64,000 nucleotides of DNA, taken from an uncultured Candidatus Saccharibacteria bacterium. GTDB taxonomy: Bacteria; Patescibacteriota; Minisyncoccia; JAHISW01; Tagabacteraceae. The stretch is from assembly GCA_964601305.1 (NCBI GenBank), contig CAZRMW010000001.1, positions 34,376 through 98,375 on the forward strand, given 5' to 3'. A model generated the notes under the pieces. It was given only the letters and a program-made list of their open reading frames with translations. It was not told the origin of the DNA and made no database searches. A program made the position numbers and the translations under genes. Shown here one piece after another: positions 1-64,000 of this stretch. How positions within the stretch are numbered: the stretch's first letter is position 1; the number at the start of each line of letters is the position of its first letter.

Positions 1-629
1 CCCTGCGTCAAGGGTTTTTCTTTTTTTCTAAACACTAAAAATTTAAAGCCTAAAAAGTTAAAAATTAAAGATATCGCCGTAGCACAAACTTTGGCAATAT
101 TAAGCCAGCGTTCTGGAGATAAATTAAATAGTGGATCTACACAAGTAGTAAGAAAAATTACTATCCCACTGTTTATAAAAATACCTATTATCACTACAAC
201 AACAAAAGTAAAAAAGTCGCTATAATCTACTTTTTGCCCAGGCTCTCTTTTGTGCGCAAACACCCAAAACTTATTCCAAAAATAACTATTAGTAGCAGCT
301 AGCGTAAATCCAGGAATATTTACTCCTCCAACCAAAACTCCTGTAGTAAGTCCGCTAAACATACTCAAAAGATTGAGCACTCCAAAATCTATAGATGTAT
401 TTAAAAAACCAACAACAACAAATTTAGCAAACTGATATATCACAGGTAGCCATTTACTAAGCACCTTCCCCAGCCATAAACCAAAAACCCACAAAACGGG
501 AATCACAAACGGAAGTCCGTATACAACAATCCCGTCTTCTATACTCATGTTTTTTAAAGATGGCAAAAGAAAAACGCCTGTTATAAAACCTGCAATTATT
601 GCCACCTTGTAGTCTTTTTTATTACTCAT
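1..629 (-). CDS. GtrA-family membrane protein (polysaccharide-synthesis flippase-associated), 5' complete, runs off window start
   Basis: Reverse-strand translation from ATG at 629: MSNKKDYKVAIIAGF...VVVGFLNTSIDFGVLNLL...NSYFWNKFWVF, the typical GtrA hydrophobic signature. Not in ORF track because it leaves the window. Confidence 0.55.
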   Translation of the reverse strand, partial: MSNKKDYKVAIIAGFITGVFLLPSLKNMSIEDGIVVYGLPFVIPVLWVFGLWLGKVLSKWLPVIYQFAKFVVVGFLNTSIDFGVLNLLSMFSGLTTGVLVGGVNIPGFTLAATNSYFWNKFWVFAHKREPGQKVDYSDFFTFVVVVIIGIFINSGIVIFLTTCVDPLFNLSPERWLNIAKVCATAISLIFNFLGFKFLVFRKKEKPLTQ

Positions 630-716
630 ACCACCTAAGTATAGCAAAATTTTTCAAAATTTAATATAATTATTAACAGATAAAAACAAAATGTTTTTTG
701 AAAAGGAGGTGCTTCC

Positions 717-1355
717 ATGTATTGGGGTCTATCGTTTAATGATATTGCAGTGTGTTGGGTTATACTTATTGCATTTGCATATACAACGTTCCTTCTCAGT
801 ATGTGGCAGATGAGGCAAGAAAGAGCTTCTTTTAAAAAAATAAAAAAGACAAGAAAAATTCCTTTGAAAGAAATTGAGAAACTTTTTACAGTGACAAGAA
901 AAGAAAAAAAAGACATAGAAAGTGTTGTGTGGGGTTGGGTAAATATTTTTAATCCTACACAAAAAGAGCTTGAAAAAATTATAAATTTTCTAAATATCCG
1001 CATTTACGATAATTATATAAAAGCTACCGAGGCAGACCAACTAGTTGATGATCAACTTAAAAAAGCTGCGACTGTGTTTAAGGAAAGATTAGATATTGCT
1101 GAAGAAAAGAAAAAAGATGCTCTGGAAAAAATAAAAGCTGACTATGAAGCTGCCATAAAAAAAGCTGGTGCAGACAGGGCGCTAGCTACAAAAAGAACCT
1201 TTAGAAACCGAGATTTAAGAATAGATCGAGCAAACGAATTTATAACCCGCACCAAAAAAGAAGTTCGTAATCTGCAGAAAAATACCCGTGCGCACACAAA
1301 ATCAAAAATCATTCTCAAAAAAGCAAAACAAATAATTCTTACAGAAACCTCCTAA
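717..1355 (+). CDS. hypothetical protein, N-terminal TM helix plus lysine-rich coiled-coil region
   Basis: 212-aa ORF; near-perfect SD AAAGGAGGTG 6 nt upstream of ATG 717; terminator hairpin follows. Confidence 0.5.
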   Translation: MYWGLSFNDIAVCWVILIAFAYTTFLLSMWQMRQERASFKKIKKTRKIPLKEIEKLFTVTRKEKKDIESVVWGWVNIFNPTQKELEKIINFLNIRIYDNYIKATEADQLVDDQLKKAATVFKERLDIAEEKKKDALEKIKADYEAAIKKAGADRALATKRTFRNRDLRIDRANEFITRTKKEVRNLQKNTRAHTKSKIILKKAKQIILTETS

Positions 1356-1361
1356 AAATAC

Positions 1362-1396
1362 AAAAAGCCCTCGGTTTTACCGATGGGCTTTTATTG
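1362..1396. terminator. bidirectional rho-independent terminator hairpin
   Basis: AAAAAGCCCTCGGTtttACCGATGGGCTTTTATT: GC stem flanked by an A-run and a T-run, between convergent genes. Confidence 0.55.
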
Positions 1397-1969
1397 TTTT
1401 GTCATTTTTGTTGAGTCCATATTTTCCAAAAGATGCCTTATTTCTTCAGGGCTATTTTTATCTACACCCACAATTCCTTTTTGTAAATTTATCTCGGCAT
1501 TTCTCCTCTCCATAGCTTTGTCTGCTATTTCTCTTTTTATAAAAACCGGGCACTCTTTTTTGGAATCTAAAGAAGTCTTCATAGCCAAAACAACGGCATC
1601 TCCAGCTTCTACCCCAAAAATCATCGTTTTTTTTCTAAAAAACAAGAAACGATTTTTTTGTTTAATATATACAAGCGCTCCTAGAGGACCTGATTCTTGA
1701 TTCATCTCTACAATTTCTATTTTTTCTATGCTCATATTTGTTTTCTTCAGAAAATTAAATAAAAATCGATGACAAAACGGAACCTCTGGAGGATCGTCAG
1801 ACATTTCGCTTGCTATAAAATCAAAAGCTTTATTTGAAATGGGTATGGCAAGCGACATACCCTCTGGTAAAATGTCTACAAAAAGTAAAACTATATTAAG
1901 TTCAGGAGGAACAACAAGTTTGTTTGCTTTCAAAAAATCTATTCCGTACATTTTACCTCCTTTTTTCAA
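1391..1969 (-). CDS. hypothetical protein
   Basis: 192-aa ORF, no recognisable motif; co-oriented with the 2047..2397 ORF. Confidence 0.4.
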   Translation of the reverse strand: MKKGGKMYGIDFLKANKLVVPPELNIVLLFVDILPEGMSLAIPISNKAFDFIASEMSDDPPEVPFCHRFLFNFLKKTNMSIEKIEIVEMNQESGPLGALVYIKQKNRFLFFRKKTMIFGVEAGDAVVLAMKTSLDSKKECPVFIKREIADKAMERRNAEINLQKGIVGVDKNSPEEIRHLLENMDSTKMTKQ

Positions 1970-2046
1970 ATTTACTCGCCTTAGGAGAGAATTTTGTATC
2001 TATTCCAACTCCAAATATTTTCTACACCAATATTTACGCAAATTTT

Positions 2047-2397
2047 TTATAAATCCAAAAGAGTTGGTGTTGGAAAGTTTATTACAAAATCTTCAAAGGG
2101 AAGTTCTACTCCCTCCAAAACTCCAACACGAGACTTTATACTAAAAGACCTTCTTACAGTCCCTTTTAATTTAACAACCACTACATCCCCTTCAGCAAGA
2201 CCGCCAAAAAGATCGTCGTTTCTGTCGGTTAAACATAAATATTTAGGAGAGTCAATTGCTCTCAGTAATATTTTACAAACCAAATGAAAACTTCCCGAAA
2301 CCTCTATTGGTCTCACAAAAATATTCACTACTCTCCATCGTCCCTTCAAAAACCTTACGAATTCTTCTTTATTTATTGTTCTTTCCTTGTTTCCCAT
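2047..2397 (-). CDS. hypothetical protein
   Basis: 116-aa ORF immediately upstream of 1391..1969 on the same strand. Confidence 0.35.
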   Translation of the reverse strand: MGNKERTINKEEFVRFLKGRWRVVNIFVRPIEVSGSFHLVCKILLRAIDSPKYLCLTDRNDDLFGGLAEGDVVVVKLKGTVRRSFSIKSRVGVLEGVELPFEDFVINFPTPTLLDL

Positions 2398-2649
2398 GTA
2401 TCGTCTCCCTTCTGTTAGAAACAGATAAATTTCAAGCTTCAGGTTAATTTATTTCTCCTCACAAACTAACATTCACCTCTAGTTATGTCAACAAAACATA
2501 ATATATCTTCGGCTATAGCATTAAATATATTATGTTTTTAAATTTGCTTTGTTGAACTAGTTTTGCTATTCTTTTCTCTAGACTAAAGTAAATTTTAAAA
2601 ACAATTTAAAAGCCCTAACCCTTTCAGGTCAGGCAAGGAGGGTCTAAAA

Positions 2650-2973
2650 TTGGAAAATCTTTATACCACAAACCCTGGAGATCATTTAGTAATTAATGTA
2701 ATCAGTATTGGGACATTTATTGGAGAAGTTGTACAAACAAGTCCATTGATAGTAAAAGCTGAAGAAACAGGTCCTCTTTCAAATATGAGAAAAGGAGCAG
2801 AATTTAAAGTTCTTGCAAATCTTTCTTCTAAAATTCAAGACCCTGTTCAATCCAAAATACTTTTAGAAAAAGCAAAGAAAGATGGCAAACCCTATTATTC
2901 TAGTCTTTGGAGCCTCGGAGTTTTCACTGGTGTTTTTGAAGAAATACTGTTTATCCCGAAGTTTGAAAAATAA
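2650..2973 (+). CDS. hypothetical protein (TTG start)
   Basis: 107-aa ORF; SD AAGGAGGG 8-9 nt upstream of TTG at 2650; followed by a palindromic terminator. Confidence 0.35.
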   Translation: MENLYTTNPGDHLVINVISIGTFIGEVVQTSPLIVKAEETGPLSNMRKGAEFKVLANLSSKIQDPVQSKILLEKAKKDGKPYYSSLWSLGVFTGVFEEILFIPKFEK

Positions 2974-2992
2974 AGTGCCCAAAAAATTTACA

Positions 2993-3030
2993 ACACTCCA
3001 ACATTCTCAAGAATGTTGGAGTGTTTTTTT
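2993..3030. terminator. 32-bp palindrome ACACTCCAACATTCT..AGAATGTTGGAGTGT plus T-run; member of a repeated palindrome family (see 7401..7434)
   Basis: Perfect inverted repeat between convergent genes, followed by TTTTTTT. Confidence 0.6.
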
Positions 3031-3042
3031 ATGCAAAATAAG

Positions 3043-6000
3043 CTAAAACAACCCCTCCGGCGATGTGGTAGCTGTGTTTTCTATCCATTCAATAAGAGTT
3101 GCGGTGATAGCCGAAAGACCATCTCCAAGTACGCCGAGTAAATTGTTTTCAAAAGTAACATTACTTAAACTCGTCGTAGAATTTTCTACTACAACAGCTG
3201 CCTTCGTACCCCACGGCCCACTGTAGTTATGCTCTTCAAATCTCGCATTTTCTATACTCACATTTTCAGAATTTACAGCACGAATCCCATGAGGATAATT
3301 ATTTTTAAATAAAGCATTTGCTATCTGCGCTGTAGACCCTTCTAGCAAAATACCCGCTTTGTCTCTTCCTCCAGACATTACGCTCCCCGCATACTTCATA
3401 GTAAATCCACTTGCCACAAGAGATCCAGTTTCGGAAATATTTATCCCAGCAAACTGCCCAGCTTGAGGCATCGTAGATGTTTCATCGTTGTTAGAATCCC
3501 CACTTATCTCATCGTCATAAATACTTGTAAAAATTATGTCACTCGGATTCTGTCCATCTATTACAAAATTTCCGTTTACATTTAATGTTTTCTCTCCACC
3601 CTTTATTACCACTCCGTTTTCAATAGTTAATTGCGAAGATTCTACTACCGTCGGAGTCTCATATCCATTTAAATAATAAGGTATATCATTTGATTTTAAA
3701 GTTTTTGTTGAATTAGTATTAGTTAAATTTCCCCAAATATTAATGGAGTTGGGATTGTTATTTGACCCACTGTTTCCAGAAAAACTTCCCAGCTCTCCCG
3801 AGGAATAAATTGCACCTCCAGAATTAGAAGTAAAAGTATTGTTATTTGCGATTGTATTTGAATTGCTTAAATAAAGTCCTCTTAAATTTTCTAAAAAAGT
3901 ATTATTGTTTATTGTCGGCTCTCCATTTTCTGTGTATACACCATCAGCCTCATTGCCCTCAAAAACAGAGTTTGCAATTTGCGAATTAGAATTTTTTAAT
4001 CTCAAACCATAAACTTTTGAATATTTAAAACTGGAATTAGATACAGATATTTCTGGCCCCCAAGAGACAAGCAATGATTTATCAAAAGAGTTGTTATAAT
4101 ATTTTCCACCATAGCTAAAATTAGTATATTCAAAAATAGATCCATTTTCTGCATTTTCGTTTATGCAAATACCAAACCAATCTCCAGGATTAGGATTTTC
4201 TTGAGCACTCGTAAAAGCTATTGGCTCACTCTCTGTGCCTTGTGCCAAGATTTTTCCCAGAATATTAAACCCCGAATCTCCATTAAACTTAATTTCAACT
4301 CCAGGCTCTACGGTTAATAAAACTCCACTTTCAACAACTGCGTTTATATTGTCCACCAACACTGGATTGTTTAGTCTTCTTATTGTTAAATTTCTATCTA
4401 TATTTTTATTTATAGTTAGTATGCTATTTACACTATTTGCAAATTTCGGAGTACCTTTGTTTCCTAAAAAATCATTGTTTGTGTACCAGTTTTCTGTATC
4501 GTATCTTTCCATTGTATATTTATCTGTATCTCCTGCAGGCCACGCCCCCTCTGGTGTACTATCTATTGTTGTAGTAGCTGTCGAAGTAGCTTGCACCAAA
4601 ACTAATCTCTCTCCACTATTACTAAGCCCATTTCCAAAAGACCCTATATAATCTGCTTCCACATCTGGCACTGAGGTATCGTCCGTTCTTTCTATCAAAT
4701 AATACTCGCCCGACCCAAGAGTACCTGACAAATTTATATATGGTCCGTTGTCTGTTTCTGAAAAAAGTACCCAGCCATCCAAATCTATTCCGTTTTCTGT
4801 ATTATTAAAAAGTTCTATCCATTCATCGTAAGCCGAGTTGTCCGTACCCGCCCATGCGATTTCGTTTATTAAAATCGAATGCTCTGCAAAAACTTCTTCA
4901 GGTGTTTCAGGTGTCGTGCTTGCTGTTTCTGGTGTAGTCGTAGCAACTTCTGAAGTTGAATCTTCCTCTGGAAGTTCAACCTCGCTAATTGAGTCGTCTT
5001 CTATAACAGGCGCCTCCTGAGGATTGTTTGGGGAAGAAACACTTTTTGTTGCAACAACTATCGAGGTCGAACCTCTATAGCGAGGTTCAACCTCACTAAT
5101 TAAGTTGTTGTCTTTTGTGTCCGCCATTGTTTCCACAACTGCAAAAACAGCAGAAACCGCAGTATATTCTTTTTCCTGTTTTTGTGTAGCCCTTTGATTT
5201 GCTTGTTTTTCATCTTTTTCAAAGGTTGAATCTTTATCTTGAAAATTTAGCTTTGAAGTTGTACTTCCTTCAGGAAGTCCAACTTCGTTAATTAAATCAT
5301 TCGTTTGATCTTTTTTTTCTTTGTCAAAAACATCTTTAATTTTGTTGCCAACATTTTTTATTGCTCCCCAAAACCTTGAGCCACTACCCGGTAAAAAATC
5401 TTCTGCAATTGTTATGAGCGCTGTTTTAGGCACAGGCGGTTTTTCTAGTAACGATTCGTCGTTTCGAGCCTTCTCTACTTCTTGAAAGAATAAATTAATT
5501 GCCCCTGCCACGGATATGACTGCCTCACGAGATAAACGGTTCCAGTAGCCCTGGAGGATCGGTTTGTAATCTTCATTGTCGTCCTCCAACTCATACTCTG
5601 CCAACTTCTTTTCACCGTCTTTGTCCCATACCTCCTTTGTTCTTGCCAATTTAAAATAACTTCCATCTTTATCAACACCAAAGCCATATTCATCTCCATC
5701 TATTATTTCTGGCTTATTATACCTTTCATAGCCCTCGCCATTTGCAGTATCTTTACTTAAAAAATAATTATTAGAATAATTTGCTAAATAATCAAAATAT
5801 TCTTCTATGCTCTCAAGAGAAGCTGGCTCATAACTATTTAAGCTATCCGCAATTTTAAAATTTTCTATATTAAATTGTTTTGAAAAATTTTCAAGGGGGC
5901 TATCTCCAGGGTGTGGGTCATTTCTGGTGTGTTCTGGCACGGCCATATCTTCTAGTAAATGCAGAGTAAATCCAAGAGTATAAAACGCGTCTTTTTCATT

Positions 6001-6444
6001 TCCCTTTACGTACTCATAAATTGCTTTTTTCCATGCTTTGTTTCCTTTTGGCATATGAGTATTCATTTGTAGGCCTTGGCTTGTAGCCCACTGCTTTGCT
6101 GTGTTAAGTCCCCTATCCCCAAAAAGGCCTTCGTTGTAAACTGGATCATAAAAATGGTGCATCCATCTTGGTGGAGTGTCTTCGTCTATGGCCCCTTCTA
6201 TTATCCACTCTTTTTGTTTGTCTGTAATACTTCTCTCAAAATTAATATTATAAAAATTTATAGCTTCGTTTGTAAGTGCTGGATGAGTAGTTTTATCGTC
6301 CCAACTAAAAACAGTCTGAGCCCCAAAGCCCAAACTGCTTAAGTAAAACACAAATATTAAAATAAAATTTATTTTTCTGTTCATCCCACTAGAAATTTTC
6401 TTTTTCATGTTTTTAATTTTTTTATTTCTATTAGAGTAATTCAT
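3043..6444 (-). CDS. large secreted multidomain protein: signal peptide, Zn-dependent phospholipase C / S1-P1 nuclease-like domain, lamin-tail domain, right-handed beta-helix repeats
   Basis: N-terminal basic/hydrophobic signal peptide. WDDKTTHPALTNEAI, HHFYDPV and LHLLEDMAVPEHT match the Zn-PLC signature (W-x-x-E/D-x-H, HFYDP, LH-x-x-D). INEIAWAGTDNSAYDEWIELFN is a lamin-tail-domain signature. N-rich repeats (NNNTFLENLRGLYLSNSNTIANNNTFTSNSGG) are pectate-lyase-like beta-helix. Confidence 0.8.
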   Translation of the reverse strand: MNYSNRNKKIKNMKKKISSGMNRKINFILIFVFYLSSLGFGAQTVFSWDDKTTHPALTNEAINFYNINFERSITDKQKEWIIEGAIDEDTPPRWMHHFYDPVYNEGLFGDRGLNTAKQWATSQGLQMNTHMPKGNKAWKKAIYEYVKGNEKDAFYTLGFTLHLLEDMAVPEHTRNDPHPGDSPLENFSKQFNIENFKIADSLNSYEPASLESIEEYFDYLANYSNNYFLSKDTANGEGYERYNKPEIIDGDEYGFGVDKDGSYFKLARTKEVWDKDGEKKLAEYELEDDNEDYKPILQGYWNRLSREAVISVAGAINLFFQEVEKARNDESLLEKPPVPKTALITIAEDFLPGSGSRFWGAIKNVGNKIKDVFDKEKKDQTNDLINEVGLPEGSTTSKLNFQDKDSTFEKDEKQANQRATQKQEKEYTAVSAVFAVVETMADTKDNNLISEVEPRYRGSTSIVVATKSVSSPNNPQEAPVIEDDSISEVELPEEDSTSEVATTTPETASTTPETPEEVFAEHSILINEIAWAGTDNSAYDEWIELFNNTENGIDLDGWVLFSETDNGPYINLSGTLGSGEYYLIERTDDTSVPDVEADYIGSFGNGLSNSGERLVLVQATSTATTTIDSTPEGAWPAGDTDKYTMERYDTENWYTNNDFLGNKGTPKFANSVNSILTINKNIDRNLTIRRLNNPVLVDNINAVVESGVLLTVEPGVEIKFNGDSGFNILGKILAQGTESEPIAFTSAQENPNPGDWFGICINENAENGSIFEYTNFSYGGKYYNNSFDKSLLVSWGPEISVSNSSFKYSKVYGLRLKNSNSQIANSVFEGNEADGVYTENGEPTINNNTFLENLRGLYLSNSNTIANNNTFTSNSGGAIYSSGELGSFSGNSGSNNNPNSINIWGNLTNTNSTKTLKSNDIPYYLNGYETPTVVESSQLTIENGVVIKGGEKTLNVNGNFVIDGQNPSDIIFTSIYDDEISGDSNNDETSTMPQAGQFAGINISETGSLVASGFTMKYAGSVMSGGRDKAGILLEGSTAQIANALFKNNYPHGIRAVNSENVSIENARFEEHNYSGPWGTKAAVVVENSTTSLSNVTFENNLLGVLGDGLSAITATLIEWIENTATTSPEGLF

Positions 6445-6468
6445 TTTTAATTTCTAACGGGACAGGTT

Positions 6469-6948
6469 TTAAATTTCTTCTATTTTCCAATTACCTGATG
6501 GGTAAAGAATAAAATCGACAGCGATCGGTTTATAAAATGAAAAATAGTCATCAATTACATTAGGTTCTTTGTTTGTTCTCAACACTTCATTCAATAACCC
6601 TAATAGATCAGGTAATTTTTTTGCTTTATTTAAATATTCCTTCCACTCCTCCTGCTTCTCAATTACAAAATACTTACTCGCCCGCTCAAAGTCCCCCTCC
6701 TCAACAGCGCTTATAAACATTTCCAAAGTTTCCTGTGGTGTTTTCCCTCCTATTTTATCTGCTTCCATTGCTTCCTGTTTTTCTTTTGCCTCCCTATCCA
6801 TTTGTTCTACAAAATCCTTCATATCCTTTCTCATTTTCCATACATCATACCTAACCAATCCAACTTCCAAAACAACAATCAAAGTCAAAATTATCGCAAT
6901 TGCCCAAAAAATTTTATGTGTTTTTGTTTTTATAAATATATCTTTCAT
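6469..6948 (-). CDS. hypothetical membrane-anchored protein
   Basis: 159 aa, single N-terminal TM; SD GGAGG upstream; probably co-transcribed with 3043..6444. Confidence 0.45.
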   Translation of the reverse strand: MKDIFIKTKTHKIFWAIAIILTLIVVLEVGLVRYDVWKMRKDMKDFVEQMDREAKEKQEAMEADKIGGKTPQETLEMFISAVEEGDFERASKYFVIEKQEEWKEYLNKAKKLPDLLGLLNEVLRTNKEPNVIDDYFSFYKPIAVDFILYPSGNWKIEEI

Positions 6949-7096
6949 AAATCTTGTCCGCCTCCGGCGGATTAATTAATAAAAACCTAGCAAGTATTAA
7001 CACAGTATGTCAACACCCGTCACTAATAATTTTATATTTCAATGTTCTAACCATTCCTCACACCCCACACAAAACATTCTAACATTCTATAGAATA

Positions 7097-7375
7097 TTAG
7101 AATGTTTTTATAAACTTCACAAATTTTTTACCATAAGGAGAAAGAAAATGCTCCACAGACCTACCTTTGTATTTTTTGTTTACAAGTCCAGCGAGCGTCA
7201 AACGCCTAGAATGCTGAGAGGCTGTTTTCATATGGCAATTAAGTTCATCTGAAATTTGATCTACCGTGATCCCTTCATTTTTATGAACCAAAAGCAATAT
7301 ATCAATCCTCCAATGATTAGCAGCGCCTTTAAAATGTCTTTCTAGTTGTTTTGATGTTTTTACTCTATTTTTCAT
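7097..7375 (-). CDS. winged-HTH transcriptional regulator (ArsR/SmtB-like)
   Basis: 92 aa; HTH segment ITVDQISDELNCHMKTASQHSRRLTLAGLV; flanked on both sides by related palindromes. Confidence 0.6.
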   Translation of the reverse strand: MKNRVKTSKQLERHFKGAANHWRIDILLLVHKNEGITVDQISDELNCHMKTASQHSRRLTLAGLVNKKYKGRSVEHFLSPYGKKFVKFIKTF

Positions 7376-7400
7376 GTTTTCATCCTACCACATCATATAA

Positions 7401-7434
7401 AATACTCCAACATTCTATAGAATGTTGGAGTATT
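7401..7434. promoter_or_regulatory. perfect 34-bp palindrome AATACTCCAACATTCTA|TAGAATGTTGGAGTATT, 26 nt upstream of the ArsR-like gene (candidate operator and/or terminator of the upstream gene)
   Basis: Perfect inverted repeat; near-identical to 2993..3024, with a degenerate nested copy at 7074..7106 overlapping the regulator stop codon. Confidence 0.45.
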
Positions 7435-7500
7435 TTAATTTGTTTAATCTGCGAAAAACAAAAAGCCGGTGGTAAAACCACCGACCCTATAATATATTTT

Positions 7501-8148
7501 TTAAAGTAAATTTGCCTTTCTCATCCACCAAAATTTGTTTTTATTGAAGTTCTCTGCCTCAAGATTATAAAACCCCATAGCAACATCCATCTCGTCGTCT
7601 ATAACATCTTTCTGAAAAGAAGGTACCCGATCGGTATCTACAAGTTTTTTTAAACTCAAATATTCCCACTTGTTATGTTTGCATTGGTTTTTAGAATCTT
7701 TTAAATTTTCTATTCTTCCTTCTATTTTCCAAGAAAAAACTCCTAAAAACTCCCACCATTCTTTTTTATTTTTTACTATCAAGTAGCCACACCACACTCC
7801 TAAAAAGTTCCAAAAAACATCTGAAATACTCACCATATTGTCAATTGTAACCTCTTTCAGAAAAGAAGTTATTATCATAAGAACAACGCCCATCAAAACA
7901 GAGATTTTCAATCCATAGCTAAATCTTTTAAATAAAATAAAGAAAAAAGTTACTCCCAAAAAACAAGTCAAAAAATGGACTACAAAATTTAATGACTTTA
8001 ATAAGTATAAATCTTCTTTTGAAAAAGATATGTTTAAAATCCAGTCTTTAAAAACAAAAAAAGAAACAACGACTAAAAATACTCCACAAAAAAGAAAAAT
8101 TATTAACTCATTCAAACTTCTCTCGTTTTCTATTTCTTCCATTTTCAA
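7501..8148 (-). CDS. polytopic membrane protein, unknown function
   Basis: 215 aa with about 4 hydrophobic helices and a cytoplasmic C-terminal tail. Confidence 0.45.
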   Translation of the reverse strand: MKMEEIENERSLNELIIFLFCGVFLVVVSFFVFKDWILNISFSKEDLYLLKSLNFVVHFLTCFLGVTFFFILFKRFSYGLKISVLMGVVLMIITSFLKEVTIDNMVSISDVFWNFLGVWCGYLIVKNKKEWWEFLGVFSWKIEGRIENLKDSKNQCKHNKWEYLSLKKLVDTDRVPSFQKDVIDDEMDVAMGFYNLEAENFNKNKFWWMRKANLL

Positions 8149-8160
8149 AGACCTTTTTTG

Positions 8161-8346
8161 TTATGGTGTTCCTGGGTGAGTTTTTTTAAATTCCAAATAT
8201 CCTTGAAAACCCAAATCTTCTATCATTCTTCTTCTTATTTTCCTTTTAGAATCCCAAACAAAATACCACATAACTAGACCGGCTCCTACCAAACAAAATA
8301 AAAATTCAAAAATTTGACCCAAAATACTTTCTGTTCCTGTGACCAT
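8161..8346 (-). CDS. small membrane protein
   Basis: 61 aa, one TM helix. Confidence 0.3.
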   Translation of the reverse strand: MVTGTESILGQIFEFLFCLVGAGLVMWYFVWDSKRKIRRRMIEDLGFQGYLEFKKTHPGTP

Positions 8347-8431
8347 ATATTCTCCTTTTTTTTCAAGCTACTAGAATCTAAACAAAAAATAGCACACAAT
8401 ATGCTATTTGTCTACGAAAAAAATTTTACAT

Positions 8432-9184
8432 CTATTTCTCGTACTCTCTACGGGTATTCCACCAAGCACAGTGTTCGCAATCTTTTCCAGAAGCCGGCAT
8501 CTCGCCACTCTCCAAGCATTTTTTGATTTCAAAAAGTTTTGGCTCCACCCAAGAGTCGTTGCCCTCATAAGGAATAAGCACTACATCAAATTCTATTTTT
8601 TTATCAAAAGATTTTTCGTCAGCCCGGCCCGTGCAATATACAAAATAACTAGTATCTGAAACTTTTAGCCCATTTTGCCTAAGAAGCCATTGGTACACTT
8701 CCATTTGTTTTTTGTAGCCCTCGTGCCATTTACCAGCAAGCTCTTTTACAGGCTCCGCCTTCGCGGTTGCTTTGTAGTCTACTACTATATACTCCCCGTT
8801 TTCATTTATCCAAAGGTCGTCTATGGCCCCAGACACAGTAAGCCCCGTAGGTTCATGCTTATACTCTACCCCTTCAAAGTTTTCTCGCCATGTATTTATT
8901 TTTTCGTGCTGTGCTGGTTTTACCTTGAGCTCGTATTCTTTCTGAAGTGGGTGCTGTGTGTTTTCTGCTCTATGAATATCAAACTCTTGTTTAAGCTGAT
9001 AGTCCACTGCACTATTTAAAAGAAAGGCTGGCAACGGCACTCTTTTTGTGCCAAGTTTATTGTCTATATAGAAACAGCGTGGGCACCCACAAAACAAGTC
9101 GATTTTAGATCGACTAAGCCTCCACTTGTCTCCACCGTAATTCCACATGGCACTTCTTTTAGAGTTGTATCCGTAATTTGTCAT
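8432..9184 (-). CDS. PD-(D/E)xK nuclease, Cas4/RecB-like (DUF83-type) with Cys clusters
   Basis: Motifs IDDLWINENGEYIVVDYKAT (D...E-x-K) and QMEVYQWLL (QxxxY), with N-terminal CGCPRC and C-terminal CEHCAW cysteines as in Cas4 Fe-S nucleases; no cas genes or CRISPR array nearby. Confidence 0.6.
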   Translation of the reverse strand: MTNYGYNSKRSAMWNYGGDKWRLSRSKIDLFCGCPRCFYIDNKLGTKRVPLPAFLLNSAVDYQLKQEFDIHRAENTQHPLQKEYELKVKPAQHEKINTWRENFEGVEYKHEPTGLTVSGAIDDLWINENGEYIVVDYKATAKAEPVKELAGKWHEGYKKQMEVYQWLLRQNGLKVSDTSYFVYCTGRADEKSFDKKIEFDVVLIPYEGNDSWVEPKLFEIKKCLESGEMPASGKDCEHCAWWNTRREYEK

Positions 9185-9211
9185 GAAGGCATTATAGCAT
9201 AAAAAGTACTT

Positions 9212-9415
9212 TTACCCTCGTTTTCTAGGCACAATTAGAATAGCGATGAAATAAGCAAGTATTCCTGGTAAAAACCCTGAAAGAGCCATTAAAAACAATA
9301 CAACAACTCTCAAGACTGTAGGATCTATATCAAAATACTCTCCTAATCCCCCGAGTATACCCGCAAAAACTCTGTTATCCTCACTTCTATAAAGTTTTTT
9401 ATTTCTTACTGTCAT
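9212..9415 (-). CDS. PspC-domain protein
   Basis: RSEDNRVFAGILGGLGEYFDIDPTVLRVVVL matches the PspC motif, followed by a TM helix. Confidence 0.7.
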   Translation of the reverse strand: MTVRNKKLYRSEDNRVFAGILGGLGEYFDIDPTVLRVVVLFLMALSGFLPGILAYFIAILIVPRKRG

Positions 9416-9438
9416 ATATATAGTATATAATAAAACAT

Positions 9439-10647
9439 ATGAGTTTTCTATCTTCTACAAAATATTTTGACGGGAAAATTTCTCACGGCTTTGTGTCTCT
9501 TTATACAAGCAAAACCATCACAATGATATCTGGGGGTCTTTTGGGATTGTTCCTGCCGATATTTATTTACAACCTTTTAGGACAAAACTTTCAAAAGACG
9601 ATGTTGTTCTATGGAGCTGGCTATTTTTTATATGCAATTTCTTTGTTTTTGTTTGTAAGATTTTTAAATAAATTTGGTTTTAGAAGAGCTCTTCGAGCAA
9701 GCACATTTTTGGGTGCTCTCTATTTCACATTTTTTTATTTTATAGACGAAACTAACTATTCTTATTTTCTTCCTGCTATAATTGTTGTTATAACCTTATA
9801 TAGACTCAGTTATTGGCTCCCTTACCAGGTAGATTTTGCAAAATTTACAAGCAAAAAAAACAGAGGCAAGCAAATAAGCGCAATGAAAGCAACAAGAGAA
9901 GCTATTGGAATTTTTATCCCCCTGATTGCTGGGTTGGTAATAAAAAACTTTGGCTTTGACATACTTTTTATAGTAGCAATAATTCTTTATTTAGTTTCTT
10001 ATATCCCCTACCTTACTATTCCTCGCACAAAAGAAAGATATATGTGGAACTATAAACAAACTTTAGAAAATTTAATTTCTAAAAAAAACAGAAAACAACT
10101 TATAGCCTTTATGTCCGACGGTGCAGAAACTGCCATCTCTGCAATAGTTTGGCCTATTTTTATATTTCAAGTTTTAAAGGGTGATTTCCTAAAACTTGGT
10201 GCTCTTTCAACTTTAATAATTGCTGTTACCATGTTTTTGCAACTTATGATAGGAAAAAAATTAGACAAAACTGGTCACAAAAATAAAATACTAAAATTTG
10301 GGAGTATGTTTTCCTCTATAAGTTGGGTCATAAAAATATTTGTAGTTTCGGCTTTTCATGTTTTTGTTATTGGCGCATTTCACAACATAATGAGAATATT
10401 TACGCGAATTCCTTTCGATTCTCTTACATACGAAATAGCGGCCGACGAAGGCCACTATGTAGATGAGTTTACTGTACTTCACGAAATAGCAGTATCTACA
10501 GGCAGAGTGCTAATGGTAATTTTTGCAATAATTATCTCCTTATTTTACCCAATTCAATATGTGTTTATCATTGCTGCAGTTTCAGCTATTTTCCTAAATC
10601 TTCTTCGCCCTCATCTTGCTGATGAGTCTTTAAGTACTTCTGTCTAA
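9439..10647 (+). CDS. polytopic membrane transporter (MFS-like)
   Basis: 402 aa, about 10-12 TM helices; 3' end overlaps the convergent 10586..13027 gene. Confidence 0.5.
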   Translation: MSFLSSTKYFDGKISHGFVSLYTSKTITMISGGLLGLFLPIFIYNLLGQNFQKTMLFYGAGYFLYAISLFLFVRFLNKFGFRRALRASTFLGALYFTFFYFIDETNYSYFLPAIIVVITLYRLSYWLPYQVDFAKFTSKKNRGKQISAMKATREAIGIFIPLIAGLVIKNFGFDILFIVAIILYLVSYIPYLTIPRTKERYMWNYKQTLENLISKKNRKQLIAFMSDGAETAISAIVWPIFIFQVLKGDFLKLGALSTLIIAVTMFLQLMIGKKLDKTGHKNKILKFGSMFSSISWVIKIFVVSAFHVFVIGAFHNIMRIFTRIPFDSLTYEIAADEGHYVDEFTVLHEIAVSTGRVLMVIFAIIISLFYPIQYVFIIAAVSAIFLNLLRPHLADESLSTSV

Positions 10648-13027
10648 TCTCTGACTCCACTTCGCTGGCTGGTCTACCATATTTTATAGCTGACAATTCT
10701 TTCACCTTGCTTGCCACCTGAGAACTAGTTTCTTCAGGAGGAATTGTTTGTATATTAAAAGGCTTTGTAGATTCGCCACCAACTAAAAGTTTTAGATACG
10801 CATTGTAGTTTGGTATGTTTGTTAAGTCTTCTCTTTCAAAAACCGGCTCAAACATTTTTGCTAAAAATTCTGCATCTTCTTCTCCCACTCTAAATACAGC
10901 AAGTGATCCAACGTTTCCAAAAACAGCTTTTTTTATTTCTTCGTCTAGCTGGCCAATAAATTGGTGTGCAATAGTAAGATCTAGTCGATACTTTCTTGCT
11001 TCAGACAAAATCATAGCAATAGAGTTTGTGGTAATATTTTGAAATTCGTCTATGTAGAAGTAAAAATCTTTTCTTGTGCTTTCTGGTATATCTACGCGCG
11101 ACATTGCTGCCATAAAAATTTTGCCCACAAGAAGCATACCCAAAAGATTTGCGTTTAATTCTCCAAGTCGGCCTTTGGATAGGTTTATTAGTAAAATTTT
11201 ACCATCATCCATTATTTCTCTGAAGTTGAGCGATGTGTTTTCTTGCGCTAAAATTGGCCTCATTATTTCGTTGCTTAAAAATGTATCGAATTTGCTGGTG
11301 ATATAAGGAACAATATTTGCAAGAGCTGCTTCTCCGCCAGCTTTCCCCGCAGTTTCTTTCCAAAAATTATTTACTACCGGATTGTTACTTTTTGAAAGTT
11401 TTAGTTCACGATAATCTTCATCTGTTAACACTCTGGAAATTTCTAAAAGTGTGTTACCGCTCTCTGGATCTTCCATCACAAGGAGTGTGGCGTTTCTAAA
11501 ATATTGCTCAAACATAGGGCCACCCGCCACAGACATATCGTAAAGTTTATCAAAAATCTCTAAAAGTTCGTTTACTATAAAAGTTTTCTGCTCCGGATTC
11601 TTTTTGTCGTACTCAAGCATATTTAATCCAAAAGGTCTTCTTGTGTCTGCAGGATTGAAATATACTACATCTTCCCATCTTTCTTCAGGAATTTGACCTA
11701 AAACATCTTCGAGGTCAGAACCGTGTGGATCTATAAAACACACGCCATGCCCTGCTTTTATATCTTGAAGAACCATATTTTTAAGAAGGGCAGACTTACC
11801 AGTACCAGTCTGACCAATTGTATAAAAATGCCTTCGCCTATCGTCTTCTGAAAAATGTATGTCTGTTTCTTTTCCTCTGAAGAAATTTTTTCCAAGTACA
11901 ACGCCTTTTTGTTGTAAACTTACAGGAGGCTCTGTATTTCTTGTTTTTGAAAGTTTTACTTTTGGAGCAGAAAGACCATAGGAAGGAAAATGAAAAATAC
12001 TTGTAAGCTCTTCTGTGTTTAAATGAAGAGATTCTTTTTCATTAAACAATCTAAAAGAAAAATTATGGAAAAAGTTTTTTAACACAGATCCCTTTAAATC
12101 GTTTGCAACAAAAGCATTGCCCATTACAGAAGAATATTGAGAAAAAGCGCTTTTAACTTGGTTTAAAATACTTTGTGATCGTTCTGTAGTTTGTGAAGAA
12201 ACAACTAGCCGAATATTTGCCCTCATTATTGGCTTCGCAATTTTTTTATTTAAAAAACTTAAAATTTCTGTATTTGCTTCTCTTTCCATAGAAGAAAGCG
12301 CAGACACACCATCTTTGTTTGAATGAATAGTACCCCCCGTGGCCACTTTAAGAAACGAATGTTGCAAACTTTCCCCACCTTTTAAAGCAGATTTTACTGG
12401 CTCTCCAGAATTAATGAGGTTAATAGATTTTTGTACACTTTTTTTAAAATTTGTTTCTTGGGGATCTATTATTATTTGAAGAGAGGCTCCTTCTTTATCT
12501 CTTTCTAAATCAGAAAAAGTGTTCACTACCACTTCAAGTGGGCTTGTTTCTAATTCTTCGTATGTTTTTATTGGCAACACATCGCTAGTTTTTAGTTTTA
12601 GTGTGGCCCCTGCGTTTGGCGCGCCATATTTAAAAATATTATAATCCGCTTTTTCTTCGCGAATTTCTGCTGTTGGGAAAACGGCACGGACTTGATTTTG
12701 AAAAACAGAAATTTTGTCTCTCGGTACAGCCACATAAAAATTAATCTCATTTTCTGTAGACGGAGAAACTATTTCTAGAGAAAAATAAGAACCTAAGTTT
12801 AGCATTCCCATATAAAACTGTTCCATTTTAGAAACAAGCTCTTTGAAAGGCTTTTCTTCTTTTTGGCTTCTTGGGAAACTGACTTCGTACAAAGAAAGAT
12901 CGAGCGCATGCCTTAGATCAGAATCTCTTTTTTGCCTCAAAACAAAAAACAAAAGAAGTCCTATTAAAATAAAAAATAGAGGAAGTATAACAAAAGGACT
13001 AAACAAAAGATCTAATGATTTTGACAT
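10586..13027 (-). CDS. VirD4/TraG/TraD-like type IV coupling-protein-family ATPase with N-terminal TM anchor and about 400-aa unknown N-domain
   Basis: Walker A IGQTGTGKS followed by CFIDPHGSD; C-terminal ARKYRLDLTIAHQFIGQL...VFGNVGSLAVFRV matches the TraG-D_C (TraM-recognition) region; TM helix near the N-terminus. Confidence 0.7.
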   Translation of the reverse strand: MSKSLDLLFSPFVILPLFFILIGLLLFFVLRQKRDSDLRHALDLSLYEVSFPRSQKEEKPFKELVSKMEQFYMGMLNLGSYFSLEIVSPSTENEINFYVAVPRDKISVFQNQVRAVFPTAEIREEKADYNIFKYGAPNAGATLKLKTSDVLPIKTYEELETSPLEVVVNTFSDLERDKEGASLQIIIDPQETNFKKSVQKSINLINSGEPVKSALKGGESLQHSFLKVATGGTIHSNKDGVSALSSMEREANTEILSFLNKKIAKPIMRANIRLVVSSQTTERSQSILNQVKSAFSQYSSVMGNAFVANDLKGSVLKNFFHNFSFRLFNEKESLHLNTEELTSIFHFPSYGLSAPKVKLSKTRNTEPPVSLQQKGVVLGKNFFRGKETDIHFSEDDRRRHFYTIGQTGTGKSALLKNMVLQDIKAGHGVCFIDPHGSDLEDVLGQIPEERWEDVVYFNPADTRRPFGLNMLEYDKKNPEQKTFIVNELLEIFDKLYDMSVAGGPMFEQYFRNATLLVMEDPESGNTLLEISRVLTDEDYRELKLSKSNNPVVNNFWKETAGKAGGEAALANIVPYITSKFDTFLSNEIMRPILAQENTSLNFREIMDDGKILLINLSKGRLGELNANLLGMLLVGKIFMAAMSRVDIPESTRKDFYFYIDEFQNITTNSIAMILSEARKYRLDLTIAHQFIGQLDEEIKKAVFGNVGSLAVFRVGEEDAEFLAKMFEPVFEREDLTNIPNYNAYLKLLVGGESTKPFNIQTIPPEETSSQVASKVKELSAIKYGRPASEVESEIRQKYLKTHQQDEGEEDLGK

Positions 13028-13393
13028 TTACTTTATTTGTTGAGTGGAAAATTCCTGAACCAAGCGATCGTGAAAAGCATCGTCTATTGCAGGATCTAAG
13101 TTCTTAGAAACTTTTGCAGCATTTACGATTCCCTTCTGTTCTGCAAACTTAAAAAGATTATCTACCGCTTTTTGCACTTCTCCTTGAGCAGGGTCTATTA
13201 TCGCCTTTTCTACACTTTTCAAATCTTCCCCCGAAATCAAATTTTCTTTAGAATAAATTTGTTCTGGCTTAAGCTGAACGTGCTCGCCTACTATTTCTCG
13301 AGTCTGCTCTGGACTGCTTTCAACTTTTTCCCTAAGACCTTGCCACTCCTGTTGCGGACTAATTTTCTGTTCAAATTGTTGTTCATTTGTCAT
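13028..13393 (-). CDS. hypothetical acidic protein, translationally coupled to the VirD4-like ATPase gene
   Basis: 121-aa ORF; its stop abuts the start of 10586..13027 (13028/13027). Confidence 0.45.
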   Translation of the reverse strand: MTNEQQFEQKISPQQEWQGLREKVESSPEQTREIVGEHVQLKPEQIYSKENLISGEDLKSVEKAIIDPAQGEVQKAVDNLFKFAEQKGIVNAAKVSKNLDPAIDDAFHDRLVQEFSTQQIK

Positions 13394-13440
13394 AAGCTTA
13401 TTATATCACAAATTCAAACACTTTTGGTATATCTACACCA

Positions 13441-13467
13441 AAATAACGGAGTTGAACTCCGTTATTT
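13441..13467. terminator. palindromic hairpin AAATAACGGAGTTGAACTCCGTTATTT (repeated at 17431..17458)
   Basis: Perfect inverted repeat plus T-run downstream of the 13477..14673 gene; second copy 4 kb away. Confidence 0.5.
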
Positions 13468-13476
13468 TCTGTTATT

Positions 13477-14673
13477 TTATTTTCTACCTCTCTTAAACGC
13501 TTTTATAAAGACATCTTCTATTATATCAAAATCTTCTATCCCCAAAGAAACTCTCAAGAGATACGGATCTATTCCTATTCTCTTCTTTTTTATTTCAGAG
13601 ACTTGCGCGTGTGTCATGTAAAAAGGGTTACAAAACATAGTATCTGTGCACCCTAAGCTTACAGCAAAAGCAATACCGCTTTTTATCAAAGAATTTACAA
13701 ATTTTTCCAAGTCTACACTTTTATTGTTTAAAACAAAAGATACGACACCCCCAAAAGCAAAATCTTCAGAAACATGCAGGCTTCCAACACAAGAAGGATT
13801 CCTTACTCTCAAAGCTTCAACCATAGAATACTCAGCCTCTTCTGAAAAAGGTAGGTTTAATCTTCCTGGATAAAAAACTTTTTCTACTTCTCCTGTTTTT
13901 ACTTTTTTTTCTATAAAATTTGCAAACAAAAGTGCGTTTATACCATGCCTTTCCATTCGTAAATTAAAAGTCTCAAGCCCTCTCATTAATAAAGTGCAGT
14001 AATCTGGAGACAAAATTCCACCCAAAGCAGTTCTCATTTCTCTTATTTTTTCGAAATACCCCTCATCATTTGTAGCAACAATCCCAGCCAACAAATCACC
14101 ATGCCCGTTTAAATACTTTGACGCACTTTCAACAACAATATCTATGCCGTGTAATATCGGTATCTGAAAGAAAGGTGTAGCAAAAGTATTGTCTATTATA
14201 CTTATGCTCCCTGTTTTTTTTGACACTTTGGCAATACCAGATAAATTAACCATCTCAAGGCAAGGATTATTTGGACTTTCTGTAAAAACAAATTTAGGAG
14301 TATTTGTATGAATTGCCCTTTCAAATTCTTTCACACCTCGTCTTAAAACTGTTGTTCCAAGGTTGGGTAAATTTTCTGAAAAGAATTTATCTGAACCACC
14401 ATACAAAACATCTCCTACCAAACAAACATCTCCAGTTCTAGAAAAAGCTAAAATCGTAGATATAATAGCAGCCATACCTGAAGAAAAAACCAAAGCATAT
14501 TTTGCACCCTCAAGTTCTGCTATCTTTTTCTCTGCTTCAACAAAACTTGGGTTATTCACTCTTGTGTAGGCAAATCCCTCTTTTTCCCCAAAAAAAACAT
14601 CTCTAGCTTCTTTTAAAGAACTAAAGCCAAAAGCACTTGTTCTAGAAATATCGGGCCTGTGATTTTTATTCAT
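13477..14673 (-). CDS. Cys/Met-metabolism PLP-dependent enzyme (cystathionine gamma-synthase / methionine gamma-lyase family)
   Basis: 398 aa; VVESASKYLNGHGDLLAGIV matches the S-x-T/S-K-y-x-x-G-H PLP-lysine motif of this family. Confidence 0.75.
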   Translation of the reverse strand: MNKNHRPDISRTSAFGFSSLKEARDVFFGEKEGFAYTRVNNPSFVEAEKKIAELEGAKYALVFSSGMAAIISTILAFSRTGDVCLVGDVLYGGSDKFFSENLPNLGTTVLRRGVKEFERAIHTNTPKFVFTESPNNPCLEMVNLSGIAKVSKKTGSISIIDNTFATPFFQIPILHGIDIVVESASKYLNGHGDLLAGIVATNDEGYFEKIREMRTALGGILSPDYCTLLMRGLETFNLRMERHGINALLFANFIEKKVKTGEVEKVFYPGRLNLPFSEEAEYSMVEALRVRNPSCVGSLHVSEDFAFGGVVSFVLNNKSVDLEKFVNSLIKSGIAFAVSLGCTDTMFCNPFYMTHAQVSEIKKKRIGIDPYLLRVSLGIEDFDIIEDVFIKAFKRGRK

Positions 14674-14733
14674 CTTTTCCTCCTATTTAGTTATCAAGGT
14701 TTATATAGATATGTTATAATAAATAACATAAAA

Positions 14734-16575
14734 ATGGTAGAGAAAGTATCAAAACAAATCGCAGTTATTATGCTTGGAACAATGTTTCTACTATTGTTTT
14801 TTTCCGCATGGGGAGATTCTGCCACAATGGACGAATTGGCGCACATCCCTGCTGGATACTCATATCTTTCAGAGCAAGACTTTCGTATAAACCCTGAGCA
14901 CCCCCCACTTATAAAAGATTTGTCTGCTATTCCATTAATGTTTCTAAATCTCAATTTTCCTACTGACGATCCATCATGGACAGTGGCTATAAACGGACAG
15001 TGGGACTTGGGGCGAATATTTATTTACGAATCTGGCAACGATGCAGACCAAATAATATTTTGGTCTCGCCTACCAATAATGCTTTTAGCAATCCTGTTTG
15101 GATGGATGTTTTTCAAATGGATACGCGGACTTTATGGCGACAAAGTTGCACTTCTTGCTCTTTTCTTTTTTGTATCTTCACCTACATTTTTAGCGCATTC
15201 TAGATATGTTACCACGGACTTGGCTGCAGCATTTGGATTTTTCATTGGATTAGCCTCGTTTATAAATTTTATCCGGAGAGATACAAAAAAAGATTTGATC
15301 ATTGCTGGAATAGCTTTTGGGGTAGCTCAACTATTAAAATTTTCTTTAGTAATACTTGTTCCTATATATATTATTTTGGGCATACTTTGGGTTTTCCTAA
15401 AAAATTATGAAAATTTTGCTTTTGGCAAATTCATAAAAGAATCTCTTGTAATAGGTGGGAAAATAATTCTTATTGGATTAATTGGGTTAGCAATAGTGTG
15501 GCCTACATATGTATACCACACTTGGAATTATCCCATGGAAAGACAAGTTTCGGATATGTCTCATATCTTAAACACTTTTAGAGTTAAAATAATTTCCAAT
15601 TCTGTAATATGGATGGCGAGCATGCCAAGCCTCCGCGCACTTGGAGAGTACTTATTTGGTATTTTGATGGTTATGCAAAGAGCAGCAGGAGGAAATAATG
15701 TCTTTCTTCTTGGAGAAGTTGCAAACAAAGGTTGGCCAATTTATTTTCCTCTTCTTTATTTACTAAAAGAACATTTAGCTTTAAATATTCTGGCTTTAAT
15801 TTCTATGCTATTTGGCCTAAACAACATCAGAAAAAGCAAGGATAAAAATTTAAAAACTTTTTTTGCATGGCTAAAAGATAATTTTGCTCTCACTACTAGT
15901 TTTATTTTTATTGCTATTTATTGGGCTCAAGCAATTACTAGTCCGCTAAATATTGGAGTACGGCATGTGCTACCAACTTTTCCATTTATTTATTTATTAA
16001 TATCCAGACAAACCATACGCTGGGTGAAAGGTTATTCCTTGGAAACTCCTTCAGATTTTTTGGGCGCACTAAAAAGTTTTTACAGAAACTATTTAAGGCC
16101 ACTTAAAAGGGGTCTTTGTTTGATATTGCTTTTGTCGTGGATGGCTATAGCTACGCTCATTACATATCCACACTATCTTTCTTATTACAACGAGCTTGGT
16201 GGTGGCACCTGGAATGGATACAAAATAGCCGTAGACTCAAACTACGATTGGGGGCAAGACTTGAAAAGACTTGTAGCTTTTTTTGAAACTGTTCCTGAAA
16301 GTGAAAAACAAAATGGAATAGCTATAGATTATTTTGGAGGTGGAAATCCCCACTATTATTTTGGAGACCAAGCAAAGATTTGGCACTCAAATACAGGTAG
16401 TCCTATAGACCATGGAATTACTTGGTTTGCAGTATCTGCTACATTTTTTCAAGAATCTCGAGCAGTGCCAGTAAAAGGTTTTATTCGTTTACCCGAAGAT
16501 ACATTTAGCTGGCTAGGAGACAAAAAACCCGTCGCCCGCGCAGGCACTTCTATATTTATATACAAATTTGAGTAA
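14734..16575 (+). CDS. GT-C fold glycosyltransferase, PMT/ArnT-like (GT39/GT83 family)
   Basis: ATMDELAH (DE motif of PMT/ArnT) in the first periplasmic loop, more than 10 TM helices, C-terminal soluble domain. ATG 14734 preferred over GTG 14659 (track start), which overlaps the upstream gene. Confidence 0.65.
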   Translation: MVEKVSKQIAVIMLGTMFLLLFFSAWGDSATMDELAHIPAGYSYLSEQDFRINPEHPPLIKDLSAIPLMFLNLNFPTDDPSWTVAINGQWDLGRIFIYESGNDADQIIFWSRLPIMLLAILFGWMFFKWIRGLYGDKVALLALFFFVSSPTFLAHSRYVTTDLAAAFGFFIGLASFINFIRRDTKKDLIIAGIAFGVAQLLKFSLVILVPIYIILGILWVFLKNYENFAFGKFIKESLVIGGKIILIGLIGLAIVWPTYVYHTWNYPMERQVSDMSHILNTFRVKIISNSVIWMASMPSLRALGEYLFGILMVMQRAAGGNNVFLLGEVANKGWPIYFPLLYLLKEHLALNILALISMLFGLNNIRKSKDKNLKTFFAWLKDNFALTTSFIFIAIYWAQAITSPLNIGVRHVLPTFPFIYLLISRQTIRWVKGYSLETPSDFLGALKSFYRNYLRPLKRGLCLILLLSWMAIATLITYPHYLSYYNELGGGTWNGYKIAVDSNYDWGQDLKRLVAFFETVPESEKQNGIAIDYFGGGNPHYYFGDQAKIWHSNTGSPIDHGITWFAVSATFFQESRAVPVKGFIRLPEDTFSWLGDKKPVARAGTSIFIYKFE

Positions 16576-16582
16576 TATTCGC

Positions 16583-16661
16583 CTAATATGGTGAAAATCA
16601 CCCGAGATTTCACCATATTAAACAAAAAATCGCCAGTTGAGCTTAGCCCAACTGGCGATTT
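16583..16661. repeat. conserved 54-nt hairpin repeat (ATATGGTGAAAATCACC..GAGATTTCACCATAT) followed by terminator hairpin; second copy at 17468..17548
   Basis: 54-nt stretch almost identical at both loci; each lies 3' of a small-membrane-protein gene, followed by a GC hairpin plus T-run. Confidence 0.5.
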
Positions 16662-16665
16662 AATT

Positions 16666-17034
16666 TTATTGTATTTTTCTCCTGTAAAGAATGGAAAAAA
16701 AGATTGAATAACCGAAGAACACCCCAGACATAACCCAAGCAAACAAAAATCCAATACTATCTACGGGTCGAGGAAAAATAAAGCCCAAAAAAAGAAACAC
16801 AATACCAACCACTAAGGTATACGACGCCTGCCAAAACCAATCGTCAAGTTTTGCTTTTTTGTCCTCATTCAAATCACCTACTCTTATTTCTCTAAACTTA
16901 AACTTGTCTTCCACAGCACCCTCCTTTTGTGTTTTTATTAAAATTTCAATTCCCATGCTATAGTAAAGCATCTGTCCCCTTTTCCCACACATCACACAGA
17001 CAGGGCCTGTGCATATAAGTAAACAAGTATACAA
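16666..17034 (-). CDS. small membrane protein (possibly the C-terminal half of a frameshifted gene with 16958..17275)
   Basis: 122-aa ORF with 2-3 TM helices; overlaps 16958..17275 by 77 nt in another frame; Cys-rich N-terminus CTGPVCVMCG. Confidence 0.4.
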   Translation of the reverse strand: MYTCLLICTGPVCVMCGKRGQMLYYSMGIEILIKTQKEGAVEDKFKFREIRVGDLNEDKKAKLDDWFWQASYTLVVGIVFLFLGFIFPRPVDSIGFLFAWVMSGVFFGYSIFFSILYRRKIQ

Positions 17035-17275
17035 GCGAAAGAAAAAATGGAATAAAAGTAAAAATCAAAAAAAATGAACTATAACTATTAAAAAATAAGA
17101 AAAAAAGATCTACTAACAAAAAAATAAAACCAATAAAAAAAGAAAAAACTCCATTTGTTAATGCACTTAAATATTGGGTATCAATTTGCCTTATTTTTTC
17201 ATCTTTCAAATAATCAAAACTAAATTCTTTGAAAGAAAAATTTTTTCTTGCTTTTAACAATTTTTGGTAAAACAC
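16958..17275 (-). CDS. small membrane protein, paralog of 17556..17906
   Basis: N-terminus KLLKARKNFSFKEFSFDYLKDEKI resembles KILKYNKFRDFGLEDFNKEEAGI of 17556..17906; conserved upstream promoter repeat. Confidence 0.4.
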   Translation of the reverse strand: MFYQKLLKARKNFSFKEFSFDYLKDEKIRQIDTQYLSALTNGVFSFFIGFIFLLVDLFFLFFNSYSSFFLIFTFIPFFLSLVYLFTYMHRPCLCDVWEKGTDALL

Positions 17276-17320
17276 AATGAACCTCCTTAGTTGTTAGTTT
17301 ATTTTTATTTTTCAAAATAC

Positions 17321-17395
17321 ACTTCCCTTTTTGTAGTTTTCTCTAAATTTTATACCACAAATTGTTTTTCAACACAATGGTAACCTATCTAGTGC
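17321..17395 (-). promoter_or_regulatory. conserved promoter repeat (minus strand: -35 TTGTGT, 17-nt spacer, TGG-TATAAAAT extended -10)
   Basis: About 70-nt repeat nearly identical to 17922..17998, containing TATACCACAAATT on the plus strand (reverse complement AATTTGTGGTATAAAAT). Confidence 0.45.
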
Positions 17396-17430
17396 TATAG
17401 CAGATGTCGTGTTCCATTTTTAAAATAACA

Positions 17431-17548
17431 AAATAACGGAGTTCAACTCCGTTATTTTAAATATTAGCTAATATGGTGAAAATCACCAGAGATTTCACCA
17501 TATTAAACAAAAAACCGCCAGGCCTTTTCAGGTTCTGGTGGTTTAAAT
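17431..17548. repeat. composite of three hairpins: AAATAACGGAGTTCAACTCCGTTATTT palindrome, conserved 54-nt ATATGGTGAAA hairpin, and terminator
   Basis: Repeat copies of 13441..13467 and 16583..16636; T-runs on both strands. Confidence 0.45.
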
Positions 17549-17555
17549 TTATCTG

Positions 17556-17906
17556 TTATTTTTTCTTGGGGCAAAAATGACAAGTTTCTGCACCTCTTTT
17601 TACTTCCCCTTCGCAAGTAGTACATATCTTTACTTTTTTGTTTTGATCTTTGACTGTATACCTCAAATAACATCCTACAAAAAAAAGAAAAATCGAGAAA
17701 ACAAGATTGGTGATACTTATCGCCCATATTACCCGCATACTAAAATCTTGTAGGAATAAAAATCCACTTCCCACACATACATACAAATACACAGCCACGA
17801 GAATTCGAAATATGCCAGCCTCTTCTTTGTTAAAATCTTCAAGCCCAAAATCCCTGAATTTATTATATTTCAAAATCTTCTTTCCTATTAATTCTGGCAT
17901 TAGCAT
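17556..17906 (-). CDS. small membrane protein with C-terminal Zn-ribbon (CTTCEGEV...CHFC)
   Basis: 116 aa, 2 TM helices, four C-terminal Cys in CxxC...CxxC arrangement. Confidence 0.5.
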   Translation of the reverse strand: MLMPELIGKKILKYNKFRDFGLEDFNKEEAGIFRILVAVYLYVCVGSGFLFLQDFSMRVIWAISITNLVFSIFLFFVGCYLRYTVKDQNKKVKICTTCEGEVKRGAETCHFCPKKK

Positions 17907-17921
17907 AGTACCCCCTTTTTC

Positions 17922-17998
17922 CCAATTTTTTGTATTTTTAAATTCTCTAAATTTTATACCACAAATTATTTTGAATTACAATGGTAACCTATCCACTG
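17922..17998 (-). promoter_or_regulatory. conserved promoter repeat (minus strand: TTGTAA, 17 nt, TGG-TATAAAAT)
   Basis: Sigma70-like -35/-10 with extended -10; duplicate of 17321..17395. Confidence 0.45.
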
Positions 17999-18099
17999 CT
18001 ATCGCTTTAAATAGGTTCCATTTTCTATCCTCTCAATTTCTCACGCTTGTCCGCCTTTGGAGGAATCGTAGTATTTAGAGAGAATAGAAAAAATTAAAT

Positions 18100-18141
18100 A
18101 ATCACACAACTGTGGCTATAACTTGAGTTGTGTGATTTTTG
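18100..18141. terminator. hairpin AATCACACAACT...AGTTGTGTGATT plus T-run
   Basis: 12-bp perfect stem downstream of capA. Confidence 0.5.
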
Positions 18142-18179
18142 TTAAAATCAGCGAGACTAGCGAGGTTCAACCTCACTAG

Positions 18180-19199
18180 TTAATTTGTTAACTCCGGCTG
18201 ATAAAACTTATTTAATTTTGTTTTTAATTGTTTTACTGCAACTATTTCATTGTCTAACAAATACACCTTTAAAACTAATCCCCGCATAGTCTCCTCTGAA
18301 AAATTTTGATCGAAGATAAAATTACCCAAACTATACGCTATCACCCCTCCATTATAACTTTCTATTTCTTGCACAACATGCGGATGGTGCCCTACTACTA
18401 TCTTCGCCCCATTATCTATTGCTGTCCTAGCTAAATATTTTTGTCTTTCATTAGATTTGTTTTTATATTCCTCACCAAAATGAAAAGACACAACAAGAAC
18501 ATCTACACCTCTACTTGCACGCTTTATAATATCTTCAAAATTATTTTTTATAGATAAAATTCCTGAACTATCAGCACCCGCCAAAAACCAATCCGCCCCT
18601 ACATCAGAAAACCCAACAAAACCAATTTTAACTCCGTCTCTTTCTAATATTTTTACAGCACTAGCATCTTCAAAATCCATCCCTCCTCCAACAGGCAAGA
18701 TCCCTTTGTTTTTTAACCTAAAAATATTTTCCTCAAACGCTTCCTTCCCCCAATCTGCAATATGGTTATTAGCAACAGACAGCACATCGAACCCAGCTTC
18801 ATAAAGTACATTGAGCACATCCGGATTAAACTTAAAAGAATAGACACTTCCAACATCTTTACCCGCAAGAGAAATTGGTCCCTCTAGATTTCCAAAAGCA
18901 ATGTCGGCCTCTTTTAAAAAATCAACATTGTTAAAAAGAAAAGAAAAATCACCATTAAAATTTTTAGATATTGACTCTTCTACTCCCCTGCTAAGCATAA
19001 TATCACCAACAAAAACAAGTTCCACACTTTTTGTGTTTTTAAGAGTAGCGGTATTGTTTTTGTTTGAAAAATAAAAAAACGAAGACGAACCAGACACCCT
19101 ATTAAAATCACCTAAAAAATAAAAAACACTCATTGGAACAAAAAAACCCAACAACAACACAAAAGCCCCCCAAACTATTTCTTTATTTTTTATTTCCAT
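18180..19199 (-). CDS. CapA-family metallophosphoesterase (poly-gamma-glutamate/capsule biosynthesis-type)
   Basis: VGDIMLSRGV, LSVANNHIADWG and GHHPHVVQ metallophosphatase motifs typical of CapA/PGA_cap; N-terminal TM. Confidence 0.8.
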   Translation of the reverse strand: MEIKNKEIVWGAFVLLLGFFVPMSVFYFLGDFNRVSGSSSFFYFSNKNNTATLKNTKSVELVFVGDIMLSRGVEESISKNFNGDFSFLFNNVDFLKEADIAFGNLEGPISLAGKDVGSVYSFKFNPDVLNVLYEAGFDVLSVANNHIADWGKEAFEENIFRLKNKGILPVGGGMDFEDASAVKILERDGVKIGFVGFSDVGADWFLAGADSSGILSIKNNFEDIIKRASRGVDVLVVSFHFGEEYKNKSNERQKYLARTAIDNGAKIVVGHHPHVVQEIESYNGGVIAYSLGNFIFDQNFSEETMRGLVLKVYLLDNEIVAVKQLKTKLNKFYQPELTN

Positions 19200-19975
19200 T
19201 TAAAAAATACTTTTTTACCGAACCTTAAATCTATGTACTCAAAATCTTTAGAGTTTTTTTCAGACAACTCTTCCCAAAACAAACTAAAATTATTAAACAA
19301 ATAATCCACGTCGTCTTTTATATTTATGGTGATATACCATCCTTCCTCTAAATAAAACTTGCAAACATTATTGTCTTCTAAATAAATTTCTTTTATAGAA
19401 AAACTATCTTCTAGCTTATTTTTAAATTCTAAAATTTTATTAAAATCTTCTTCATTCATTATAAATTTTCCCTTGCTTATTTCACTGCTTCTTTTATCCA
19501 TAAATTTTATTAAAACACCAGAAGAAAAAATAGGAGCTCTTTCATAAGCAAGCCCGCTTTTGTCCACAAAAAAACAATCCTCATCACAAAAAACTGCCAC
19601 AGGCTCTCTTTCTTTTGCAAAAATTAAAATACTAGACAACGAGGTTCTTTCTATTTCTAGTGTTTCAATGTTCGTAAATTTTGAAAGCAAACCATCTTTT
19701 ACTTCCTCCACTTGAAAAGAAAAGATTCTATTTTTAGGCACTACACCAAAAAATTTGCTAGATAAAATTCTATCTATTTCATACCCCAAAATCTCTTTTT
19801 GTTTTGAAGAGGAAGTTTCTATGGCAACATCTTTGATCTTCAAATCTTCTATAAAAAAGAGTGACCAGAAGATACCAACAGCAACAAAAATCAAAACAAC
19901 AAAAAAAAGAATCCAGCGCAAAAAAGCCCTTTTTCTTTTTTTATGCCTTACAGACGAAAGAATGTTTTTAGGCAT
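19190..19975 (-). CDS. FtsQ/DivIB-like cell-division protein (TM plus POTRA-like)
   Basis: Basic cytoplasmic N-terminus, single TM, then IKDVAIETSS...: POTRA-like start; overlaps capA start by 10 nt. Confidence 0.5.
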   Translation of the reverse strand: MPKNILSSVRHKKRKRAFLRWILFFVVLIFVAVGIFWSLFFIEDLKIKDVAIETSSSKQKEILGYEIDRILSSKFFGVVPKNRIFSFQVEEVKDGLLSKFTNIETLEIERTSLSSILIFAKEREPVAVFCDEDCFFVDKSGLAYERAPIFSSGVLIKFMDKRSSEISKGKFIMNEEDFNKILEFKNKLEDSFSIKEIYLEDNNVCKFYLEEGWYITINIKDDVDYLFNNFSLFWEELSEKNSKDFEYIDLRFGKKVFFKWK

Positions 19976-21236
19976 TTGAAATTGTTTCTTTTCCTAAATA
20001 TTTTTGCAAAGCTTCGGGTATTTTTATAGAGCCGTCTTGCTGTTGATTGTTTTCTAATAACGAAATCAAAATTCTCGGAGTTGCTATTACCGTATTATTT
20101 AAAGAGTGAGCAAAAAAAATCTTTCCATCTTTTGTTTTGTATCTTGTGTTTAGTCGTCTTGTTTGAAAATCATGAAAATAAGAAGAAGAGTGAGTTTCGC
20201 CATATGCTTTTTTGCTGGGTATCCAACCTTCTATATCGTATTTTTTTACCTGGCCTTGCCCTAAGTCTCCACCACAATTTACAACAACCCTAAAAGGTAT
20301 GCCGAGTTTTCTCATAAATTTTTCTGAATTGTTAGTAATTTCTTCATGCCATTTTACAGACTCTTGGTGATCGGCTTTGCACAAAATTACTTGCTCTACT
20401 TTCATAAACTCGTGAAGTCTATATAGTCCCTTTGTGTCTTTTCCGTGGCTTCCTGCTTCTCTTCTAAAACACGGTGAAAATGCTACGTATTTTTTTGGCA
20501 ACTCTTCTTCCTTCAAAATTTCATCAGCATGATACCCCATCATTGGCACTTCTGCTGTGCCAGCCAAAAACAATTCGTCCTGAGTTTGGTAAATTTCGTC
20601 TTTGCCGTGCGGTAGCCAGCCTGTTCCCTTAAAACTATCTTCACGCGTCATAGATGGTGCTAAAAACGGCACAAATCCTTCTTCAACCATATGCTCAAAA
20701 GCCAGTTGCCAAACAGCAAGCGCCAAAAGCGCCCCTTCGTTTTTTAAAAAATAACCGCGAAATCCAGACACCTTTGTTCCTCTTTCAAAATCCACTAAAT
20801 CCAAATCTTTCATAAGTTCCATATGATCTTTTGGTTCAAAATTGAAAACTGGAAGCTCTCCCCATTTTCTTATTTCTTTATTATCTGCGTCTGTTTCCCC
20901 TTCTGGCACAGATGGATCCGGAATGTTTGGCACATTTAGCATCATAGCTTTCCACTTTTCCATAACATCTTTCAATTCTTTTTCTATTTGAGCAAGCCTG
21001 TCTTTTAAAACTTTCATCTCGTTTATAAGTCTTTGCCTTTCGTCTTCGTCTTTTGTTTTAGAAATTTTGTCTGTAGATTCGTTTTGCTCAGCCCTAAGCT
21101 TTTCAGTATCTTGAATAAGCCTTCGGCGAATATCGTCTAGTTCTAAGAGTTTATTTACATCAAAATCGATGTGCTTTTTTATAGCAGCATCTTTAATTAA
21201 GGTCTTGTGTTCTCTAATAAATTTAATATCTAACAT
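19968..21236 (-). CDS. serS: seryl-tRNA synthetase
   Basis: N-terminal coiled coil, class II motifs (FRREAGSHGKDTKGLYRLHEF, GETHSSS). Start placed at MLDIKFIREH (21236): the 16 upstream codons of the track ORF lie inside a repeat element. Confidence 0.9.
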   Translation of the reverse strand: MLDIKFIREHKTLIKDAAIKKHIDFDVNKLLELDDIRRRLIQDTEKLRAEQNESTDKISKTKDEDERQRLINEMKVLKDRLAQIEKELKDVMEKWKAMMLNVPNIPDPSVPEGETDADNKEIRKWGELPVFNFEPKDHMELMKDLDLVDFERGTKVSGFRGYFLKNEGALLALAVWQLAFEHMVEEGFVPFLAPSMTREDSFKGTGWLPHGKDEIYQTQDELFLAGTAEVPMMGYHADEILKEEELPKKYVAFSPCFRREAGSHGKDTKGLYRLHEFMKVEQVILCKADHQESVKWHEEITNNSEKFMRKLGIPFRVVVNCGGDLGQGQVKKYDIEGWIPSKKAYGETHSSSYFHDFQTRRLNTRYKTKDGKIFFAHSLNNTVIATPRILISLLENNQQQDGSIKIPEALQKYLGKETISNA

Positions 21237-21263
21237 TAGCTTTATATTACCAAAACCCCCACT

Positions 21264-21301
21264 TTTTGCAAAATAAAAAGCCACCCTGTCGCTAGAGCGG
21301 C
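21264..21301. repeat. 40-bp direct repeat TTTTTGCAAAATAAAAAGCCACCCTGTCGCYAGAGYGGC (second copy 22342..22381), terminator-like
   Basis: About 38/40 identical copies flanking a 1.1-kb segment containing one gene. Confidence 0.55.
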
Positions 21302-21336
21302 TTTTTAAATACTAAGTACGCAGAAAGTATGATTGT

Positions 21337-22002
21337 CTACTTTAAATTTAAGTATTTTTTATATACGCCAGCAAGATGGTCCTCTCCGCTCCAACCTACT
21401 TTGTTTTTCCATTCTTCTGTCCACCCAGAATCGTACACCCCATGTACTACATTTTCAAAATATTCTTTGAATGCATAAAGATTTAAAGCACAACCAAAAA
21501 CATCACCCAAAGGATATCCAAGAAATATACCCATAGCTAAGTGGAATTCTTCACCACTTCTTGCACCTTTAGCTATCTTAAAAAATTCTTCCAAAATTTT
21601 CTGAGAGAAACCAATTGCTAAAGAAACCAAACCGTCCATTGTTCTTTTTTCTTTTGTCTTAATGCTCATTTTTCTCAGAAATTCTCTCTGGTAAAGAGTA
21701 GAACTAGAAGAAGAAAAATACGTAATTGGTTTACAATAAGCCACGGCAAGTGCAGATTGATAAGGCAAAATTGTTTTTTCCCATTCCAAATCTACACTAT
21801 CACTTATTATTTCTTTGTCTTTTTTACCAATCTGTCTTGTGTTAGGACAATTTTTGTTAACATAATCAAATAAACCATCAATACTTTCCCAGCTCAAATA
21901 ATCTAGAGTAATTAAGTTTTTTTGTTTTTGCGATAGTTGTTCAAAATATTCCGTGGGTTTTATGCCAAAGTTCCATGGCTGATTTTCAGAAAATCTTATC
22001 AT
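21337..22002 (-). CDS. hypothetical protein
   Basis: 221-aa ORF with no recognisable motif; bracketed by the 40-bp direct repeats. Confidence 0.45.
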   Translation of the reverse strand: MIRFSENQPWNFGIKPTEYFEQLSQKQKNLITLDYLSWESIDGLFDYVNKNCPNTRQIGKKDKEIISDSVDLEWEKTILPYQSALAVAYCKPITYFSSSSSTLYQREFLRKMSIKTKEKRTMDGLVSLAIGFSQKILEEFFKIAKGARSGEEFHLAMGIFLGYPLGDVFGCALNLYAFKEYFENVVHGVYDSGWTEEWKNKVGWSGEDHLAGVYKKYLNLK

Positions 22003-22399
22003 TTTTCATTCCTTTTTGTGTTGTTATGTTGTGAAAGTCCGAATAGCTTCCATAAAAAAACTACCATTAAAATATATATTTTGTCAAATTACTGTACTAG
22101 AAGGGTACATAAATAACACTTATCGCTACACCGAAGACCGTCTTCGATGTAAATTACATAGACACCATTTCTTTTATTTTCATCAAATCAGCCACAGACC
22201 AACTTTTTAAAAATTTTTCATACTCTCTTTTGCTTTTAAATTGATCTAAAATAATATCTGTTCCAGAAAGTATCCAATCTTCATAATCTTTGTATAGAAA
22301 ATGTTTGATTCTACATCGACATCGGGTGTCGACGCAAGTGGTTTTTGCAAAATAAAAAGCCACCCTGTCGCCAGAGTGGCCATATAAACCAAAAACTTA

Positions 22400-23110
22400 C
22401 TATATACACATTCCTGCAAATCTTATGGATATATAGTTTGCGGTTTCGGCTAAAAGCATCGTTAGATATCTTTGAACAAAAACGGCATTCATCTCGAAAA
22501 AAACTTTTTTAGGATTTAAATCAAGACAATAAAAATACAAACAATATCTATCGCCTTCTTTTCTCACCAAACAATAAAGCATTGGGACAGAATTTTCTTC
22601 AAAAATGTTTTCCCCTATTCCCATACTTTTTAAATTCATACAAAACAAAGCCTCTTCTTCCCCAAAAAGAATTGGTTTAAAACCGAGTTTATAAAAAAAA
22701 TCCCCTGTTTTCAAAATAGATTCTTCAAAAATCTGACCGAAAAAATGATAAGCGAGACGCACATTGCCATCCAAAAGAATTTGAAGTTTTTTAGAATAAA
22801 TCAAGTTTAAATCATCTGTTACTGTTCGAAGAATGTTTGGAGATTCTTCCATACTTCTTCCAAGCAAAAATAATGCAATTTCTGTACCTGTGTTAGCAAG
22901 GTTTCTCTTGATTCTTGCTGTCATCCAAAAACCTTCTTCAGGCAACAAAAATATGTGTCCGGTTCTAATTTTAAAAATTTCTTCCATCCGCTCACCCACA
23001 TATCCTTTTGAGGAACCTGCAGTACCAGCTATCACAGACATCGGCATCCTATATACAAAACCTTCTTCTACCTCTTCTGCTCCCTTCAAATTAATCGGCT
23101 CCAACATCAT
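22400..23110 (-). CDS. hypothetical protein
   Basis: 236-aa ORF, no recognisable motif. Confidence 0.45.
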   Translation of the reverse strand: MMLEPINLKGAEEVEEGFVYRMPMSVIAGTAGSSKGYVGERMEEIFKIRTGHIFLLPEEGFWMTARIKRNLANTGTEIALFLLGRSMEESPNILRTVTDDLNLIYSKKLQILLDGNVRLAYHFFGQIFEESILKTGDFFYKLGFKPILFGEEEALFCMNLKSMGIGENIFEENSVPMLYCLVRKEGDRYCLYFYCLDLNPKKVFFEMNAVFVQRYLTMLLAETANYISIRFAGMCI

Positions 23111-23211
23111 TTCAACTCCTTTTTGCCCCGCTCAGCAGGTGTGTTTCGGGTTTATTTCAATGTTCTTAACTTTACATTTTTTAACACATAAAACAAATTA
23201 AGGCAAGGGCT

Positions 23212-24324
23212 TTGACAAAAGTTTTTAGTTGCATACAATATAATGCAATGTCTACTGAACATATTTTTGCAAATGCACTAAACCAATCTCTTCAAATTGG
23301 CCCTGCCAGCCTTAATAAAATAAAAAAATATTTTGGAAGTTTTGAAAATGGCTGGAAAGCTCCAATAAGTACACTACTAAAAATTACAGAACTAAAAAAA
23401 CTAGACGAATTTAGAGGAGAAATAGACCCAGAGAAAGAAATGGAAATTTTAGAAAAAGAGGGAGTGCAAGTTTTATTAAAAGAAGATTTACCAAAAAATC
23501 TGCAAGAAATTTTTACCCCTCCAGAAGTGCTATATATAAAAGGTAGCTTGCCTGCTTCGCCGGCAGGCGGGCCAAAAGAAACACTCCCCCACCTAGCTGT
23601 GGTTGGTCCTAGAAAATTTTCTTCTTATGGTAAAGAGGCTTGCGAAAAAATAGTTAGTGAGCTAAAAGACTATAGCGCAGTAATAGTAAGTGGGCTCGCG
23701 CTGGGTATAGATACTATTGCACACAAAACAGCCTTAGAAAACAACATGCAAACCATTGCAGTTTTGGGTAGCGGCTTTAATGATAATGTTTTATTCCCAC
23801 AACAAAACAAAAAACTAGCAAACAAAATTATAGAAAACGGAGGTTGTCTAATTTCAGAGTATCCTCTAGATATGAGGGCTGCGCCCTACACATTTCCGCA
23901 AAGAAATAGAATAGCCGCAGGGCTTTGTGAGGGCACACTTGTTGTAGAAGCACCACAAAAAAGTGGGGCTCTTATTACCGCAAATTTGGCACTAGAAAAC
24001 AACCGAGAAGTTTTTGCTATCCCAGGAGGAATTTTTCAAGCAAACTCTAAGGGCACAAATAATTTAATAAAACAAGGCGCCACGCCTATTACAAATGCAG
24101 AAGATATATTAAATTCTCTGGGGGTTGAATTAAAAATAAAAAGTGATAGTATCGATTTATCTCAAGAGGAAAAAGAAATTATTTCTTTAATTTATGAACC
24201 GCTTGCTCGAGATGAACTTATAAGAAACTCCAAAATGCCACCTCAGGAAATTAATCCACTCTTAATTCAAATGGAAATAAAAGGTATTATAAAAGAGATT
24301 GATGGCAAAATTTACCCCGCCTAA
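23212..24324 (+). CDS. dprA: DNA processing protein A (DprA/Smf), Rossmann domain plus C-terminal wHTH-like
   Basis: LAVVGPRKFSSYGKEA...VSGLALGIDTIAHKTAL...EYPLDMRAAPYTFPQRNRIAAGL...EAPQKSGALITA: canonical DprA motifs. TTG start at 23212 (alternative ATG 23248); conserved dprA-topA adjacency. Confidence 0.85.
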   Translation: MTKVFSCIQYNAMSTEHIFANALNQSLQIGPASLNKIKKYFGSFENGWKAPISTLLKITELKKLDEFRGEIDPEKEMEILEKEGVQVLLKEDLPKNLQEIFTPPEVLYIKGSLPASPAGGPKETLPHLAVVGPRKFSSYGKEACEKIVSELKDYSAVIVSGLALGIDTIAHKTALENNMQTIAVLGSGFNDNVLFPQQNKKLANKIIENGGCLISEYPLDMRAAPYTFPQRNRIAAGLCEGTLVVEAPQKSGALITANLALENNREVFAIPGGIFQANSKGTNNLIKQGATPITNAEDILNSLGVELKIKSDSIDLSQEEKEIISLIYEPLARDELIRNSKMPPQEINPLLIQMEIKGIIKEIDGKIYPA

Positions 24325-24330
24325 AAATTT

Positions 24331-26391
24331 ATGACAAAATTAGTTATCGTAGAGTCTCCCACCAAAGCAAAAACTATTACTCGCTTTTTAGGGAAAGAAT
24401 ACAAAATAGAATCAAGCTACGGACATATGAGGGATCTTCCAAAAGGAGATCTGGGTGTTGATGTAGAAAAAAATTTCAAACCAAGATATGTAATCCCAAA
24501 AAAAGCACAGAAAAATGTAAACGCATTAAAAAAGATAGCCGGCAAGGCAGATTCAATTATACTTGCCACCGATGAAGACCGCGAAGGAGAAGCTATTGCC
24601 TGGCACCTAATGCACGCCTTAGATATTAAAAAAAACAAAATTCCTACAGAAAGAATTGCTTTTCATGAAATTACTAAAACAGCTATAGACGAGGCTCTCA
24701 AAAATCCTCGAGAAATAGATTTAGATCTTGTAGATGCACAGCAAGCTCGAAGAATTTTAGACAGGCTTGTGGGCTACAAACTCTCCCCTTTCCTTTGGAA
24801 AAAACTTATGCGAGGTCTTTCTGCTGGACGTGTTCAGTCTGTGGCGCTCAGGCTCATAATAGATCGCGAGGAAGAAATAAGAAAATTCATCCCCCAAGAC
24901 TATTGGTCTATACATTCTATTATAGATTCTTCAAAAGGAAGTTTCTCTGCAGATCTTTTTAAAATAAAAGGTAAATCTATACCAAAGCCAGGAATAACAG
25001 AAAAAAGTGAAGTTGAAAAAATAATAAAAGAAGCTAAGGAAAACGATTGGAAAATAGAGAGTATAGAAAAAAAAGAAAGAGAGCAACAACCCAAGCCACC
25101 ATTTAAAACAAGTACCCTACAGCAAGACGCTTGGCAAAAACTACACTTTTCGGCCAAAAAAACTATGGTTGTAGCCCAACAACTCTATGAAGGAATAAAG
25201 CTAGAAAAAGGAAGAACTGGACTTATAACATATATGAGAACAGACTCTTTTAACATATCTCCTATTGCTCTTTCTTCGGCAAAAGATTATTTAAAAAATA
25301 ATTTAGGAGACAAATACACACTAAAAACTCCGAGGGTCTTTAAAACAAAAAAGAAAGGGGCTCAAGAAGCACACGAAGCAATTCGTCCTGCGGACCCCAA
25401 AATAGAGCCAAATACGATAAAAAACAACCTTACAAACGATCAATACAAGCTATACAACTTAATTTGGTCTAGGTTTATGGCAACACAAATGCCAAATGCA
25501 ATTTTTGATAAAACAACTATTGATATAAAAACCGGGGATTATTTATTTAGAGCAAAAGGGTCTACGCTAAAGTTTGATGGTTTTTTAAAGATATACCAAT
25601 TAAATATCGAGGAAAAAATACTCCCCTCTCTTTCGGAAAGCGATGATATTACTTTAAAAGAAATAAAGTTCGAAGCACATCAAACTCAGCCACCCCCTAG
25701 ATATGGAGATGCATCTTTGGTGAAAGCTTTGGAACAATACGAAATCGGTCGCCCTTCTACTTACGCTCAAATAATCTCTACAATAGAAGCTAGAAACTAT
25801 GTTGAAAAAAATGAAGCCAAAAAATTTGTCCCTACTGAAATAGGAGAAAAAGTAAACAAACTTTTAGTTGAACATTTTCCAAACATAGTTGACACTAATT
25901 TTACAGCCAAACTTGAAGAAGAACTGGACGAAATTGCAGAAGGAAAAACAAAATACATTCCTGTTGTAAAAAACTTCTACGAACCCTTCGCAAAAAACTT
26001 AGAAGAAAAATACGAAACAGTTGAAAAAGAAGATCTTACAGAAGAAACGGACGAAGTTTGTGAAAAATGTGGCAAACAAATGCTCATTAAACACGGAAGG
26101 TTTGGTAAATTTATGGCTTGCTCTGGATTTCCAGATTGTAAAACTACGAAGTCTCTTTCTGCAAAAGAACTAAATATTAAATGCCCTTTATGTTCAAAGG
26201 GAGATGTTATTGAAAGAAGAACAAAACGTAAACGACTATTTTATGGTTGTTCCGGCTGGCCAACTTGTGATTTTGCTACTTGGCAATTGCCAACCGGCAA
26301 GCTGTGCCCAGAATGCAAAAAACCACTCGTGAAGCTCAAGAGTGGCATTAAATGCTCAAACAAAGAGTGTGATTATAAAGAAGAGAAATAA
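24331..26391 (+). CDS. topA: DNA topoisomerase I with C-terminal Zn-ribbons
   Basis: TOPRIM N-terminus (LVIVESPTKAKTI, DEDREGEAIAWH) and active-site region (YMRTDS); C-terminal CEKCG...C and CPLC...C ribbons. Confidence 0.9.
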   Translation: MTKLVIVESPTKAKTITRFLGKEYKIESSYGHMRDLPKGDLGVDVEKNFKPRYVIPKKAQKNVNALKKIAGKADSIILATDEDREGEAIAWHLMHALDIKKNKIPTERIAFHEITKTAIDEALKNPREIDLDLVDAQQARRILDRLVGYKLSPFLWKKLMRGLSAGRVQSVALRLIIDREEEIRKFIPQDYWSIHSIIDSSKGSFSADLFKIKGKSIPKPGITEKSEVEKIIKEAKENDWKIESIEKKEREQQPKPPFKTSTLQQDAWQKLHFSAKKTMVVAQQLYEGIKLEKGRTGLITYMRTDSFNISPIALSSAKDYLKNNLGDKYTLKTPRVFKTKKKGAQEAHEAIRPADPKIEPNTIKNNLTNDQYKLYNLIWSRFMATQMPNAIFDKTTIDIKTGDYLFRAKGSTLKFDGFLKIYQLNIEEKILPSLSESDDITLKEIKFEAHQTQPPPRYGDASLVKALEQYEIGRPSTYAQIISTIEARNYVEKNEAKKFVPTEIGEKVNKLLVEHFPNIVDTNFTAKLEEELDEIAEGKTKYIPVVKNFYEPFAKNLEEKYETVEKEDLTEETDEVCEKCGKQMLIKHGRFGKFMACSGFPDCKTTKSLSAKELNIKCPLCSKGDVIERRTKRKRLFYGCSGWPTCDFATWQLPTGKLCPECKKPLVKLKSGIKCSNKECDYKEEK

Positions 26392-26501
26392 AATTCTAAT
26401 AATAAAATATCTAAAAATTTTTGTCGTCAACGTTTACATATTCCCGCGATAGCGGATATACGTTAACGTTAATATAAACTTTGTAAATATAACTAGGCAA
26501 A

Positions 26502-27611
26502 TTAAAGAGTAAATTTATCTAACCAGCTTTTCATACTAGATTCTTCTGTTCTAACAATTGTAGGAATATCATCTACTTTTTCTTCATTCTCTTTTATCTC
26601 GTCTCCCACCTTTTCCTTTTCTTGCTCTGGTTCTTGCTCGGAACTTAGACTGTCTTTTTCTTGAGGTTGAACCTCCTTTGGCGGTTCAACCTCGCTAATT
26701 GAATCCGTCGTCGTTAGAATCTCTTCAATCTCCCCTGTTTCTTGAGGCACAGTACCTTCAGCAACAACAGCAGCACCTACTTTCATTAAAAAGTTTTTTA
26801 GATCATCCTCAGAGAAAAACTCCATAGAAATTTTTTTAACAGGTCCCTTTTTCTCAACAGAAACTCTTGTTCCCAGAGCATCTGAAAGTTTTCTTTCCAA
26901 ATTGCCTGCTTCTGGATCTTCTCTTCTCTCCAACTTTATTTTAGCCTTAGTTTTATTTTTAAGAATTTCACGCGCGAGATGCTCTGTAGCCCTCACATTC
27001 ATTTTTCTAAAAATAATTTCTTTGTATAATTCTTTCTGATCATCTTCGTGCTTTATTAAACTTAAAAGTGGCCTCGTGTGCCCTTCTCTAATAAGCCCTG
27101 CTTTTAGCCCTTCTTGCATATCTTCCGGCAAGCTCAAAAGTCGAATAGTGTTTGAAACAAATTCTCTACTCTTACCTACTTTTAGGCCAACTTCATGATG
27201 GCGCATTTTAAAATTGTCCACCAATTGCTTAAAAGCTACAGCTCTTTCTATTGGACTTAAGTCTTCTCTTTGTATATTTTCTATTAAAGCAAGTTCTAAT
27301 TTTACTTGATCTGAAGGTTCTTCTCTAATAATTACTGGCACTTGAGTAAGCCCCGCAATTTGAGACGCACGCCACCTTCTTTCTCCTGCAATAATTTCAT
27401 ATTCTATTATAGTGCCTGTTGGCACTTCTTTTTCTCGACGGATAACTACAAGTGGCTGCAAAACGCCGTATTGCCGAATAGATTCTGAAAGCTCGTTTAG
27501 CTTGTCTTCATTAAAAATACTACGAGGCTGAAAAGTATTTGGCTTTATTTTGTCTACTTCAACAAAAAAAACCCCGCTTTCTTTTCTTATTCTTGGAAGT
27601 TCGTTGTTCAT
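26502..27611 (-). CDS. parB: ParB/Spo0J partition protein with acidic low-complexity C-terminal tail
   Basis: GERRWRASQIAGLTQVPVIIRE ParB box; start at MNNELP (27611); tail region contains an inserted palindromic element (TDSISEVEPPKEVQPQ). Confidence 0.85.
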   Translation of the reverse strand: MNNELPRIRKESGVFFVEVDKIKPNTFQPRSIFNEDKLNELSESIRQYGVLQPLVVIRREKEVPTGTIIEYEIIAGERRWRASQIAGLTQVPVIIREEPSDQVKLELALIENIQREDLSPIERAVAFKQLVDNFKMRHHEVGLKVGKSREFVSNTIRLLSLPEDMQEGLKAGLIREGHTRPLLSLIKHEDDQKELYKEIIFRKMNVRATEHLAREILKNKTKAKIKLERREDPEAGNLERKLSDALGTRVSVEKKGPVKKISMEFFSEDDLKNFLMKVGAAVVAEGTVPQETGEIEEILTTTDSISEVEPPKEVQPQEKDSLSSEQEPEQEKEKVGDEIKENEEKVDDIPTIVRTEESSMKSWLDKFTL

Positions 27612-27667
27612 TGATTTTATTATACAAAAATTGACCAAACGAGGCAAATTTTATATTATAAATTTAG

Positions 27668-27749
27668 GCCGTCGTGGCGGAACTGGCATACGCGCACGAC
27701 TCAAAATCGTGTGAGGCAACTCATGTGGGTTCGACTCCCACCGACGGCA
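27668..27749 (+). tRNA. tRNA-Leu (anticodon CAA)
   Basis: Acceptor GCCGTCG/CGACGGC, anticodon arm CACGA-CTCAAAA-TCGTG, long variable arm (type II), T-arm GTGGG-TTCGACT-CCCAC, discriminator A; no encoded CCA. Confidence 0.75.
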
Positions 27750-27756
27750 CAAAACT

Positions 27757-27789
27757 AAACGCCTCAGTGTACTGAGGCGTTTGATTTTT
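27757..27789. terminator. bidirectional terminator AAACGCCTCAGTgtACTGAGGCGTTT plus T-run
   Basis: 11-bp stem between tRNA-Leu (+) and the convergent aminotransferase gene (-). Confidence 0.55.
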
Positions 27790-27793
27790 ATCT

Positions 27794-29185
27794 TTATTTA
27801 TCTATTTCATTTAAAACATTTTCAAAAATTTGAATCTGTTCTTTTAGTTTTTTTGCCGATATAATAATCGGTGGGCAAAAACGAATTACTTTTTTACCAC
27901 ACGGAGCAAGAAGAAGCGAAAGGTTTTTTTGTTTTTTAGCTAAGTTTATTACTGCATTTCTCACACTCGTGTCAAAAAATTCCATGCCAATCATCAATCC
28001 TTTGCCACGAATTGCCCACACTGTGTCCGGATGTTTTGCTACTATTTTTCGAAGAAGTACAAGCGCGTATTCGCCCATTTTTTGCGCGTTTTTAGTTTCG
28101 TCCACTGCTTCTTCAATTACCTCTAAATTAGCATGCACTGCCGCAGCTGGAATGGGAGAAGCATGCATACTTCCCGAATGCATCCCCGGCTCCAAATAGT
28201 TAAATTTTTCTTTGTTTGCGACAACGGCAGATATAGGCAGACCTGCACCCAAAGATTTTGAGAGAAGAATCATATCCGGCTCTATACCAAAGTGCTCACA
28301 GCCAAACATTTTTCCTGTACGCCCAAGCCCAGTTTGAATTTCATCTGCAATTATATATATTCCCTTCTCTCTCAAATAATTTACAAGATACACCAACCCA
28401 TCTTTATCTGGCACATTTATACCCCCTTCCCCTTGAATTGGTTCAAAGAAAAAACCAATAAACGGTGGGTGGTGACGAAGATTTAAAAAATAATCAACCT
28501 CGTCTTTAATTTGTTTCTTGGTAATATTTCCAGTTGGTAAAGTTAATCTTGCAACGCTACAGCTAGACGAAGCTCCCCACAAATGCACTGCTTTTGAATT
28601 AGACAACATTTGCGCCTCTCCATGCCTGCCATGAAAAGCCTTTCTAAATGCAAAAAAAGAAAAATTAAACATGTCATTGTGTTTTATAGAAAGAATTTTT
28701 TGTTTCCGTAATTTTTCAAGCTCCTCTGTGCTACACAGACCCCTGCTTCTCAAGTAAGAAATCCTTTGGATTTTTGCCGATACATTAACCGCCAAAGATC
28801 CTGAAGCTTCAAACATAACAAGCTTTTCAAAAGGCATTATTCTGTCGGTCAATTTTATCAATTTTTTTGCAAGCTCCACACGAGAAATTGTTGCCCAACT
28901 TCTTTTATCTTCTTTTTTTCTTATTCTTACGCTGTATGGCCAATCTGCAGAAATTACAGAAGTTAAAGCATCTGTCATAGCTTTTAGATAATATCTAACT
29001 TTTTTATGACAAAGCCCAGTATTATTTAAAGAGATTTGCGAAGTAGCATCTGTAAAAAGATTACCCTCAATGTCTTGAAAAGAACTCCCTGCTCCCCCTA
29101 CAATTACCGGCCCCTTATCGTCTACTGTTGTTGGAAATAAATACTTTTTTTCTTCGTCCATATACTTCTGAGTTTTTGTTTTCAT
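27794..29185 (-). CDS. class-III (aspartate aminotransferase superfamily) PLP aminotransferase with extended N-terminal region
   Basis: IIADEIQTGLGRTGKMFGCEHFGIEPDMILLSKSLGAGLPISAV matches the class III aminotransferase PLP-lysine region; SD GGAG upstream. Confidence 0.7.
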   Translation of the reverse strand: MKTKTQKYMDEEKKYLFPTTVDDKGPVIVGGAGSSFQDIEGNLFTDATSQISLNNTGLCHKKVRYYLKAMTDALTSVISADWPYSVRIRKKEDKRSWATISRVELAKKLIKLTDRIMPFEKLVMFEASGSLAVNVSAKIQRISYLRSRGLCSTEELEKLRKQKILSIKHNDMFNFSFFAFRKAFHGRHGEAQMLSNSKAVHLWGASSSCSVARLTLPTGNITKKQIKDEVDYFLNLRHHPPFIGFFFEPIQGEGGINVPDKDGLVYLVNYLREKGIYIIADEIQTGLGRTGKMFGCEHFGIEPDMILLSKSLGAGLPISAVVANKEKFNYLEPGMHSGSMHASPIPAAAVHANLEVIEEAVDETKNAQKMGEYALVLLRKIVAKHPDTVWAIRGKGLMIGMEFFDTSVRNAVINLAKKQKNLSLLLAPCGKKVIRFCPPIIISAKKLKEQIQIFENVLNEIDK

Positions 29186-29204
29186 TTTTGTCTCCGCTTT
29201 TCAA

Positions 29205-29251
29205 GGTTTATTCTATACTTCTTGTACCACAAATAATGTTGTATTACAATG
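29205..29251 (-). promoter_or_regulatory. third copy of the conserved promoter motif (TACCACAAATAATGTTGTATTACAATG on plus strand), upstream of the aminotransferase gene
   Basis: Reverse complement gives TTGTAA - 17 nt - TGGTACAAG / TATAGAAT; shares the ATTATTTGTGGTA spacer with 17922..17998. Confidence 0.4.
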
Positions 29252-29311
29252 AAATCAGAAGCTTGAAAGCCACGCCGTAACCTACAGATGCAGTTGGGCA
29301 GGGAGGGAAAA

Positions 29312-29629
29312 ATGATAAGAAAAGAACTTTCAAAATTTGAAAAAACAATAGCAAATCTCTGTATTTGGAGCCTAAGAAAACATGATTTTTTAGTTTTTTG
29401 GGTAGGAACAATGTCTGGGTTCATAGGAAGTGCTTTAATTTTTCTGCTATTTATAGACAAAATGACTACAACAATTGGAATCTTAGGTATCAGTTTTTTG
29501 CTCTTGATCCTTTTTTTAATTCTCGCAAGATGGAAATATTTAAATAAAATAAAAGATTACCCCGAAGCAAAAGAAGCTTATGAGGCCATGTTGGAACTAA
29601 TAAAAAAAAGAGGATATATAAAAAAATAA
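29312..29629 (+). CDS. small membrane protein
   Basis: About 105 aa with 2 TM helices; start ambiguous (track 29288). Confidence 0.4.
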   Translation: MIRKELSKFEKTIANLCIWSLRKHDFLVFWVGTMSGFIGSALIFLLFIDKMTTTIGILGISFLLLILFLILARWKYLNKIKDYPEAKEAYEAMLELIKKRGYIKK

Positions 29630-29660
29630 AAAGCCCTTGCCTTATTGGCAAAGGGTTTTT
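29629..29660. terminator. terminator hairpin AAGCCCTTGCC-ttatt-GGCAAAGGG plus T-run
   Basis: GC stem plus TTTTT immediately after the stop of 29312..29629. Confidence 0.5.
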
Positions 29661-29674
29661 ATTATACAAATACA

Positions 29675-31750
29675 ATGAAATATTATATTTTTACATTTGG
29701 GTGTGGCGCCAACCACGCTGACAGTGAAAGAATCGCCAGAAAATTGAAAGCCCTCGGCCACAAAAAAGCAGTTTCTTCCAAAGAGGCTAGTTTAATAGTG
29801 CTCAATGCCTGCTCTGTTAGAAAATCTGCTATAGATAGAGTTTATGGCAAAGTAAAAAATCTAAAAAACAAGCAAATTATACTAGCAGGCTGTCTCCTTG
29901 ATTCAGATAGAAAAAAATTAGAAAAAAAAGTAAAAGCTATTTGGCATCCAGACGAATATTTCGATTTATCCCCCATAAACGAAACTTCTTTTCGTGCGCT
30001 TATACCAATCACAAAAGGTTGTAATAATTTTTGTTCGTACTGTGCTGTGCCCTACACACGAGGAAAAGAAAAATCTCGCCCAGCAAAAGACATAATCAAT
30101 GAAATTAAAGAATTAATAAAAAATAATTATAAAGAAATATGGCTGTTGGGACAAAATGTAAATAGCTATAAATCTGGGAAAACAAATTTTCCAAAACTTC
30201 TTCAGAAAATAAACAAGATTGAAGGTAATTTTTGGATAAAATTTACTTCCCCTCACCCAAAGGATTTCTCCAACGAATTAATACAAACTATAAAAAAATG
30301 TGAAAAGGTTACCAACTACATAAACCTGCCTGTTCAATCTGGGGACAATGAAATTTTGAAGAAAATGAATCGAAAATATACACGCCAGCACTACATTAAG
30401 CTTGTAAACAAAATTAAAAAAGCTATTCCAGATGTAGCAATTTCTACAGATACTATCGTAGGATTCCCTGGAGAAACACGCACTCAATTTAAAAACACTC
30501 TAGATTTGTACAAAAAAATTAAATTCGATATGGCTTTTATTTCACAATACTCCCCTCGCACAGGCACCGTATCCGCACGAACTATGAAAGACAACATAAA
30601 ACACATAAAAAAAGAAAAGCGCGACAAAGAGCTTACAAAAGTATTAGCCAAATATTCGCTCGAGAAAAATAAAAAATTAGTTGGGCAAACTATAAAAGTT
30701 TTAATTGACTCACAAAAAGACACTAATTTTTTTGGCCGCACAGAAGGCAACAAAATAGTTAAAATAAATAAAACTGATTCTATAAGTATAGGAAAATTTG
30801 TAGATATAAAAATAACAAAAGCTACCTCTTGGAAGCTGGAGGGAGAAATCGCTCCTACAAAAATTATAGTAGTTTTGGGCCCCACAAGCTCTGGAAAAAG
30901 CGACTTAGCTGTAGATATAGCTCTTCAATTCCCTTCTGAAATTATTTCTGCAGATTCTAGGCAAGTTTATAAACACATACCTATCGGTACAGGGGCTATA
31001 ACCAAAAAAGAAATGAAGGGTATTTCCCATCATTTGCTAGGTTTTGTAAATCCCAAAAAAACATATACTGCAATAGATTTTAAAAAAGATGCAGAAAAAG
31101 CTATAAAAGAAATTCTAAACAAAAACAAAATACCAATAATATGTGGTGGCACAGGGTTTTATATACAAACACTTTTAAGTGGCAATAATTTACCAAAAGT
31201 AAAACCAAACTGGCCTCTTAGAAAAAAAATGGAGAAAAAAACAGCAGGCCAACTTTTTAAACAACTTCAAAAGCTCGACCCCAAACGCGCTAAAAACATA
31301 GATTCAAAAAACAAGCGGCGTTTAATTCGTGCTATCGAGATTGCTATCAAATTAACGAAGTCGGACTTCGATAGTTCACTACCGAAATCCGACTTCAATA
31401 GTTGGGATGTGCTGTATTTAGGTATAGAAAGAAAAAGTGGTAATTTAGAAAAACTTATCAGAAAAAGAATTTTGGGACTTATAAAAAGAGGGCTTTTGGC
31501 AGAAGTAAAAAATTTAAGAAAGAAAAAAGTCTCCTGGAAAAGAATAGACGAACTAGGTTTTGAGTATAAATACCCAGCTCAATATATCCGCGAAGAAATA
31601 AATAAAGAAGAAATGGTAGAAAAAATACTTACAGGAAATAATAAGTACGCAAAAAGACAGATGACTTGGTTTTTAAAATATACCCCAAAGACAATTTGGG
31701 TAAAAAATTCTAAGGAAGCTATGAAATTATCTAAAAAATTTTTAGACTAA
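29675..31750 (+). CDS. miaB-miaA: fusion protein: MiaB-like radical-SAM methylthiotransferase (MTTase-N, radical SAM, TRAM) fused to MiaA tRNA dimethylallyltransferase
   Basis: Start MKYYIFTFGCGANHADSE (MTTase N-terminus Cys), LNACSVR, AGC, CNNFCSYCAVP radical SAM, TRAM region; then IIVVLGPTSSGKSDLAVDIAL (P-loop), ISADSRQVYKHIPIGT, HHLLGF = MiaA. Single continuous 692-aa ORF. Confidence 0.8.
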   Translation: MKYYIFTFGCGANHADSERIARKLKALGHKKAVSSKEASLIVLNACSVRKSAIDRVYGKVKNLKNKQIILAGCLLDSDRKKLEKKVKAIWHPDEYFDLSPINETSFRALIPITKGCNNFCSYCAVPYTRGKEKSRPAKDIINEIKELIKNNYKEIWLLGQNVNSYKSGKTNFPKLLQKINKIEGNFWIKFTSPHPKDFSNELIQTIKKCEKVTNYINLPVQSGDNEILKKMNRKYTRQHYIKLVNKIKKAIPDVAISTDTIVGFPGETRTQFKNTLDLYKKIKFDMAFISQYSPRTGTVSARTMKDNIKHIKKEKRDKELTKVLAKYSLEKNKKLVGQTIKVLIDSQKDTNFFGRTEGNKIVKINKTDSISIGKFVDIKITKATSWKLEGEIAPTKIIVVLGPTSSGKSDLAVDIALQFPSEIISADSRQVYKHIPIGTGAITKKEMKGISHHLLGFVNPKKTYTAIDFKKDAEKAIKEILNKNKIPIICGGTGFYIQTLLSGNNLPKVKPNWPLRKKMEKKTAGQLFKQLQKLDPKRAKNIDSKNKRRLIRAIEIAIKLTKSDFDSSLPKSDFNSWDVLYLGIERKSGNLEKLIRKRILGLIKRGLLAEVKNLRKKKVSWKRIDELGFEYKYPAQYIREEINKEEMVEKILTGNNKYAKRQMTWFLKYTPKTIWVKNSKEAMKLSKKFLD

Positions 31751-32877
31751 TTATAAACAGGTACACTATTTGCGATTTGATATGCTTCTATCTTCAGACT
31801 CTTTCCGTTGTTGTAGTAATTATTAAAATCACTCCCCTCTTTTGAGCCAATATTTACAATAGCATTTGATAAATTTTGCACTGCTTGATTAAACAAGTCT
31901 GCTGATTCTACTATATTATTTACCGTAGTCTGATAAGTATATGGAGTTCTATTTTCATACAAATCTGTAGCTCCTTCTTTAGCGTCGTTAAATAAATCTC
32001 TAGCACGGCTTACAAAAGTAAAAGCAGCGACATCGTTTGATTTGTCTATTTCAGAAATTGCAGAGTTTAAATGATCGTTTCCATCTTTTAGCATACCTAC
32101 ATATATTTGCATCTCGTTGCTTAGTTTTTCTAGTTTTTCCATTTCTGCTTGCCTCTCAAGCTCTTCTGCCCTCCTTTGCTCAGCTTCTATTTGTGCTTGA
32201 GTTTCGTTTATTTTGTTTTGAGATTGTTGCAATAAAGTTTGTGTAGACTGTAAGGCTTCTTCAGTTTGTTTTTTTTGTGAAGATGTTTGTTGGAGTGCAG
32301 ATTCTATTTGGGACTTAGACCTCTCTACCTGCTCCCTTTTTGTTTCTTCTTTTTTTATTGCCTGCCTTAAATTATTTATTTTATAAGAAACTTCTTCCTC
32401 AAAAGAACTAATTAAATCTTTCGACTGACCATACAAAAGCACTGCTTCCTCGTAAAACTTAAACTCTTCATTTAAAACTGCTTCGCTGTTTTTTAATAAA
32501 ACTTCAACACTAATCCAATCTTCTTTCTCTGCTGCTTCTTTTGCTCTTAAAAAATTCTCTTCGGCAATAAAAAGTTTTTTAACACTTTCTATTTTTATTT
32601 CAACCTCATTGTTTTCTGAATTTTTTTCTTTTAGTTTGTCGTAAAGGACGAGAGCTGCTGAATAATTACCACTAGAGGTTTCCTCTAATGCTTCTTCTGT
32701 AAGCTTTTTTTCTACATATCTATTAACTAAATTGTTAGCCAATGCCACTCCTGAAAACAAGCAAAACACGACAAAAGAAGCTAATAAAACTTTTTTGTTC
32801 ATTTTTAACTTTAAATTTGGCCTGAATCTAAGCTTTGAAGTTTTTTTTGTTTCTTTTGGTTTTATGTCGTCCATCAT
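31747..32877 (-). CDS. membrane-anchored coiled-coil protein
   Basis: 376 aa; N-terminal TM then long Q/E/K-rich coiled coil. Confidence 0.5.
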   Translation of the reverse strand: MMDDIKPKETKKTSKLRFRPNLKLKMNKKVLLASFVVFCLFSGVALANNLVNRYVEKKLTEEALEETSSGNYSAALVLYDKLKEKNSENNEVEIKIESVKKLFIAEENFLRAKEAAEKEDWISVEVLLKNSEAVLNEEFKFYEEAVLLYGQSKDLISSFEEEVSYKINNLRQAIKKEETKREQVERSKSQIESALQQTSSQKKQTEEALQSTQTLLQQSQNKINETQAQIEAEQRRAEELERQAEMEKLEKLSNEMQIYVGMLKDGNDHLNSAISEIDKSNDVAAFTFVSRARDLFNDAKEGATDLYENRTPYTYQTTVNNIVESADLFNQAVQNLSNAIVNIGSKEGSDFNNYYNNGKSLKIEAYQIANSVPVYN

Positions 32878-32936
32878 TACTTTTATTATAGCTTCCTAGC
32901 CACATTTAGGACAAGTAAAGTGTGTGAATAAACTTA

Positions 32937-33407
32937 CTACATCACAGAAAATTTTTTATTTTTCAAATCAACTAGATGTAGGCCAAACAAATTTGTATTT
33001 AATTTTTTAAATCCAAGTTTTTGATACAAAATATTAGCCCCCTTTCTTTCAGAACTAGAGCCACTTGTTAAATATACGGATCTCACTTTTCTTTTTTTTG
33101 CTTCTTTCAACAATACTTTCATAAGTTTTTTACCAATTCCCTGGTGTCGATAATCTTTGTCAACAAATACGTCATCTATCATTGCTTTCTTGCAAACATA
33201 TATTTCCACAAAATGTATAGAAGCTGTGCCTACAATTTTCTCTTCATCAAAAGCTCCAAAAGAAATAAAATCTCCGTCCAAAATTCTCTTGATATCTATC
33301 TCTGACAAGCTCTTAGCATTTTTAGTAAGTTGCTTCATCAAGCTATTTAAAGACTTAATAAACTCTTCGTTTATATCTTTCTTTTTTATTTGTCTTATTT
33401 TTACCAT
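32937..33407 (-). CDS. GNAT-family N-acetyltransferase
   Basis: RHQGIGKKLMKVLLKEAKKRK (acetyl-CoA binding R/Q-x-x-G-x-G/A motif) and YLTSG...NILYQKLGF. Confidence 0.7.
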   Translation of the reverse strand: MVKIRQIKKKDINEEFIKSLNSLMKQLTKNAKSLSEIDIKRILDGDFISFGAFDEEKIVGTASIHFVEIYVCKKAMIDDVFVDKDYRHQGIGKKLMKVLLKEAKKRKVRSVYLTSGSSSERKGANILYQKLGFKKLNTNLFGLHLVDLKNKKFSVM

Positions 33408-33467
33408 ATAAAATATAGTGAACTAAATACTAAGTTTATTTCATGATACTCTAAAAAACCTGTGTTT

Positions 33468-33647
33468 TTACTTCTTCCAGTCTTCTAAAATTATTCTGCT
33501 TCCAACTTTTCGGACTTTTATTTTTTGTCTTTCTCGCCATTTCAACTCACGCACAATTTCAATAGGTAAAGTTAGCCCCATACTTCGTCCCCCACCCATT
33601 CTTGTTAATTTCCTCAAATTTTTCTCTTTTAATTTTCGTCTTGCCAT
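33468..33647 (-). CDS. AbrB/MazE/SpoVT-fold small DNA-binding protein (59 aa; not in ORF track)
   Basis: MARRKLKEKNLRKLTRMGGGRSMGLTLPIEIVRELKWRERQKIKVRKVGSRIILEDWKK: swapped-hairpin pattern (G-x-x-x-T-L/I-P-x-E-I-R-x-x-L); 60 nt upstream of the GNAT gene. Confidence 0.5.
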   Translation of the reverse strand: MARRKLKEKNLRKLTRMGGGRSMGLTLPIEIVRELKWRERQKIKVRKVGSRIILEDWKK

Positions 33648-33668
33648 ATTTTGAGTATATCATACCTG

Positions 33669-33748
33669 CTACTGAATTAAATACTGAATTAATTCAGTAG
33701 CAAGAAAAAAGTACAAAACACCGCGACCGCTACATTTTGTACTTTTTT
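33669..33748. terminator. two consecutive hairpins (CTACTGAATTAA..TTAATTCAGTAG; AAAAAAGTACAAAA..TTTTGTACTTTTTT)
   Basis: Perfect stems with A/T runs downstream of tRNA-Trp / element A on the minus strand. Confidence 0.5.
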
Positions 33749-33876
33749 ATTTCGAGCACGGGATGAGGGAATCGGTCACAAATCACTAAGTATATTTCTT
33801 CGCTACGCTCGAAATCTACAAAGTGTTCGCGACCCCGCCTCCTTCACTTCGTTCAGTCCGGCATTCGATTCCCTCC
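33747..33876. repeat. partial duplicate of the tRNA-Trp 3' end (TTTCGAGCACGGGATGAGGGAATCGG) fused to a GC-rich about 100-nt element bounded by inverted T-arm-like repeats
   Basis: 25-nt identity with the 3' end plus trailer of tRNA-Trp 190 bp away, in direct orientation; junction GG|TCACAAATC; element ends GGCATTCGATTCCCTCC (inverse of GAGGGAATCG). Confidence 0.45.
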
Positions 33877-33933
33877 TTTTTCTGAACTTACAAAACAAAA
33901 AACATGGCATTTAGCCATCTTTTTTGTTTCGAG

Positions 33934-34004
33934 CACGGGATGAGGGAATCGAACCCCCGACCGCGGTTTTGGAGACCGCTATTATACCACTTAACTAATC
34001 CCGC
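33934..34004 (-). tRNA. tRNA-Trp (anticodon CCA)
   Basis: Acceptor GCGGGAT/ATCCCGT (G1-U72), anticodon arm GCGGT-CTCCAAA-ACCGC, T-arm GGGGG-TTCGATT-CCCTC, discriminator G. Confidence 0.65.
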
Positions 34005-34074
34005 TTTTGTTTTTCTGGTTATACTGATAGTATAACAGAAGATAAAAATTTTCTACAGAAAAGGATCTTTAAAA

Positions 34075-34422
34075 ATGAACGAAAAAAATTTTGAAAGATA
34101 TTGTCCAAAATGCAACAAAAAAGCTGAAAAGTGCAATCAATCCATTTTTAGAGTAATTAGCTGGTTCAGCACAGTAAAAAGAATTGATATAATCTATTTT
34201 CTTTGCAGTAATTGTCGATTAGTTTATATAGACAAAAGTATTGTTTTAAAAATTATAAGTGATTTTAGAAGATCTTTGAGAAAAGACCAGAGAAAGAAAC
34301 TTTCCCACCTAGAGACGTACCAGAGAATTTTAAAAACACTAGAAAAAGATATTTCAGAATTTAGAGTAAATCGTCTTGGATATAGAAAAGTAGATCGTTT
34401 CAACAAAAAGCCTAGCAAATGA
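34075..34422 (+). CDS. hypothetical Cys-rich (Zn-ribbon-like) basic protein
   Basis: 115-aa ORF with CPKC...C and CSNC; opposite strand to its neighbours. Confidence 0.3.
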   Translation: MNEKNFERYCPKCNKKAEKCNQSIFRVISWFSTVKRIDIIYFLCSNCRLVYIDKSIVLKIISDFRRSLRKDQRKKLSHLETYQRILKTLEKDISEFRVNRLGYRKVDRFNKKPSK

Positions 34423-34435
34423 TTGCCAGGGCTTT

Positions 34436-34597
34436 TTATTTTTTTTTGCCTTCTTTGTGTGGCGTACGCTTCTTACACCACTTGCAAAACTTACTGAACT
34501 CTATTTTACGCTCAACTTTTTTCTTGTTTTTGCGGGTCCAGTAATTGATTCTTTTACATTCTCCGCAAAGTAGTTTAATTAGTTTGTCTTGGCTCAT
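34436..34597 (-). CDS. rpmG: 50S ribosomal protein L33 (Zn-ribbon type); missed by ORF track (53 aa)
   Basis: MSQDKLIKLLCGECKRINYWTRKNKKKVERKIEFSKFCKWCKKRTPHKEGKKK: C-x-x-C...NY-x-T-x-KNKK...C-x-x-C...H-K-E pattern of L33. Confidence 0.8.
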   Translation of the reverse strand: MSQDKLIKLLCGECKRINYWTRKNKKKVERKIEFSKFCKWCKKRTPHKEGKKK

Positions 34598-34633
34598 AGG
34601 GAATAATATATATCAAGACAGCCAAAAAAGCAA

Positions 34634-34856
34634 CGGTGGGGAGGGATTCGGTCACAAGTCTGCCTGTATAGAGGGATTCGGCCGCTCTCGTGGATCTCGT
34701 TTCGTGCTACGCACTCGCTGCGATCTCACTCCCTCGGCCCCCACTCGGGCTGTCGTCCGCCCAAGGCGGACTCGCTTCACCAGCCCTCGGTTCGAATCCT
34801 TCCTCACTGCAAAACAGTAAAGCCTCAATGCTTCGCATTGAGACTAAACTGTTTTG
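34634..34856 (-). other. GC-rich structured element B (about 220 nt) between tRNA-Tyr and rpmG, beginning with a partial duplicate of the tRNA-Tyr 3' end; homologous to element A
   Basis: GGGGAGGGATTCGG|TCACAAGTC shares the junction motif with 33762..33785; internal GC-rich stems (GTCCGCCCAAGGCGGAC); ends with sense T-arm-like GGTTCGAATCC; GC content far above its surroundings. Confidence 0.4.
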
Positions 34857-34941
34857 TGCATGGGGAGGGATTCGAACCCCCGTAGTCCGTTAGGACGACA
34901 GTTTTACAGACTGTTGCATTTAGCCACTCTGCCACCCATGC
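34857..34941 (-). tRNA. tRNA-Tyr (anticodon GUA), long variable arm
   Basis: Acceptor GCATGGG/CCCATGC, anticodon arm ACAGT-CTGTAAA-ACTGT, variable arm GTCC-TAAC-GGAC, T-arm GGGGG-TTCGAAT-CCCTC, discriminator A. Confidence 0.75.
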
Positions 34942-34944
34942 AAA

Positions 34945-37608
34945 TTACGCTACTTTCACTTTATTTTTAGTTCTCTTTTTGGGTTTCTTTTTAGAAACAC
35001 CCTCTACTGCCAGCTCGTTATTCTTTACTTTTACACTCACCAAATCGCCTTTAGATATATTATCAGAAATAATTAGTTCGGCAACTGTATTTAAAATTTT
35101 GTTTTGAATTAGTCGCTTCAAAGGTCTCGCTCCATATTGTGGACTAAAACCTTGTTGCGCCAAAAGAAACAAAGCATCGTTTGATATTTTAAATCCAATA
35201 TCTTTCACCTTTAGTCTGTCTACAACTTCTTCTATTTGAATTTTAACAATTTCTTTCAAGTCGCCTGTTGTAAGTCTGTTGAAAATAACCACCTCGTCTA
35301 GTCTGTTTATAAATTCCGGTCTAAAACGAGTCTCTAATGCTCTATTAATTTTTTCCTTCAGAGATTGTTCTTGAGCTTTTTGTGTTGAACCAGTAGAAAA
35401 ACCGATTTGAGAAATTTTTCTCACATATTCAGAGCCTACATTTGATGTCATTATAAGAATTGTGTTTTTGAAGTTTACATGCCTCCCTTTTGCATCTGTA
35501 AGTCGTCCATTGTCTAAAATCTGAAGCATTATATTAAACACCTCTGGATGAGCTTTTTCTATTTCGTCAAAAAGAACTACAGAGTATGGCCTATGCCTAA
35601 TTGTCTCGGTAAGTTGTCCGCCCTCTTCATGCCCTACATAGCCCGGAGGAGAACCCATCATTTTAGAAACCGCGTGCTTCTCCATATATTCAGACATATC
35701 CACTCTAATAAGCGCCTTTTCGTCGTTGAACATAAATTTGGCAAGAGTTTTTGCTAACTCCGTTTTACCAATACCTGTTTGCCCCAAAAACATAAATGAA
35801 CCAATAGGTTTTTCCATATCTGAAATACCAGCTCTCGATCTACGTATAGCTTGAGCAATCTTTTTAATTGCCTCGTCTTGCCCTATTACTTTCTTTCTTA
35901 GAGTCTCTTCAATCTTAAGTAGTTTTTTAGCTTCAGTCTCAAGCATTTTATTTACAGGAATACCTGTCCACCTAGAAACAACATCAGCTATTTCTTCTTC
36001 TGTAATCTCTTCTTTAAGAACTTTTCTTGAAATCTGTAATTTCTTAAGTCTTGTTTCTTGTTTTCTAAGCTCTTCTTCAGCTTCTGGAATATTGCCATAG
36101 CGAATCTCTGCAACTCTAGTAAGATTACCCCTCCTCTCCTCATTGTCGGCCTCAAGACGCATTGTTTCTAATTCGCTTTTTAGTTGTCTTATTTGCAAAA
36201 TTGTTTCTTTTTCGTTTTTCCACTTAAGCTCTGTTGAAGAAACCTGTTCTTTTAGGTCATCTATTTCTTTGTTTATTTTTTTAATTTTTGTTTTGGCTTT
36301 GCTGTCGCTTTTTAAAGCTTCTTTTTCAATTTCCAAATTTCTTATTTTTTTATAAGTAATTTCTAAATCTTTAGGCATACTATCTAGCTCCAATCTAAGA
36401 GCAGATGAAGATTCGTCTATCAAATCTATCGCTTTATCCGGCAAAAACCTATCTGTGATATACCTACTTGAAAGATGTACCGCAGATTTTATAGCAGGGT
36501 CAGTAATACGAACACCATGGTGAAGTTCGTACTTTTCTTTTATGCCTCTTAAAATTGCTATTGTATCTTCTTGAGAAGGCTCTTCTACATAAATCGGCTG
36601 AAATCTTCTCGTAAGCGCTGGATCTTTTTCTATGTATTTTTGGTATTCTTTTAATGTAGTAGCTCCAACAGCTCGAAGCTCCCCTCTTGCCAAAGCTGGT
36701 TTTAACAAATTAGAAGCATCTATGGCGCCCTCTGCTCCACCTGCACCAATAATAGTGTGAAGCTCGTCTATAAAAAGAATCACTTTGCCTTTTGCTCTTT
36801 CTATTTCTCTCATCAACATTTTAAGCCTGTCTTCAAATTCTCCACGATATTTTGTGCCTGCTACTAAAGACCCAATATCTAAAGATATTACTTCTTTGTC
36901 TTTTAAAGAATCTGGCACCTCGCCTTGGGCAATTCTTTGACTAAGACCTTCTACTACAGCTGTTTTCCCGACTCCGGCCTCACCAATAAGCACTGGGTTA
37001 TTTTTTGTTCTTCTAGATAAAATTTGCATTATTCGCCTTATTTCTTCCTCCCTGCCTATTACTGGATCTAGTTTGTCTTCCCTCGCCATTTTAGTAAGAT
37101 TTCTGGAATATTTTTCTAAAATCTTGAGCTTGCTTTTTTCTGTGGCATCATGAACTTTTTGATCACCGCTAATATTTTTTAAAACATTTAAAATACTTTC
37201 TTTCTCTACACGATGCTTTAGTAAAATTTCTTTCGCTTTAGACTGAACTTCTGAAAGACCCAAAAGCAAATGCTCTGTTGATATAAAATTATTTCCAACA
37301 GTTTTTGCCACTTTGAAAGACGCTTCAATAACCCTACCTAAATCTGGGGTAAGGTATACTTGCTGAATAGGCATCACCACTCCTCCTCCACTTGATTCGT
37401 CAAGTTCGTCTAGTATAGAATCTGTTAGAAAATTAATGTCTATTTCTAATTTATCAAAAATTGAAAACACTACGCTATCATCCTGAAGCACTAGTGCAGC
37501 TAAAAGATGAAGCGTGTCGATCTGAGTTTGACCCCGCTCCATAGCTAGTTCATGTGCTCTTCTAATTGCTTCTTGAGCTTTCGCTGTAAAATTCGAAAAT
37601 GGTAACAT
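34945..37608 (-). CDS. clpB: ClpB disaggregase (two AAA+ modules plus middle coiled coil)
   Basis: N-domain, NBD1 Walker A GEAGVGKT, long M-domain coiled coil, NBD2 [12 protein letters not shown]; 887 aa. Confidence 0.9.
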
Positions 37609-37620
37609 AACGCTATTACT

Positions 37621-38883
37621 CTACAAGTTTTTTGGTCTTTCGTCAAGTTTTATGGCTACATTCACCTCCTCTCCGTCTCGTAAAATTTTAATAGGAATTT
37701 CTTGCCCAACACGAGAATTATTTATAAGTTCACTCAAAATATTGTCTTTATTTAATTTTTTTCCATTAAACTCTAAAACAATATCTCCTTCTTTTAATCC
37801 TGCTTTTTCTGCTGGACTATCCTTCATTATAGCTGATTGTCCGTCCATCCCTCTTTCTAAAACTACTCCTTCTCCCTCCTCAACCAAATTGTATCTAACT
37901 CCCAAATAAGCAAAACGAACTTCTCCAAACTCTCTCACATCTGCCAAATTTTTCTTAGTTATATTTATAGGCAATGCAAAACCAACATTTTCTGCTTCTT
38001 GAGCTACTGCAGTATTTATGCCAACAACTTGCCCGTTTAAATTCAAAAGTGGCCCACCAGAGTTTCCATGATTTATAGCTGAATCGGTTTGGATAATTTT
38101 TTGCAGTGGCACAATTTCCCCAGTAGAACTTTGGGCTGCAATCTCTCTGTTTAATCCTGATATTATTCCAACAGAAACAGAATTTTGAAACTTTCCCAAA
38201 GTATTTCCAATAGCAACTACTGTTTGACCAGCTTTTATTTTATCTGAATTTGCAAAAGGGATATAATTAAATTTTTTATCTTTGTCTTCTTCAGGCCTGT
38301 CTGCCGGCGAGGCAGGCAAAACAACTTTTAGTATCGCTATATCTTGATATTGATCTCTGGCTAAAACATCTACAGAAAGTTTATCTCCATTTTTTAATAT
38401 AATTGAATACCTTGCGTCTTTATCAGCTACCACATGTTTGTTTGTTAATAAATATCCGTCGTTTGAAACAAAAAACCCAGTGGCAGTAGATACTTCTACG
38501 GCTTCTGTGCCATTTTGCCTATATTGTGGTACTTGTATTTCTGGAAAAAAACTATACGGATTTATGAAATATTTTTCTATTACTGGAATGTCTTTTGTGG
38601 CTACAACACTAACAACTGCAGGGGAGTATTTTTCTACCAAATTCACCACCAAGTCTTCCTGACTAACAGCGCTCAAAACATTTGCTTGTCCAATATTAAC
38701 ATTACCAGTACTACCAGGGGAAACAGTTTCTATCGTTTTTTCTATAACCTTACTTACAGTTTGAGTAATCGGAGAAGGAGCCTGTGTAACTAAAGTAGCA
38801 GTAACTATGCCTGTAAAAACAGAGGTTACAAAGGTAACTAAAAGAACCAATAATATAAATTGTGGTCTTGTAAGATCTTCCAT
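37621..38883 (-). CDS. HtrA/DegP-family serine protease with C-terminal PDZ, N-terminal TM anchor
   Basis: GNSGGPLLNLNGQVVGINTA (catalytic Ser), TNKHVV (His region), PDZ segment GLKEGDIVLEFNG. Confidence 0.85.
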   Translation of the reverse strand: MEDLTRPQFILLVLLVTFVTSVFTGIVTATLVTQAPSPITQTVSKVIEKTIETVSPGSTGNVNIGQANVLSAVSQEDLVVNLVEKYSPAVVSVVATKDIPVIEKYFINPYSFFPEIQVPQYRQNGTEAVEVSTATGFFVSNDGYLLTNKHVVADKDARYSIILKNGDKLSVDVLARDQYQDIAILKVVLPASPADRPEEDKDKKFNYIPFANSDKIKAGQTVVAIGNTLGKFQNSVSVGIISGLNREIAAQSSTGEIVPLQKIIQTDSAINHGNSGGPLLNLNGQVVGINTAVAQEAENVGFALPINITKKNLADVREFGEVRFAYLGVRYNLVEEGEGVVLERGMDGQSAIMKDSPAEKAGLKEGDIVLEFNGKKLNKDNILSELINNSRVGQEIPIKILRDGEEVNVAIKLDERPKNL

Positions 38884-38892
38884 GTGTTTTAA

Positions 38893-39336
38893 TTATACCT
38901 CTTTTTCTTCTTTTTTTAAATTCTCTATTACTTTTTTGAAAGCCTGATCAGCTAAAACAGAACAATGTACTTTTATTGCCGGAAGTCCGCCCAGTTCTTT
39001 TATAATATCTTGGGGTGTAATTTTTAGCGCTTCGTCTATCGTTTTCCCCTTAACCATTTCTGAAAAAACGGAAGTAGAAGCAATGGCCGTAGCACACCCA
39101 AAAGTCCGCCATTTTAAATCTTTTATTTTAGATTGCTTGCCCTGCCCGGCGGGGTCCAGTTTCACCCACATTTTCATTACATCACCACAAGCTGGAGAGC
39201 CAACTTCTCCCACAGCATCAAACTCCCCTTCTTTAGGGTCTTTGAGTAAAACATTTTTAGGATTGAAAAAATGATCTTTTACCTTGTCAGAATAAAACCA
39301 TTCTTGATCTTCTTTTTTTATATCTGCTTTTGTCAT
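38893..39336 (-). CDS. NifU/IscU-type Fe-S cluster scaffold
   Basis: SPACGDVM, TFGCATAIAS conserved cysteines; start at MTKADIKK (39336). Confidence 0.8.
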   Translation of the reverse strand: MTKADIKKEDQEWFYSDKVKDHFFNPKNVLLKDPKEGEFDAVGEVGSPACGDVMKMWVKLDPAGQGKQSKIKDLKWRTFGCATAIASTSVFSEMVKGKTIDEALKITPQDIIKELGGLPAIKVHCSVLADQAFKKVIENLKKEEKEV

Positions 39337-39507
39337 TTTATTTATGTTTATTAATTCAAAAAACAATATTAAATTTTAAAAATTTATCGCAGGCTGAGCG
39401 GGCATGGTTTTTTCTGAAAGAAAAAGAGCGAAGCCGAGATATAAGCAAATTTTTCACGCTGGGAAAAATATTGCGTTTTTTAAAATTTAGATATTGGTTT
39501 TTAGAAA

Positions 39508-40725
39508 TTATCTCACAGAAGAAATTCCTTTTAATTTTAAAATAATATCTGGCAAAATTTTTAATACATAGTCTACTTCTTTTTTTGTAGTCTCTTTGCC
39601 CATCGTAAATCTAAGCGAACCATGAGCATATTCATGTCCCATACCAATCGCACGTATCACGTGTGAAGGCTCCAAACTATCCGAAGTACACGCCGAGCCC
39701 GTAGAGCAAGCCACGCCCTTAGCATCAAGATATAGCACCATTGCTTCTCCCTCCACACCACGTACAGATATATTTACATTATTAGGAAGCCTATCTTCTC
39801 TTGAACCATTTAAAACACTGTTTGGTATCGTTTTTAATAATTTATCTATAAAATAATCCCTAATTCCAATAAGTCTTTTTGATTCTTTTTCTTTATTTTT
39901 TTGAACTAATTCAAGCGCTTCTCCAAAACCCACAATTCCAGATACATTTTCCGTACCAGACCTTAAGCCCATTTCTTGCCCACCGCCTACGACCATCGGA
40001 TCTATTTTAATTCCTCTTTTTTTATAGAGCATTCCTACACCCTTTGGCCCATATATTTTAGAACCATTTAAAGTCATTAAGTCTACACCCAATTTCAAAA
40101 CATTTAGATCCAAATAAGCCGGTGCTTGCACAGCATCTGTATGTATCAGTGGAGTTTGCAGGTTGTAGGTTGTAGGTTGTAGGCTTTTTTTGAAATTTCT
40201 GATTATTTTTGCGATTTCACGAATTGGCTGTATAGCACCAATTTCATTGTTTGCATACATTATAGAAACCAAAACAGTCTCTTTTCTTAAAGATTCCTTT
40301 AATTGTTTCAAATCTACAATGCCATTTTTATCTACATTTAAATAAGTAATTTCCCAGCCACTTTTTTCTAATCTTTCACAAGCATGAAGCACAGCGTGAT
40401 GCTCTATTTTTGACGTAATAATATGCTTGACACCCTCTCTGTTGGAAGTCGGACTTCCAACAGAATTGGCTATGCCGAAAATTGCTAAATTATCACTCTC
40501 TGTGCCACCGCCAGTAAAAATAATCTCGTCTGAATGGGCGTTTATTGTCTGTGCCACTTTTAATCTAGCCTCCGAAATTGCTTTTTTGGCTTCCCTGCCT
40601 TCTTCATAAATAGAAGATGGATTGCCAAAAACATCGCTAAAAAACGACTCCATTGCTTTTTTAACTTTTGGATCTAAATATGTGGTAGCTGAATGATCTA
40701 AATATATCCTTTTATCTTTATTCAT
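39508..40725 (-). CDS. iscS: cysteine desulfurase (class V aminotransferase, IscS/NifS)
   Basis: YLDHSATT, LNGSKIYGPKGVGMLY (PLP-Lys), SGSACTS (catalytic Cys loop); start at MNKDKRIY (40725). The upstream 33 codons of the track ORF are a repeat element. Confidence 0.85.
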   Translation of the reverse strand: MNKDKRIYLDHSATTYLDPKVKKAMESFFSDVFGNPSSIYEEGREAKKAISEARLKVAQTINAHSDEIIFTGGGTESDNLAIFGIANSVGSPTSNREGVKHIITSKIEHHAVLHACERLEKSGWEITYLNVDKNGIVDLKQLKESLRKETVLVSIMYANNEIGAIQPIREIAKIIRNFKKSLQPTTYNLQTPLIHTDAVQAPAYLDLNVLKLGVDLMTLNGSKIYGPKGVGMLYKKRGIKIDPMVVGGGQEMGLRSGTENVSGIVGFGEALELVQKNKEKESKRLIGIRDYFIDKLLKTIPNSVLNGSREDRLPNNVNISVRGVEGEAMVLYLDAKGVACSTGSACTSDSLEPSHVIRAIGMGHEYAHGSLRFTMGKETTKKEVDYVLKILPDIILKLKGISSVR

Positions 40726-40761
40726 AAAAAAATTATACGATTTTTTTGCATTATTGGCAAA

Positions 40762-40790
40762 CAAAAAAGCCCTGTGCAAGCAGAGCTTTT
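40762..40790. terminator. hairpin AAAAAAGC-cctgtgcaagcag-AGCTTTTT
   Basis: A/T-flanked stem between iscS start region and the end of the thioredoxin-fold gene. Confidence 0.35.
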
Positions 40791-40816
40791 TGAGTAAGTT
40801 TGAGCGAGGTCCAACC

Positions 40817-41410
40817 TCACTCATTTAAAATTTTGTCGATTAGAGCGGCCGTTTTATCGACAGTTTTAACCGGATTATTATAAAAATTATACCGCACAAC
40901 CCCCTTTTTGTCGACAATGACAAGGTGGGGCCAACCTCCTAACCCATACGAAGCTGTCGCCTTTATAACTCCAGACCCATGTTGTTTTTTGCTAACAATC
41001 AAGACCGTCGATAAAAAAGGTCCAAACTTTGTCTTAAACCCTTCAAACTCTTGAGGGTTTTTTGATGTCCACGGCACGCCCACAACTTTCACATCCTCGC
41101 GCGACTCATACTTTTCCGCCAGTTTATTCAGAACTTTGACCTGCTCACGGCAGAGAGGCGCACCAGGTCACCAGAAAGCCAAAACAGTAACACTCCCTTT
41201 AGAAAACTCGGAGAATTTCACATTGTCTCCGGTATCAATATTGGTTGCCGTAAAATCCGGCGCCATTTTGTCCACTGCGGAATTTGTTTCAACAACAACC
41301 ACCGGAGTGTCCTCTTCCACGGAAGTATTGAAGGCACCTGCTGTGCCAACAAAAAGAAGTGAGAAAATCGCCATCGCCAGAATCGTTAGAGTTAAAAGTC
41401 TCGTTTTCAT
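40817..41410 (-). pseudogene. disrupted thioredoxin-fold (TlpA/AhpC-TSA-like) secreted protein gene, GC-rich
   Basis: N-terminal part (signal peptide ...APDFTATNIDTGDNVKFSEFSKGSVTVLAFW) stops at an in-frame TGA exactly where the redox motif is expected (FW-TGA-PGAPLCREQ). C-terminal part (VKVVGVPW...GWPHLVIVDKKGVV) is in another ORF. GC content clearly above its neighbours. Confidence 0.5.
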
Positions 41411-41470
41411 CGCTCTTCTCCTTGTATTGTTTAGGTTTTGTAAAATAAATCTCTATCCCTAGATAAGCAT

Positions 41471-42121
41471 TTAAAAATACTCTTGTAAATAGCACTTTCT
41501 ATGAACATCCAAAATACCATTTTTCTTTATTGCTTCGTAATGTTTTTTTGTACCATATCCTTTGTGGCAGTCGAAACAATATTCTGGATAAATTTTGTGT
41601 AGTTTTTTCATTTTTCTATCTCTTTTTACTTTCGCCATTATTGAAGCAGCAGAAATAATAGAAATTTTTTCATCTCCCTTTATAACTGTTTTTTGATTAT
41701 AATGTTTCGGCGCCTTTAACCCTCCGTCTAATAAAACTAAACAATTTTGCGTCGACATCGGGTGTCGATGTAGATGTAGTTTTCGCAAAGCGTGATTTAA
41801 TGCTAGTTTTGTAGCTTTTTGTATACCAATTTTGTCTATAACTTTTGGACCCACCATTGCCACGCTATAGCTAAAATTATTTTTTATTATTTCAAACCAA
41901 TCTTCTCTTTTTTTTTCAGAAAGCTTTTTAGAGTCTTTTATACCTTTCAAAAATTGAAAATTGAGTTTTGAAAATTTATTGAAAATTGAAAATTGAAAAT
42001 TAGAAATTGTTGTTGCAACAGCAGCAACTGCCACCGGTCCGGCCAGTGGCCCTCTCCCCGCCTCGTCTATTCCAACAATAATGCATTCTTTTTTATCCTT
42101 CATATTCTTCATTAACTTCAT
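41471..42121 (-). CDS. rnhB: ribonuclease HII
   Basis: GIDEAGRGPLAGPV, DSKKLS, ASIMAK motifs; contains two apparent in-frame DNA-repeat insertions. Confidence 0.85.
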   Translation of the reverse strand: MKLMKNMKDKKECIIVGIDEAGRGPLAGPVAVAAVATTISNFQFSIFNKFSKLNFQFLKGIKDSKKLSEKKREDWFEIIKNNFSYSVAMVGPKVIDKIGIQKATKLALNHALRKLHLHRHPMSTQNCLVLLDGGLKAPKHYNQKTVIKGDEKISIISAASIMAKVKRDRKMKKLHKIYPEYCFDCHKGYGTKKHYEAIKKNGILDVHRKCYLQEYF

Positions 42122-42262
42122 ATTACCATTTTAGATAAATTATCCAAAAATCATCGACCGCATAAAATTGGATAGTTTTTAAAAACAAAAACATCATACA
42201 TCCTTGGCGATAGCACTAGATATATGATGTTTAAGATAGACAAAACAAAACAGAAAAAAGCA

Positions 42263-42308
42263 GAGCCCTCGTAAGAGGGCTCTTTTTGTTTTGTTCCGCT
42301 GGAGCGGA
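42263..42308. terminator. two GC hairpins (AGAGCCCTCgtaaGAGGGCTCT with A/T flanks; GTTCCGCTGGAGCGGAAC)
   Basis: Perfect stems immediately 3' of the GC-rich minus-strand gene. Confidence 0.5.
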
Positions 42309-42315
42309 ACAGTGA

Positions 42316-42696
42316 TCAACATCCGTTGCGTGCAACCGGTCGGTAGACGGCGATATTCCGCAGAGATCCGATGGCGTCCATGTAAGACCAATGCCGGGAT
42401 CTGACGATGTCGTATAAATTGAGTTTACGGGTGGCGCTGGCAATGTTCATCCGGAACTTTCCATTATAGTAGATGACGGCAGTGGCCAGCAGAGCAAGGG
42501 TGAAGATGGCAGCCGCGACGACCACGATCAGTGGCAGCGCCGGTCCGAAGGTTATGGTGGTAAGACTCGAAAAACTTTTCAGCATGGTGCCGATGACGCC
42601 GACGCTCGCAGTGGCCGATGCCGTCATCGCCGTGATGGTAACTCCAACTACGAGGGCAACAATGAGCCCTATGAGAAATACGGCAAATCTGTTCAT
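42316..42696 (-). CDS. GC-rich small membrane protein (2-3 TM), likely horizontally acquired
   Basis: 126-aa ORF; Ala/Val/Thr-rich TM helices; region 42190..42720 much GC-richer than the flanks. Confidence 0.5.
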   Translation of the reverse strand: MNRFAVFLIGLIVALVVGVTITAMTASATASVGVIGTMLKSFSSLTTITFGPALPLIVVVAAAIFTLALLATAVIYYNGKFRMNIASATRKLNLYDIVRSRHWSYMDAIGSLRNIAVYRPVARNGC

Positions 42697-42847
42697 AACA
42701 TCCTCCTTTTGTGCCTATTTAAAGGCTTTTTGTGGGAAAATCCCGTTTCAAACTTATATTTGGTTTTTAAACCTGATATTTAGTATACTCTTATACAAAA
42801 CATTGTCAACCCCGTCATTCGACGAGGCGAAGCCTCTTTGTGGATAA

Positions 42848-44608
42848 TTATTTGAGCTTCTCTATCTCTTTGCTAAGATATTTCTTCATTTTTACTACAG
42901 TGCTTTTCAACCCTTTTAGAGAATTATTTATCATTTCTTTGTCTTCAGATTTAAATTTTTGTTTTTTCAAACTCTTTTCTAAATCTTCCATATCGTTTTC
43001 CATAAGTTTGCTCAGTTTTTTTATATCTCTTCCAACAATTATTTTATATGCGCTCCTTTTCTCTTTTTCAGAAACATAATACCAAGCCACAAAAGATCCA
43101 ACAGAAGAAAAAATTAAAACTAAAATAATAACTATCTCAAACCACCCGAAATCCACAACACCCAAAGAAATTATTGTTTTTGCTGTAATTTTAAAAGATA
43201 TTGGCTCTGTATTGTAGCTTACGCCACCCCTATCGTCTCTTGATGAAATCAAAAACTTATATTCTCCCCCCTGAAACGGCTCTTCTATTACAACTTCCCA
43301 ATTGCCAACCTTATTGCTCTCTGAAAAAGTAGTAAAAATTATCTGATCATCTTTTAAAATCTTTACATCCACAAACCCATTTGGAACAGCCTTTCCAGAA
43401 GCAAACAAAAACTCGCCTCCAGAAACTTTTTTTGTTATAAAATCTACTACCGGTTTTTCAAGAGGAATTATTTCAAACTTAATGTCATCTTCCACGCTGT
43501 TTCCTGCCTTATCGAAAACACGCACCACTAAATCGTGCTCCCCTGGAGATTGAGGAGGCAACAACAAAAACTCATCTGTAGATTCTACCGCCTCTTTTCC
43601 ATCAATAAAAATCAAAGCGTGAGAATAACCAGAAAGACTATCTTGTGTTTTAAACTCTATCTCGGGGACAGGATTGTCGCTAACAAACGAACTGATTTGC
43701 GTTTCAAAAGGGAGAGGTGAAGTTGTGTCTATGGCAATTTTATAATGAGTCACCTCTCCCCAACCTTTATTGTTTTTAAATTGTACATGTACATAGTGTA
43801 TTCCTTCACTCAAAACTCCTATATTTTTACCTGTAAAAAGTTCTTCTTCGGAAGTGGTAGGCTCTGACGACACTTTTGCGTTTACCTCTACTGCAACTTT
43901 TATTACATCTTCAGGAACATCCCACAAAACTATTGTATTTCCTTGGTGGTTGTACCATTTCCCATGCTCAGGATAAAAAGGAACTCTAACAACCGGAGCC
44001 TCGGGCGCATCTACTGCTTTTACAGCTACTCGTTCAACTCTTTGCGGAAGCTCTTCTTTTTCAACCTCTTGCGGAACAAAAGGGATTTCAGCTTCTATAG
44101 TTTTTGCGCCAATTTTTATTTTTGTGCCTGCCATTTCAGAAAGCACATTTGTGCCTTTTCCATCGTTTGCAGTAACCACAGATTCATCAAAAGAAATGTT
44201 TGCAACACCAGTACCAACAACCTTGAAGTTTATTCTAACAATTTGAAGTGCCCCACCAGAGACACCCTTTGCAGTGCCCCCGATAAAACTTACTCGCCCC
44301 AGCTCATTGTTTATTTCTGGTTCGTCTATCCAAAAATTAAAAACAGAACTATTTTTATCTGTACTAACAACCTCTAAAATATTGTTCGAAAAATTTACTG
44401 TAGACTGAACCGCATTTATAAAAACATCGCTTGTATCTACTTTTACATCTACAGAAAATTCCTGTCCACGCGCAAAAGTCTTCCCTTCTGGAAGCAAATA
44501 AAGAGTAGATGCATTAGCAGAAGGCGCAAACGCCAGAATAAAGAATAAAGAATAAAGAATAAAGTTGCTTAACTTTAAAATATTCATAATTCGTGATTCA
44601 TAATTCAT
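42848..44608 (-). CDS. type-I membrane-anchored surface protein with N-terminal cohesin-like domain and Ig-like middle region
   Basis: Signal peptide; GQEFSVDVKVDTSDVFINAVQSTVNFSNNILEVVS...VRINFKVVGTGVANISF resembles cohesin; C-terminal TM plus basic tail; N-terminus paralogous to 58607..59602. Confidence 0.55.
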   Translation of the reverse strand: MNYESRIMNILKLSNFILYSLFFILAFAPSANASTLYLLPEGKTFARGQEFSVDVKVDTSDVFINAVQSTVNFSNNILEVVSTDKNSSVFNFWIDEPEINNELGRVSFIGGTAKGVSGGALQIVRINFKVVGTGVANISFDESVVTANDGKGTNVLSEMAGTKIKIGAKTIEAEIPFVPQEVEKEELPQRVERVAVKAVDAPEAPVVRVPFYPEHGKWYNHQGNTIVLWDVPEDVIKVAVEVNAKVSSEPTTSEEELFTGKNIGVLSEGIHYVHVQFKNNKGWGEVTHYKIAIDTTSPLPFETQISSFVSDNPVPEIEFKTQDSLSGYSHALIFIDGKEAVESTDEFLLLPPQSPGEHDLVVRVFDKAGNSVEDDIKFEIIPLEKPVVDFITKKVSGGEFLFASGKAVPNGFVDVKILKDDQIIFTTFSESNKVGNWEVVIEEPFQGGEYKFLISSRDDRGGVSYNTEPISFKITAKTIISLGVVDFGWFEIVIILVLIFSSVGSFVAWYYVSEKEKRSAYKIIVGRDIKKLSKLMENDMEDLEKSLKKQKFKSEDKEMINNSLKGLKSTVVKMKKYLSKEIEKLK

Positions 44609-44626
44609 AATTCTTTTGTATTAAAA

Positions 44627-46099
44627 TTAAATTTTTATGTTTTTTAAAAATATACTAAAATCTATAATATCTATTTTACCATTACCGTCTAAATCTATTT
44701 CTCTTCTAAGCGATTTTTCTTTAGACCCCCATCTAAACAAAAACATACTCCAATCTACAACATTTATAGAATTGTCTTTGTTAAAATCTGCTTTAGGAAA
44801 ACTTAGAGACGACACTCTAAAAGAACGCGGAAAAGAAAAACCACTATCTTTTCCTTCTTTGTTTGTTTGACCAACACGAACTTGAAAATCCCCTGCCCCC
44901 AAATTGCTTGGATTTAAAATAAATTCATAATAACCATTATTATTAGCTTTTGTTTCTTCTTTTATTATATCACCTACCTCTATTTTTACTGCACTTCCTG
45001 CTGTGGAATACCCAAATATTTTTATATTTTTGTCTAGTGTAAAAATACCGTTACCAAAATTTATTGTTGGTGGGAAAAGGATATCTCTAGCTACTAAACT
45101 TTTTTCAGAATTAAAATCTACATTAAATGACATTGACCCAGTTTTTTGTCCCATTTTATCTATAGCCCTAATACTAAAAAAGTATCTGCCTGTAAGAAAA
45201 GCTGTGTAAGATATATTAAACTCTCCGCTACTTGATATATTGTATGTACTAAGTGGTACATTTCTATATACATCGCTAACATCATCTCTAAATAAAACCT
45301 CCACTTCGCTTCTTGGAAAAGCTTTGCCAGAAAAAAGAACTCTTGTGGGAGCCACCCCTCCACCCGTAGGAGTAGATATGCTTGGTTGCCCACCAGATCC
45401 ATTTGTGACTGTAGTAGCCTCACTTGGCACATTAGATAAACTTGAAGTGTTTGGAACTTCGTCGGATACTTTAATAGCAAAGTAATAAGTAGTATTTGCA
45501 CTAAGCCCGGAAACTGTCATACTCTCAGAGCTTCCCGCCACACTTGGTGTGGGCTCTCCTGTGACCTGTGTTGCATTATTAAAATCTGTGTCGTTTGTGA
45601 TGTTTGAGGTTGAATAACGAACATCGTAAGTTGTGGTAGTTCCCGAACCAGCGTCATCGCCTGGTGCTGTCCACGAGAGATTTATGGAAGTTTGGGTAGC
45701 CCCTAAAGCGGTTAAATTATTCACCGCCGACGGTGCTGTAGTATCAGAAGGCGGAGTTGTATATGTAAAACCACCAACTAAAGTTCCCGATTTACCATCT
45801 GATGTACGAGTATAAACAACATCCTGTGCCCCAGCTGTGCCACTAGGAGTTGTCGCTGTCATCTCTGTGCTACTTACAATAATAAGATTTGTTACTGACC
45901 CCCCACCAATAGTCAGCGTTCCTGCTGCAAAACCTGTCCCACCGATAGTTACATCGATCCCTCCCGCCGTTGAACCAGAAGTGGGAGAAATAGAATTAAC
46001 ACTTGGTGCTGGTGCAGCAAAGACACTCCCTGTACTTAAAAAATAGAGGAATAAAAAAACTACTAAAAATTTTAATGAGTGCCCACAAAAATATCTCAT
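44627..46099 (-). CDS. secreted protein with IPT/TIG, fibronectin-III-like and C-terminal dockerin-like domains
   Basis: Signal peptide; GGIDVTIGGTGF (IPT); TSINLSWTAPGDDAGSGTTTTYDVRY (FN3); DFNKDNSINVVDWSMF...DLDGNGKIDIIDFSIF (paired dockerin Ca-binding repeats). Confidence 0.6.
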   Translation of the reverse strand: MRYFCGHSLKFLVVFLFLYFLSTGSVFAAPAPSVNSISPTSGSTAGGIDVTIGGTGFAAGTLTIGGGSVTNLIIVSSTEMTATTPSGTAGAQDVVYTRTSDGKSGTLVGGFTYTTPPSDTTAPSAVNNLTALGATQTSINLSWTAPGDDAGSGTTTTYDVRYSTSNITNDTDFNNATQVTGEPTPSVAGSSESMTVSGLSANTTYYFAIKVSDEVPNTSSLSNVPSEATTVTNGSGGQPSISTPTGGGVAPTRVLFSGKAFPRSEVEVLFRDDVSDVYRNVPLSTYNISSSGEFNISYTAFLTGRYFFSIRAIDKMGQKTGSMSFNVDFNSEKSLVARDILFPPTINFGNGIFTLDKNIKIFGYSTAGSAVKIEVGDIIKEETKANNNGYYEFILNPSNLGAGDFQVRVGQTNKEGKDSGFSFPRSFRVSSLSFPKADFNKDNSINVVDWSMFLFRWGSKEKSLRREIDLDGNGKIDIIDFSIFLKNIKI

Positions 46100-46109
46100 T
46101 TAAACAAAT

Positions 46110-46601
46110 TTATTTTTTCCTTTTTTTCTTTTTTGGTTTAACTTCTTTTTTTGTCTCTTCTTCAGATTCTTTTTCTTCTGCCATTCCCTCTATTTTTTCT
46201 GGCGCTCCACTGTTGCCAGGCCTGCTTTCGTCTCCAAAAAAATCTTTTACTTTATCTACGATTTCAGACACAGCATGTTGAGATTTTACTATGTAGTCGT
46301 GTGCGCCAAGCCTCAACCCCTTTTTAATATCATCGTCACTCCCAAGCATTGTGAGAATCATCACAGGAATTTTTTTGGTATTTGGATCTTTTTTAATATC
46401 TTTAAGTACATCAAACCCGTGTAGCTCTGGCAAAATAAGATCAAGTAAAACTAAATCTGGTTTTTTAGATTGCACCAATTTCAGGCCTTTTTCACCATCA
46501 TAAGCTTGATCCACTCCATAATTAGCTTCTTTTAGCTCTTCTTTTATGACTTTTGACAACACTTTGTCGTCTTCTATTAAAACTATTTTTGTTTTCTCCA
46601 T
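46110..46601 (-). CDS. stand-alone response-regulator receiver domain with Lys-rich tail
   Basis: KIVLIEDD...LLDLILP...(phospho-acceptor D)...KIPVMILT...GAHDYIVK: CheY-like REC motifs. Confidence 0.75.
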   Translation of the reverse strand: MEKTKIVLIEDDKVLSKVIKEELKEANYGVDQAYDGEKGLKLVQSKKPDLVLLDLILPELHGFDVLKDIKKDPNTKKIPVMILTMLGSDDDIKKGLRLGAHDYIVKSQHAVSEIVDKVKDFFGDESRPGNSGAPEKIEGMAEEKESEEETKKEVKPKKKKRKK

Positions 46602-46662
46602 TTTATTTATGTCGTTTAACTAATATTATTATTCTAACAAAAAAAATGCTTATTCTCTAGTT

Positions 46663-48603
46663 TTACGCCAAACCCTTTTCACCCCCTACTTTTTTAGATT
46701 TTAACGGAAGTTCGACAAAAAAAGTAGAACCCTTTCCTTCCTCTGATTCAAACCATATTTTACCTCCCAAAAGATTTACTGCCTGTTTTACAATATAAAG
46801 CCCCAACCCTGTACCGTCTGTTTTTACTGTTATTGCATTATCTCCCCTAATAAATTTTCCAAAAATAGTTGATTGATTTTCTTTAGGAATACCAATACCA
46901 GTATCTGCTACTTTAAAGAGGAACTTTTCCCCTTTCTGTTCCAAATATACTTTCACTTCTCCACCAGCGGGAGTATATTCTATAGCATTTGAAATTATAG
47001 ATTGAGTAATATTTCTTATAGCATTTCTATCTGCGCTTATCTCTAGGCTTTTAGGATGCTTCTCAAAAGTCATTTTTATATTCTTTTTTTCACATATTGG
47101 TGTACACTCTAAAAAATAACTCTCTAAATAACTCACCAAATCAATTTTTTCTGGATTTATAGAAATCCTCCCCTCTTCTATTCTAGAAACATTCAATAGG
47201 TCATTTACAAGCAGGGTGAGTCTGTTTGTTGAAAGACGGATGTCTTCCATATACCCCCTGTCTTTTTTGGGAAGTTTTGATTTTTTAAGCATTCTTTCTG
47301 CCACCCACTGAATACCCGTAAGAGGTGTTCTCAATTGGTGAGAGGCTACAGAAACAAACTCACTTTTCATTTTTTCTATTTCTTTTTCCTTTGTAATATC
47401 TCTTTCAATACCAACAAAAAATACAACTTCATTTTTAGTATTTAAAACAGGTGAAATACTTGCATAAGCAGTATACTCTTGGCCATTTTTTCTTTTGTTT
47501 TTTATTTCTCCTTCAAAAACTTTCTTTTTTTTCTTAACTTCATTCCACATTTTTTCATAAAACTCCTGCCCCATTAGTCCCCCCCAATTTTCCTTTGTGC
47601 CTACTTTTTTTCCTAATATTTCTTTTGAAGAAAACCCAGTAATTTTCTTTACTGCTTTGTTAGCATAGATAACTGACCCATCAATATCAGTTATTACTAT
47701 ATGATCTGAAGCATTATCAACAGCCAATTTAAACTTTATTAAATCATTAGCTAATTTCCCTGATTTTTTTCTTTCCTCGTCTACGTCCTCTAGAACATTT
47801 AAAACTGCTTTCTGTTGACCTTCCAGGTCTTTTTGTTTTTTTCTTATTTCACTTGTTTGCTCTTTGACCCTTTTGTTTATTTCACTTCTGCTTTTTTTTA
47901 TGGCAACCACTGCCTTATCAAAAGATCTAGAAAGATCTCCTATTTCATTTTTCTCTTCTGTATCAACTTTATAATCAAGATTACCTTTTTCTATAACACT
48001 AATCCCCTCTTGAAATTTTCTAATAGGTTTTAAAACAACTCTAATAACAAGCCAAACACCAACCGCTACAATCAAAAGAAAAGAAAAGATAGACAAAACA
48101 AAAACTACAACCAACATTCTCCCTAAATTACCGACTTCGTTGCTTTTATCACTGCTTAAACCAGAGGCACCTAACGCTATTTTTTGTGATAAGAGAAGTA
48201 TTTGGCTGGTTAATCTATTTTCCAATTCAATATTTAAAGTGCCTCCATTTTTATGTAAAGCGAGAATTTTTTCAAAAATAACACCCATGTCTTTGTGCTT
48301 TTTACGCAACGATCTTGTCAATTCAACTTTTTCAAAATCTTCAAAAACTTCTTTTTCTAGAAGAATTAAAATGTTTTTATGTTTAGTTTTCCATTGTTGT
48401 TCAGCCCGCTTTTCCTGATAAAGTAAAAAATCTCCAAGGACAATATCTAAATCAAAAACTTCTTTAAATATTTCATCTGCAACCCTCCCTTTCGCAACTT
48501 CTCTTATTAGTTTGTTTGTCATTAAAAAAAGTATCGCACTAATCACCAAAGTTAAAACAATTGTAATTATGGTGAAAGTTTTTAATATTTTTTTTATTGT
48601 CAT
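46663..48603 (-). CDS. sensor histidine kinase (TM, HAMP, PAS, HisKA, HATPase)
   Basis: H-box FVSVASHQLRTPLTGI; N-box/G-boxes ISNAIEYTP, DTGIGIP, GTGLGLYIVK. Confidence 0.85.
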   Translation of the reverse strand: MTIKKILKTFTIITIVLTLVISAILFLMTNKLIREVAKGRVADEIFKEVFDLDIVLGDFLLYQEKRAEQQWKTKHKNILILLEKEVFEDFEKVELTRSLRKKHKDMGVIFEKILALHKNGGTLNIELENRLTSQILLLSQKIALGASGLSSDKSNEVGNLGRMLVVVFVLSIFSFLLIVAVGVWLVIRVVLKPIRKFQEGISVIEKGNLDYKVDTEEKNEIGDLSRSFDKAVVAIKKSRSEINKRVKEQTSEIRKKQKDLEGQQKAVLNVLEDVDEERKKSGKLANDLIKFKLAVDNASDHIVITDIDGSVIYANKAVKKITGFSSKEILGKKVGTKENWGGLMGQEFYEKMWNEVKKKKKVFEGEIKNKRKNGQEYTAYASISPVLNTKNEVVFFVGIERDITKEKEIEKMKSEFVSVASHQLRTPLTGIQWVAERMLKKSKLPKKDRGYMEDIRLSTNRLTLLVNDLLNVSRIEEGRISINPEKIDLVSYLESYFLECTPICEKKNIKMTFEKHPKSLEISADRNAIRNITQSIISNAIEYTPAGGEVKVYLEQKGEKFLFKVADTGIGIPKENQSTIFGKFIRGDNAITVKTDGTGLGLYIVKQAVNLLGGKIWFESEEGKGSTFFVELPLKSKKVGGEKGLA

Positions 48604-49611
48604 TTATCTTATTATACTAATTGCTTTTGGCTTAACATTTTCTAGAGCTTCAAAATAAATATAATCCAAATAATTTGGAACCTGCACACTTTCGGTTAGG
48701 TTGTTTTTAATAGCCCACCTTGCCTCGTCCTCTAAAGTGAGGATTAAAGACTGTTCAAGAGAAATCTCAAACTCAAAATCATCCCAAAGAGAAGCTATAG
48801 AATCTTCGTCTAGTATTAGTCTTTTTGCAACTATATTTTGTGATTCTTTTTTGTTATTTTTTATAAATTCAGTGGCTTCGTCTATAGCTTTCATAAATTT
48901 TTTGAGAATTTCAGTATTTCTCTTTGCAAAATCTTTCATGACCATAAAATTAAATGTTTCCATATAAACATCAGAGCTTGGTAACCTAATAGCATCACCT
49001 TCAGACAACTTCTGGGTATTATAAGCGTGCGGCTCCCAAATAACGACAGCGTCAACTTCCCCTTTGTTTAAAGATTTCGGTAAATCTGCCGGACTAATAT
49101 CAAGCACTTCTACATCAGAATCCAACATACCCCTTAAGACCAAAAAAGAGGATAGAAAAAATTGCCCCGTAGTACTCGCTGGTGTGCCTATTTTTTTTCC
49201 TTTTAAATCTAATGCGCTACTTATTCCTTTATCTTTTCGCGCAATTACTTTTACATCTTCATAAGAATGAACAAATGTAGAAAATATATAAAAATCTTGC
49301 CTATCAAAACTATTAAACATTATAGGAGTTGGAGCGACAGTTGATATGTCAACTCCACCTTCTAGCATATTAACAAAACTTAAACGCCCTGATTCAAATT
49401 CTTTTATTGCCACATCTAGTCCGTGTTTTAGAAAATATCCCTTATTTTCGGCTATCCACACTGCTGATGGTAAAATACTAGATTCAACACCCAAAACTAT
49501 TTTTTGAGGTGGCTCTATATGTTTTTTGGAAGTACTCAAATAAAAATAATAAAAAATAGCTCCAAATAAAAAACCTAATACAATTATGCTTGCTATTATT
49601 TTTTTAGCCAT
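48604..49611 (-). CDS. periplasmic solute-binding protein, NMT1/SsuA/TauA-like
   Basis: N-terminal anchor; KIVLGVESSILPSAVWIAENKGYF...GGVDISTVAPTP family pattern; adjacent to the HK. Confidence 0.6.
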   Translation of the reverse strand: MAKKIIASIIVLGFLFGAIFYYFYLSTSKKHIEPPQKIVLGVESSILPSAVWIAENKGYFLKHGLDVAIKEFESGRLSFVNMLEGGVDISTVAPTPIMFNSFDRQDFYIFSTFVHSYEDVKVIARKDKGISSALDLKGKKIGTPASTTGQFFLSSFLVLRGMLDSDVEVLDISPADLPKSLNKGEVDAVVIWEPHAYNTQKLSEGDAIRLPSSDVYMETFNFMVMKDFAKRNTEILKKFMKAIDEATEFIKNNKKESQNIVAKRLILDEDSIASLWDDFEFEISLEQSLILTLEDEARWAIKNNLTESVQVPNYLDYIYFEALENVKPKAISIIR

Positions 49612-50449
49612 TTTGTTTTTTTTGTCCGCCTTTAGCAGAAATTTGTTTTTTAAGCTCTATCATTTTAAGCTCCCTGCCTACCATTAATTTATTAACTCGT
49701 TCTAATTGCTCCATTTTTTGTTTTAACTTTGTTTCTGCTAATTTTCTATCTGTAATATCTCTACCTTCTGGTATTAAATAAATAATTTCTCCTTTTTTGT
49801 TTTTTGCTGGATTTATTGAAAAGTCAATATAGTGCAAAACGCCTTTTTTGTCTTTGTGCGTAGCTTCAAAACGAACAAACTCTCCTTTTGCAGATTTTTT
49901 TACACCTTCTTTAACTTCATTTTGTAATTTTTTTGAGTGAGTCCACCATGGAAGCATCCAAAAATATTTACCAATTAGTTCAGACTCTCCCTTTTCCACC
50001 ATTGAAAAAGCTGCCTTGTTGGCAAACAAAAGTTTTCCCTCAAGCGAAAGAATGCCTATTAGCTGAAAACTTTGATCTAAAATAGCCCTTAATTCTTCCT
50101 TGCTTTTCCTCAAAGCTTTTTCTTTGTTTTTTTCTTCTGTTGTGTCCCAAAAAACACCTAATACCCCCTCTGCTTTTCCGTTTTTGCCTAAGACTGGTGT
50201 TTTTATGGTGTGCACCCACGACTTTTTACCATCAACAACATAATCTTCTTCTATATCCTCCGTGTTCTTAGATTTCATAATTCTCTTGTCGTCATCGCAA
50301 TATTTATCAGCCAACTTTTTAGGATAAAGATCATAGTCAGATTTGCCTACCATGTCTTTAGAGTTCAACTTAAAATCTTTGGCGTAATTTTCATTACACC
50401 AAACATAAATACAATTTTTATCTTTTTGAAAAATTTTCTTGACTGACAT
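49604..50449 (-). CDS. PAS-domain signalling protein (two PAS-like modules plus C-terminal coiled coil)
   Basis: PAS-like cores around WVHTIKTPVLGKNGKAEGVLGVFWDTTE and VRFEATHKDKKGVLHYIDFSINPAKNKKGEIIYLIPEGRDITDRK. Confidence 0.55.
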   Translation of the reverse strand: MSVKKIFQKDKNCIYVWCNENYAKDFKLNSKDMVGKSDYDLYPKKLADKYCDDDKRIMKSKNTEDIEEDYVVDGKKSWVHTIKTPVLGKNGKAEGVLGVFWDTTEEKNKEKALRKSKEELRAILDQSFQLIGILSLEGKLLFANKAAFSMVEKGESELIGKYFWMLPWWTHSKKLQNEVKEGVKKSAKGEFVRFEATHKDKKGVLHYIDFSINPAKNKKGEIIYLIPEGRDITDRKLAETKLKQKMEQLERVNKLMVGRELKMIELKKQISAKGGQKKQNG

Positions 50450-50477
50450 AAAAATACACCTTTATTATACCAAAAAA

Positions 50478-51524
50478 TCAGGAAAGAAAATAATTATCAA
50501 CAGCAAATTTAAACTGCTGGACAAACAACTCTTTGAAAAATCTTAAATTATTTTGTTCATAAAACAAAATCATTGCTTTTTTATAATCTCCCTCATCTAC
50601 ACTTCTAAAAGATAAGGGGCAAATATTGTAAGCTAAAAGAATAGCATCTCCCAAAAGCCGACTTGTTCTTTTGTTCCCATCCTCAAATGGTTGTATGTAA
50701 GAAACCATTAGGATCAAAACCAATGCCTTCTCAAACGGATTTTTTGAAGAATTAATCAATTTAATTGTTTTCTCTACAACTTCTTCTATCTGATATTTGT
50801 TGTCTAACGGCCTATATCTTGTTCCAATAATACCAACTGGCAATTCTCTTATTCCTTGCTTAATACCCAAGTCTTCTACAATCAACTTTTGTATATTTTC
50901 AATTTTTCTTAAGTTTATCTTTTTAAAATCTTCCTTGTTTTCTATAATGTAGTCCAATGCTTTCTTGTGATTTAAAATCATAATGGCTTCTTCTTTCTTG
51001 TGCCCCTCAGCTTCTTTGTTTTCTTTAATTAAAATTTCTGTATCAAGCAAAGAGTAAGTGTTTCCTTCAATTTGTGAAGATTTCCAACTCAATTCAATAG
51101 ACAATCTCTCAAACTCTTTTTTCAAAATTGTGTCTGACAATTTTTTTATTCTTCCTCTATAATCATTATTTAGTTTCTCTAATTCTTCGCTTTCTTTTTT
51201 TGAAAACAAATTTTTTAGGTTTTTAAATATATCAAAATTGAAACGCCTAAAAAGAATATCTCTTTCATCTGGTGAAATATCAAAATACTTTTCTGTATCT
51301 ATATATTGCAATAATTCGTTTGTGGCACTATCAAAGTAGCGAACACTCCTTCCACGACCTTCTTTTTTTATTAAATTCTCACCAAGAAGCTCTTCTAAAT
51401 CCCTCACCACGGTAATACGCGAAACGTCATCAAGATACTCCACAATTTGTTTATTGCTTGTGCCATTATTACTCTTGATAAAATCTAGAATTTTTAATTG
51501 TCGCTCTTCTAATTGTTTCATCAT
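50478..51524 (-). CDS. Fic-family protein with N-terminal winged HTH
   Basis: Fic motif HPFEDGNKRTSRLL (HPFx[DE]GNGR); N-terminal HTH LKILDFIKSNNGTSNKQIVEYL. Confidence 0.8.
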   Translation of the reverse strand: MMKQLEERQLKILDFIKSNNGTSNKQIVEYLDDVSRITVVRDLEELLGENLIKKEGRGRSVRYFDSATNELLQYIDTEKYFDISPDERDILFRRFNFDIFKNLKNLFSKKESEELEKLNNDYRGRIKKLSDTILKKEFERLSIELSWKSSQIEGNTYSLLDTEILIKENKEAEGHKKEEAIMILNHKKALDYIIENKEDFKKINLRKIENIQKLIVEDLGIKQGIRELPVGIIGTRYRPLDNKYQIEEVVEKTIKLINSSKNPFEKALVLILMVSYIQPFEDGNKRTSRLLGDAILLAYNICPLSFRSVDEGDYKKAMILFYEQNNLRFFKELFVQQFKFAVDNYFLS

Positions 51525-51653
51525 AATACCCTTAATTGTATCATTTTAAGCCAAAAAATGAAACAATTAGAAGCTATTCACCTAAAACTCGCCTGGTTTT
51601 AGGTGAATAGCCCTAAATATACCTCAAAATACTATCTAAAAAAACTAAGTGTT

Positions 51654-52145
51654 TTACGTTCTTCTTTTTAAAAGCATTAAATTGGTTATTACTAATCCAG
51701 CTACGAACAAAACAACTCCAAGAAGTACGAAAAAGTATAATTTCAATTGCGCGCTTTTGCCTCCTACTACTTGAAAACTTGCAGAAACCTCCTCCATTAA
51801 GTCTTCATAGTCGCTAATTTTTACATTTATAATATGTAGCCCGCCCTTAGCTATTTCTGGAATTACAATGTAGTCCATAAAAGATGCTTGAGTTTCTATG
51901 GCTTTTAAAAATTTTGCTTGAGCAATAATTTCTCCATCTTTGGTTAGAATTTCATAATTTAATCTTAAATCTTTTCTTCGAGGATTTTCCGGATATTTAA
52001 TTTCTAATTCAAAATAAAATCTCTCACCAGCCACAACATCTGTATATTTTTCTGGCACATGCACCTGAATACTTAAAGCATGCGCAGAAGAAGCCACACC
52101 AAACAAAAACGATACCACTAAAATTGTTTTTATTATTCTACCCAT
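51654..52145 (-). CDS. secreted/membrane-anchored hypothetical protein
   Basis: Signal peptide and C-terminal TM. Confidence 0.4.
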   Translation of the reverse strand: MGRIIKTILVVSFLFGVASSAHALSIQVHVPEKYTDVVAGERFYFELEIKYPENPRRKDLRLNYEILTKDGEIIAQAKFLKAIETQASFMDYIVIPEIAKGGLHIINVKISDYEDLMEEVSASFQVVGGKSAQLKLYFFVLLGVVLFVAGLVITNLMLLKRRT

Positions 52146-52632
52146 TACCTTTATTATCTATTTTTTTAGGAGAAGTATCAATCAAGAAACTAACAATAAA
52201 GAAATAATATAAAATAGTCGCTCCAAAAACTGATATTATGTTTAAAAAATCAAAATAATCACCAAAAAATAAATTTAAGCCTGACTCAAACAAAATTATA
52301 CCAATTACAAAAATAGGGATTCCAAAAAACAATTTTTTATTTATAAAACTCCAAACCCTGATAGAATTTACAATAAAAAGAAGGAGTTGCCCTGTATTCA
52401 TTAGCATTAAAATATTCATAATTATTCCACGCTCTATCCCAACAAAAACTCTATAGTTATCGAGTACGACAAAAATGGTAATAGAAACAGTTAAAATCAA
52501 GTACAAAAACAGTCCTTTTTTAAACTTATCTTTTCTTCGGAAATATTCTCCCACCAAAACACCTACCAAAATAACCAAAAGGATATATTGAACAAAATAA
52601 TTCGTCAAAGCTAGAATCTTAATTATCTCCAT
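52138..52632 (-). CDS. polytopic small membrane protein
   Basis: 164 aa, 4-5 TM helices; overlapping-operon arrangement. Confidence 0.4.
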   Translation of the reverse strand: MEIIKILALTNYFVQYILLVILVGVLVGEYFRRKDKFKKGLFLYLILTVSITIFVVLDNYRVFVGIERGIIMNILMLMNTGQLLLFIVNSIRVWSFINKKLFFGIPIFVIGIILFESGLNLFFGDYFDFLNIISVFGATILYYFFIVSFLIDTSPKKIDNKGNG

Positions 52633-52876
52633 AGTGTTTCAAATTTAAAAATATCCAAAGAAATAATATTGCCCACCCAAACTCAACAATAAACCATATT
52701 TTTTGATCAAAAAAATCATAAAAACCAAGCCCAGTATTTAAACAAAGCAAAACCCCTGAAACAAAAAATGGTAATATTAAAACTATTTTTCTTTTTGTTA
52801 ACATTAGATTTGTAGACAACCACAAAAGAAAAACTGCAACAATCAAAGGTGGAGTCAAAAATAATACATTTATCAT
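52619..52876 (-). CDS. small membrane protein
   Basis: 85 aa, 2-3 TM helices. Confidence 0.3.
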   Translation of the reverse strand: MINVLFLTPPLIVAVFLLWLSTNLMLTKRKIVLILPFFVSGVLLCLNTGLGFYDFFDQKIWFIVEFGWAILFLWIFLNLKHYGDN

Positions 52877-52885
52877 AATATCGTT

Positions 52886-54733
52886 TTATTTTAAAGCGTT
52901 TTTAAACCCTAAAAATACAAACACGAGGCCAACAAGGCCAGTAACAACTCCTGGCACCCAATAAACATCTAGAATGGCGCCGTGAACAAAAATATACACC
53001 CCCAAGAAAAACCACACGAGCCTATCTATAATTAAAAATATCGAACCAATTATAACAAAATTTCTAGAAGCCCGTTTTTTCAATTTAAAACCATACCCAA
53101 AAAGAACAAATAAAATTACTGTAGTTAGTAAAATAGAAATATTGTTGTAAAAAATAGTACTAATTTTTGCTTCTCCAAAAGGCATCGACAAAAAGAAATA
53201 GCTTGTTGTAAAAACTAAAGCAAATAGAAAATAATATCTTAGTTTTAAATTAGCAAGAAATTTCTTTGTTTTAGGATATTTTTTAATTTTTGTTTTTCTA
53301 ATTTTTTTATTAAAAAAGACCCCAACAAACATTCCTAAAACAGTAATGACCAAAACACCAATCAAAGAAATAATAATTTTCCCTTTTAAAAATTTCTTTA
53401 ATGGATCGTCTATCGCCTCCTTTTTTTCAATTTCTGTAATTAAGCACCAGCTTGGATCTAAAATAATTTCATGAATACCAACAACCTCGTCCCCCTTGTA
53501 ATTTAAAAATTCACCTGTTGGATCGTGTCCAATACGTTTTTTGCTTTCAGACATACCAAAACATCTTTCTGTATTTTCACTCTCAATTACTTGAATCATA
53601 ATATCAAAATTCTCCAATCTTAACGGACTTATTAACAATAAACTTTTATTAACAAGATAACTTTCTTTAGTTTCACTAAAACTGTCTTTATCTTCGGCTA
53701 CAATTTCAAAAATTTTTTTCATTTGGTTTACTATGGCAACGTAACCCAAAAATTTATCTTTGTTGTAAATAGGAGCCATAATAGAAAATTTTGGGAAAAT
53801 GTATCCATAGCTTCCAATAAAAGGGCCGTAAAAAGAAATCTCCTTACTTTTTTTGACATCAAAATAATTTTTTGAAAGTCCATGACCCAAATTAACTTCC
53901 CACCCTAAATTCTCTCCAAAAGGCCCGTGTTCATCAGTCATATAAGAAACATATCCATCTTTAGAAATTAAAAGAATGTTGTGGTAATCTTTCTTTTTAC
54001 TAAAATTTTCTAAATATTCCGATTTCTCTTTAATTTTTTTATAATCATCAACATAAGCAGTAACAGAAATACCTAATTCAAAATCATCTGCTGTTTTTAC
54101 AGAAAGAGGAATAAACTTGCCATATTTTTTTCTTACTTTTTTCGATAACTCCTTCCATCTATAAAAACCTTGATTGGCTTCTTTCGTTTTTTTTACTTCT
54201 TCTATATATCCTATAAGTTCAGGAAAATATTTTTCAATATTCACCCCAATAATAGAACTATATTTATGAAAATAAATAGCAAAGTCATTAATATCGTATA
54301 TTGCACTATATCCATCTTTACCCACTGGCTGTACAGCAATTTTTTGAAATTCACTACTCTCTTGCAAATCTTCCAAAGACATCTTTGGGTGCATTTTAAG
54401 GTAATTCTCAACTTCTTTTGTGATAATCCTCGATTTTTCTTTAACATCTTTTTCAATTATAGCTTTCTCAAAAGTTAAGTTTTTCTTCAATAATTTTTTT
54501 ACTTCGTCTGATTTCTGTAGTATTTCAAGGTCATTTTTCATTTCAGATAAATAATTTTCAATCTTTTTTGTTTTTTCTTCAGAAATTTCAAGCAACATAT
54601 TGTGTGCTTCCAAAGTCAGCCTATTCTTTTCCTCTTTATATTGAAAAAACAAAAACAAGCCCGCAACACACAGACCTATCGCAAAAAACACTGCAATATT
54701 TTTTATTTTTTTATATATGTTTCTGTCTGTCAT
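52886..54733 (-). CDS. membrane protein with large extracytoplasmic (sensor/Cache-like) domain and C-terminal 5-TM module
   Basis: N-terminal TM, about 430-aa extracellular region, then 5 hydrophobic helices. Confidence 0.45.
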   Translation of the reverse strand: MTDRNIYKKIKNIAVFFAIGLCVAGLFLFFQYKEEKNRLTLEAHNMLLEISEEKTKKIENYLSEMKNDLEILQKSDEVKKLLKKNLTFEKAIIEKDVKEKSRIITKEVENYLKMHPKMSLEDLQESSEFQKIAVQPVGKDGYSAIYDINDFAIYFHKYSSIIGVNIEKYFPELIGYIEEVKKTKEANQGFYRWKELSKKVRKKYGKFIPLSVKTADDFELGISVTAYVDDYKKIKEKSEYLENFSKKKDYHNILLISKDGYVSYMTDEHGPFGENLGWEVNLGHGLSKNYFDVKKSKEISFYGPFIGSYGYIFPKFSIMAPIYNKDKFLGYVAIVNQMKKIFEIVAEDKDSFSETKESYLVNKSLLLISPLRLENFDIMIQVIESENTERCFGMSESKKRIGHDPTGEFLNYKGDEVVGIHEIILDPSWCLITEIEKKEAIDDPLKKFLKGKIIISLIGVLVITVLGMFVGVFFNKKIRKTKIKKYPKTKKFLANLKLRYYFLFALVFTTSYFFLSMPFGEAKISTIFYNNISILLTTVILFVLFGYGFKLKKRASRNFVIIGSIFLIIDRLVWFFLGVYIFVHGAILDVYWVPGVVTGLVGLVFVFLGFKNALK

Positions 54734-55839
54734 TTATCTTTTGTCAGATCCTTCCACAAATCTTCTTGTAATTTTCTGATGTTTTCAGGTTGATCATAGT
54801 CAGAATAATACTCAAGCCGTTTCATTGTATTCTTGTCGATATTAGCAAATTCTTTATACACACTGTCTTGCTCAAGCATTCTTTTTGATTTTAAGTTAGG
54901 ACTCATATAATTATATTTGGCAGCTAATTTAGCGCCGACACCAGCATCGAGAATATAATTTATAAACATCTCTGCTGTGTATTTCGATTTCGTTCCTTTC
55001 GGAATAACCATATTATCTGCCCAAATAGCTCCGCCTTCTTTAGGAATGATATATTTAATGCCAGGATTCTTCTCAACAATCTCATGTGCATGTCCACTCA
55101 TAAAAATAGCAAGCCATATATCTTCTGAGATTATTTTTTCTTGAATATCTACAAACCCATAAAAATCCCAATTCATATCATGGAAATTAATAAAATTTTC
55201 AATAGTTTGTATGTCCCGACGTGTCATTGGAACAATTGGACTTCCAATATATTTTGATATCGGACCAAAAAAATCTTCAGGAGTTTTAAAAAATCCAATT
55301 TTATCCTCATAATCTAACTTCCACAAGACATCCCAACTATCTGTGTTTTTGGGGACATATTTTGTATTAACAAAAAGCCCTGTTGTACCAGAAAGATACG
55401 GAAAAGAATATTTGTTTTTTAAATCATAATGCTTATTTAAAAATTGAGGATCAAGATTTCCGCGGTTTGGAATATTTTTTTTGTTTAACTTTAAAAACAA
55501 ATTCTCTTTTAGCATTTTTTTTAAATACGCATCACTCAAAATAAGTAGATCGAACTTTTTTTTCGTTTCGTTTTCTTTAATTTTTTTATGCATTTCACTA
55601 GCATCATAATATTCGTACAGATTTACTTTAACGCCATATTTTTTTTCAAAACCATCCAAAATATCTTGAGAAATATAATGTTCCCAATTGTAAATATCTA
55701 GTTCGTGAGCAAGTGTTTCTTCTGTCTTTGACAACCCCAACAAGAGCCAAACCGCTACACCACACACAACAAGTACGATTATTATTAAAAATAATATTAA
55801 TTTTTTATTTTTTTTATTCATCCCATGGATATTCTTCAA
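54730..55839 (-). CDS. membrane-anchored solute-binding protein, PotD/PotF-like (polyamine-type)
   Basis: N-terminal TM anchor; overall SBP type-2 pattern (..LYEYYDASEM..FDLLILSDAY..GAIWADNMVIPKG..). Confidence 0.5.
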   Translation of the reverse strand: MKNIHGMNKKNKKLILFLIIIVLVVCGVAVWLLLGLSKTEETLAHELDIYNWEHYISQDILDGFEKKYGVKVNLYEYYDASEMHKKIKENETKKKFDLLILSDAYLKKMLKENLFLKLNKKNIPNRGNLDPQFLNKHYDLKNKYSFPYLSGTTGLFVNTKYVPKNTDSWDVLWKLDYEDKIGFFKTPEDFFGPISKYIGSPIVPMTRRDIQTIENFINFHDMNWDFYGFVDIQEKIISEDIWLAIFMSGHAHEIVEKNPGIKYIIPKEGGAIWADNMVIPKGTKSKYTAEMFINYILDAGVGAKLAAKYNYMSPNLKSKRMLEQDSVYKEFANIDKNTMKRLEYYSDYDQPENIRKLQEDLWKDLTKDK

Positions 55840-56884
55840 TCACCATTGAATTAATCAAAATAGTGCTCGAAATATCTTCCTTTTCAATGTCTAGTTTTTT
55901 TAACCTAGCTAAATTAATCATCGGTACTTTTTTGTCGGTTGGCTTAAATTTAAAACTTGATGGTCTTTTGCCCTTAATTAAAATTTCATAACCAAGCTCT
56001 GCTGCATCAGCACCCATCCCTTGGTTAGAAATCATTACTCCGCAAGTTTGCCCCGTAGTAATTACAGTCACCCAAAGACCAAGATCTGGCAAATTACTAT
56101 TTTCGGCAATCCATTTTCCAAAAATTTTATTACCAACATTGTTCCCTCTCCTATCGACAAATCTTGATAATGGTGTAAACACAAAAGCATCTGTTTTATC
56201 TTGATAATACAAGACCTTATTTTGAAAATCTTCATAAAATTCTTGTTTTTCTATTGCAATTACTTCCATACCAAAAGTTTTACTTCTCTCGCTTATTCTT
56301 TCCATTACACCATCCCACTGTTTGGTCGGCTCTGCAAAAACAACCAGTTTTTTTACATAAGGAAATAATTGCTGTAAAAGCTCTAAAGACTCATCCACAA
56401 ACTCTCTTTCTAAAACTCCTGCAACATTTTTTGCTTTGTCGTAATTATAAACCTCTGGCTCTCTATTTACCCCTGTGAAAACAACTGGAATATCCGAATT
56501 AAGATAATACGATTCTATCACATATTCTTGCGCAGTATCGTCTGTGGCAAAAATCAAATCTGGTTGCCATTTGTCTATCATTTGTTTGGCTAGTTCTGCC
56601 TGTTCTAATTTCCACTCCTCTTTTTCGTTTCTTACGGTGTCCATGTCTAGTCGCATTGTTTCAATTTCTATCCCCTCCTTTTTCCAAAATCCCAAAAAGC
56701 CTTCCAAATACCCCTCAACTACCATTGGGGGGGCAACGGAATGGTAACTGTTTAACAAAAAAATCTTAATCGGTTCCTCCCCTCTAAATTTGTATGGGCT
56801 ACGAAAAATATAGTAAGAAGAAATTAAGACAACCATCATTAAAACTACACCCCCTAAATAAATTAACTTTTTTTTATCTTTCAT
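55814..56884 (-). CDS. membrane-anchored periplasmic-binding-protein type I (ABC_sub_bind-like) protein
   Basis: N-terminal TM; IKIFLLNSYHS...DLIFATDDTA...VVFTGV pattern of sugar-binding-fold PBPs. Confidence 0.45.
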   Translation of the reverse strand: MKDKKKLIYLGGVVLMMVVLISSYYIFRSPYKFRGEEPIKIFLLNSYHSVAPPMVVEGYLEGFLGFWKKEGIEIETMRLDMDTVRNEKEEWKLEQAELAKQMIDKWQPDLIFATDDTAQEYVIESYYLNSDIPVVFTGVNREPEVYNYDKAKNVAGVLEREFVDESLELLQQLFPYVKKLVVFAEPTKQWDGVMERISERSKTFGMEVIAIEKQEFYEDFQNKVLYYQDKTDAFVFTPLSRFVDRRGNNVGNKIFGKWIAENSNLPDLGLWVTVITTGQTCGVMISNQGMGADAAELGYEILIKGKRPSSFKFKPTDKKVPMINLARLKKLDIEKEDISSTILINSMVIEEYPWDE

Positions 56885-56885
56885 A

Positions 56886-58019
56886 TTATTTACATTTTTT
56901 AGAAATTAATAAACATATCAAACCAATTATAGAAAAAATAACAAACAGACAAAATACAAAAAACAATAAAAATCTTTTCTCCAAATTACCAATGGTTTTA
57001 CTAATATAATTATCCTCAGAAACATTCACTAAAACCCAATAAAAATCTTTTTCTGGGCTTTTGCCAAAAACTTTCTCAAAACCTCTGTAAATTTCAAAAC
57101 TTCCTTCCGAAGGATGTATGTGTCTATAAGTAAATATTGAGTTTTTATCTCTCAATTGCCTTTTTTGGTAGTCAAACAATATTTTTTCAGAAATATCTGG
57201 ATAATCATCTAAAAAATTGTCGCCACTACCTGTAAGATTTCCAAACTCCTTTGACTCATCAGGGTGTGTGATATAATAACCATCTTGGTTGACTAAAAAA
57301 GTTAACTCTCCACCCCCTTGGAAAGATCTAATATCTTCTAAAAAATAATCAGCATAAACATTTGCTACCATAATCCCAGCACGCTTGTTGTTTTTATCAA
57401 AAACGGTAGTTGCATACGTTAAAATAGGAATGTAATCCACAAATTCTTGAGTGCCACGATTTTCAAGCTCGCCATCTTTTGTACTTAAATCTATTTCAGA
57501 TATAAGAACTTCTCCTTCCTCTAATTTTATAGCTTCACCAAAATAGTACTGTCCCCTTCTGTTTTGGAGTTCGTTTTTTGTAATTATTTTATATTGACCA
57601 TTTAGTTTGAGGGTAGCCGTACGACTAATCTCAACTTTAACCACCTCATCACCATACTCATCAACATAAAACAGTTGATAATATGCAGGGTTCTCTTTTA
57701 TAAATCTTAGAAGATCAGATTCTAATTCTTTTTCAAAAGATTTCTTTTCTTGAACTTTTGTTTCTCTTATCAGATTGTTCAAACTAGAAAGTCCACTCAA
57801 AAATAAAATATCGTTTGCCGCTGTTCCCGGAAAACTGTTTATTTCAACAAAAAGAGTCTCTATGCGTCGGCTAATCGTGTCTACAGCATTAGCTGTGTAG
57901 TTTTTTGAGTTTTCTTTTAAATTGAAATAGTCTCTTGCAGCCAATAAACACAAAAAAGACAAAAGAATTAGGCAAATTAAACCTGCAACAAATTTTTTAT
58001 TGAGTAATCTGGTTAGCAT
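56886..58019 (-). CDS. bitopic membrane protein with extracytoplasmic sensor-like domain
   Basis: N-terminal and C-terminal TM helices flanking about 300-aa domain. Confidence 0.4.
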   Translation of the reverse strand: MLTRLLNKKFVAGLICLILLSFLCLLAARDYFNLKENSKNYTANAVDTISRRIETLFVEINSFPGTAANDILFLSGLSSLNNLIRETKVQEKKSFEKELESDLLRFIKENPAYYQLFYVDEYGDEVVKVEISRTATLKLNGQYKIITKNELQNRRGQYYFGEAIKLEEGEVLISEIDLSTKDGELENRGTQEFVDYIPILTYATTVFDKNNKRAGIMVANVYADYFLEDIRSFQGGGELTFLVNQDGYYITHPDESKEFGNLTGSGDNFLDDYPDISEKILFDYQKRQLRDKNSIFTYRHIHPSEGSFEIYRGFEKVFGKSPEKDFYWVLVNVSEDNYISKTIGNLEKRFLLFFVFCLFVIFSIIGLICLLISKKCK

Positions 58020-58626
58020 AATTTTTTGTCTCTTTGCTTAAATAAAGATACCCTCCAACAATAGACACTAACAATATCCCCAAAACCAACCAGACATAAA
58101 CTATTTTGTTTTTTGAAATTTCAAAATCTTGCCTAAACTCATCTAAAACATCTACATTGTACAAAGTTTGTAATTCAAGAGTATATTTTCCAGACGGAAA
58201 TTTTAAGTTATTAAAATTTTTAGTAAAAACCCTCTCGGTTTCCACCACTAAATAATCTTGTTCCATATGGATTTCTTTTCCAGAACTATCCAAAATACTA
58301 AATAATAAATTCACTGGTGTTGGCTCTGTACCAAAACTTGTAAATATAACTCTGACCGACAAATCCTCGATACTATCAACTGTCTTGTCGTCAGTTTCAA
58401 AATTAATGTCAAATAAATATTTGGTTGAGTCTTTTTTTTCTAAAGCAATTTCCACACGACCTTCTTCTGTTTTACGCTTTTTTACAATTTCGATGCCCCC
58501 ATTGTCGTGTTTTATATTTGGATAAAAACCTATCACTAGCAAAATAGACACAAAAGACACTAGTAGCAATGGCAACGAAAAAACAAAAAACTTTTTTAAC
58601 ACATTCTCACTTTTTCTTCGTTCCAT
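57997..58626 (-). CDS. surface protein carrying the conserved 'LFDIN...TLYNV' module plus C-terminal TM anchor
   Basis: Module shared with 58607..59602 and 60424..61614. Confidence 0.5.
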   Translation of the reverse strand: MERRKSENVLKKFFVFSLPLLLVSFVSILLVIGFYPNIKHDNGGIEIVKKRKTEEGRVEIALEKKDSTKYLFDINFETDDKTVDSIEDLSVRVIFTSFGTEPTPVNLLFSILDSSGKEIHMEQDYLVVETERVFTKNFNNLKFPSGKYTLELQTLYNVDVLDEFRQDFEISKNKIVYVWLVLGILLVSIVGGYLYLSKETKNYANQITQ

Positions 58627-59602
58627 TGTTTCTTTTTATGTTCCAAAAGTACAAACTCGCAACGACTATAAAAATCAAAACAAGCAAAACATAGACATAC
58701 CAAGTTTCTACTATTTTCCTCTTCTCAATAATTTCAAAACTAACCTTAAACTCGTCTTCTACATTCACATTGTAAAGTGTTTTTACAACAAGCGTATATC
58801 TACCTAACGGCAAATCAAGATCCTTAAACCTTTCTATCAAAACTCCTTCGGTTTCTACCACTATTTGATCCTTTTGGCTATGAACTATTTCTCCGGTTTT
58901 ATTTACAATATTAAATGTTAAATCAACGGGAGTTGGCACTCTTCCAAAACTTATAAATATTACTCTCGAAATCAAATCTTTTATGTTAGTTATTGATACT
59001 TTGTCTATTTCAAGATTGATATCAAAAAGTTGTTCTGGTATTTCTTCTGTCTCTGTCTCTGCAGTTTCTGCTGGAGCTTCAGCCCTCACAACAGGCACTA
59101 TTGTAACATAAGTTTGTACAGATTTTTTATCATAAACATTGTTATTTTGGATATCCAAAACAAAAGTACTGCCATCTACTTCTATAATTCCTTCTCCAGT
59201 TTTTTTAGCTCTAAAAGTAGCCGTGCCAAAAGCAGTGCCAGAAGAAACGCCCCTTGGGTAGCCCCCCGTTTTTATTAAAATCCCTTCATTATTATTTATA
59301 AGATCATATCCTGGTTGTTTTAAAGAGACCCAACTATCATTCATTTTGAAAGAGTTGACTTCTAAAAGATCTGGCGGGTAATTTAACTCTATTTTTGTCG
59401 TATAGTTGTTCACTCCAGCTGGGTTTATGCCGACCATAAGCTCAAATTGCTCTCCTTCAACAACATTTATATTTACTGGACTTAAAAAAACAGAAGTATC
59501 GGCTAATACGTCTGGAATTAAGAACAAAGTATAAAGAATTAAGCAGACAACAACAAAAGACGTCCGCAAAAAAACATTCTTAATTCGTGATTCATAAATC
59601 AT
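58607..59602 (-). CDS. cohesin-like domain protein with conserved C-terminal module and TM anchor
   Basis: N-terminus MIYESRIKN paralogous to 42848..44608; cohesin-like GEQFELMVGINPAGVNNYTTKIELNYPPDLLEV; C-terminal IPEQLFDINLEID module. Confidence 0.5.
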   Translation of the reverse strand: MIYESRIKNVFLRTSFVVVCLILYTLFLIPDVLADTSVFLSPVNINVVEGEQFELMVGINPAGVNNYTTKIELNYPPDLLEVNSFKMNDSWVSLKQPGYDLINNNEGILIKTGGYPRGVSSGTAFGTATFRAKKTGEGIIEVDGSTFVLDIQNNNVYDKKSVQTYVTIVPVVRAEAPAETAETETEEIPEQLFDINLEIDKVSITNIKDLISRVIFISFGRVPTPVDLTFNIVNKTGEIVHSQKDQIVVETEGVLIERFKDLDLPLGRYTLVVKTLYNVNVEDEFKVSFEIIEKRKIVETWYVYVLLVLIFIVVASLYFWNIKRNNGTKKK

Positions 59603-59614
59603 AATTCTTTTTTA

Positions 59615-60094
59615 CTAATTTTGATTATTAACTACCACAGGCCCTACATTTACAATAATGTCTCTCTCTGGACTGTACAAAATTGCTTGTTGTTTTTGTA
59701 GATAAATTAACACCTTATCGCCATCAATTGAGCCATGATAAAACGGTTGCTCATTTATAAGTGTCTGTGCGTCTACGATAGTAGCCACACTAGGCAACTC
59801 GTTTTCTGGTAAAACAAAATGTTCTCTCACTTGTTTTACAACCTTTTCAATTTCCTCTTGTTGTTGTTTTTGTTTTTCTACTTCAATTTTTTCTGCAGAA
59901 GTTTCGGTGGCACCAGTAAAGGTAAGGTAAGCGCAAACAAAACCAAAAACAGCCAATATTAGCAGGAGAATAAAAACAACTTTTTTCTTTTTACCATTAG
60001 AATCAGGTTTTCCTGAAAATTGTTCTTGTAATTCTTGATCATTAAATTCCCTTAATTCTTCTATTTCTTTTTCTCCTTTTGTTTTTCTAGGCAT
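59615..60094 (-). CDS. membrane-anchored protein with 'QPFY...SPERDIIVNVGPV' domain
   Basis: Paralogous C-terminal domain to the middle region of 62218..62997. Confidence 0.45.
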   Translation of the reverse strand: MPRKTKGEKEIEELREFNDQELQEQFSGKPDSNGKKKKVVFILLLILAVFGFVCAYLTFTGATETSAEKIEVEKQKQQQEEIEKVVKQVREHFVLPENELPSVATIVDAQTLINEQPFYHGSIDGDKVLIYLQKQQAILYSPERDIIVNVGPVVVNNQN

Positions 60095-60423
60095 AATAAA
60101 AATACAGCTAAACCTTCTAATAATAAAAATTAGATAGATTTAACTGCGCAAAGTTATAAACTGTTCAATTGTTACCGTAATTATACACCGTTCACATCTA
60201 TTTGCAAACCATGCAAGAAGTATTTATTTAAAATCTTTTATAGCAATAGTCTTCCCTCTTGATTTTACTACCACCCTTTGTTTTTCTCTGAACTTTAATT
60301 TTTTGATAATCTCAATAGGCAAAGTTGCCGTCATACTACTACATTTTAACTTCCAGTACTCAGCTTTCAGACTTAACCAAATATTTTTGTCTGTCTACTG
60401 ACGGCTGGTAGCTGTTTACTTAT

Positions 60424-61614
60424 TTACGAATTTTCTTTTTGTTTTCTTCTTTTCGACAAGACAACAATAAATCTTGTAGCAACTACCAAAAGTGTTATAA
60501 ATATAATCCAAAACCAAATAGTCTTGAAAAACGACTTCTTTTCTTCTTTTATTTCAAAATCTTGCCTAAACTCATCAAATACACCTACATTATAAAGTGT
60601 GTACAGCACAAGTGTGTATTTGCCAACAGGAAGCTCTTCGGCCATCTCAAACGTTTTTCGTTTAATTGCTTCTGTTTCTACAATAATATCAACATCTTCT
60701 CCTTCGTCTCTGTACACCTCTTTCCCTTCTTCGTCCAAGATAACAAAAGTTAAATCTACAGGAGTTGGCACTCTTCCAAAACTAATAAATACAACTCTAG
60801 CAACTAAATCTTTTATGCTAGATATTGCAGAGTTGTCTATTTCTAAATTAATATCAAAAAGTTGTTCGGGAATTATTTCTTCTTTTTTACATCTTTTATC
60901 CAATTCTCCTCTTGTTGCCTCGTCTAAAAAACCTTCTCCTGCCCCAAGATATTTCTCTTGAAATTTAATAATCGCTTCCTTGGTGGCATTTCCAAAACTC
61001 CCCGTAACATTTTTTGTAAACACTCCCTCATCCTCTAAACACAATTGAAGATATGCGACATCTTTGTTTCTATTTCCCTCTATTAACTCCTGATTAAAAG
61101 AATGCTCTATTGGAACAGATTTGGGAATTTTAAACGGATACCACGCTTCTTTGGCGCGACTAAGTATATTTTTTGGATTAGCTTCATAGCTAAGAGTTAA
61201 TATTTTATCAAACCACTCAACATTCACTGTTTTGTCGGTCAGTGTTTCAAATGAAATAGAAAATAATTCTCCTGTACCAGAAAACCCTTTTGGAACACCA
61301 CCAACGAAAGAAATAGTATTACCAACGATTTTGGGCTCTTCAACCCACAGGTTCAAAATAGAATTATCTTTTGAAACTGAAACAACCTTCAAGTCTTTAG
61401 CAGGAAATCTAATAGACCCCTCCACAACACTAACTTTTCTCCCTCTCGTGTCCACCATGGCACGTGCTTCTATTCGTTGCCCTGCACTATAAGTTTCACT
61501 TCTTCCGGGTATTTCTGCGGGAGAAATATATAAATCAGCTCGAGCAAAAACTAGAAATGGGAAAAACCCTAGAAGTACTAAAAACAAATATTTGATTTTA
61601 TTAAATTTTTTCAT
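60424..61614 (-). CDS. cohesin-like plus peptidoglycan-binding-like domain protein with conserved C-terminal module and TM anchor
   Basis: Signal peptide; cohesin-like ...NSILNLWVEEPKIVGNTISFVGGVPKGFSGTGELFSISF; PG_binding_1-like VTGSFGNATKEAIIKFQEKYLGAGEGFLDEATRGEL; C-terminal IPEQLFDINLEID...TLYNVGVFDEFRQDFEI plus TM. Confidence 0.5.
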   Translation of the reverse strand: MKKFNKIKYLFLVLLGFFPFLVFARADLYISPAEIPGRSETYSAGQRIEARAMVDTRGRKVSVVEGSIRFPAKDLKVVSVSKDNSILNLWVEEPKIVGNTISFVGGVPKGFSGTGELFSISFETLTDKTVNVEWFDKILTLSYEANPKNILSRAKEAWYPFKIPKSVPIEHSFNQELIEGNRNKDVAYLQLCLEDEGVFTKNVTGSFGNATKEAIIKFQEKYLGAGEGFLDEATRGELDKRCKKEEIIPEQLFDINLEIDNSAISSIKDLVARVVFISFGRVPTPVDLTFVILDEEGKEVYRDEGEDVDIIVETEAIKRKTFEMAEELPVGKYTLVLYTLYNVGVFDEFRQDFEIKEEKKSFFKTIWFWIIFITLLVVATRFIVVLSKRRKQKENS

Positions 61615-61634
61615 AATATTATTTAAATTTTAAC

Positions 61635-61671
61635 CAGCCTGCCCCGTGAGAATCAAAGATTCTTTTACGGG
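61635..61671. terminator. hairpin CAGCCTGCCCCGT..ATTCTTTT..ACGGGG overlapping the stop codon of 61665..62231; homologous copy inside the CDS at 63164..63199
   Basis: CCCCGT/ACGGGG stem; same AGCCTGCCCCGT...ATTCTTCGGGG unit occurs in-frame in the 63006.. gene. Confidence 0.45.
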
Positions 61672-62231
61672 GTCCACTCAAACACCAATACTGCAAAATC
61701 AAAAGCATCGACTACACCATCTTTGTTTATATCAACACAAGATTGAAGAGGTTTTTCTACCTTCCAATAAAAAATAAGTGTTGCAAAATCAAAAGCATCT
61801 ACATCTCCGTCAAGATTAAAATCTGCTCCATTACACTCACTTACAACACCTGCTCCTCCACCTATTATTCCACCTCCGCCCCCCCTAACAGCCGTAGCCG
61901 TTTCTTCTGCGACTGCTGTTGCCGCTGTTGCTGTAATATCGGCTATAACTTCCCCTACACCGCCTTCGTTGTTAAAGTTAGTACTGGAACTTTCCCCAGC
62001 AAGCGCCTCACCAAAAGACCCAATCATCAGATAATTACTGGATGTTGCACTCGCAACACCCCCACTATTAAAACTTGATCCTCTTATACGAAAATTTGAA
62101 CTACTTACAGTTTCTGCGCACACATGTCCATATACAAAAAAACCTCCGAAAACAGATATGCACAAAATAATAAATATATTTTTTCGCATAATTTTCACAT
62201 TCATACATATATAAAACCTATTCCTTTCCAA
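61665..62231 (-). CDS. secreted Gly/Ala-rich protein with C-terminal dockerin-like domain
   Basis: Signal peptide; ADFNLDGDVDAFDFATLIFYW...DINKDGVVDAFDFAVLVFEW = two dockerin Ca-binding repeats. Confidence 0.55.
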   Translation of the reverse strand: MERNRFYICMNVKIMRKNIFIILCISVFGGFFVYGHVCAETVSSSNFRIRGSSFNSGGVASATSSNYLMIGSFGEALAGESSSTNFNNEGGVGEVIADITATAATAVAEETATAVRGGGGGIIGGGAGVVSECNGADFNLDGDVDAFDFATLIFYWKVEKPLQSCVDINKDGVVDAFDFAVLVFEWTP

Positions 62232-62997
62232 TAATTATCACTGCGTCGGCATTGCTTGTTGCTTCCCCTTCCGGCAAGATATCTGTAGAAGAAATATTTA
62301 ATTCTTTTTCCAATCCTTCAATATCTTCTCCTGTTAAGGTTAAATTTATTAACAATGTTTCTTCATGTTCCTGCAAAGAGGCATCGGATGTATTTAAAAT
62401 TCTATAGCTACCTATAGCTTGCAAAGTATTGGCCAAGCTGTTGGCAGCCCCATTTACACCAGATCCATTTCTAATATCTAAACTTATTTTCTTTTCTTCC
62501 TTGACCAACTCACTTTGTGAGTTTAGGTTTTTTTCTTTTTGAATTGGTTTTGGTGCTTGGGATATTTGTTGGTTGTTTTGCTGTTCGTTTTGCTCATAAA
62601 CAGGGCCAACATTAACCAAAATATCCCTTTCTGGGCTGTATATAATTGCTTTATCTTTATAAATTAAAACTTTGTCTCCATTTATAGCTCCACTAAAAAA
62701 AGGTTGTTGTACCACAAGAGTTTCTGCATTTTGAACAGTCGCTAAATTTGGTTCCTCGTTGGGTAAAATGATAAACTTAGAAACCTGCTTTTTTGTTTCT
62801 TCAACCTCTTCCAGGTACAATTCTTTTTGAATTTCTGGATTAGAGAGAAGCGCTACTTGTTTTTTTGCTTCACGATAGTCTGCAAAAATCCATACAAAAC
62901 CACTTGCAAAAATTATAAATAAAGCAAACTTAAATATCCCTTTCACGCCTACTTGTCTAATTAATAATTTTGTTATATTTAAAACTTGCTTGTTCAT
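62218..62997 (-). CDS. membrane-anchored protein with QPFF...SPERDILVNVGPV domain and C-terminal LytR_C-like domain
   Basis: ISLDIRNGSGVNGAANSLANTLQAIGSYRILNTSDAS resembles LytR_C; N-terminal TM. Confidence 0.45.
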   Translation of the reverse strand: MNKQVLNITKLLIRQVGVKGIFKFALFIIFASGFVWIFADYREAKKQVALLSNPEIQKELYLEEVEETKKQVSKFIILPNEEPNLATVQNAETLVVQQPFFSGAINGDKVLIYKDKAIIYSPERDILVNVGPVYEQNEQQNNQQISQAPKPIQKEKNLNSQSELVKEEKKISLDIRNGSGVNGAANSLANTLQAIGSYRILNTSDASLQEHEETLLINLTLTGEDIEGLEKELNISSTDILPEGEATSNADAVIIIGKE

Positions 62998-63005
62998 AAT
63001 TTAAT

Positions 63006-64000
63006 TTATATTGTTTCTGGAGTTGTTGTAGAAACTGGTTCCTCAACAACATGCTCTTCGTATTCGCAACTTAGATCATCTTCTGTTGCGCTTTCATCGT
63101 GATTTAAGGCATCTGGATCCATACAGCCCAAAATCAGCTCGGGTTCTTGCTCCTGAATTAATTCAGCCTGCCCCGTTAAATCCGTAGGATTCTTCGGGGT
63201 ATTTAATTCAGTAGCAGTAGTCGTGGAGGTCGTTCCTTCAATTAACGAAGTTGGACTTCCCACATCCTGCGGTGTGTGAACTCCAACTTCAACAATTCTT
63301 GTTGTTGTCCCTACATTCCCCGCTTGATCTTCAGCAATAAAAGTAATTACATAAGTAGTTGTGCTAGAAGTATCTAAGCTTAATTCGTTCGGATACATCT
63401 CTTCTCCACCATCAATGCTTACTTTATACCCAAGGTTGTCGTTTACATTGTCTGTTACTGTTGCCCCCATATCGCTATATGTGCTACCTACTTCTATTTT
63501 TGCAGGGTTATTTCCAAGGAGAATTATGATTGGAGACTCAACGTCAACACTGTCTGTATTTTCATTGATTATTGATTCATTAGATATTGATTGATCATTG
63601 ATTGTTGAAGATTGATCATTTTTAAGCATTCCCTTCAACTCTGCCAATTCCTCTTTATTCAAACAAACTTCTCCACCCTCTTCCCCAATACATATTTCTT
63701 CTCTAGCCAAAATTCTATTAGCTACAAAAGCTCCGTTTAATTCTTGATTTGTTATAAATTCTTCCACTGATCCACCAAGAGAAAGCGAGTTTAATTCATT
63801 TTGAAGAACTTCTATCATCTCCTGTTGCTCTTTTATAGCCTCTAAGTTAAGGGCTGTTAATTTTTGATAATCTATCATCTTATATCCTTGCATATCCTCA
63901 TAAACCAATTCTGGGAAAAGCACTTCCACTTCCTGGGCAATCAAACCTGTTTGGCGACCATCCCCTAAAAATTCTGTGTGAGAATTTGTTTTATCCCATT
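63006..64000 (-). CDS. surface protein (5' end outside window) containing a phage tail-fibre/endosialidase-type intramolecular chaperone (peptidase S74-like) segment followed by a DUF5011/Ig-like domain
   Basis: GLIAQEVEVLFPELVYEDMQGYKMIDYQKLTALNLEAIKEQQEMIEVLQNEL matches the S74 chaperone helices; PIIILLGNNPAKIEVGSTYSDMGATVTDNVNDNLGYKV...AEDQAGNVGTTTRIVEV is DUF5011-like. The reading frame stays open upstream of the track's start to the window edge. Confidence 0.5.
   Translation of the reverse strand, partial: WDKTNSHTEFLGDGRQTGLIAQEVEVLFPELVYEDMQGYKMIDYQKLTALNLEAIKEQQEMIEVLQNELNSLSLGGSVEEFITNQELNGAFVANRILAREEICIGEEGGEVCLNKEELAELKGMLKNDQSSTINDQSISNESIINENTDSVDVESPIIILLGNNPAKIEVGSTYSDMGATVTDNVNDNLGYKVSIDGGEEMYPNELSLDTSSTTTYVITFIAEDQAGNVGTTTRIVEVGVHTPQDVGSPTSLIEGTTSTTTATELNTPKNPTDLTGQAELIQEQEPELILGCMDPDALNHDESATEDDLSCEYEEHVVEEPVSTTTPETI

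Follow-up and report, generated by a model that had tools for sequence, protein, structure and literature searches.

Element A, a GC-rich segment lying directly 3' of a tRNA-Trp gene (33742-33876, minus strand), belongs as an intact copy to a conserved family of structured, multi-copy elements that are tied to tRNA 3' ends and patchily present among relatives. All coordinates refer to the whole 64-kb stretch of DNA that was analysed, hereafter the window. The family is absent from the reference resources searched and is so far uncatalogued, and no description of it was found in the literature. On balance, A is probably an intact short-form copy of a group of uncatalogued, small (about 100-170 nt), non-autonomous, site-specific insertion elements that colonise the 3' ends of Patescibacteria tRNA genes. 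The finding itself is real, and its reading as a tRNA-targeting, MITE-like structured element is supported by the analysis of the locus, the family and the conserved fold reported below.

Locus setting of the two elements

The ClpB protein of the window shared 75-80% identity with proteins of Patescibacteria (Parcubacteria/Paceibacteria) genomes. On the minus strand, the locus runs from clpB (37608-34945) through tRNA-Tyr(GTA) (34857-34941, found by ARAGORN and the Rfam tRNA search), a hairpin and a GC-rich element B to rpmG (34597-34436), and then through a 115-aa ORF on the strand opposite to clpB and the tRNA genes (34075-34422), tRNA-Trp(CCA), a hairpin, element A and a MazE-like small ORF (33468-33647) to a GNAT gene. 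The tRNA-Trp gene (33934-34004, minus strand; ARAGORN, and Rfam RF00005 at 63.3 bits) is intact, has no encoded CCA and is the host gene of A, as the minus-strand tRNA-Tyr gene is of B. Both elements form GC-rich islands (48-55% for A and up to 71% for B) in a window of 34% GC. No additional copies were detected within the 64-kb window, in which a tRNA-Leu gene (27668-27750) is followed by a terminator only. An exact look-up of the L33 protein of the window gave no record.

Anatomy of element A

The preliminary description of this DNA reported that the 18-nt end of tRNA-Trp and 7 nt of trailer were duplicated downstream in direct orientation. This was borne out by the 25-mer TTTCGAGCACGGGATGAGGGAATCG, which occurs exactly twice (33750-33774 and 33927-33951), with 0 matches in 100 shuffles, and which on the tRNA strand covers the 18 nt from T-loop C56 to the discriminator G followed by 7 nt of trailer. 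The repeat reaches 33 nt at 97% identity (33742-33774 versus 33919-33951), and its spacing measured 177 nt instead of the 190 bp first given. The proximal direct repeat, DR1 (33919-33951, minus strand), extends from T-loop C56 of tRNA-Trp (33951) to the discriminator (33934) and a further 15 nt of trailer and A-tract. The distal direct repeat, DR2 (33742-33774, minus strand), consists of the copy from C56 to the discriminator (33774-33757) plus trailer; it also serves as the 3' arm of the element, and its first C closes helix P3 (pair 77:137 in the pair table). Only about 150 nt of non-coding DNA lie between the repeats. The interval between tRNA-Trp and A holds a terminator-like hairpin, T1 (33893-33929, minus strand), made up of an A-tract, ATGGC-loop-GCCAT and a U-tract, and recovered both by the terminator scan (33918-33904) and as an inverted repeat. 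A second terminator-like hairpin, T2 (33702-33751, minus strand; inverted repeat of 17 nt, 94% complementary), follows DR2.

The GC-rich segment is indeed bounded by inverted arms, as had been noted. These are GAGGGAATCG and CGATTCCCTC, exact over 10 nt (33765-33774 and 33866-33875), and this 10-nt inverted repeat matches the T-loop and T-stem 3' strand of tRNA-Trp in reverse complement. The 5' arm, GGAGGGAAUCG (33866-33876, minus strand), pairs with the 3' arm to form P1, as indicated by the 10/10 inverted repeat, the fold and the family alignment of P1. It is followed on the same strand by J1/2 (AAU) and helix P2 (33837-33865), assigned from conserved alignment columns, with the block GCCGGAC at 33856-33862 and its partner in GAGGC. 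The conserved block GAGGCGGGGUCGCG (DNA form GAGGCGGGGTCGCG; 33828-33841, minus strand), invariant in 41/41 aligned members, provides the 3' strand of P2, the J2/3 GG and the start of P3. Helix P3 (33775-33834, minus strand; fold and alignment), formed by GGUCGCGAACAC ... GUGAUUUGUGAC, contains an apical GCGUAGC mini-hairpin (33802-33808) and the invariant G·U pair, and finishes with the GUGAC end. Every conserved block of class 1, the core class defined below, is thus present in A and in order, the last being GTGAC|C at 33774-33779. The placement of A is likewise that of the family: it lies directly 3' of a same-strand tRNA, its 3' arm is a direct tail copy from C56 and its 5' arm is the reverse complement. 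A belongs to the short form, in which the arm has the T-loop/T-stem part only, and there is no partner for the acceptor strand in the fold.

Folding of the minus-strand transcript, proposed earlier as a check, gave -46.3 kcal/mol (z -3.7 versus shuffles) for A; the plus strand gave -31.5 kcal/mol (z -1.3) and does not stand out from shuffles. For a transcript of tRNA plus A, the predicted fold reached -104 kcal/mol (z -7.3), the tRNA 3' half being paired with the 5' arm and the tRNA 5' acceptor strand with the distal copy. A search for a promoter-like site for A found none.

Element B, a weak relative behind tRNA-Tyr

The junction was also stated to recur next to tRNA-Tyr, along with internal blocks. 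The 20-mer GAYTTGTGAC|CGAWTCCCTC was found at 33765-33784 and 34641-34660 (2 mismatches; 0.01 matches expected), and the internal block GCGTAGC is common to A (33802-33808) and B (34706-34712). All parts of B lie on the minus strand. A terminator-like hairpin occupies the interval between tRNA-Tyr and B (34810-34856; terminator scan 34845-34821, inverted repeat). The 5' arm (34789-34806; inverted repeat) repeats, in inverted orientation, the T-loop, T-stem and acceptor 3' strand of a tRNA-Tyr-like sequence and is 89% complementary to 34861-34878. The body of B (34661-34788, 62-71% GC) contains, besides GCGUAGC, a third partial copy of the tRNA tail (34671-34680). At the class-1-type 3' junction (34637-34660), GACUUGUGAC (34651-34660) is followed by CGAAUCCCUCCCCA (34637-34650); here the account of B needed correction, as the tail copy shares only 14 nt with tRNA-Tyr (CGAATCCCTCCCCA) and diverges after that. 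End-to-end alignment of B with the class 1 model was weak (11.1 bits, E 8.5e-4 in a 341-nt search with filters off) and required a 71-nt insert in P3, while the last 55 nt or so look like a class 1 3' end. The best reading of B is a weak relative of class 1 that has diverged or decayed. B is also carried by L267, an assembly from the same population that is >99.6% identical and has a scaffold gap inside B, which points to GC-rich hairpins of this kind breaking assemblies.

A family of elements behind tRNA genes

In a comparison set of 80 clpB loci from other Paceibacteria, an anatomy like that of A was seen behind tRNA-Tyr, tRNA-Trp, tRNA-Leu and tRNA-Cys in many genomes. As a control, 111 tRNAs in independent clpB loci with 300 nt present on both sides were examined for copies of their own tails. 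Exact copies of at least 12 nt were found downstream of 15/111 tRNAs and upstream of 0/111, and inverted tail copies downstream of 17/111 and upstream of 0/111. Several core classes could be distinguished by eye, that of A having the blocks GCCGGAG, GAGGCGGGGUCGCG and GUGAC. Class 1 was defined by the blocks GCCGGA(G/C), GAGGC(G/A)GGGU(C/A)G and GU(G/A)AC|C, in that order, together with the P2 and P3 helices. Scanning metagenome contigs with the block pattern only gave 120 loci, about half of them chance matches in high-GC coding DNA and the others strikingly uniform. A simple helix test left 44 metagenomic members, which were thus chosen by core motif alone. A same-strand tRNA ended 25-242 nt upstream in 32 of the 44 (within 94 nt in 30 of these), compared with a background expectation of 3.9%, and a further six sat at contig edges. 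Thirteen tRNA isotypes were represented among the motif-chosen members, and in 19/44 the 12 nt after GUGAC| exactly repeated upstream sequence.

A covariance model, R1, was built from a structural alignment of 41 sequences (40 metagenomic members and A). Searches with R1 returned 20-odd non-seed copies in Paceibacteria loci, scoring 20-82 bits, and further copies in metagenome contigs, several of which carried two or three. E-values in independent genomes reached 1e-12 to 1e-26, and most R1 matches outside the motif selection likewise lay behind tRNAs. A scored 67.3 bits, being itself among the 41 seeds; non-seed copies set beside it scored 47-82 bits. Members such as L017, L155, L182, L193 and L212 form a subfamily with the P3 base of A (CGCGAACACUUAG...CUUAGUGAUUYGUGAC). 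The unit was always about 100-200 nt long, co-oriented with the tRNA and immediately 3' of it.

The preliminary description had staked its reading on a covariance search for more tRNA-adjacent copies and on conservation of the structure. Dozens of such copies were found in Patescibacteria genomes and metagenomes, nearly all of them 25-100 nt behind a tRNA on the same strand, with strong covariation, so that the reading as a tiny, structured, tRNA-targeting MITE-like element fits; the recurrent anatomy and the core shared behind many tRNAs support it as well. Another of the three readings offered at the time (the third being a small structured RNA), a classical integration remnant, gained no support, with no integrase or recurrent mobility gene beside any of >60 copies and a unit of only 100-200 nt.

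Conserved fold and covariation

The structural alignment resolves into a three-way junction on the tRNA-sense strand, closed by P1, the pairing of the arms. Across the family, J1/2 is GAAA and J2/3 is GG. P2 is GCC/GGC (GCC-GGAG...GA-GGC) with a 3x2 internal loop and a variable hairpin, and P3 is GGUCG.../...UGACC, also with a variable hairpin and with a bulged A that is kept by at least 90% of the members. C56 of the tRNA supplies the last C of P3. Cells were paired in 88% of cases, versus 34-44% when the partners were slid, and the covariation score was 0.50 versus 0.08-0.15 in the slid controls, with 0/500 shuffles reaching the observed values. Changes on both sides were recorded in 19/27 pairs. 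The P3 pair 81:133 is G·U in 41/41 sequences and a second pair is G·U in 20. A G·U pair kept in all 41 sequences indicates that it is the tRNA-sense strand that folds, be it RNA or single-stranded DNA. The stem is a double-stranded replica of the tail of the tRNA gene.

Arms and tail copies

From C56 onwards, the 3' arm reproduces the host tRNA to its end, and at five CCA-encoding genes the copy ends precisely with CCA. Behind genes without an encoded CCA, the tail copies never add one, which indicates that the tail is copied from DNA or a precursor and not from mature tRNA; an origin by reverse transcription of the tail of a mature tRNA is thereby ruled out. In the 5' arm, reverse complementarity to the tail is genuine and includes the discriminator and CCA. 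Whereas G3 faces U70 in the tRNA, the arm at two tRNA-Ala loci carries an A opposite U70, and this G3·U70 test rules out the left arm as the tRNA's own 5' strands (a minihelix), an idea against which the non-palindromic T-loops of tRNA-Trp and tRNA-Leu also speak. An open acceptor end of the tmRNA-like or viral TLS-like type, with single-stranded NCCA and its own 5' strand, was not seen.

In the long forms, a conserved hairpin with the loop CUGC splits the arm. Very short arms (GUG...CAC) mark a subset that lies mostly behind tRNA-Arg and whose repeat begins at the last CAC of the tRNA and not at C56. In some copies, the repeat ends at the U-tract of the terminator. In L211 and L212 it takes in the trailer and all of the terminator, reaching at least 55 nt in L212, and copies with the repeat running through the terminator are presumably the youngest.

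Evidence for insertion

Relatives with and without elements were compared at corresponding tRNA genes. L261 (ClpB 80% identity, with GNAT and MiaB-MiaA neighbours in common) and L001 (ClpB 75% identity) both have matching tRNA-Trp and tRNA-Tyr tails and neither of the two elements. At the tRNA-Leu gene beside parB, L064 is empty and L046 and L079 are filled, and the sequence after the distal repeat resembles the flank of the empty site. In L079, one core subclass is found at both tRNA-Tyr and tRNA-Trp, with arms matched to each tRNA. The whole unit occurs in identical tandem repeats in L143 and L146, and in L162 and L015 intact and decayed units are stacked behind single tRNAs, the more diverged tails lying further from the tRNA. 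The identity block extends from the T-loop to the tRNA 3' end, the pattern classically left by recombination at the T-loop sublocation. Excised circles and empty sites within a single population were not observed, and the one contig available from the same population (L267) also carries B.

Searches for known families, phages and enzymes

Rfam 15 at gathering thresholds returned tRNAs only for the window and 10 canonical loci, and at E-values up to 10 it returned tRNAs and noise only for 33400-35100 and for L146 1-420. Families without a match include hammerhead, HDV, twister, twister-sister, pistol, hatchet and hairpin ribozymes, riboswitches, tmRNA and Y RNA, and in the same two regions neither the group I (RF00028) nor the group II (RF00029) intron core was matched to E = 10. 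By-eye comparison showed no fit of the core to hammerhead, HDV, group II domain V or guanidine-II. The tRNA introns described so far from Patescibacteria belong to group I and sit at position 35/36; group II introns are reported absent from this phylum (PMC13011429). Introns at position 35/36 are unrelated to the elements, and a group I intron link is ruled out (PMC13011429).

A loose pattern search of IMG/VR (2.9 million viral contigs) gave 60 matches, nearly all by chance in high-GC coding DNA, the exception being one class 1 copy, L083; the specific pattern gave two, both in coding sequence, and no true members. GenBank phages and PLSDB plasmids yielded no copies by blastn. Clustering of ORFs in the flanks of 48 family loci showed housekeeping synteny only, with no integrase, transposase or reverse transcriptase, and a crude motif scan found no tyrosine recombinase among the ORFs of the window. 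Y1_Tnp homologues were present only in L261 and L168, where they are not flanked by elements, and none was found in the window. Compared with an att site, A has a direct repeat that starts at T-loop C56 and covers the 3' end of the tRNA (exact over 25 nt, 97% identical over 33 nt), and no recombinase gene lies within the element or beside the site, as judged from the flanks of the 48 loci and the window scan. Compared with a MITE, A is shorter than about 300 bp, non-coding and bounded by terminal inverted repeats; ends shared with an IS and a fixed target duplication are lacking, as the arms differ by tRNA, the length of the duplication varies from 19 to >55 nt and the searches turned up no parent IS. 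The conserved blocks GCCGGAG, GAGGCGGGGTCG and GTGACC fit neither the R''-L''...L'-R' arrangement of attC (RYYYAAC / GTTRRRY) nor dif-like sites.

Explanations considered

In the insertion model that we favour on balance, the mobile unit would consist of a replacement tail, a spacer or terminator, an inverted tail and the core. Its folded active form may be single-stranded DNA or RNA, the folded arms acting as a replica of the target, and it would join the chromosome at C56 by site-specific recombination between this replica and the genuine tRNA gene, presumably through a recombinase acting in trans. The tRNA would be rebuilt with the element-borne tail, and the original tail would be displaced downstream to become the 3' arm; later insertions would push older copies away from the tRNA, where they could decay. 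Insertion of this kind accounts for the identity block and the second terminator, as well as for the flank resembling an empty site after the distal repeat and for the order in which old and new copies are stacked. Several observations argue against it. None of the copies has a linked recombinase, transposase or reverse transcriptase, and no copies occur on phage or plasmid records except L083, an IMG/VR contig. If the arms are element-borne, spread to new isotypes would require both arms to be re-specified, for which quasipalindrome correction by template switching is one possibility. The subset found mostly behind tRNA-Arg, with its repeat from the last CAC, departs from joining at C56, and the conserved junction nucleotides, G·U pairs and bulged A are more like those of a functional RNA than of a recombination site.

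The main rival is a structured RNA acting in cis and transcribed by read-through from the promoter of the tRNA; its P1-closed three-way junction would work as a ribozyme, or as a switch that senses a ligand or protein, and would gate the maturation of that tRNA. The 5' arm could pair either with the tRNA 3' half, blocking its folding, or with the downstream decoy copy, freeing the tRNA. This explanation has a modest chance of being correct. The strongly conserved junction nucleotides, the invariant G·U, the bulged A and the covarying helices are what it would predict, and it is also in keeping with the constant orientation and position immediately 3' of the tRNA, the complementarity of the 5' arm to the tRNA's own tail, the predicted fold of the tRNA-plus-A co-transcript and the GC-rich islands in AT-rich genomes. 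At the tRNA-Tyr of L079, the 5' arm tracks the diverged distal copy, another point in its favour. However, a terminator-like hairpin with a U-tract often stands between tRNA and element, A and B included, and the scan for promoters of A was negative. Close relatives with identical tRNAs do without the element, no known riboswitch or ribozyme family matches it, and the tandem, nested and decayed copies point to selfish insertion and not to a needed regulator. A further idea, to which we also give a modest chance, is that the core is a new catalytic or guide RNA and that its 5' arm guides insertion at T-loop C56 or swaps or gates the tRNA 3' segment; the module of tail, spacer, antitail and core would then propagate as such, possibly in circular form.

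An ordinary attL/attR pair, as the trace of a phage or genomic island that a tyrosine integrase had placed in the tRNA T-loop and whose interior was later deleted to about 150 bp, would also explain the direct repeat from the T-loop to the tRNA end and beyond, the second terminator after the distal copy and the lineage-specific small ORFs nearby (MazE-like, 33468-33647, and 115-aa, 34075-34422). Several partial tails stacked behind one tRNA would suit it too, as they also occur with tandem islands. What makes this origin improbable is the covarying core of about 100 nt with its invariant G·U, which lies between the repeats in dozens of unrelated genomes and on which independent random deletions would not converge. 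Nor is an inverted tail copy a feature of ordinary att remnants; integrases are absent beside every copy, and no full-length parent was found in the 2.9 million viral contigs, the GenBank phages or the PLSDB plasmids. A last explanation is chance similarity or a local slippage duplication, by which A would be a tRNA pseudogene fragment with no family or function. T-loops are near-palindromic and common to all tRNAs, so that short direct and inverted matches are to be expected between the surroundings of different tRNAs; however, the shuffles never reproduced the 25-mer, tail copies lay downstream and never upstream of the 111 control tRNAs (15 versus 0), and the covariation controls and the E-values of the model in independent genomes are far from what chance would give. 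Covariation, model matches and the tail-copy control together refute this explanation, which we consider hardly credible.

Significance of the family

Patescibacteria have tiny genomes and few recognised mobile elements. In the sampled clpB loci, about one in seven tRNA genes (15/111) is nevertheless followed by an exact copy of its own tail, by which these elements are recognised. Two traits that usually occur separately come together in the family, namely the tail duplication typical of integrase-type insertion into tRNA genes and a compact, strongly conserved, covarying fold of the sort expected of a ribozyme, an aptamer or a folded single-strand recombination site. If mobile, the elements would be among the smallest known site-specific elements and a model of how parasites can use tRNA genes while leaving them intact. 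Should the core act as an RNA, it could represent a new class of ribozyme or guide and a new layer of tRNA control, and if the guide-RNA idea is true, it would amount to an RNA-level, tRNA-directed mobile or regulatory system with no known bacterial counterpart. The elements also create spurious partial-tRNA signals, and annotation pipelines should model them.

Comparison with known systems

Of the systems compared, tRNA-targeting integrative elements (T-loop sublocation of tyrosine-integrase att sites) and their miniature derivatives, such as cis-mobilisable elements (CIMEs), share with class 1 an intact tRNA and a duplicated tail from the T-loop to the 3' end; in both, partial tails stack behind one tRNA and a fresh terminator follows the rebuilt tRNA. 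Unlike these elements, class 1 units are 100-200 nt long, encode nothing and have no linked integrase, and they possess an inverted tail copy and a covarying three-way-junction core, one core serving at least 13 isotypes. MITEs and REPIN/REP sequences (e.g. those of RAYT Y1 transposases) are likewise small, non-coding, multi-copy hairpin elements bounded by inverted repeats, with the enzyme encoded elsewhere, a patchy occurrence among relatives and tandem or nested arrangements. In contrast to MITEs and REPINs, class 1 arms copy the neighbouring tRNA and have no fixed sequence, only tRNA 3' ends are targeted, the interior is a conserved branched fold instead of a simple stem and no cognate transposase with matching ends was found.

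A parallel to the folded arms is offered by integron attC sites and CTX-phage attP(+), in which inverted arms about 60-140 nt apart form a stem that mimics a double-stranded recombination site and in which strand-specific features occur, those of class 1 being the invariant G·U (or G·T) pair and the bulged A. Class 1 differs from attC and attP(+) in having no R''/R' motifs (RYYYAAC / GTTRRRY) or dif-like arms, a conserved instead of a variable centre, a tRNA gene as target and no IntI detected nearby. Group I introns in tRNA anticodon loops and the tmRNA T-loop, and class IIC group II introns behind terminators, resemble class 1 in their ORF-less conserved folded cores, their tRNA or terminator sites and the pairing of element with flanking 'exon' that closes the fold; the bulged A of class 1, 8 nt before a boundary ending in AC, recalls group II domain VI. 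The class 1 core, at about 90 nt, is nevertheless far too small for these introns, matches neither RF00028 nor RF00029 and leaves the tRNA uninterrupted. Finally, riboswitch aptamers and small ribozymes with a P1-closed three-way junction have in common with class 1 the conserved joining strands, the covarying stems and a P1 strand with two possible partners. They differ in that class 1 matches none of their families, has a tRNA instead of an expression platform as its alternative partner and is dispensed with by close relatives.

Genes in the neighborhood of element A and elsewhere in the window

Between rpmG and tRNA-Trp, the gene behind which element A (the class-1 copy on the minus strand) is located, an ORF of 115 aa (34075-34422, +) encodes a Cys-rich protein with a CPKC...CSNC pattern; a Pfam search with this ORF gave no match, and a counterpart was absent at the corresponding position in the relatives L001 and L261. 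Another small ORF of 59 aa (33468-33647, -) is MazE/AbrB-like, with a score of 17 bits to PF04014 that is below the cut-off, and directly downstream of it lies a GNAT acetyltransferase gene (32937-33407, -). From their arrangement, the two could form a toxin-antitoxin pair; L261 keeps the GNAT gene and is devoid of the 59-aa ORF. A perfect 14-bp hairpin (TGCTACTGAATTAA / TTAATTCAGTAGCA; 33667-33702) occupies the space between the MazE-like ORF and T2, the terminator-like hairpin of element A.

An ORF of 701 aa (29645-31750, +) encodes a fusion of two enzymes, a MiaB-like methylthiotransferase of the radical-SAM family and a tRNA isopentenyltransferase of MiaA type, so that two successive steps of tRNA A37 modification are combined within a single protein; this MiaB-MiaA fusion was also called in L261 (PF00919, PF04055 and PF01715). 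A strongly hydrophobic ORF of 126 aa (42316-42696, -) has a GC content of about 62-66% compared with 34% for the genome and may be of recent foreign origin. Further local GC peaks were found at 39128-39772, 41986-42103, 45315-45995 and 61819-61972.

Diversity and arrangement of the elements

In addition to class 1, at least two more core types with a class-1-like layout, i.e. a folded core between inverted and direct copies of the tRNA tail, were distinguished by eye. These are class 2, in L005, L033 and L070, and class 3, in L034, L059 and L077; one of the two carries GGGGUCGGGAG...CCCGYGGAGGAA and the other is more AT-rich. Class-1-like copies were also found as orphans with no called tRNA adjoining (L230 9048-9142, L259 3820-3918 and L260 9291-9389); in L230, the arms are perfect over 18 bp of non-tRNA sequence and a degenerate direct copy is present upstream.

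Several loci contain more than one copy. A single tRNA-Tyr in L015 (2993-3560) has three different core classes stacked behind it, three element copies fall within 7 kb in L212, and identical tandem units run to contig breaks in L143 and L146. In the scaffold L267, from the same population, a run of N falls inside element B, the weak, diverged class-1 relative behind tRNA-Tyr. Such repeats appear to fragment assemblies.

The clpB to tRNA-Tyr interval is shown to be a general hot spot for insertions by another relative, L263, where ORFs for a HicB-like antitoxin and a LAGLIDADG endonuclease (5725-6741) have been inserted there. In L261 (294-974 and 5674-6086), the closest syntenic relative, an IS200/RAYT-like Y1_Tnp gene (PF01797) is located 5 kb upstream, and the tRNA-Tyr/tRNA-Trp/rpmG block is inverted with respect to clpB. 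L168 contains a weaker Y1-like fragment at a distance of approximately 700 nt from an element.

Follow-up and report, generated by a model that had tools for sequence, protein, structure and literature searches.

The 64,000-nt stretch of DNA analysed here (the window) is AT-rich, with a GC fraction of 0.34 overall as against 0.58 at 34600-34899, and within 34612-34865 the GC fraction peaks at 0.675 (67.5 %) in a 120-nt window. This GC-rich stretch stands in a row of features that all lie on the minus strand, namely ClpB (37608 to 34945), tRNA-Tyr (34941 to 34856), the stretch itself and rpmG (34597 to 34436). The tRNA-Tyr (GUA) gene at 34856-34941 is intact according to ARAGORN and the Rfam tRNA model (59.8 bits), and rpmG at 34436-34597 encodes L33, a protein of 53 aa (Pfam PF00471, E=1.7e-16), as a first-pass annotation had proposed. 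That annotation had also placed a GC-rich element between the two genes, where it is indeed found with its listed motifs at their coordinates, and had called it the only strongly GC-rich non-coding stretch of the window, a description that stands because the second strongly GC-rich stretch, at 42257-42706, is covered by a 126-aa ORF. A 91-aa ORF at 34545-34820, already set aside as spurious, is likewise regarded here as spurious and produced by the element, which is a source of such ORFs as well as of tRNA-fragment pseudo-hits. A scaffold of the same organism from an independent assembly (L045) carries the identical sequence save for a 10-N scaffold gap inside the element (L045 3531-3540, corresponding to 34764-34800 of the window); the element thus confuses assemblers, and it is probably its palindrome and repeats that break the assemblies.

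Anatomy of the tRNA-Tyr copy and the empty site in a relative

Read in the tRNA sense, i.e. along the minus strand on which all of its parts are described here, the locus opens with tRNA-Tyr and a terminator hairpin; the 3' part of the tRNA then recurs twice, first inverted and, beyond a GC-rich core, in direct orientation from C56 on, and rpmG closes the row. Below, IR and DR stand for the inverted and the direct copy, respectively, of the tRNA segment that begins at C56 and extends to the 3' end. The same segment of the tRNA-Tyr gene itself (34857-34874) makes up the 5' arm of a long palindrome (repeat I8), the apex of which is the terminator-like hairpin X at 34810-34856 (inverted repeat I1), with a terminator-like site running from 34845 to 34821; this is the hairpin that had been noted after tRNA-Tyr, and it resembles the hairpins of copies elsewhere (AAAACAGTTTAG...CTTTACTGTTTT; comparison with L047, L050 and L124). 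Next comes the IR at 34789-34809, which stops at the complement of C56 and serves as the 5' arm of the closing helix P1, based on repeats I8 and I16 and on the covariance model alignment. The T-arm-like motif GGTTCGAATCC recognized in the first-pass annotation lies at 34789-34799, and the 18-nt arm is 89 % complementary to the 3' end of tRNA-Tyr itself.

The GC-rich stretch proper is composite. One part (34664-34809) is a GC-rich, diverged, full-length member of the family described below, and it matches covariance model R1 weakly (cmsearch, 23.5 bits, E=7.7e-5, model positions 1-144), with P1, the junction GAGUGGGG and outer P3 recognisable and inner P3 replaced. Its fold has z=-3.1, and the GTCCGCCCAAGGCGGAC stem, earlier singled out as stable, appears in both folds. 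The other part (34651-34670) is a piece from the 3' end of a canonical copy (UAUAC..CUUGUGAC); its motif TCGGTCACAAGTC.....GTATA matches the family pattern exactly, and it is probably the remnant of an earlier or tandem insertion. The DR at 34636-34650 (repeats D1 and I16) is the ancestral tRNA-Tyr 3' end (C56 onwards) in its displaced position; it amounts to 13 nt, its acceptor part having decayed, and the 13-nt copy of the tRNA-Tyr 3' region that had been pointed out before (GGGGAGGGATTCG) does repeat 34862-34874 at 34638-34650 and is followed by GTCACAAGTC. The ancestral spacer and rpmG (34436-34635) flank the element and lie outside it, as given by the alignment with the relative L046. BLAST returned no close relative of the Tyr copy, and diverged copies share only the junction motifs; the idea that the Tyr copy has kin in a GC-rich sub-family was considered and rejected on these grounds. 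The Tyr copy is read as an old, diverging family member.

By its ClpB, the organism is a Patescibacterium, and the best relatives have 76-80 % identity. In the relative L046, tRNA-Tyr is followed by 45 nt and then rpmG, with no element between them, and the DR, flank and rpmG of the window are colinear with the tRNA-Tyr 3' end, spacer and rpmG of that relative, the identity beginning exactly at C56 (TGTGAC|CGAATCCCTCCC in the window vs GGGGTT|CGAATCCCTCCC in L046). This result comes from an alignment of the repeat and flank only; a global MAFFT alignment misplaced the gap. Given the colinearity and the onset of identity at C56, approximately 224 bp were therefore inserted between U55 and C56. 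The tRNA-Tyr gene is intact because a copy of its C56-to-3'-end segment now follows U55; the tRNA uses this proximal copy, and the old 3' end has been pushed downstream as a direct repeat. The element is also absent from L004, which has tRNA-Tyr, an ORF, rpmG and tRNA-Trp, and from L001, where the locus is rearranged. In L001, the closest genomic relative, tRNA-Tyr, tRNA-Trp and rpmG (6674-7110) are inverted relative to ClpB and changed in order, with breakpoints at tRNA genes, and in L002, another relative, ClpB is separated from tRNA-Tyr by two ORFs (6725-7828), one HicB-like and one LAGLIDADG.

These loci bear directly on the idea that the element regulates rpmG in cis, either as a 5' leader, as raised in the first-pass annotation, or as a riboswitch. 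The idea has in its favour that the element is upstream of rpmG and on the same strand, but it is contradicted by the lack of the element upstream of rpmG in L001, L004 and L046, by unrelated genes downstream of other copies and by the lack of any leader match in Rfam, and its probability is close to nil. The ancestral spacer, which contains a promoter-like TTGCTT-17-TATATT near the rpmG ATG (read by eye and scoring under the threshold of the promoter scan), is kept intact between the element and the gene; since it still precedes rpmG, the element is not an rpmG leader, and rpmG expression does not involve the Tyr copy.

The tRNA-Trp copy and the core fold

A second copy in the window has as its target tRNA-Trp (CCA; 33933-34004, minus strand, ARAGORN and Rfam), and both loci have in common the order intact tRNA, hairpin X, IR, core, the invariant junction GTGAC|CGAAT and DR. 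On the same strand, hairpin X of the Trp copy (33893-33929; I10) is terminator-like in both directions, and the copy itself (33758-33882) is a canonical member with a three-way junction of P1, P2 and P3, whose scores (cmsearch, 120 bits; nhmmer, E=1.9e-29) are high by construction because this copy is part of the seed alignment and profile A3. Its DR (33742-33774; D2, 97 % identity; I4) is a repeat of 33 nt that takes in the tRNA-Trp 3' part and 15 nt of ancestral trailer, and part of that trailer (CGAAA) is also found behind tRNA-Trp in the relative L004; the original tRNA-Trp terminator hairpin comes next, at 33702-33751. The homology of the two elements, which the first-pass annotation had asserted, is correct, inasmuch as they share an exact TCGGTCACAARTC and are both matched by the one covariance model, R1, with the Tyr copy lying outside its seed. 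Additionally, the ends of the element pair together, and where the T-loop of Tyr differs from that of Trp by A/T, both pairing arms show the change. The fold of the Trp copy has z=-4.0 on the minus strand vs -1.6 on the plus strand; the structured strand is the tRNA-sense (minus) strand, which corrects the earlier choice of the plus strand. Two small ORFs lie near this copy, one of 59 aa (33468-33647, minus strand), AbrB/MazE-like by a weak match to PF04014 (E=0.0056) and directly downstream of it, and one of 115 aa on the opposite strand (34075-34422, plus strand), between rpmG and tRNA-Trp, which has two CxxC pairs, no Pfam match and nothing at its position in L004.

The consensus of the core in model R1, which is about 110-150 nt long, runs UUCGAAAGRCGGA, P2, GAGYCGGGG, P3, GUGAC|CGAAU. 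RNAalifold, applied to 15 copies, gives a three-way junction in which 16 of 38 pairs have compensatory changes; P1 is formed by IR and DR, P2 by GRC..GYC together with a variable hairpin, and P3 is a long helix in three parts. Covariation across the copies of the family is strong. In 128 model-aligned copies, 94.2 % of cells are paired vs 73.8 % in shuffles, 36 of the 38 pairs vary on both sides, and the covariation score is 0.412 vs 0.121 for shuffled data (reached by 0 of 500 shuffles) and at most 0.053 with slid partners, all of these figures being somewhat inflated by an alignment that was fitted to the model. There are 252 G.U pairs as against 66 A.C mismatches, or 98 as against 60 when two conserved G.U pairs are left out; the bias favours the tRNA-sense strand and rests largely on those two pairs. 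The junction strands are the most conserved parts and are all that diverged copies keep, and the conserved unpaired or odd features include the G.U pairs, a bulged A and a U.U mismatch.

Extent of the family and its spread among tRNA genes

An exact pattern derived from the two window copies occurs at 22 loci among 185,579 species genomes, 21 of them with the architecture of the element, and all but possibly one of these 21 are annotated as Patescibacteria, with hosts among the Paceibacteria, Kaiser-, Nomura-, Campbell-, Parcu- and Saccharibacteria and up to four element-bearing contigs from one MAG. The core pattern occurs at no fewer than 120 loci in metagenomes, and an nhmmer search yielded 169 copies in 142 loci. 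A same-strand tRNA lies within 120 nt upstream of 75 copies, covering 35 anticodons and 20 amino acids; copies that have no such tRNA are mostly cut by contig ends, in tandem arrays or partial matches. Membership was judged by the core model and by three local features, i.e. a position at most 120 nt 3' of a co-oriented tRNA, a segment from C56 to the IR end that folds as one long hairpin, and a DR starting from C56, and both window copies have all of these.

Among 2.9 million viral contigs, two core patterns had 0 matches, and the 40 matches to a loose junction pattern were all judged by context to be chance. The Rfam scan called for in the first-pass annotation matched no known family: only tRNAs reach the gathering threshold, and nothing credible falls on the element at E up to 10, so that tmRNA, RNase P, SRP, 6S, Y RNA, riboswitches, ribozymes and group I introns were all discarded as candidates; ARAGORN found no tmRNA. 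An intron-bearing tRNA gene on the plus strand was also dismissed, as its T-stem is unpaired by eye and ARAGORN finds nothing there. The literature, including searches on sequence strings, yielded no description of the family; group I introns have been reported at position 35/36 of Patescibacteria tRNAs (PMC13011429), and these are unrelated to the element. No protein gene recurs beside the copies, no coding capacity was seen in the element, and no gene-carrying versions between conserved ends were found, the long-distance cases (L164, L124) being separate copies. The family is apparently undescribed, CPR-wide, structured and directed at tRNA T-loops.

The end of the element that adjoins the tRNA is highly regular. 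All distinct copies that were folded (37 of 37) form a single hairpin between C56 of the gene and the end of the IR (median 85 nt), with a median of 84 % paired and -53 kcal/mol. The apex of this palindrome resembles an intrinsic terminator, so that the element gives tRNA genes terminators, and apices are alike among copies at different tRNAs; hairpin X therefore travels with the element. The exact DR has a modal length of 19-20 nt (to tRNA position 73 plus 1-2 nt), with some of 25 nt and some of at least 34 nt, and the exact match of the IR is usually 8-10 nt and at times all 18. Where the gene copy and the DR disagree, the IR agrees with the gene copy at 29 positions and with the DR at 7. 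An origin of the repeats from mature tRNA was considered and not adopted, CCA following 7 of 26 repeats vs 4 of 26 genes, which is no clear excess. In L106 and L110, the first 6 nt of the displaced tRNA 3' end survive, as does its trailer, but the T-stem/acceptor sequence between them is replaced or part-duplicated, and this looks like something beyond simple decay.

Cores that are at least 78 % identical occur at different tRNA types, as in the sets Gly/Ala/Trp, Leu/Ser (within one genome), Gln/Tyr and Phe/Gln, and paralogues differ in their variable hairpins by compensatory changes. Tandem arrays are common. Both the near-identity of cores at different tRNAs and the frequency of tandem arrays imply that the element moves. 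We therefore lean, with some reserve, towards the view that the stretch behind tRNA-Tyr is an insertion into that gene by a small, non-coding, non-autonomous mobile element, belonging to an uncatalogued family that, in the scans made here, is essentially confined to Patescibacteria. A mobile structured element had been one of the options in the first-pass annotation, and the empty site of a relative, the target-derived repeats, the many copies at many tRNAs and the tandem arrays all support it. Several observations sit less easily with mobility, however: no enzyme was found among the neighbours, neither an excised or circular form nor a polymorphic empty site within a population was seen, and both the fact that the junction is strongly conserved even between distant CPR classes and the vertical retention of a sub-family adjacent to ftsZ also fit a host function.

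In that sub-family, which stands behind ftsZ and not behind a tRNA gene, a copy lies inside the 3' end of ftsZ at an off-target site, GGTG|CGGTTCC, which is T-loop-like (compare GGTT|CGAATCC), and its inverted arm is complementary to GCGGTTCCYGC, a piece of conserved coding sequence (..GAVPAF..) in the 3' end of the gene. The loci concerned are L119, L120 (e.g. 4138-4480), L079/L107, L087, L128 and L163, and further tandem units often stand behind the first.

Such a host function would be that of a non-coding RNA gene family, in which the core would be transcribed by read-through from the tRNA promoter, released by tRNA-processing enzymes and spread by duplication. The RNA could mimic a tRNA or serve as a decoy, take part in 3' processing or quality control, or stabilise the 3' end, with a closing helix that copies the acceptor and T-stem of the neighbouring tRNA. 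Strong covariation on the tRNA-sense strand, the constant co-orientation of copies directly behind tRNAs, a junction kept across CPR classes, the maintenance of the ftsZ-adjacent sub-family in several related contigs and the continuing complementarity of the IR to the gene copy are all as this account would have them. But every copy examined has an intrinsic-terminator-like hairpin between tRNA and core, the promoter scan found no promoter-like site, only some tRNAs carry the element and close relatives are without it, the closing helix is often left unpaired in its acceptor part, and tandem arrays and decayed copies resemble insertion debris. A host RNA family is a possible but doubtful explanation. 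An sRNA, the remaining option of the first-pass annotation, is likewise possible, but it too is faced with the terminator-like hairpin between tRNA and core and with the lack of a promoter-like site in the scan.

Likeness to known systems and candidate mechanisms

As a mobile element, the family invites comparison with the islands that tyrosine integrases insert at tRNA genes and with their CIME derivatives, which likewise enter the T-loop region, regenerate the tRNA, leave a DR of the tRNA 3' part and accumulate in tandem. The copies might accordingly be scars of integrase islands or prophages, i.e. att sites and ends left after internal deletion (CIME-like) and inactive in themselves; a DR of the tRNA 3' end (13 nt at Tyr, 33 nt at Trp) that is bounded at the end of the tRNA is typical of attL/attR, and at one locus a 3.4-kb island is stacked with two tandem copies at a single tRNA-Ser (L051 2347-6172). 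In contrast to such islands, the element is ~200 nt long and gene-less, uses one core for at least 35 anticodons, and has both an inverted target copy and a conserved three-way junction. Scars would hardly be expected to have a uniform size of ~130-250 nt, the same compensatory three-way junction in ~170 copies and closely related cores at many tRNA types, and neither an integrase nor another recurrent gene was found among the neighbours, nor a cargo version, nor a match in the viral contigs; this explanation is very improbable. The island in L051 encodes an 819-aa ATPase-like protein, and its ends also bear T-arm-like sequences.

A second comparison is with short hairpin-forming repeats. Like MITEs and REPINs (Correia, RUP, REP/RAYT), the element is short, non-coding, multi-copy, hairpin-forming, non-autonomous and intergenic behind genes. 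Unlike them, it is tied to a single defined target and a single orientation, the source of its terminal repeats is the target and not the element (target-derived inverted arms, and a repeat with a mode of 19-20 nt that is nonetheless variable), the family is conserved across a superphylum and not within one species, and there is no parent transposon known, nor was a parent element found. The more specific possibility that the copies are REPIN-like or IS200/IS605-like hairpin repeats, moved on the lagging-strand template by a single-copy, RAYT-type Y1 (HUH) transposase, has some attraction, as a function in folded single-stranded DNA fits the strand-specific G.T pairs and conserved bulges. PF01797 (Y1_Tnp) genes are present a few kb from the ClpB-tRNA-Tyr locus in L001 and L004, and Y1_Tnp homologues lie 1.5-5 kb from copies at 6 distinct loci, a count that by itself need not mean enrichment and is a weak lead. 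However, the window is without Y1_Tnp, L001 and L004 have the gene yet no element, the Y1 genes are not flanked by copies, and REPINs are species-specific and lack target-derived repeats, all of which makes this possibility an improbable one. The Y1_Tnp genes encode 205-226 aa (L001 1294-1974, L004 1293-1910, and L099, L181, L116, L161, L065 and L110/L160); shared ClpB synteny was rejected as the cause of their proximity, because the element loci in question are not ClpB loci. The omega-RNA of IS200/IS605 elements, the guide of TnpB/IscB, was likewise considered, and no recurrent TnpB or IscB gene was found beside copies; the guide reading was rejected, as such a guide would turn on the intact tRNA beside it, a self-target.

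A third comparison is with systems that integrate as folded single strands. In the CTX phage and at integron attC sites, integration by way of a folded single-stranded hairpin predicts the order target, spacer, inverted target, body, target, and the order target, inverted target, target is found in all copies of the element. By analogy with CTX-phage attP(+)/IMEX, acted upon by XerCD, and with attC, acted upon by IntI, the tRNA-end hairpin could be a single-stranded hairpin that imitates a duplex target, and it resembles these sites in being strand-specific and in having conserved bulges and mismatches. It differs from them in that the target is a tRNA T-loop and not dif or attI, in that there is a 110-150-nt body, and in that the target-matching arms vary from copy to copy. 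Neurospora mitochondrial retroplasmids gain tRNA sequences by template switching and integrate at a tRNA gene, so that the boundary of the copied segment at the tRNA 3' end and the integration beside the cognate tRNA gene may be regarded as analogous; the retroplasmids, however, need a reverse transcriptase, and none was seen here. Patescibacteria have been reported to be without group II introns (PMC13011429). The terminal helix made of acceptor and T-stem sequences also recalls the tRNA-like domain of tmRNA and YrlA, but the element has no Rfam match to these, the identity of its helix varies with the neighbouring tRNA, and the acceptor part is often unpaired.

For the mobile-element reading, a mechanism can be sketched. 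A trans-acting enzyme would nick sequences like GGTT|CGAAT, recognizing the folded, tRNA-sense single strand, and this strand would be either DNA that is exposed during replication or transfer or, with lower probability, RNA. With each move, it may be conjectured, the target would serve to make the tRNA-specific arms anew, for instance if copying turned around on the displaced strand and ran back as far as the nick, which would account both for the exact stop of the IR at C56 and for its agreement with the gene copy. On excision, the unit [R-X-IR-core] would take the form of a three-armed closed circle. A bolder version, which we consider unlikely though worth stating, is that the element is a protein-less, covalently closed, viroid-like single strand of ~200-250 nt with three arms (tRNA-end hairpin, P2 and P3) that enters and leaves T-loops by means of nothing but host enzymes or its own catalysis, rewriting its 18-nt targeting arm from the tRNA that it has invaded; if true, arm rewriting would be a new, template-driven form of target choice. 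We know of no transposition or integration scheme that readily explains the target-derived inverted arm, an internal stretch of 18 nt with the conserved hairpin on one side and the conserved core on the other.

Patescibacteria genomes are tiny and have little room for selfish DNA. An element of 150-250 nt is nonetheless widespread in them, entering essential tRNA genes without disabling them, and it shows that insertion into tRNA genes can be harmless without an integrase of its own. An enzyme that recognizes GGTT|CGAAT beside a three-way junction, if found, might be of use as a site-specific tool.

Two further features of the window may be recorded. The other GC-rich island, at 42257-42706, has a GC content of as much as 62 %, compared with 34 % for the genome, and is possibly of horizontal origin; its 126-aa ORF (42316-42696, minus strand) looks hydrophobic. 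At 29645-31750 on the plus strand, a 701-aa ORF is an apparent fusion of a MiaB-like radical-SAM protein and a MiaA-like isopentenyl transferase, and the same combination of Pfam domains is also found in L001 and L004.

Follow-up and report, generated by a model that had tools for sequence, protein, structure and literature searches.

A translated heptanucleotide tract and a short quasi-palindrome in two variable loops of a CPR RNase HII gene: probable DNA-level inserts carried by an intact enzyme

The window (the whole stretch of 64,000 nucleotides analysed here, from a genome of about 35% GC) carries rnhB together with the repeats and palindromes listed in Table 1. Gene callers also proposed an alternative rnhB start at 42103, which would give a protein of 210 aa. 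The product was matched by the T. maritima RNase HII 3O3G in phmmer searches (E=2.8e-34), and its AF2 model (pLDDT 86.6) gave TM scores of 0.71-0.74 against 3O3F/7UWE in Foldseek. Residues D19, E20, G22-R23-G24, S64-K65, D132 and D150 were invariant in an alignment of 44 CPR sequences, with D63 present in at least 90%, and the catalytic acidic residues and the GRG and DSK substrate motifs are all retained in the window's protein. By alignment and model, rnhB is thus an intact gene predicted to encode a working RNase HII. Two of its segments fall at loops that vary in length among the 44 aligned CPR homologues. Both are insertions relative to 3O3G, of 17 aa in loop 1 and about 7 aa in loop 2, and both bear a signature at the DNA level, the first showing 7-nt periodicity and the second being a quasi-palindrome with another copy in the genome; in these respects the first-pass annotation of the window was right. 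In a separate case, that of a thioredoxin-like gene with an in-frame TGA, readings as selenocysteine or ribosome hopping were rejected and a compensated -1/+1 frameshift pair was favoured.

Table 1. Genes, repeats and palindromes of the locus, in window coordinates. Copies and matches are those reported by TRF.
Feature	Position	Strand	Copies, matches	Basis
rnhB, RNase HII, 216 aa	41471-42121	-		PF01351 match
Translated heptanucleotide repeat (AATTTTC)n (coding strand) in rnhB loop 1	41950-42009	-	Period 7, 9.0 copies, 69%	TRF
27-nt quasi-palindrome A, TTGCGTCGACA-TCGGG-TGTCGATGTAG (+ strand), in rnhB loop 2	41747-41773			Sequence match and shuffles
Twin B, inverted, TTGCGTCGACA-CCCGA-TGTCGATGTAG on the minus strand, in spacer	22311-22337			0 arm mismatches
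Intrinsic terminator near B	22358-22381			Terminator scan
Heptanucleotide repeat (CCTACAA)x4 in iscS, encoding LQPTTYNLQ	40156-40183	-	4.0 copies, 95%	TRF
Perfect 27-nt palindrome in iscS, 12-bp stem and 3-nt loop, encoding SVGSPTSNR	40438-40464	-		Palindrome analysis
Perfect heptanucleotide repeat (TTATTCT)x4.3 in signal peptide of 586-aa Big_13 protein (42848-44608)	44535-44564	-	4.3 copies, 100%	TRF
Imperfect heptanucleotide repeat (TATGAAT)n over start codon of 586-aa Big_13 gene	44582-44613	-	4.6 copies, 84%	TRF
Decayed heptanucleotide-derived tract in 312-aa ORF, encoding NDQSSTINDQ	63564-63620	-	Period 7, 7.4 copies, 68%	TRF

Loop 1, which lies between the GRGPL and DSKKLS motifs, has 36 residues in the window's RNase HII; among 80 other RNase HII loci its length is exactly 21 aa in 56, the 24 CPR-like loci having 22-36 aa. 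The heptamer tract is translated there as ISNFQFSIFNKFSKLNFQF (about residues 38-57), of which residues 41-50 were modelled as a helix (pLDDT about 77-81). Its perfect core spans 41978-42001, and only 3.4 units were still perfect in the lag analysis. When lags of 2-24 were scanned for self-match scores of at least 13, only three tracts were found in the 64-kb window, those of rnhB, iscS and the signal peptide, all of period 7, and the controls, which were dinucleotide shuffles, gave about none at every lag. This bears on the simplest alternative, namely that the two segments are ordinary lineage-specific loops whose repeated look arose by chance in an AT-rich genome. Such loops would agree with the GC content and with the variability of both sites in every CPR homologue, but the alternative is effectively refuted by the shuffle controls: tracts of this score were virtually absent from them at any period, the expected number of 27-mer pairs was 0.00, none of 600 shuffled proteins contained a stretch that could be read as a translated heptamer, and no period other than 7 is in excess.

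The tracts that had been pointed out beforehand in rnhB, iscS and a signal peptide are all real and translate as described. The one in iscS, with 3.4 perfect units by lag analysis, is an in-frame insertion relative to PDB 9WEP, again as proposed. The signal-peptide tract, on the other hand, had been taken for an expansion as well, and it is not a recent gain of 21 nt, for a paralogue at about 59.5 kb carries a decayed tract of equal length. Upstream in the same gene, the repeat over the start codon (lag score 13) is 83% identical to the start of the paralogue at 59571-59629 (family D12). The peptide NDQSSTINDQ of the 312-aa ORF is one that a translated 7-nt repeat can yield. The known sequence, about 78 kb, has five heptamer tracts, and four of them fall within 4.5 kb, a clustering that counts against the main interpretation given below. 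The extra flank (10 kb to the left and 4.5 kb to the right) contained neither further period-7 tracts nor further copies of the 27-mer described below.

Heptamer tracts recur in relatives. CPR-like loci totalling 203 kb contained 21 tandem tracts, of which 11 had period 7; five of the 11 lay in rnhB loop 1 with different units, an enrichment that carries ascertainment bias because the related loci were all gathered around rnhB. At the protein level, 20 of 120 RNase HII and 11 of 120 IscS homologues contained a stretch of 10 aa or more that a translated heptamer repeat would give, against 0 of 600 shuffles in each case. Eighteen of the 20 RNase HII stretches fell in loop 1 and at least one in loop 2, and all 11 flagged IscS homologues carried theirs in the same loop as the window's iscS tract. 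The recurrence of heptamer peptides and hairpin inserts across CPR bacteria appears to be undescribed, and in the literature searched no paper was found that links CPR bacteria with heptamer repeats.

Comparison with related genes shows how the loop-1 tract has changed. It matches by position a (CAATTTC)n tract in RNase HII genes of one related clade (P0062), and the C/T difference from the window's (CAATTTT)n runs through the units, falling on each of the three codon positions; one of the changes it causes is Ser/Pro. Two further relatives differ at corresponding places by having (ATACTAG)n (L159) and (ATACYAA)n (L167), respectively. On these alignments, the tract shows concerted evolution at the DNA level. 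The heptamer-derived peptide ISNFQF is also present in RNase HII orthologues of about 56% identity. The pattern could be read in terms of adaptation of the protein, with the inserts selected for themselves, for instance as an amphipathic loop-1 helix making contact with a partner or the membrane, and the periodicity being a by-product of AT-rich codons. Consistent with that reading are the modelled helix, the retention of ISNFQF in several clades and the loops of CPR RNase HII, which systematically exceed the canonical 21 aa in length. Against it, the units are wholly different by lineage (NYKLQIT, KFKIQNS, NTKYQIL, QVTSNKS), and changes between clades follow the DNA unit at all three codon positions, non-synonymous ones included. 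Moreover, loop length varies over 22-36 aa, the presence or absence of inserts is polymorphic within populations, and the same type of tract is found in IscS, a signal peptide and an rRNA gene. We consider selection on the inserted peptides quite unlikely.

Slippage-prone repeats in genes can also serve as contingency loci, in which the heptamers of rnhB, iscS and the surface protein would be kept for reversible off/on switching by gain and loss of units; phase-variable expansion had indeed been suggested for them. The translated heptamer of neuO is a precedent for such a switch (PMC13001214), one tract here spans a start codon, the tract at 44535-44564 has stayed perfect while that of the paralogue decayed, and the heptamer tract persists, still periodic and in the same loop, across orthologues 56-62% identical, which requires continuing slippage. 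The length data do not bear the suggestion out. No indel was present at any repeat in the retrieved loci, which were 99.3-100% identical to the window, and no length polymorphism was seen at assembly level in about 13 assemblies. The overlapping sets of contigs comprised 3 and 7 for two rnhB products and 13 for a neighbouring 126-aa gene; rare variants would be missed in them, since assemblies are consensus sequences and two of the look-ups needed exact protein identity. Two Logan assemblies have contigs that end at 42057-42059; this was considered as repeat variation and set aside as uninformative, as the ends are 50 nt off and inside the conserved stretch coding for DEAGRGPLAG. No out-of-frame allele occurred in any homologue cluster examined, and the length variants in two aligned clusters were hairpin inserts, none of them a step of plus or minus 7 nt. 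With 3.4 perfect units in rnhB and iscS and 4.3 in the signal peptide, there is no long uninterrupted tract, whereas neuO has 3-53 units, and the targets here are housekeeping enzymes. A role as contingency loci is therefore very unlikely. The first-pass annotation had also held that invariant length together with the same insert in distant orthologues would indicate ordinary loops; the invariance and the sharing of ISNFQF with orthologues of about 56% identity go in that direction, and the insert in loop 2 does not, being absent from the aligned orthologues.

The insert in loop 2 is of another kind. One 17-mer, TCGACATCGGGTGTCGA, is found without mismatch at both 41752-41768 and 22316-22332, for which shuffles predict 0.03 occurrences with up to 3 mismatches allowed, and it forms part of an inverted pair of 27-mers, TTGCGTCGACA-N5-TGTCGATGTAG, which match without mismatch between the plus strand in rnhB (A) and the minus strand 19.4 kb away (B) (0.00 expected from shuffles). 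The shared hairpin repeat noted previously is thus genuine, although it is inverted and not direct: the arms are identical at 22 of 22 bases and the 5-nt loop is flipped between the copies, so that the loops look direct because TCGGG and CCCGA are reverse complements. A fills codons 117-125 exactly and in frame (CTA CAT CGA CAC CCG ATG TCG ACG CAA, L117-Q125), encoding LHRHPMSTQ directly before the LLDG strand, and this insert was absent from all 43 aligned homologues. Since the arms agree at every base, even at the three positions where G.T pairs form, A and B share a common origin. The motif GTTTT(C/T)GCAAA does lie beside both copies as reported (41779-41789 and 22341-22351); its translation in rnhB is the conserved ALRK, and it therefore predates the insert. 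B sits 20 nt after an intrinsic terminator, between it and the next gene. One gene caller places B within a 69-aa ORF; as this ORF has no Pfam match and its GTG start lies inside the terminator T-run, B is probably non-coding, in agreement with the earlier description. The possibility that B is a duplicated fragment of rnhB was rejected, as similarity does not extend beyond the 27 nt and a short TTTGCRAAAAC motif. No target-site duplication was found flanking both sides of A, where a CTACAT doublet is present at one edge only.

The 27-mer occurred no more than twice in about 78 kb (window plus extra flank), a number compatible with a repeat family as well as with a functional site. A scan of metagenomes with a 20-base arm pattern gave 0 matches, which says little since the scan also missed the source contigs that carry the element; a viral scan likewise gave 0 matches. 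Scanning a genome collection for the 17-mer returned at least 115 chance matches in GC-rich genomes, the source genome not being among those listed. The flanks of one match (L061) keep the G.T pairs and one compensating pair, but it was judged not significant, as 115 chance matches should by themselves include about 0.2 of this sort. REP sequences are extragenic imperfect palindromes of high copy number that carry a GTAG-type tetranucleotide and are accompanied by a RAYT transposase gene; the palindrome here is imperfect with G.T pairs and has GTAG on its 3' side, but is intragenic in one copy and low in copy number.

Could the quasi-palindrome have a function, as an RNA hairpin (antisense in rnhB, in a 5' leader at B), as an operator or as inverted recombination sites? 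The arms of both copies have the same three mismatches, all of which can form G.T pairs on just one strand, and it is this strand that folds with z of about -4 to -4.5. Folded as RNA, the plus strand of A, antisense to rnhB, included three G.U pairs and gave -16.4 kcal/mol (z -4.1), against -7.3 for the sense strand; for B, the minus strand gave -13.3 kcal/mol (z -4.5) and the plus strand -8.5. The strand with the complete stem is accordingly antisense to rnhB at A and sense to the neighbouring genes at B, a preference that could carry meaning at the RNA level, and B lies between a terminator and the next gene. Nevertheless, copying alone would account for the shared mismatches, the strand that pairs well at A is antisense with no plus-strand gene nearby, and the insert is missing from the orthologues. 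There is no U-tract after the A(+) or B(-) hairpin, the terminator scan reporting only the neighbouring terminator, and in Rfam searches tRNAs alone reached threshold, with no family close to it around A or B. That A and B form an inverted pair would suit excision or inversion sites, but these were rejected: to read from the sequence, inversion would truncate rnhB at RHPMSTQVVFAK followed by a stop, and every retrieved contig covering A or B has the window's junctions. Nor did further copies turn up in the 14.5 kb of flank or in the metagenome and viral scans, with the caveat given above for the former. A functional element of any of these kinds is, in our judgement, rather improbable. As a side remark, recombination between A and B would yield two perfect palindromes.

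The rnhB gene cluster contains a second in-frame hairpin insert, the perfect palindrome in iscS. It is a 5-aa insertion relative to 9WEP, in a loop that is hypervariable among IscS homologues, and VGSPTS recurs in P0190. The palindrome is a member of the GRRGTYSRACYTC family, represented at 10 sites in the window. Relatives have pairs of rnhB alleles that are nearly identical except for one insert: a 54-nt segment ending in an inverted copy of its flank (L217), a 21-nt GC-rich hairpin, or a 30-nt hairpin that is present in L159 and lacking in L167. These presence/absence hairpins of 21, 30 and 54 nt are GC-rich and all lie in loop 1; another relative (L130) has palindromes in loop 2. Judging by these allele pairs, copy-in of hairpins appears to be an ongoing process in relatives.

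The most probable interpretation of these results is that rnhB encodes a working RNase HII whose two variable surface loops have each taken up a DNA-level insert, kept as a tolerated passenger; the view of the inserts as tolerated expansions fits the data. We infer that the loop-1 tract is a heptanucleotide microsatellite, made and kept periodic by replication slippage, from which selection would pass only in-frame outcomes and so leave a 7-nt repeat in DNA without a repeat at the protein level. This tract would be old, its position and nearly its unit being common to related Parcubacteria. The loop-2 insert would be an inverted, loop-flipped copy of the intergenic-spacer sequence, having probably arrived by short-hairpin copy-in, for which a very small palindromic element, template switching or templated repair could be responsible. 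Both inserts are presumably neutral, and neither would now act as a switch.

A counterpoint to slippage is that single-unit steps would frameshift the gene. Another comes from the iscS unit, which recurs at the same site in an IscS 59% identical to that of the window (L223): AACCTAC is there identical over about 24 nt with diverged flanks, and it recurs at a second loop of that gene. Such conservation is poorly explained by simple local slippage and neutral drift, and hints at constraint, transfer or seeding of preformed repeats. The unit also occurs in a 23S rRNA gene of an unrelated genome. These recurrences leave a small probability that Parcubacteria possess a process, either dedicated to the task or strongly biased, by which heptamers are seeded and maintained and small GC-rich hairpins are inserted at specific permissive loops of conserved genes; candidates would be a templated-insertion activity or a replication/repair polymerase whose slippage register is 7 nt. 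If so, the tracts of rnhB, iscS and other places would be long-lived "coding microsatellites", and repair and Fe-S functions might be switched reversibly by them at a low rate.

Under the preferred interpretation, tolerated uptake by permissive loops, two indel processes, 7-nt slippage and short-hairpin copy-in, would shape the proteins of reduced CPR genomes, repeatedly at the same loops. About one sixth of CPR RNase HII homologues contain a heptamer-derived stretch, and natural populations are still polymorphic for hairpin inserts. For annotation, the main point is that the odd low-complexity stretches of RNase HII and IscS are real, are translated and appear to be tolerated; they are neither frameshifts nor assembly errors. 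The locus also offers a concrete system in which to ask why period 7 is favoured, how frame-breaking repeats survive within genes and how loop sequences arise.

Several known systems resemble parts of this picture. Template-switch (quasi-palindrome) mutagenesis and hairpin-loop inversions are mutational mechanisms and not a family of elements; they recall the 54-nt insert ending in an inverted copy of its flank and the A/B pair, which differs only by its inverted loop, but alone they do not account for a second copy 19 kb away. The GC clusters of yeast mitochondria are short GC-rich palindromes in an AT-rich genome, sometimes in coding regions and polymorphic between strains, as are the hairpins described here; they differ in belonging to an organelle and in having a mobility tied to target motifs, no such motif having been identified here. 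Rickettsia palindromic elements (RPEs), which are in-frame palindromes in genes, and intragenic MITEs likewise occur between genes and in frame within unrelated metabolic genes, at positions tolerated by the fold (PMC10969869); here A lies in frame in rnhB and B is probably intergenic. RPEs, unlike the present inserts, are about 150 bp long, with tens of copies and a conserved peptide, whereas the inserts here measure 21-54 nt, two copies of the rnhB element are known, and no terminal repeats or target duplications like those of RPEs or MITEs were seen.

As for the heptamers, neuO of E. coli K1 (phage CUS-3) contains a translated 5'-AAGACTC-3' repeat and is on at copy numbers that are multiples of 3 (PMC13001214). 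In both cases a heptamer inside a coding sequence gives a 7-aa-periodic peptide and the frame survives only at a fitting copy number. The neuO tract, however, lies at the 5' end, consists of perfect units, varies between strains and is a proven switch, whereas that of rnhB is internal, interrupted and invariant in assemblies. More generally, heptanucleotide repeats are the most over-represented class of long SSRs in many bacteria, and polymerase slippage has been proposed as their origin (PMC4692102, PMC4679880). The over-representation goes back to Mrazek et al. 2007, as summarised in those two papers, and examples given in them are GGGNATC of Xanthomonas and Nostoc, TAACTGA of Beggiatoaceae and cyanobacteria, and the heptamers of Calothrix; within genes, units whose length is a multiple of three are said to be preferred (PMC4679880). 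The tracts described here share with those SSRs the excess of period 7, a unit that varies by lineage, and the appearance of one unit at several sites and in unrelated taxa. Those SSRs are mainly intergenic, however, whereas the ones described here are translated, occupy specific loops of housekeeping enzymes and recur at the same site across deep divergence.

For the RNase HII and IscS encoded in the window, the best homologues carry a Patescibacteria or Candidatus Tagabacteria annotation. The DNA has a GC content of ~35% and a GC skew that is negative throughout, with most genes on the minus strand. Independent metagenome assemblies (JGI, ENA, Logan) carry the same DNA, with 99.3–100% identity in every retrieved locus covering the rnhB region, so the repeats and hairpins described here are not assembly artefacts. 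The rnhB product matched the Thermotoga maritima RNase HII structure (PDB 3O3G) with E=2.8e-34, and its AlphaFold model (pLDDT 86.6) superposed on the T. maritima and Escherichia coli enzymes with TM scores of 0.71–0.74. Alignment with homologues revealed conservation of D19, E20, the GRG and DSK motifs, D132 and D150. Judged by sequence and model, the gene looks functional.

The 438-aa call of iscS probably starts 33 codons too early (40725-40824); the MNKDK start at 40725 is favoured by a promoter-like site (TTGCAA-N17-TATAAT) and by alignment to solved structures. In the neighbouring thioredoxin-like gene, an in-frame TGA occupies the exact place expected for the CxxC motif, and TWCAS can be read there in another frame over 15 nt, a sequence pattern that suggests a -1/+1 frameshift pair. 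This gene has the same sequence in all assemblies and appears in gene calls as two separate ORFs (80 and 88–91 aa).

Tandem repeats of 7 nt had been described in rnhB, iscS and a signal peptide by the first-pass annotation, and both TRF and a comparison with shuffled DNA confirmed them as real (see the table below). Self-match scores at lags 2–24 were compared with those of dinucleotide-preserving shuffles of the window. A minimum score of 13 left three period-7 tracts and no other tandem repeats in the 64 kb, the shuffles giving about zero at all lags; lowering the minimum to 10 added a fourth period-7 tract, with the remaining periods at background. The repeat excess is specific to period 7. 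As each heptamer tract is too short for a protein-level repeat, the repetition lies in the DNA sequence. Both in-frame hairpins, the apparently frameshifted thioredoxin-like gene and, out of five heptamer tracts in the ~78 kb of known sequence, four are gathered within the 4.5 kb of 40156-44613. Two paralogous surface-protein genes are 83% identical around their start codons (44577-44635 and 59571-59629), where both contain a (TATGAAT)n tract with several ATGs.

Positions of repeats, hairpins and their host genes in the window
Feature	Position	Strand	Remarks
iscS period-7 array	40156-40183	-	TRF, 4.0 copies, 95% matches
rnhB period-7 array	41950-42009	-	TRF, 9 copies, 69% matches
Signal-peptide period-7 array	44535-44564	-	TRF, 4.3 copies, 100% matches
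(TATGAAT)n period-7 array	44582-44613	-	TRF, 4.6 copies, 84% matches
Decayed period-7 tract, fifth in window	63564-63620	-	TRF
rnhB, RNase HII	41471-42121	-	216 aa; PF01351
Thioredoxin-like (AhpC/TSA-type) gene	40817-41410	-	in-frame TGA at 41168-41170
Hairpin A, in rnhB	41747-41773	+	27 nt
Hairpin B, in spacer	22311-22337	-	27 nt
iscS perfect palindrome	40438-40464	-	27 nt, 12-bp stem, 3-nt loop; encodes SVGSPTSNR
GRRGTYSRACYTC family	4971, 5063, 5082, 5274, 18162, 26663, 31357, 40445, 40806, 63247

The same annotation had proposed that these expansions might be phase-variable, which the assemblies do not support. Look-ups of the RnhB protein under two start-codon versions gave 3 and 7 contigs; a neighbouring 126-aa gene, also looked up so that the search was not conditioned on protein identity, yielded 13. 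At the assembly level, none of the retrieved loci, each 99.3–100% identical, had an indel at any repeat. Likewise, no variants of ±7 nt appeared in two homologue clusters aligned at ≥90% identity, where the internal length variants were hairpin inserts. Perfect runs in the window are short (3.4–4.3 units). Moreover, since the paralogous counterpart of the signal-peptide tract is decayed and equal in length, the latter is not a recent expansion. Judged from the assemblies, it is unlikely that the heptamer tracts act as a switch.

The loop of RNase HII between GRGPL and DSK (loop 1) has 36 residues in the window protein, with a 17-aa insertion relative to 3O3G; AlphaFold models a helix at residues 41–50 with moderate confidence. 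Among 80 metagenome RNase HII loci, this loop has exactly 21 residues in 56 and is longer (22–36 residues) in the other 24, which resemble the window's organism. Period 7 accounts for 11 of the 21 tandem tracts in the 203 kb of long-loop loci, five of the 11 lying in rnhB loop 1 (units ACAAGTA, ATACYAA, GATACYA, AAAATKA and CAAWTYC), and the period-7 rate is ~5-fold lower in canonical-loop loci. Because the DNA loci were gathered around rnhB, this loop-1 enrichment is partly ascertainment. A protein scan, free of that bias, looked for stretches of at least 10 aa translatable from some heptanucleotide repeat with at most one mismatch. Such stretches were present in 20 of 120 RNase HII homologues (shuffled sequences, 0/600), loop 1 accounting for 18 of them and loop 2, just before the LLDG strand, for at least one. 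In IscS, where the (CCTACAA)x4 of the window is an insertion relative to PDB 9WEP, 11 of 120 homologues had heptamer-derived stretches, every one in that same loop. Two loci from a non-CPR-like taxon (L160 and L201; GC 45%, canonical RNase HII loop) carry an AGTGAGG/CCTCACT heptamer at several sites, mostly intergenic and in both orientations, resembling the dispersed heptamer repeats of cyanobacterial type.

The (CAATTTT)n of the window rnhB stands at the same alignment position as a (CAATTTC)n in a clade ~56% identical in protein. The single unit-wide C/T difference falls on codon positions 1, 2 and 3 alike, one of the resulting changes being Ser/Pro; two other rnhB-bearing loci, L159 with (ATACTAG)n and L167 with (ATACYAA)n, exhibit the same pattern. 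It is a DNA repeat that evolves in concert here, and not a peptide that is conserved. The rnhB tract is therefore old and has kept its periodicity, which would require continuing slippage over evolutionary time. Simple slippage fits less well with the IscS of locus L223 (59% identical), in which the identical unit, (AACCTAC)x4.7 at 747-779, occupies the same site as in the window, with ~24 nt identical between diverged flanks. The other variable loop of that IscS (region 1) contains a related (AACCTAN)x5, and in an unrelated genome (AACCTAC)x2.7 occurs at 4568-4586 of locus L061, within a 3871-nt 23S rRNA gene. This 23S rRNA gene is ~950 nt longer than the bacterial model.

The 17-mer previously noted as common to rnhB and a second site is an exact match. 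The 27-nt quasi-palindrome TTGCGTCGACA-N5-TGTCGATGTAG occurs in rnhB (A) and, inverted, in a spacer shortly after an intrinsic terminator (B), with 0 arm mismatches and 0.00 copies expected. Three arm positions deviate from perfect complementarity, all as G.T pairs on one strand only and common to both copies, and the five loop bases of A and B are reverse complements. The simplest reading would be a single origin in opposite orientation, with the loop inverted between perfectly complementary inner stems. As RNA, A is predicted to form the complete stem on the plus strand, antisense to rnhB (-16.4 kcal/mol, z -4.1), and B on the minus strand (-13.3 kcal/mol, z -4.5). A corresponds exactly to rnhB codons 117–125, in a loop whose length varies between 4 and ~16 residues among RNase HII homologues, and its sequence is in none of those aligned. 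The ORF containing B was called by one gene caller only and has no family match. No further copy was found in an extra 14.5 kb of flank, leaving two known in total; metagenome and viral scans gave 0 matches, the former also missing the source contigs that carry the 27-mer. No Rfam family fits it, and no U-tract follows it. The 27-mer may belong to a small mobile family, be a single templated copy from site to site, or be a functional site. Recombination between A and B was rejected, because rnhB would be destroyed and none of the retrieved contigs supports such an event. Close to B, two direct copies of a 47-nt terminator module, made up of a hairpin and TTTTTATTTTGCAAAA, are 89% identical (21263-21309 and 22342-22388); they flank a 221-aa gene, a small ORF and B, the second lying just upstream of serS.

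The peptide encoded by the iscS palindrome includes a 5-aa insertion relative to 9WEP and solved cysteine desulfurases, in another hypervariable loop. This palindrome belongs to the 13-nt family GRRGTYSRACYTC, for which 0.02 sites were expected and 10 occur in the window, seven of them within long ORFs and three intergenic. In ORFs its orientation determines whether it reads SEVEP or VGSPTS, and its hosts include a 1136-aa protein, a ParB C-terminal tail, iscS and a 312-aa ORF; other CPR loci almost entirely lack it. A distant organism's RNase HII gene (L130) has two palindromes in loop 2 (2505-2545), one of them containing the exact 15-mer GGAAGTCCGACTTCC that also occurs in the window iscS. 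A 54-nt in-frame insert in loop 1 (L217, 1042-1095; lacking in L218) distinguishes two near-identical rnhB alleles from one project. It contains a AAAATTTGC-GAA-GCAAATTTT hairpin (GCGAAGC-type mini-hairpin), and at its 3' end the left flank recurs as an inverted copy (16-bp stem). Within a cluster of ≥90% identity, a 21-nt GC-rich hairpin CCCGCCTGCCGGACGGGCAGG (PPAGRAG), ~80 nt into rnhB, is present or absent inside the (CAATTTC)n tract (L221 versus L222), and a 30-nt GC-rich hairpin is present in L159 but not in L167. Each of these inserts has a length divisible by 3 and contains no stop codon, which is what selection acting on the products of a frame-blind process would be expected to leave. 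Hairpin inserts form a recurring pattern and are no isolated case. Near-identical long intergenic hairpins (families D3, D8, D13 and D14; 2992-3025, 7071-7108, 7398-7437, 13440-13468, 17430-17458, 16583-16636 and 17468-17521) are probably terminators reused across the region.

Regarding the inserts' origin, a DNA-level source and tolerance by the host proteins hold up, and phase variation does not. By itself rnhB is ordinary, and the broader CPR pattern constitutes a useful lead. Our literature search, of incomplete coverage, found nothing linking CPR with heptamers or microsatellites, and the recurrence, across CPR, of heptanucleotide repeats and in-frame palindromic elements in the same loops of conserved enzymes seems, tentatively, undescribed. 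Both kinds, to which the window features belong, are known elsewhere. Among the classes of long repeats, heptanucleotide repeats are reported to be the most strongly over-represented in many bacteria, the described cases being mostly intergenic, and according to one idea polymerase slippage has a register of ~7 nt (PMC4692102; PMC4679880). In-frame palindromic elements of ~150 bp occur in Rickettsia (PMC10969869). The neuO gene of E. coli K1 is a known translated heptamer switch with 3–53 units that vary among strains (PMC13001214), whereas the window tracts have 3.4–4.3 perfect units and the same length in all assemblies, with no indel.
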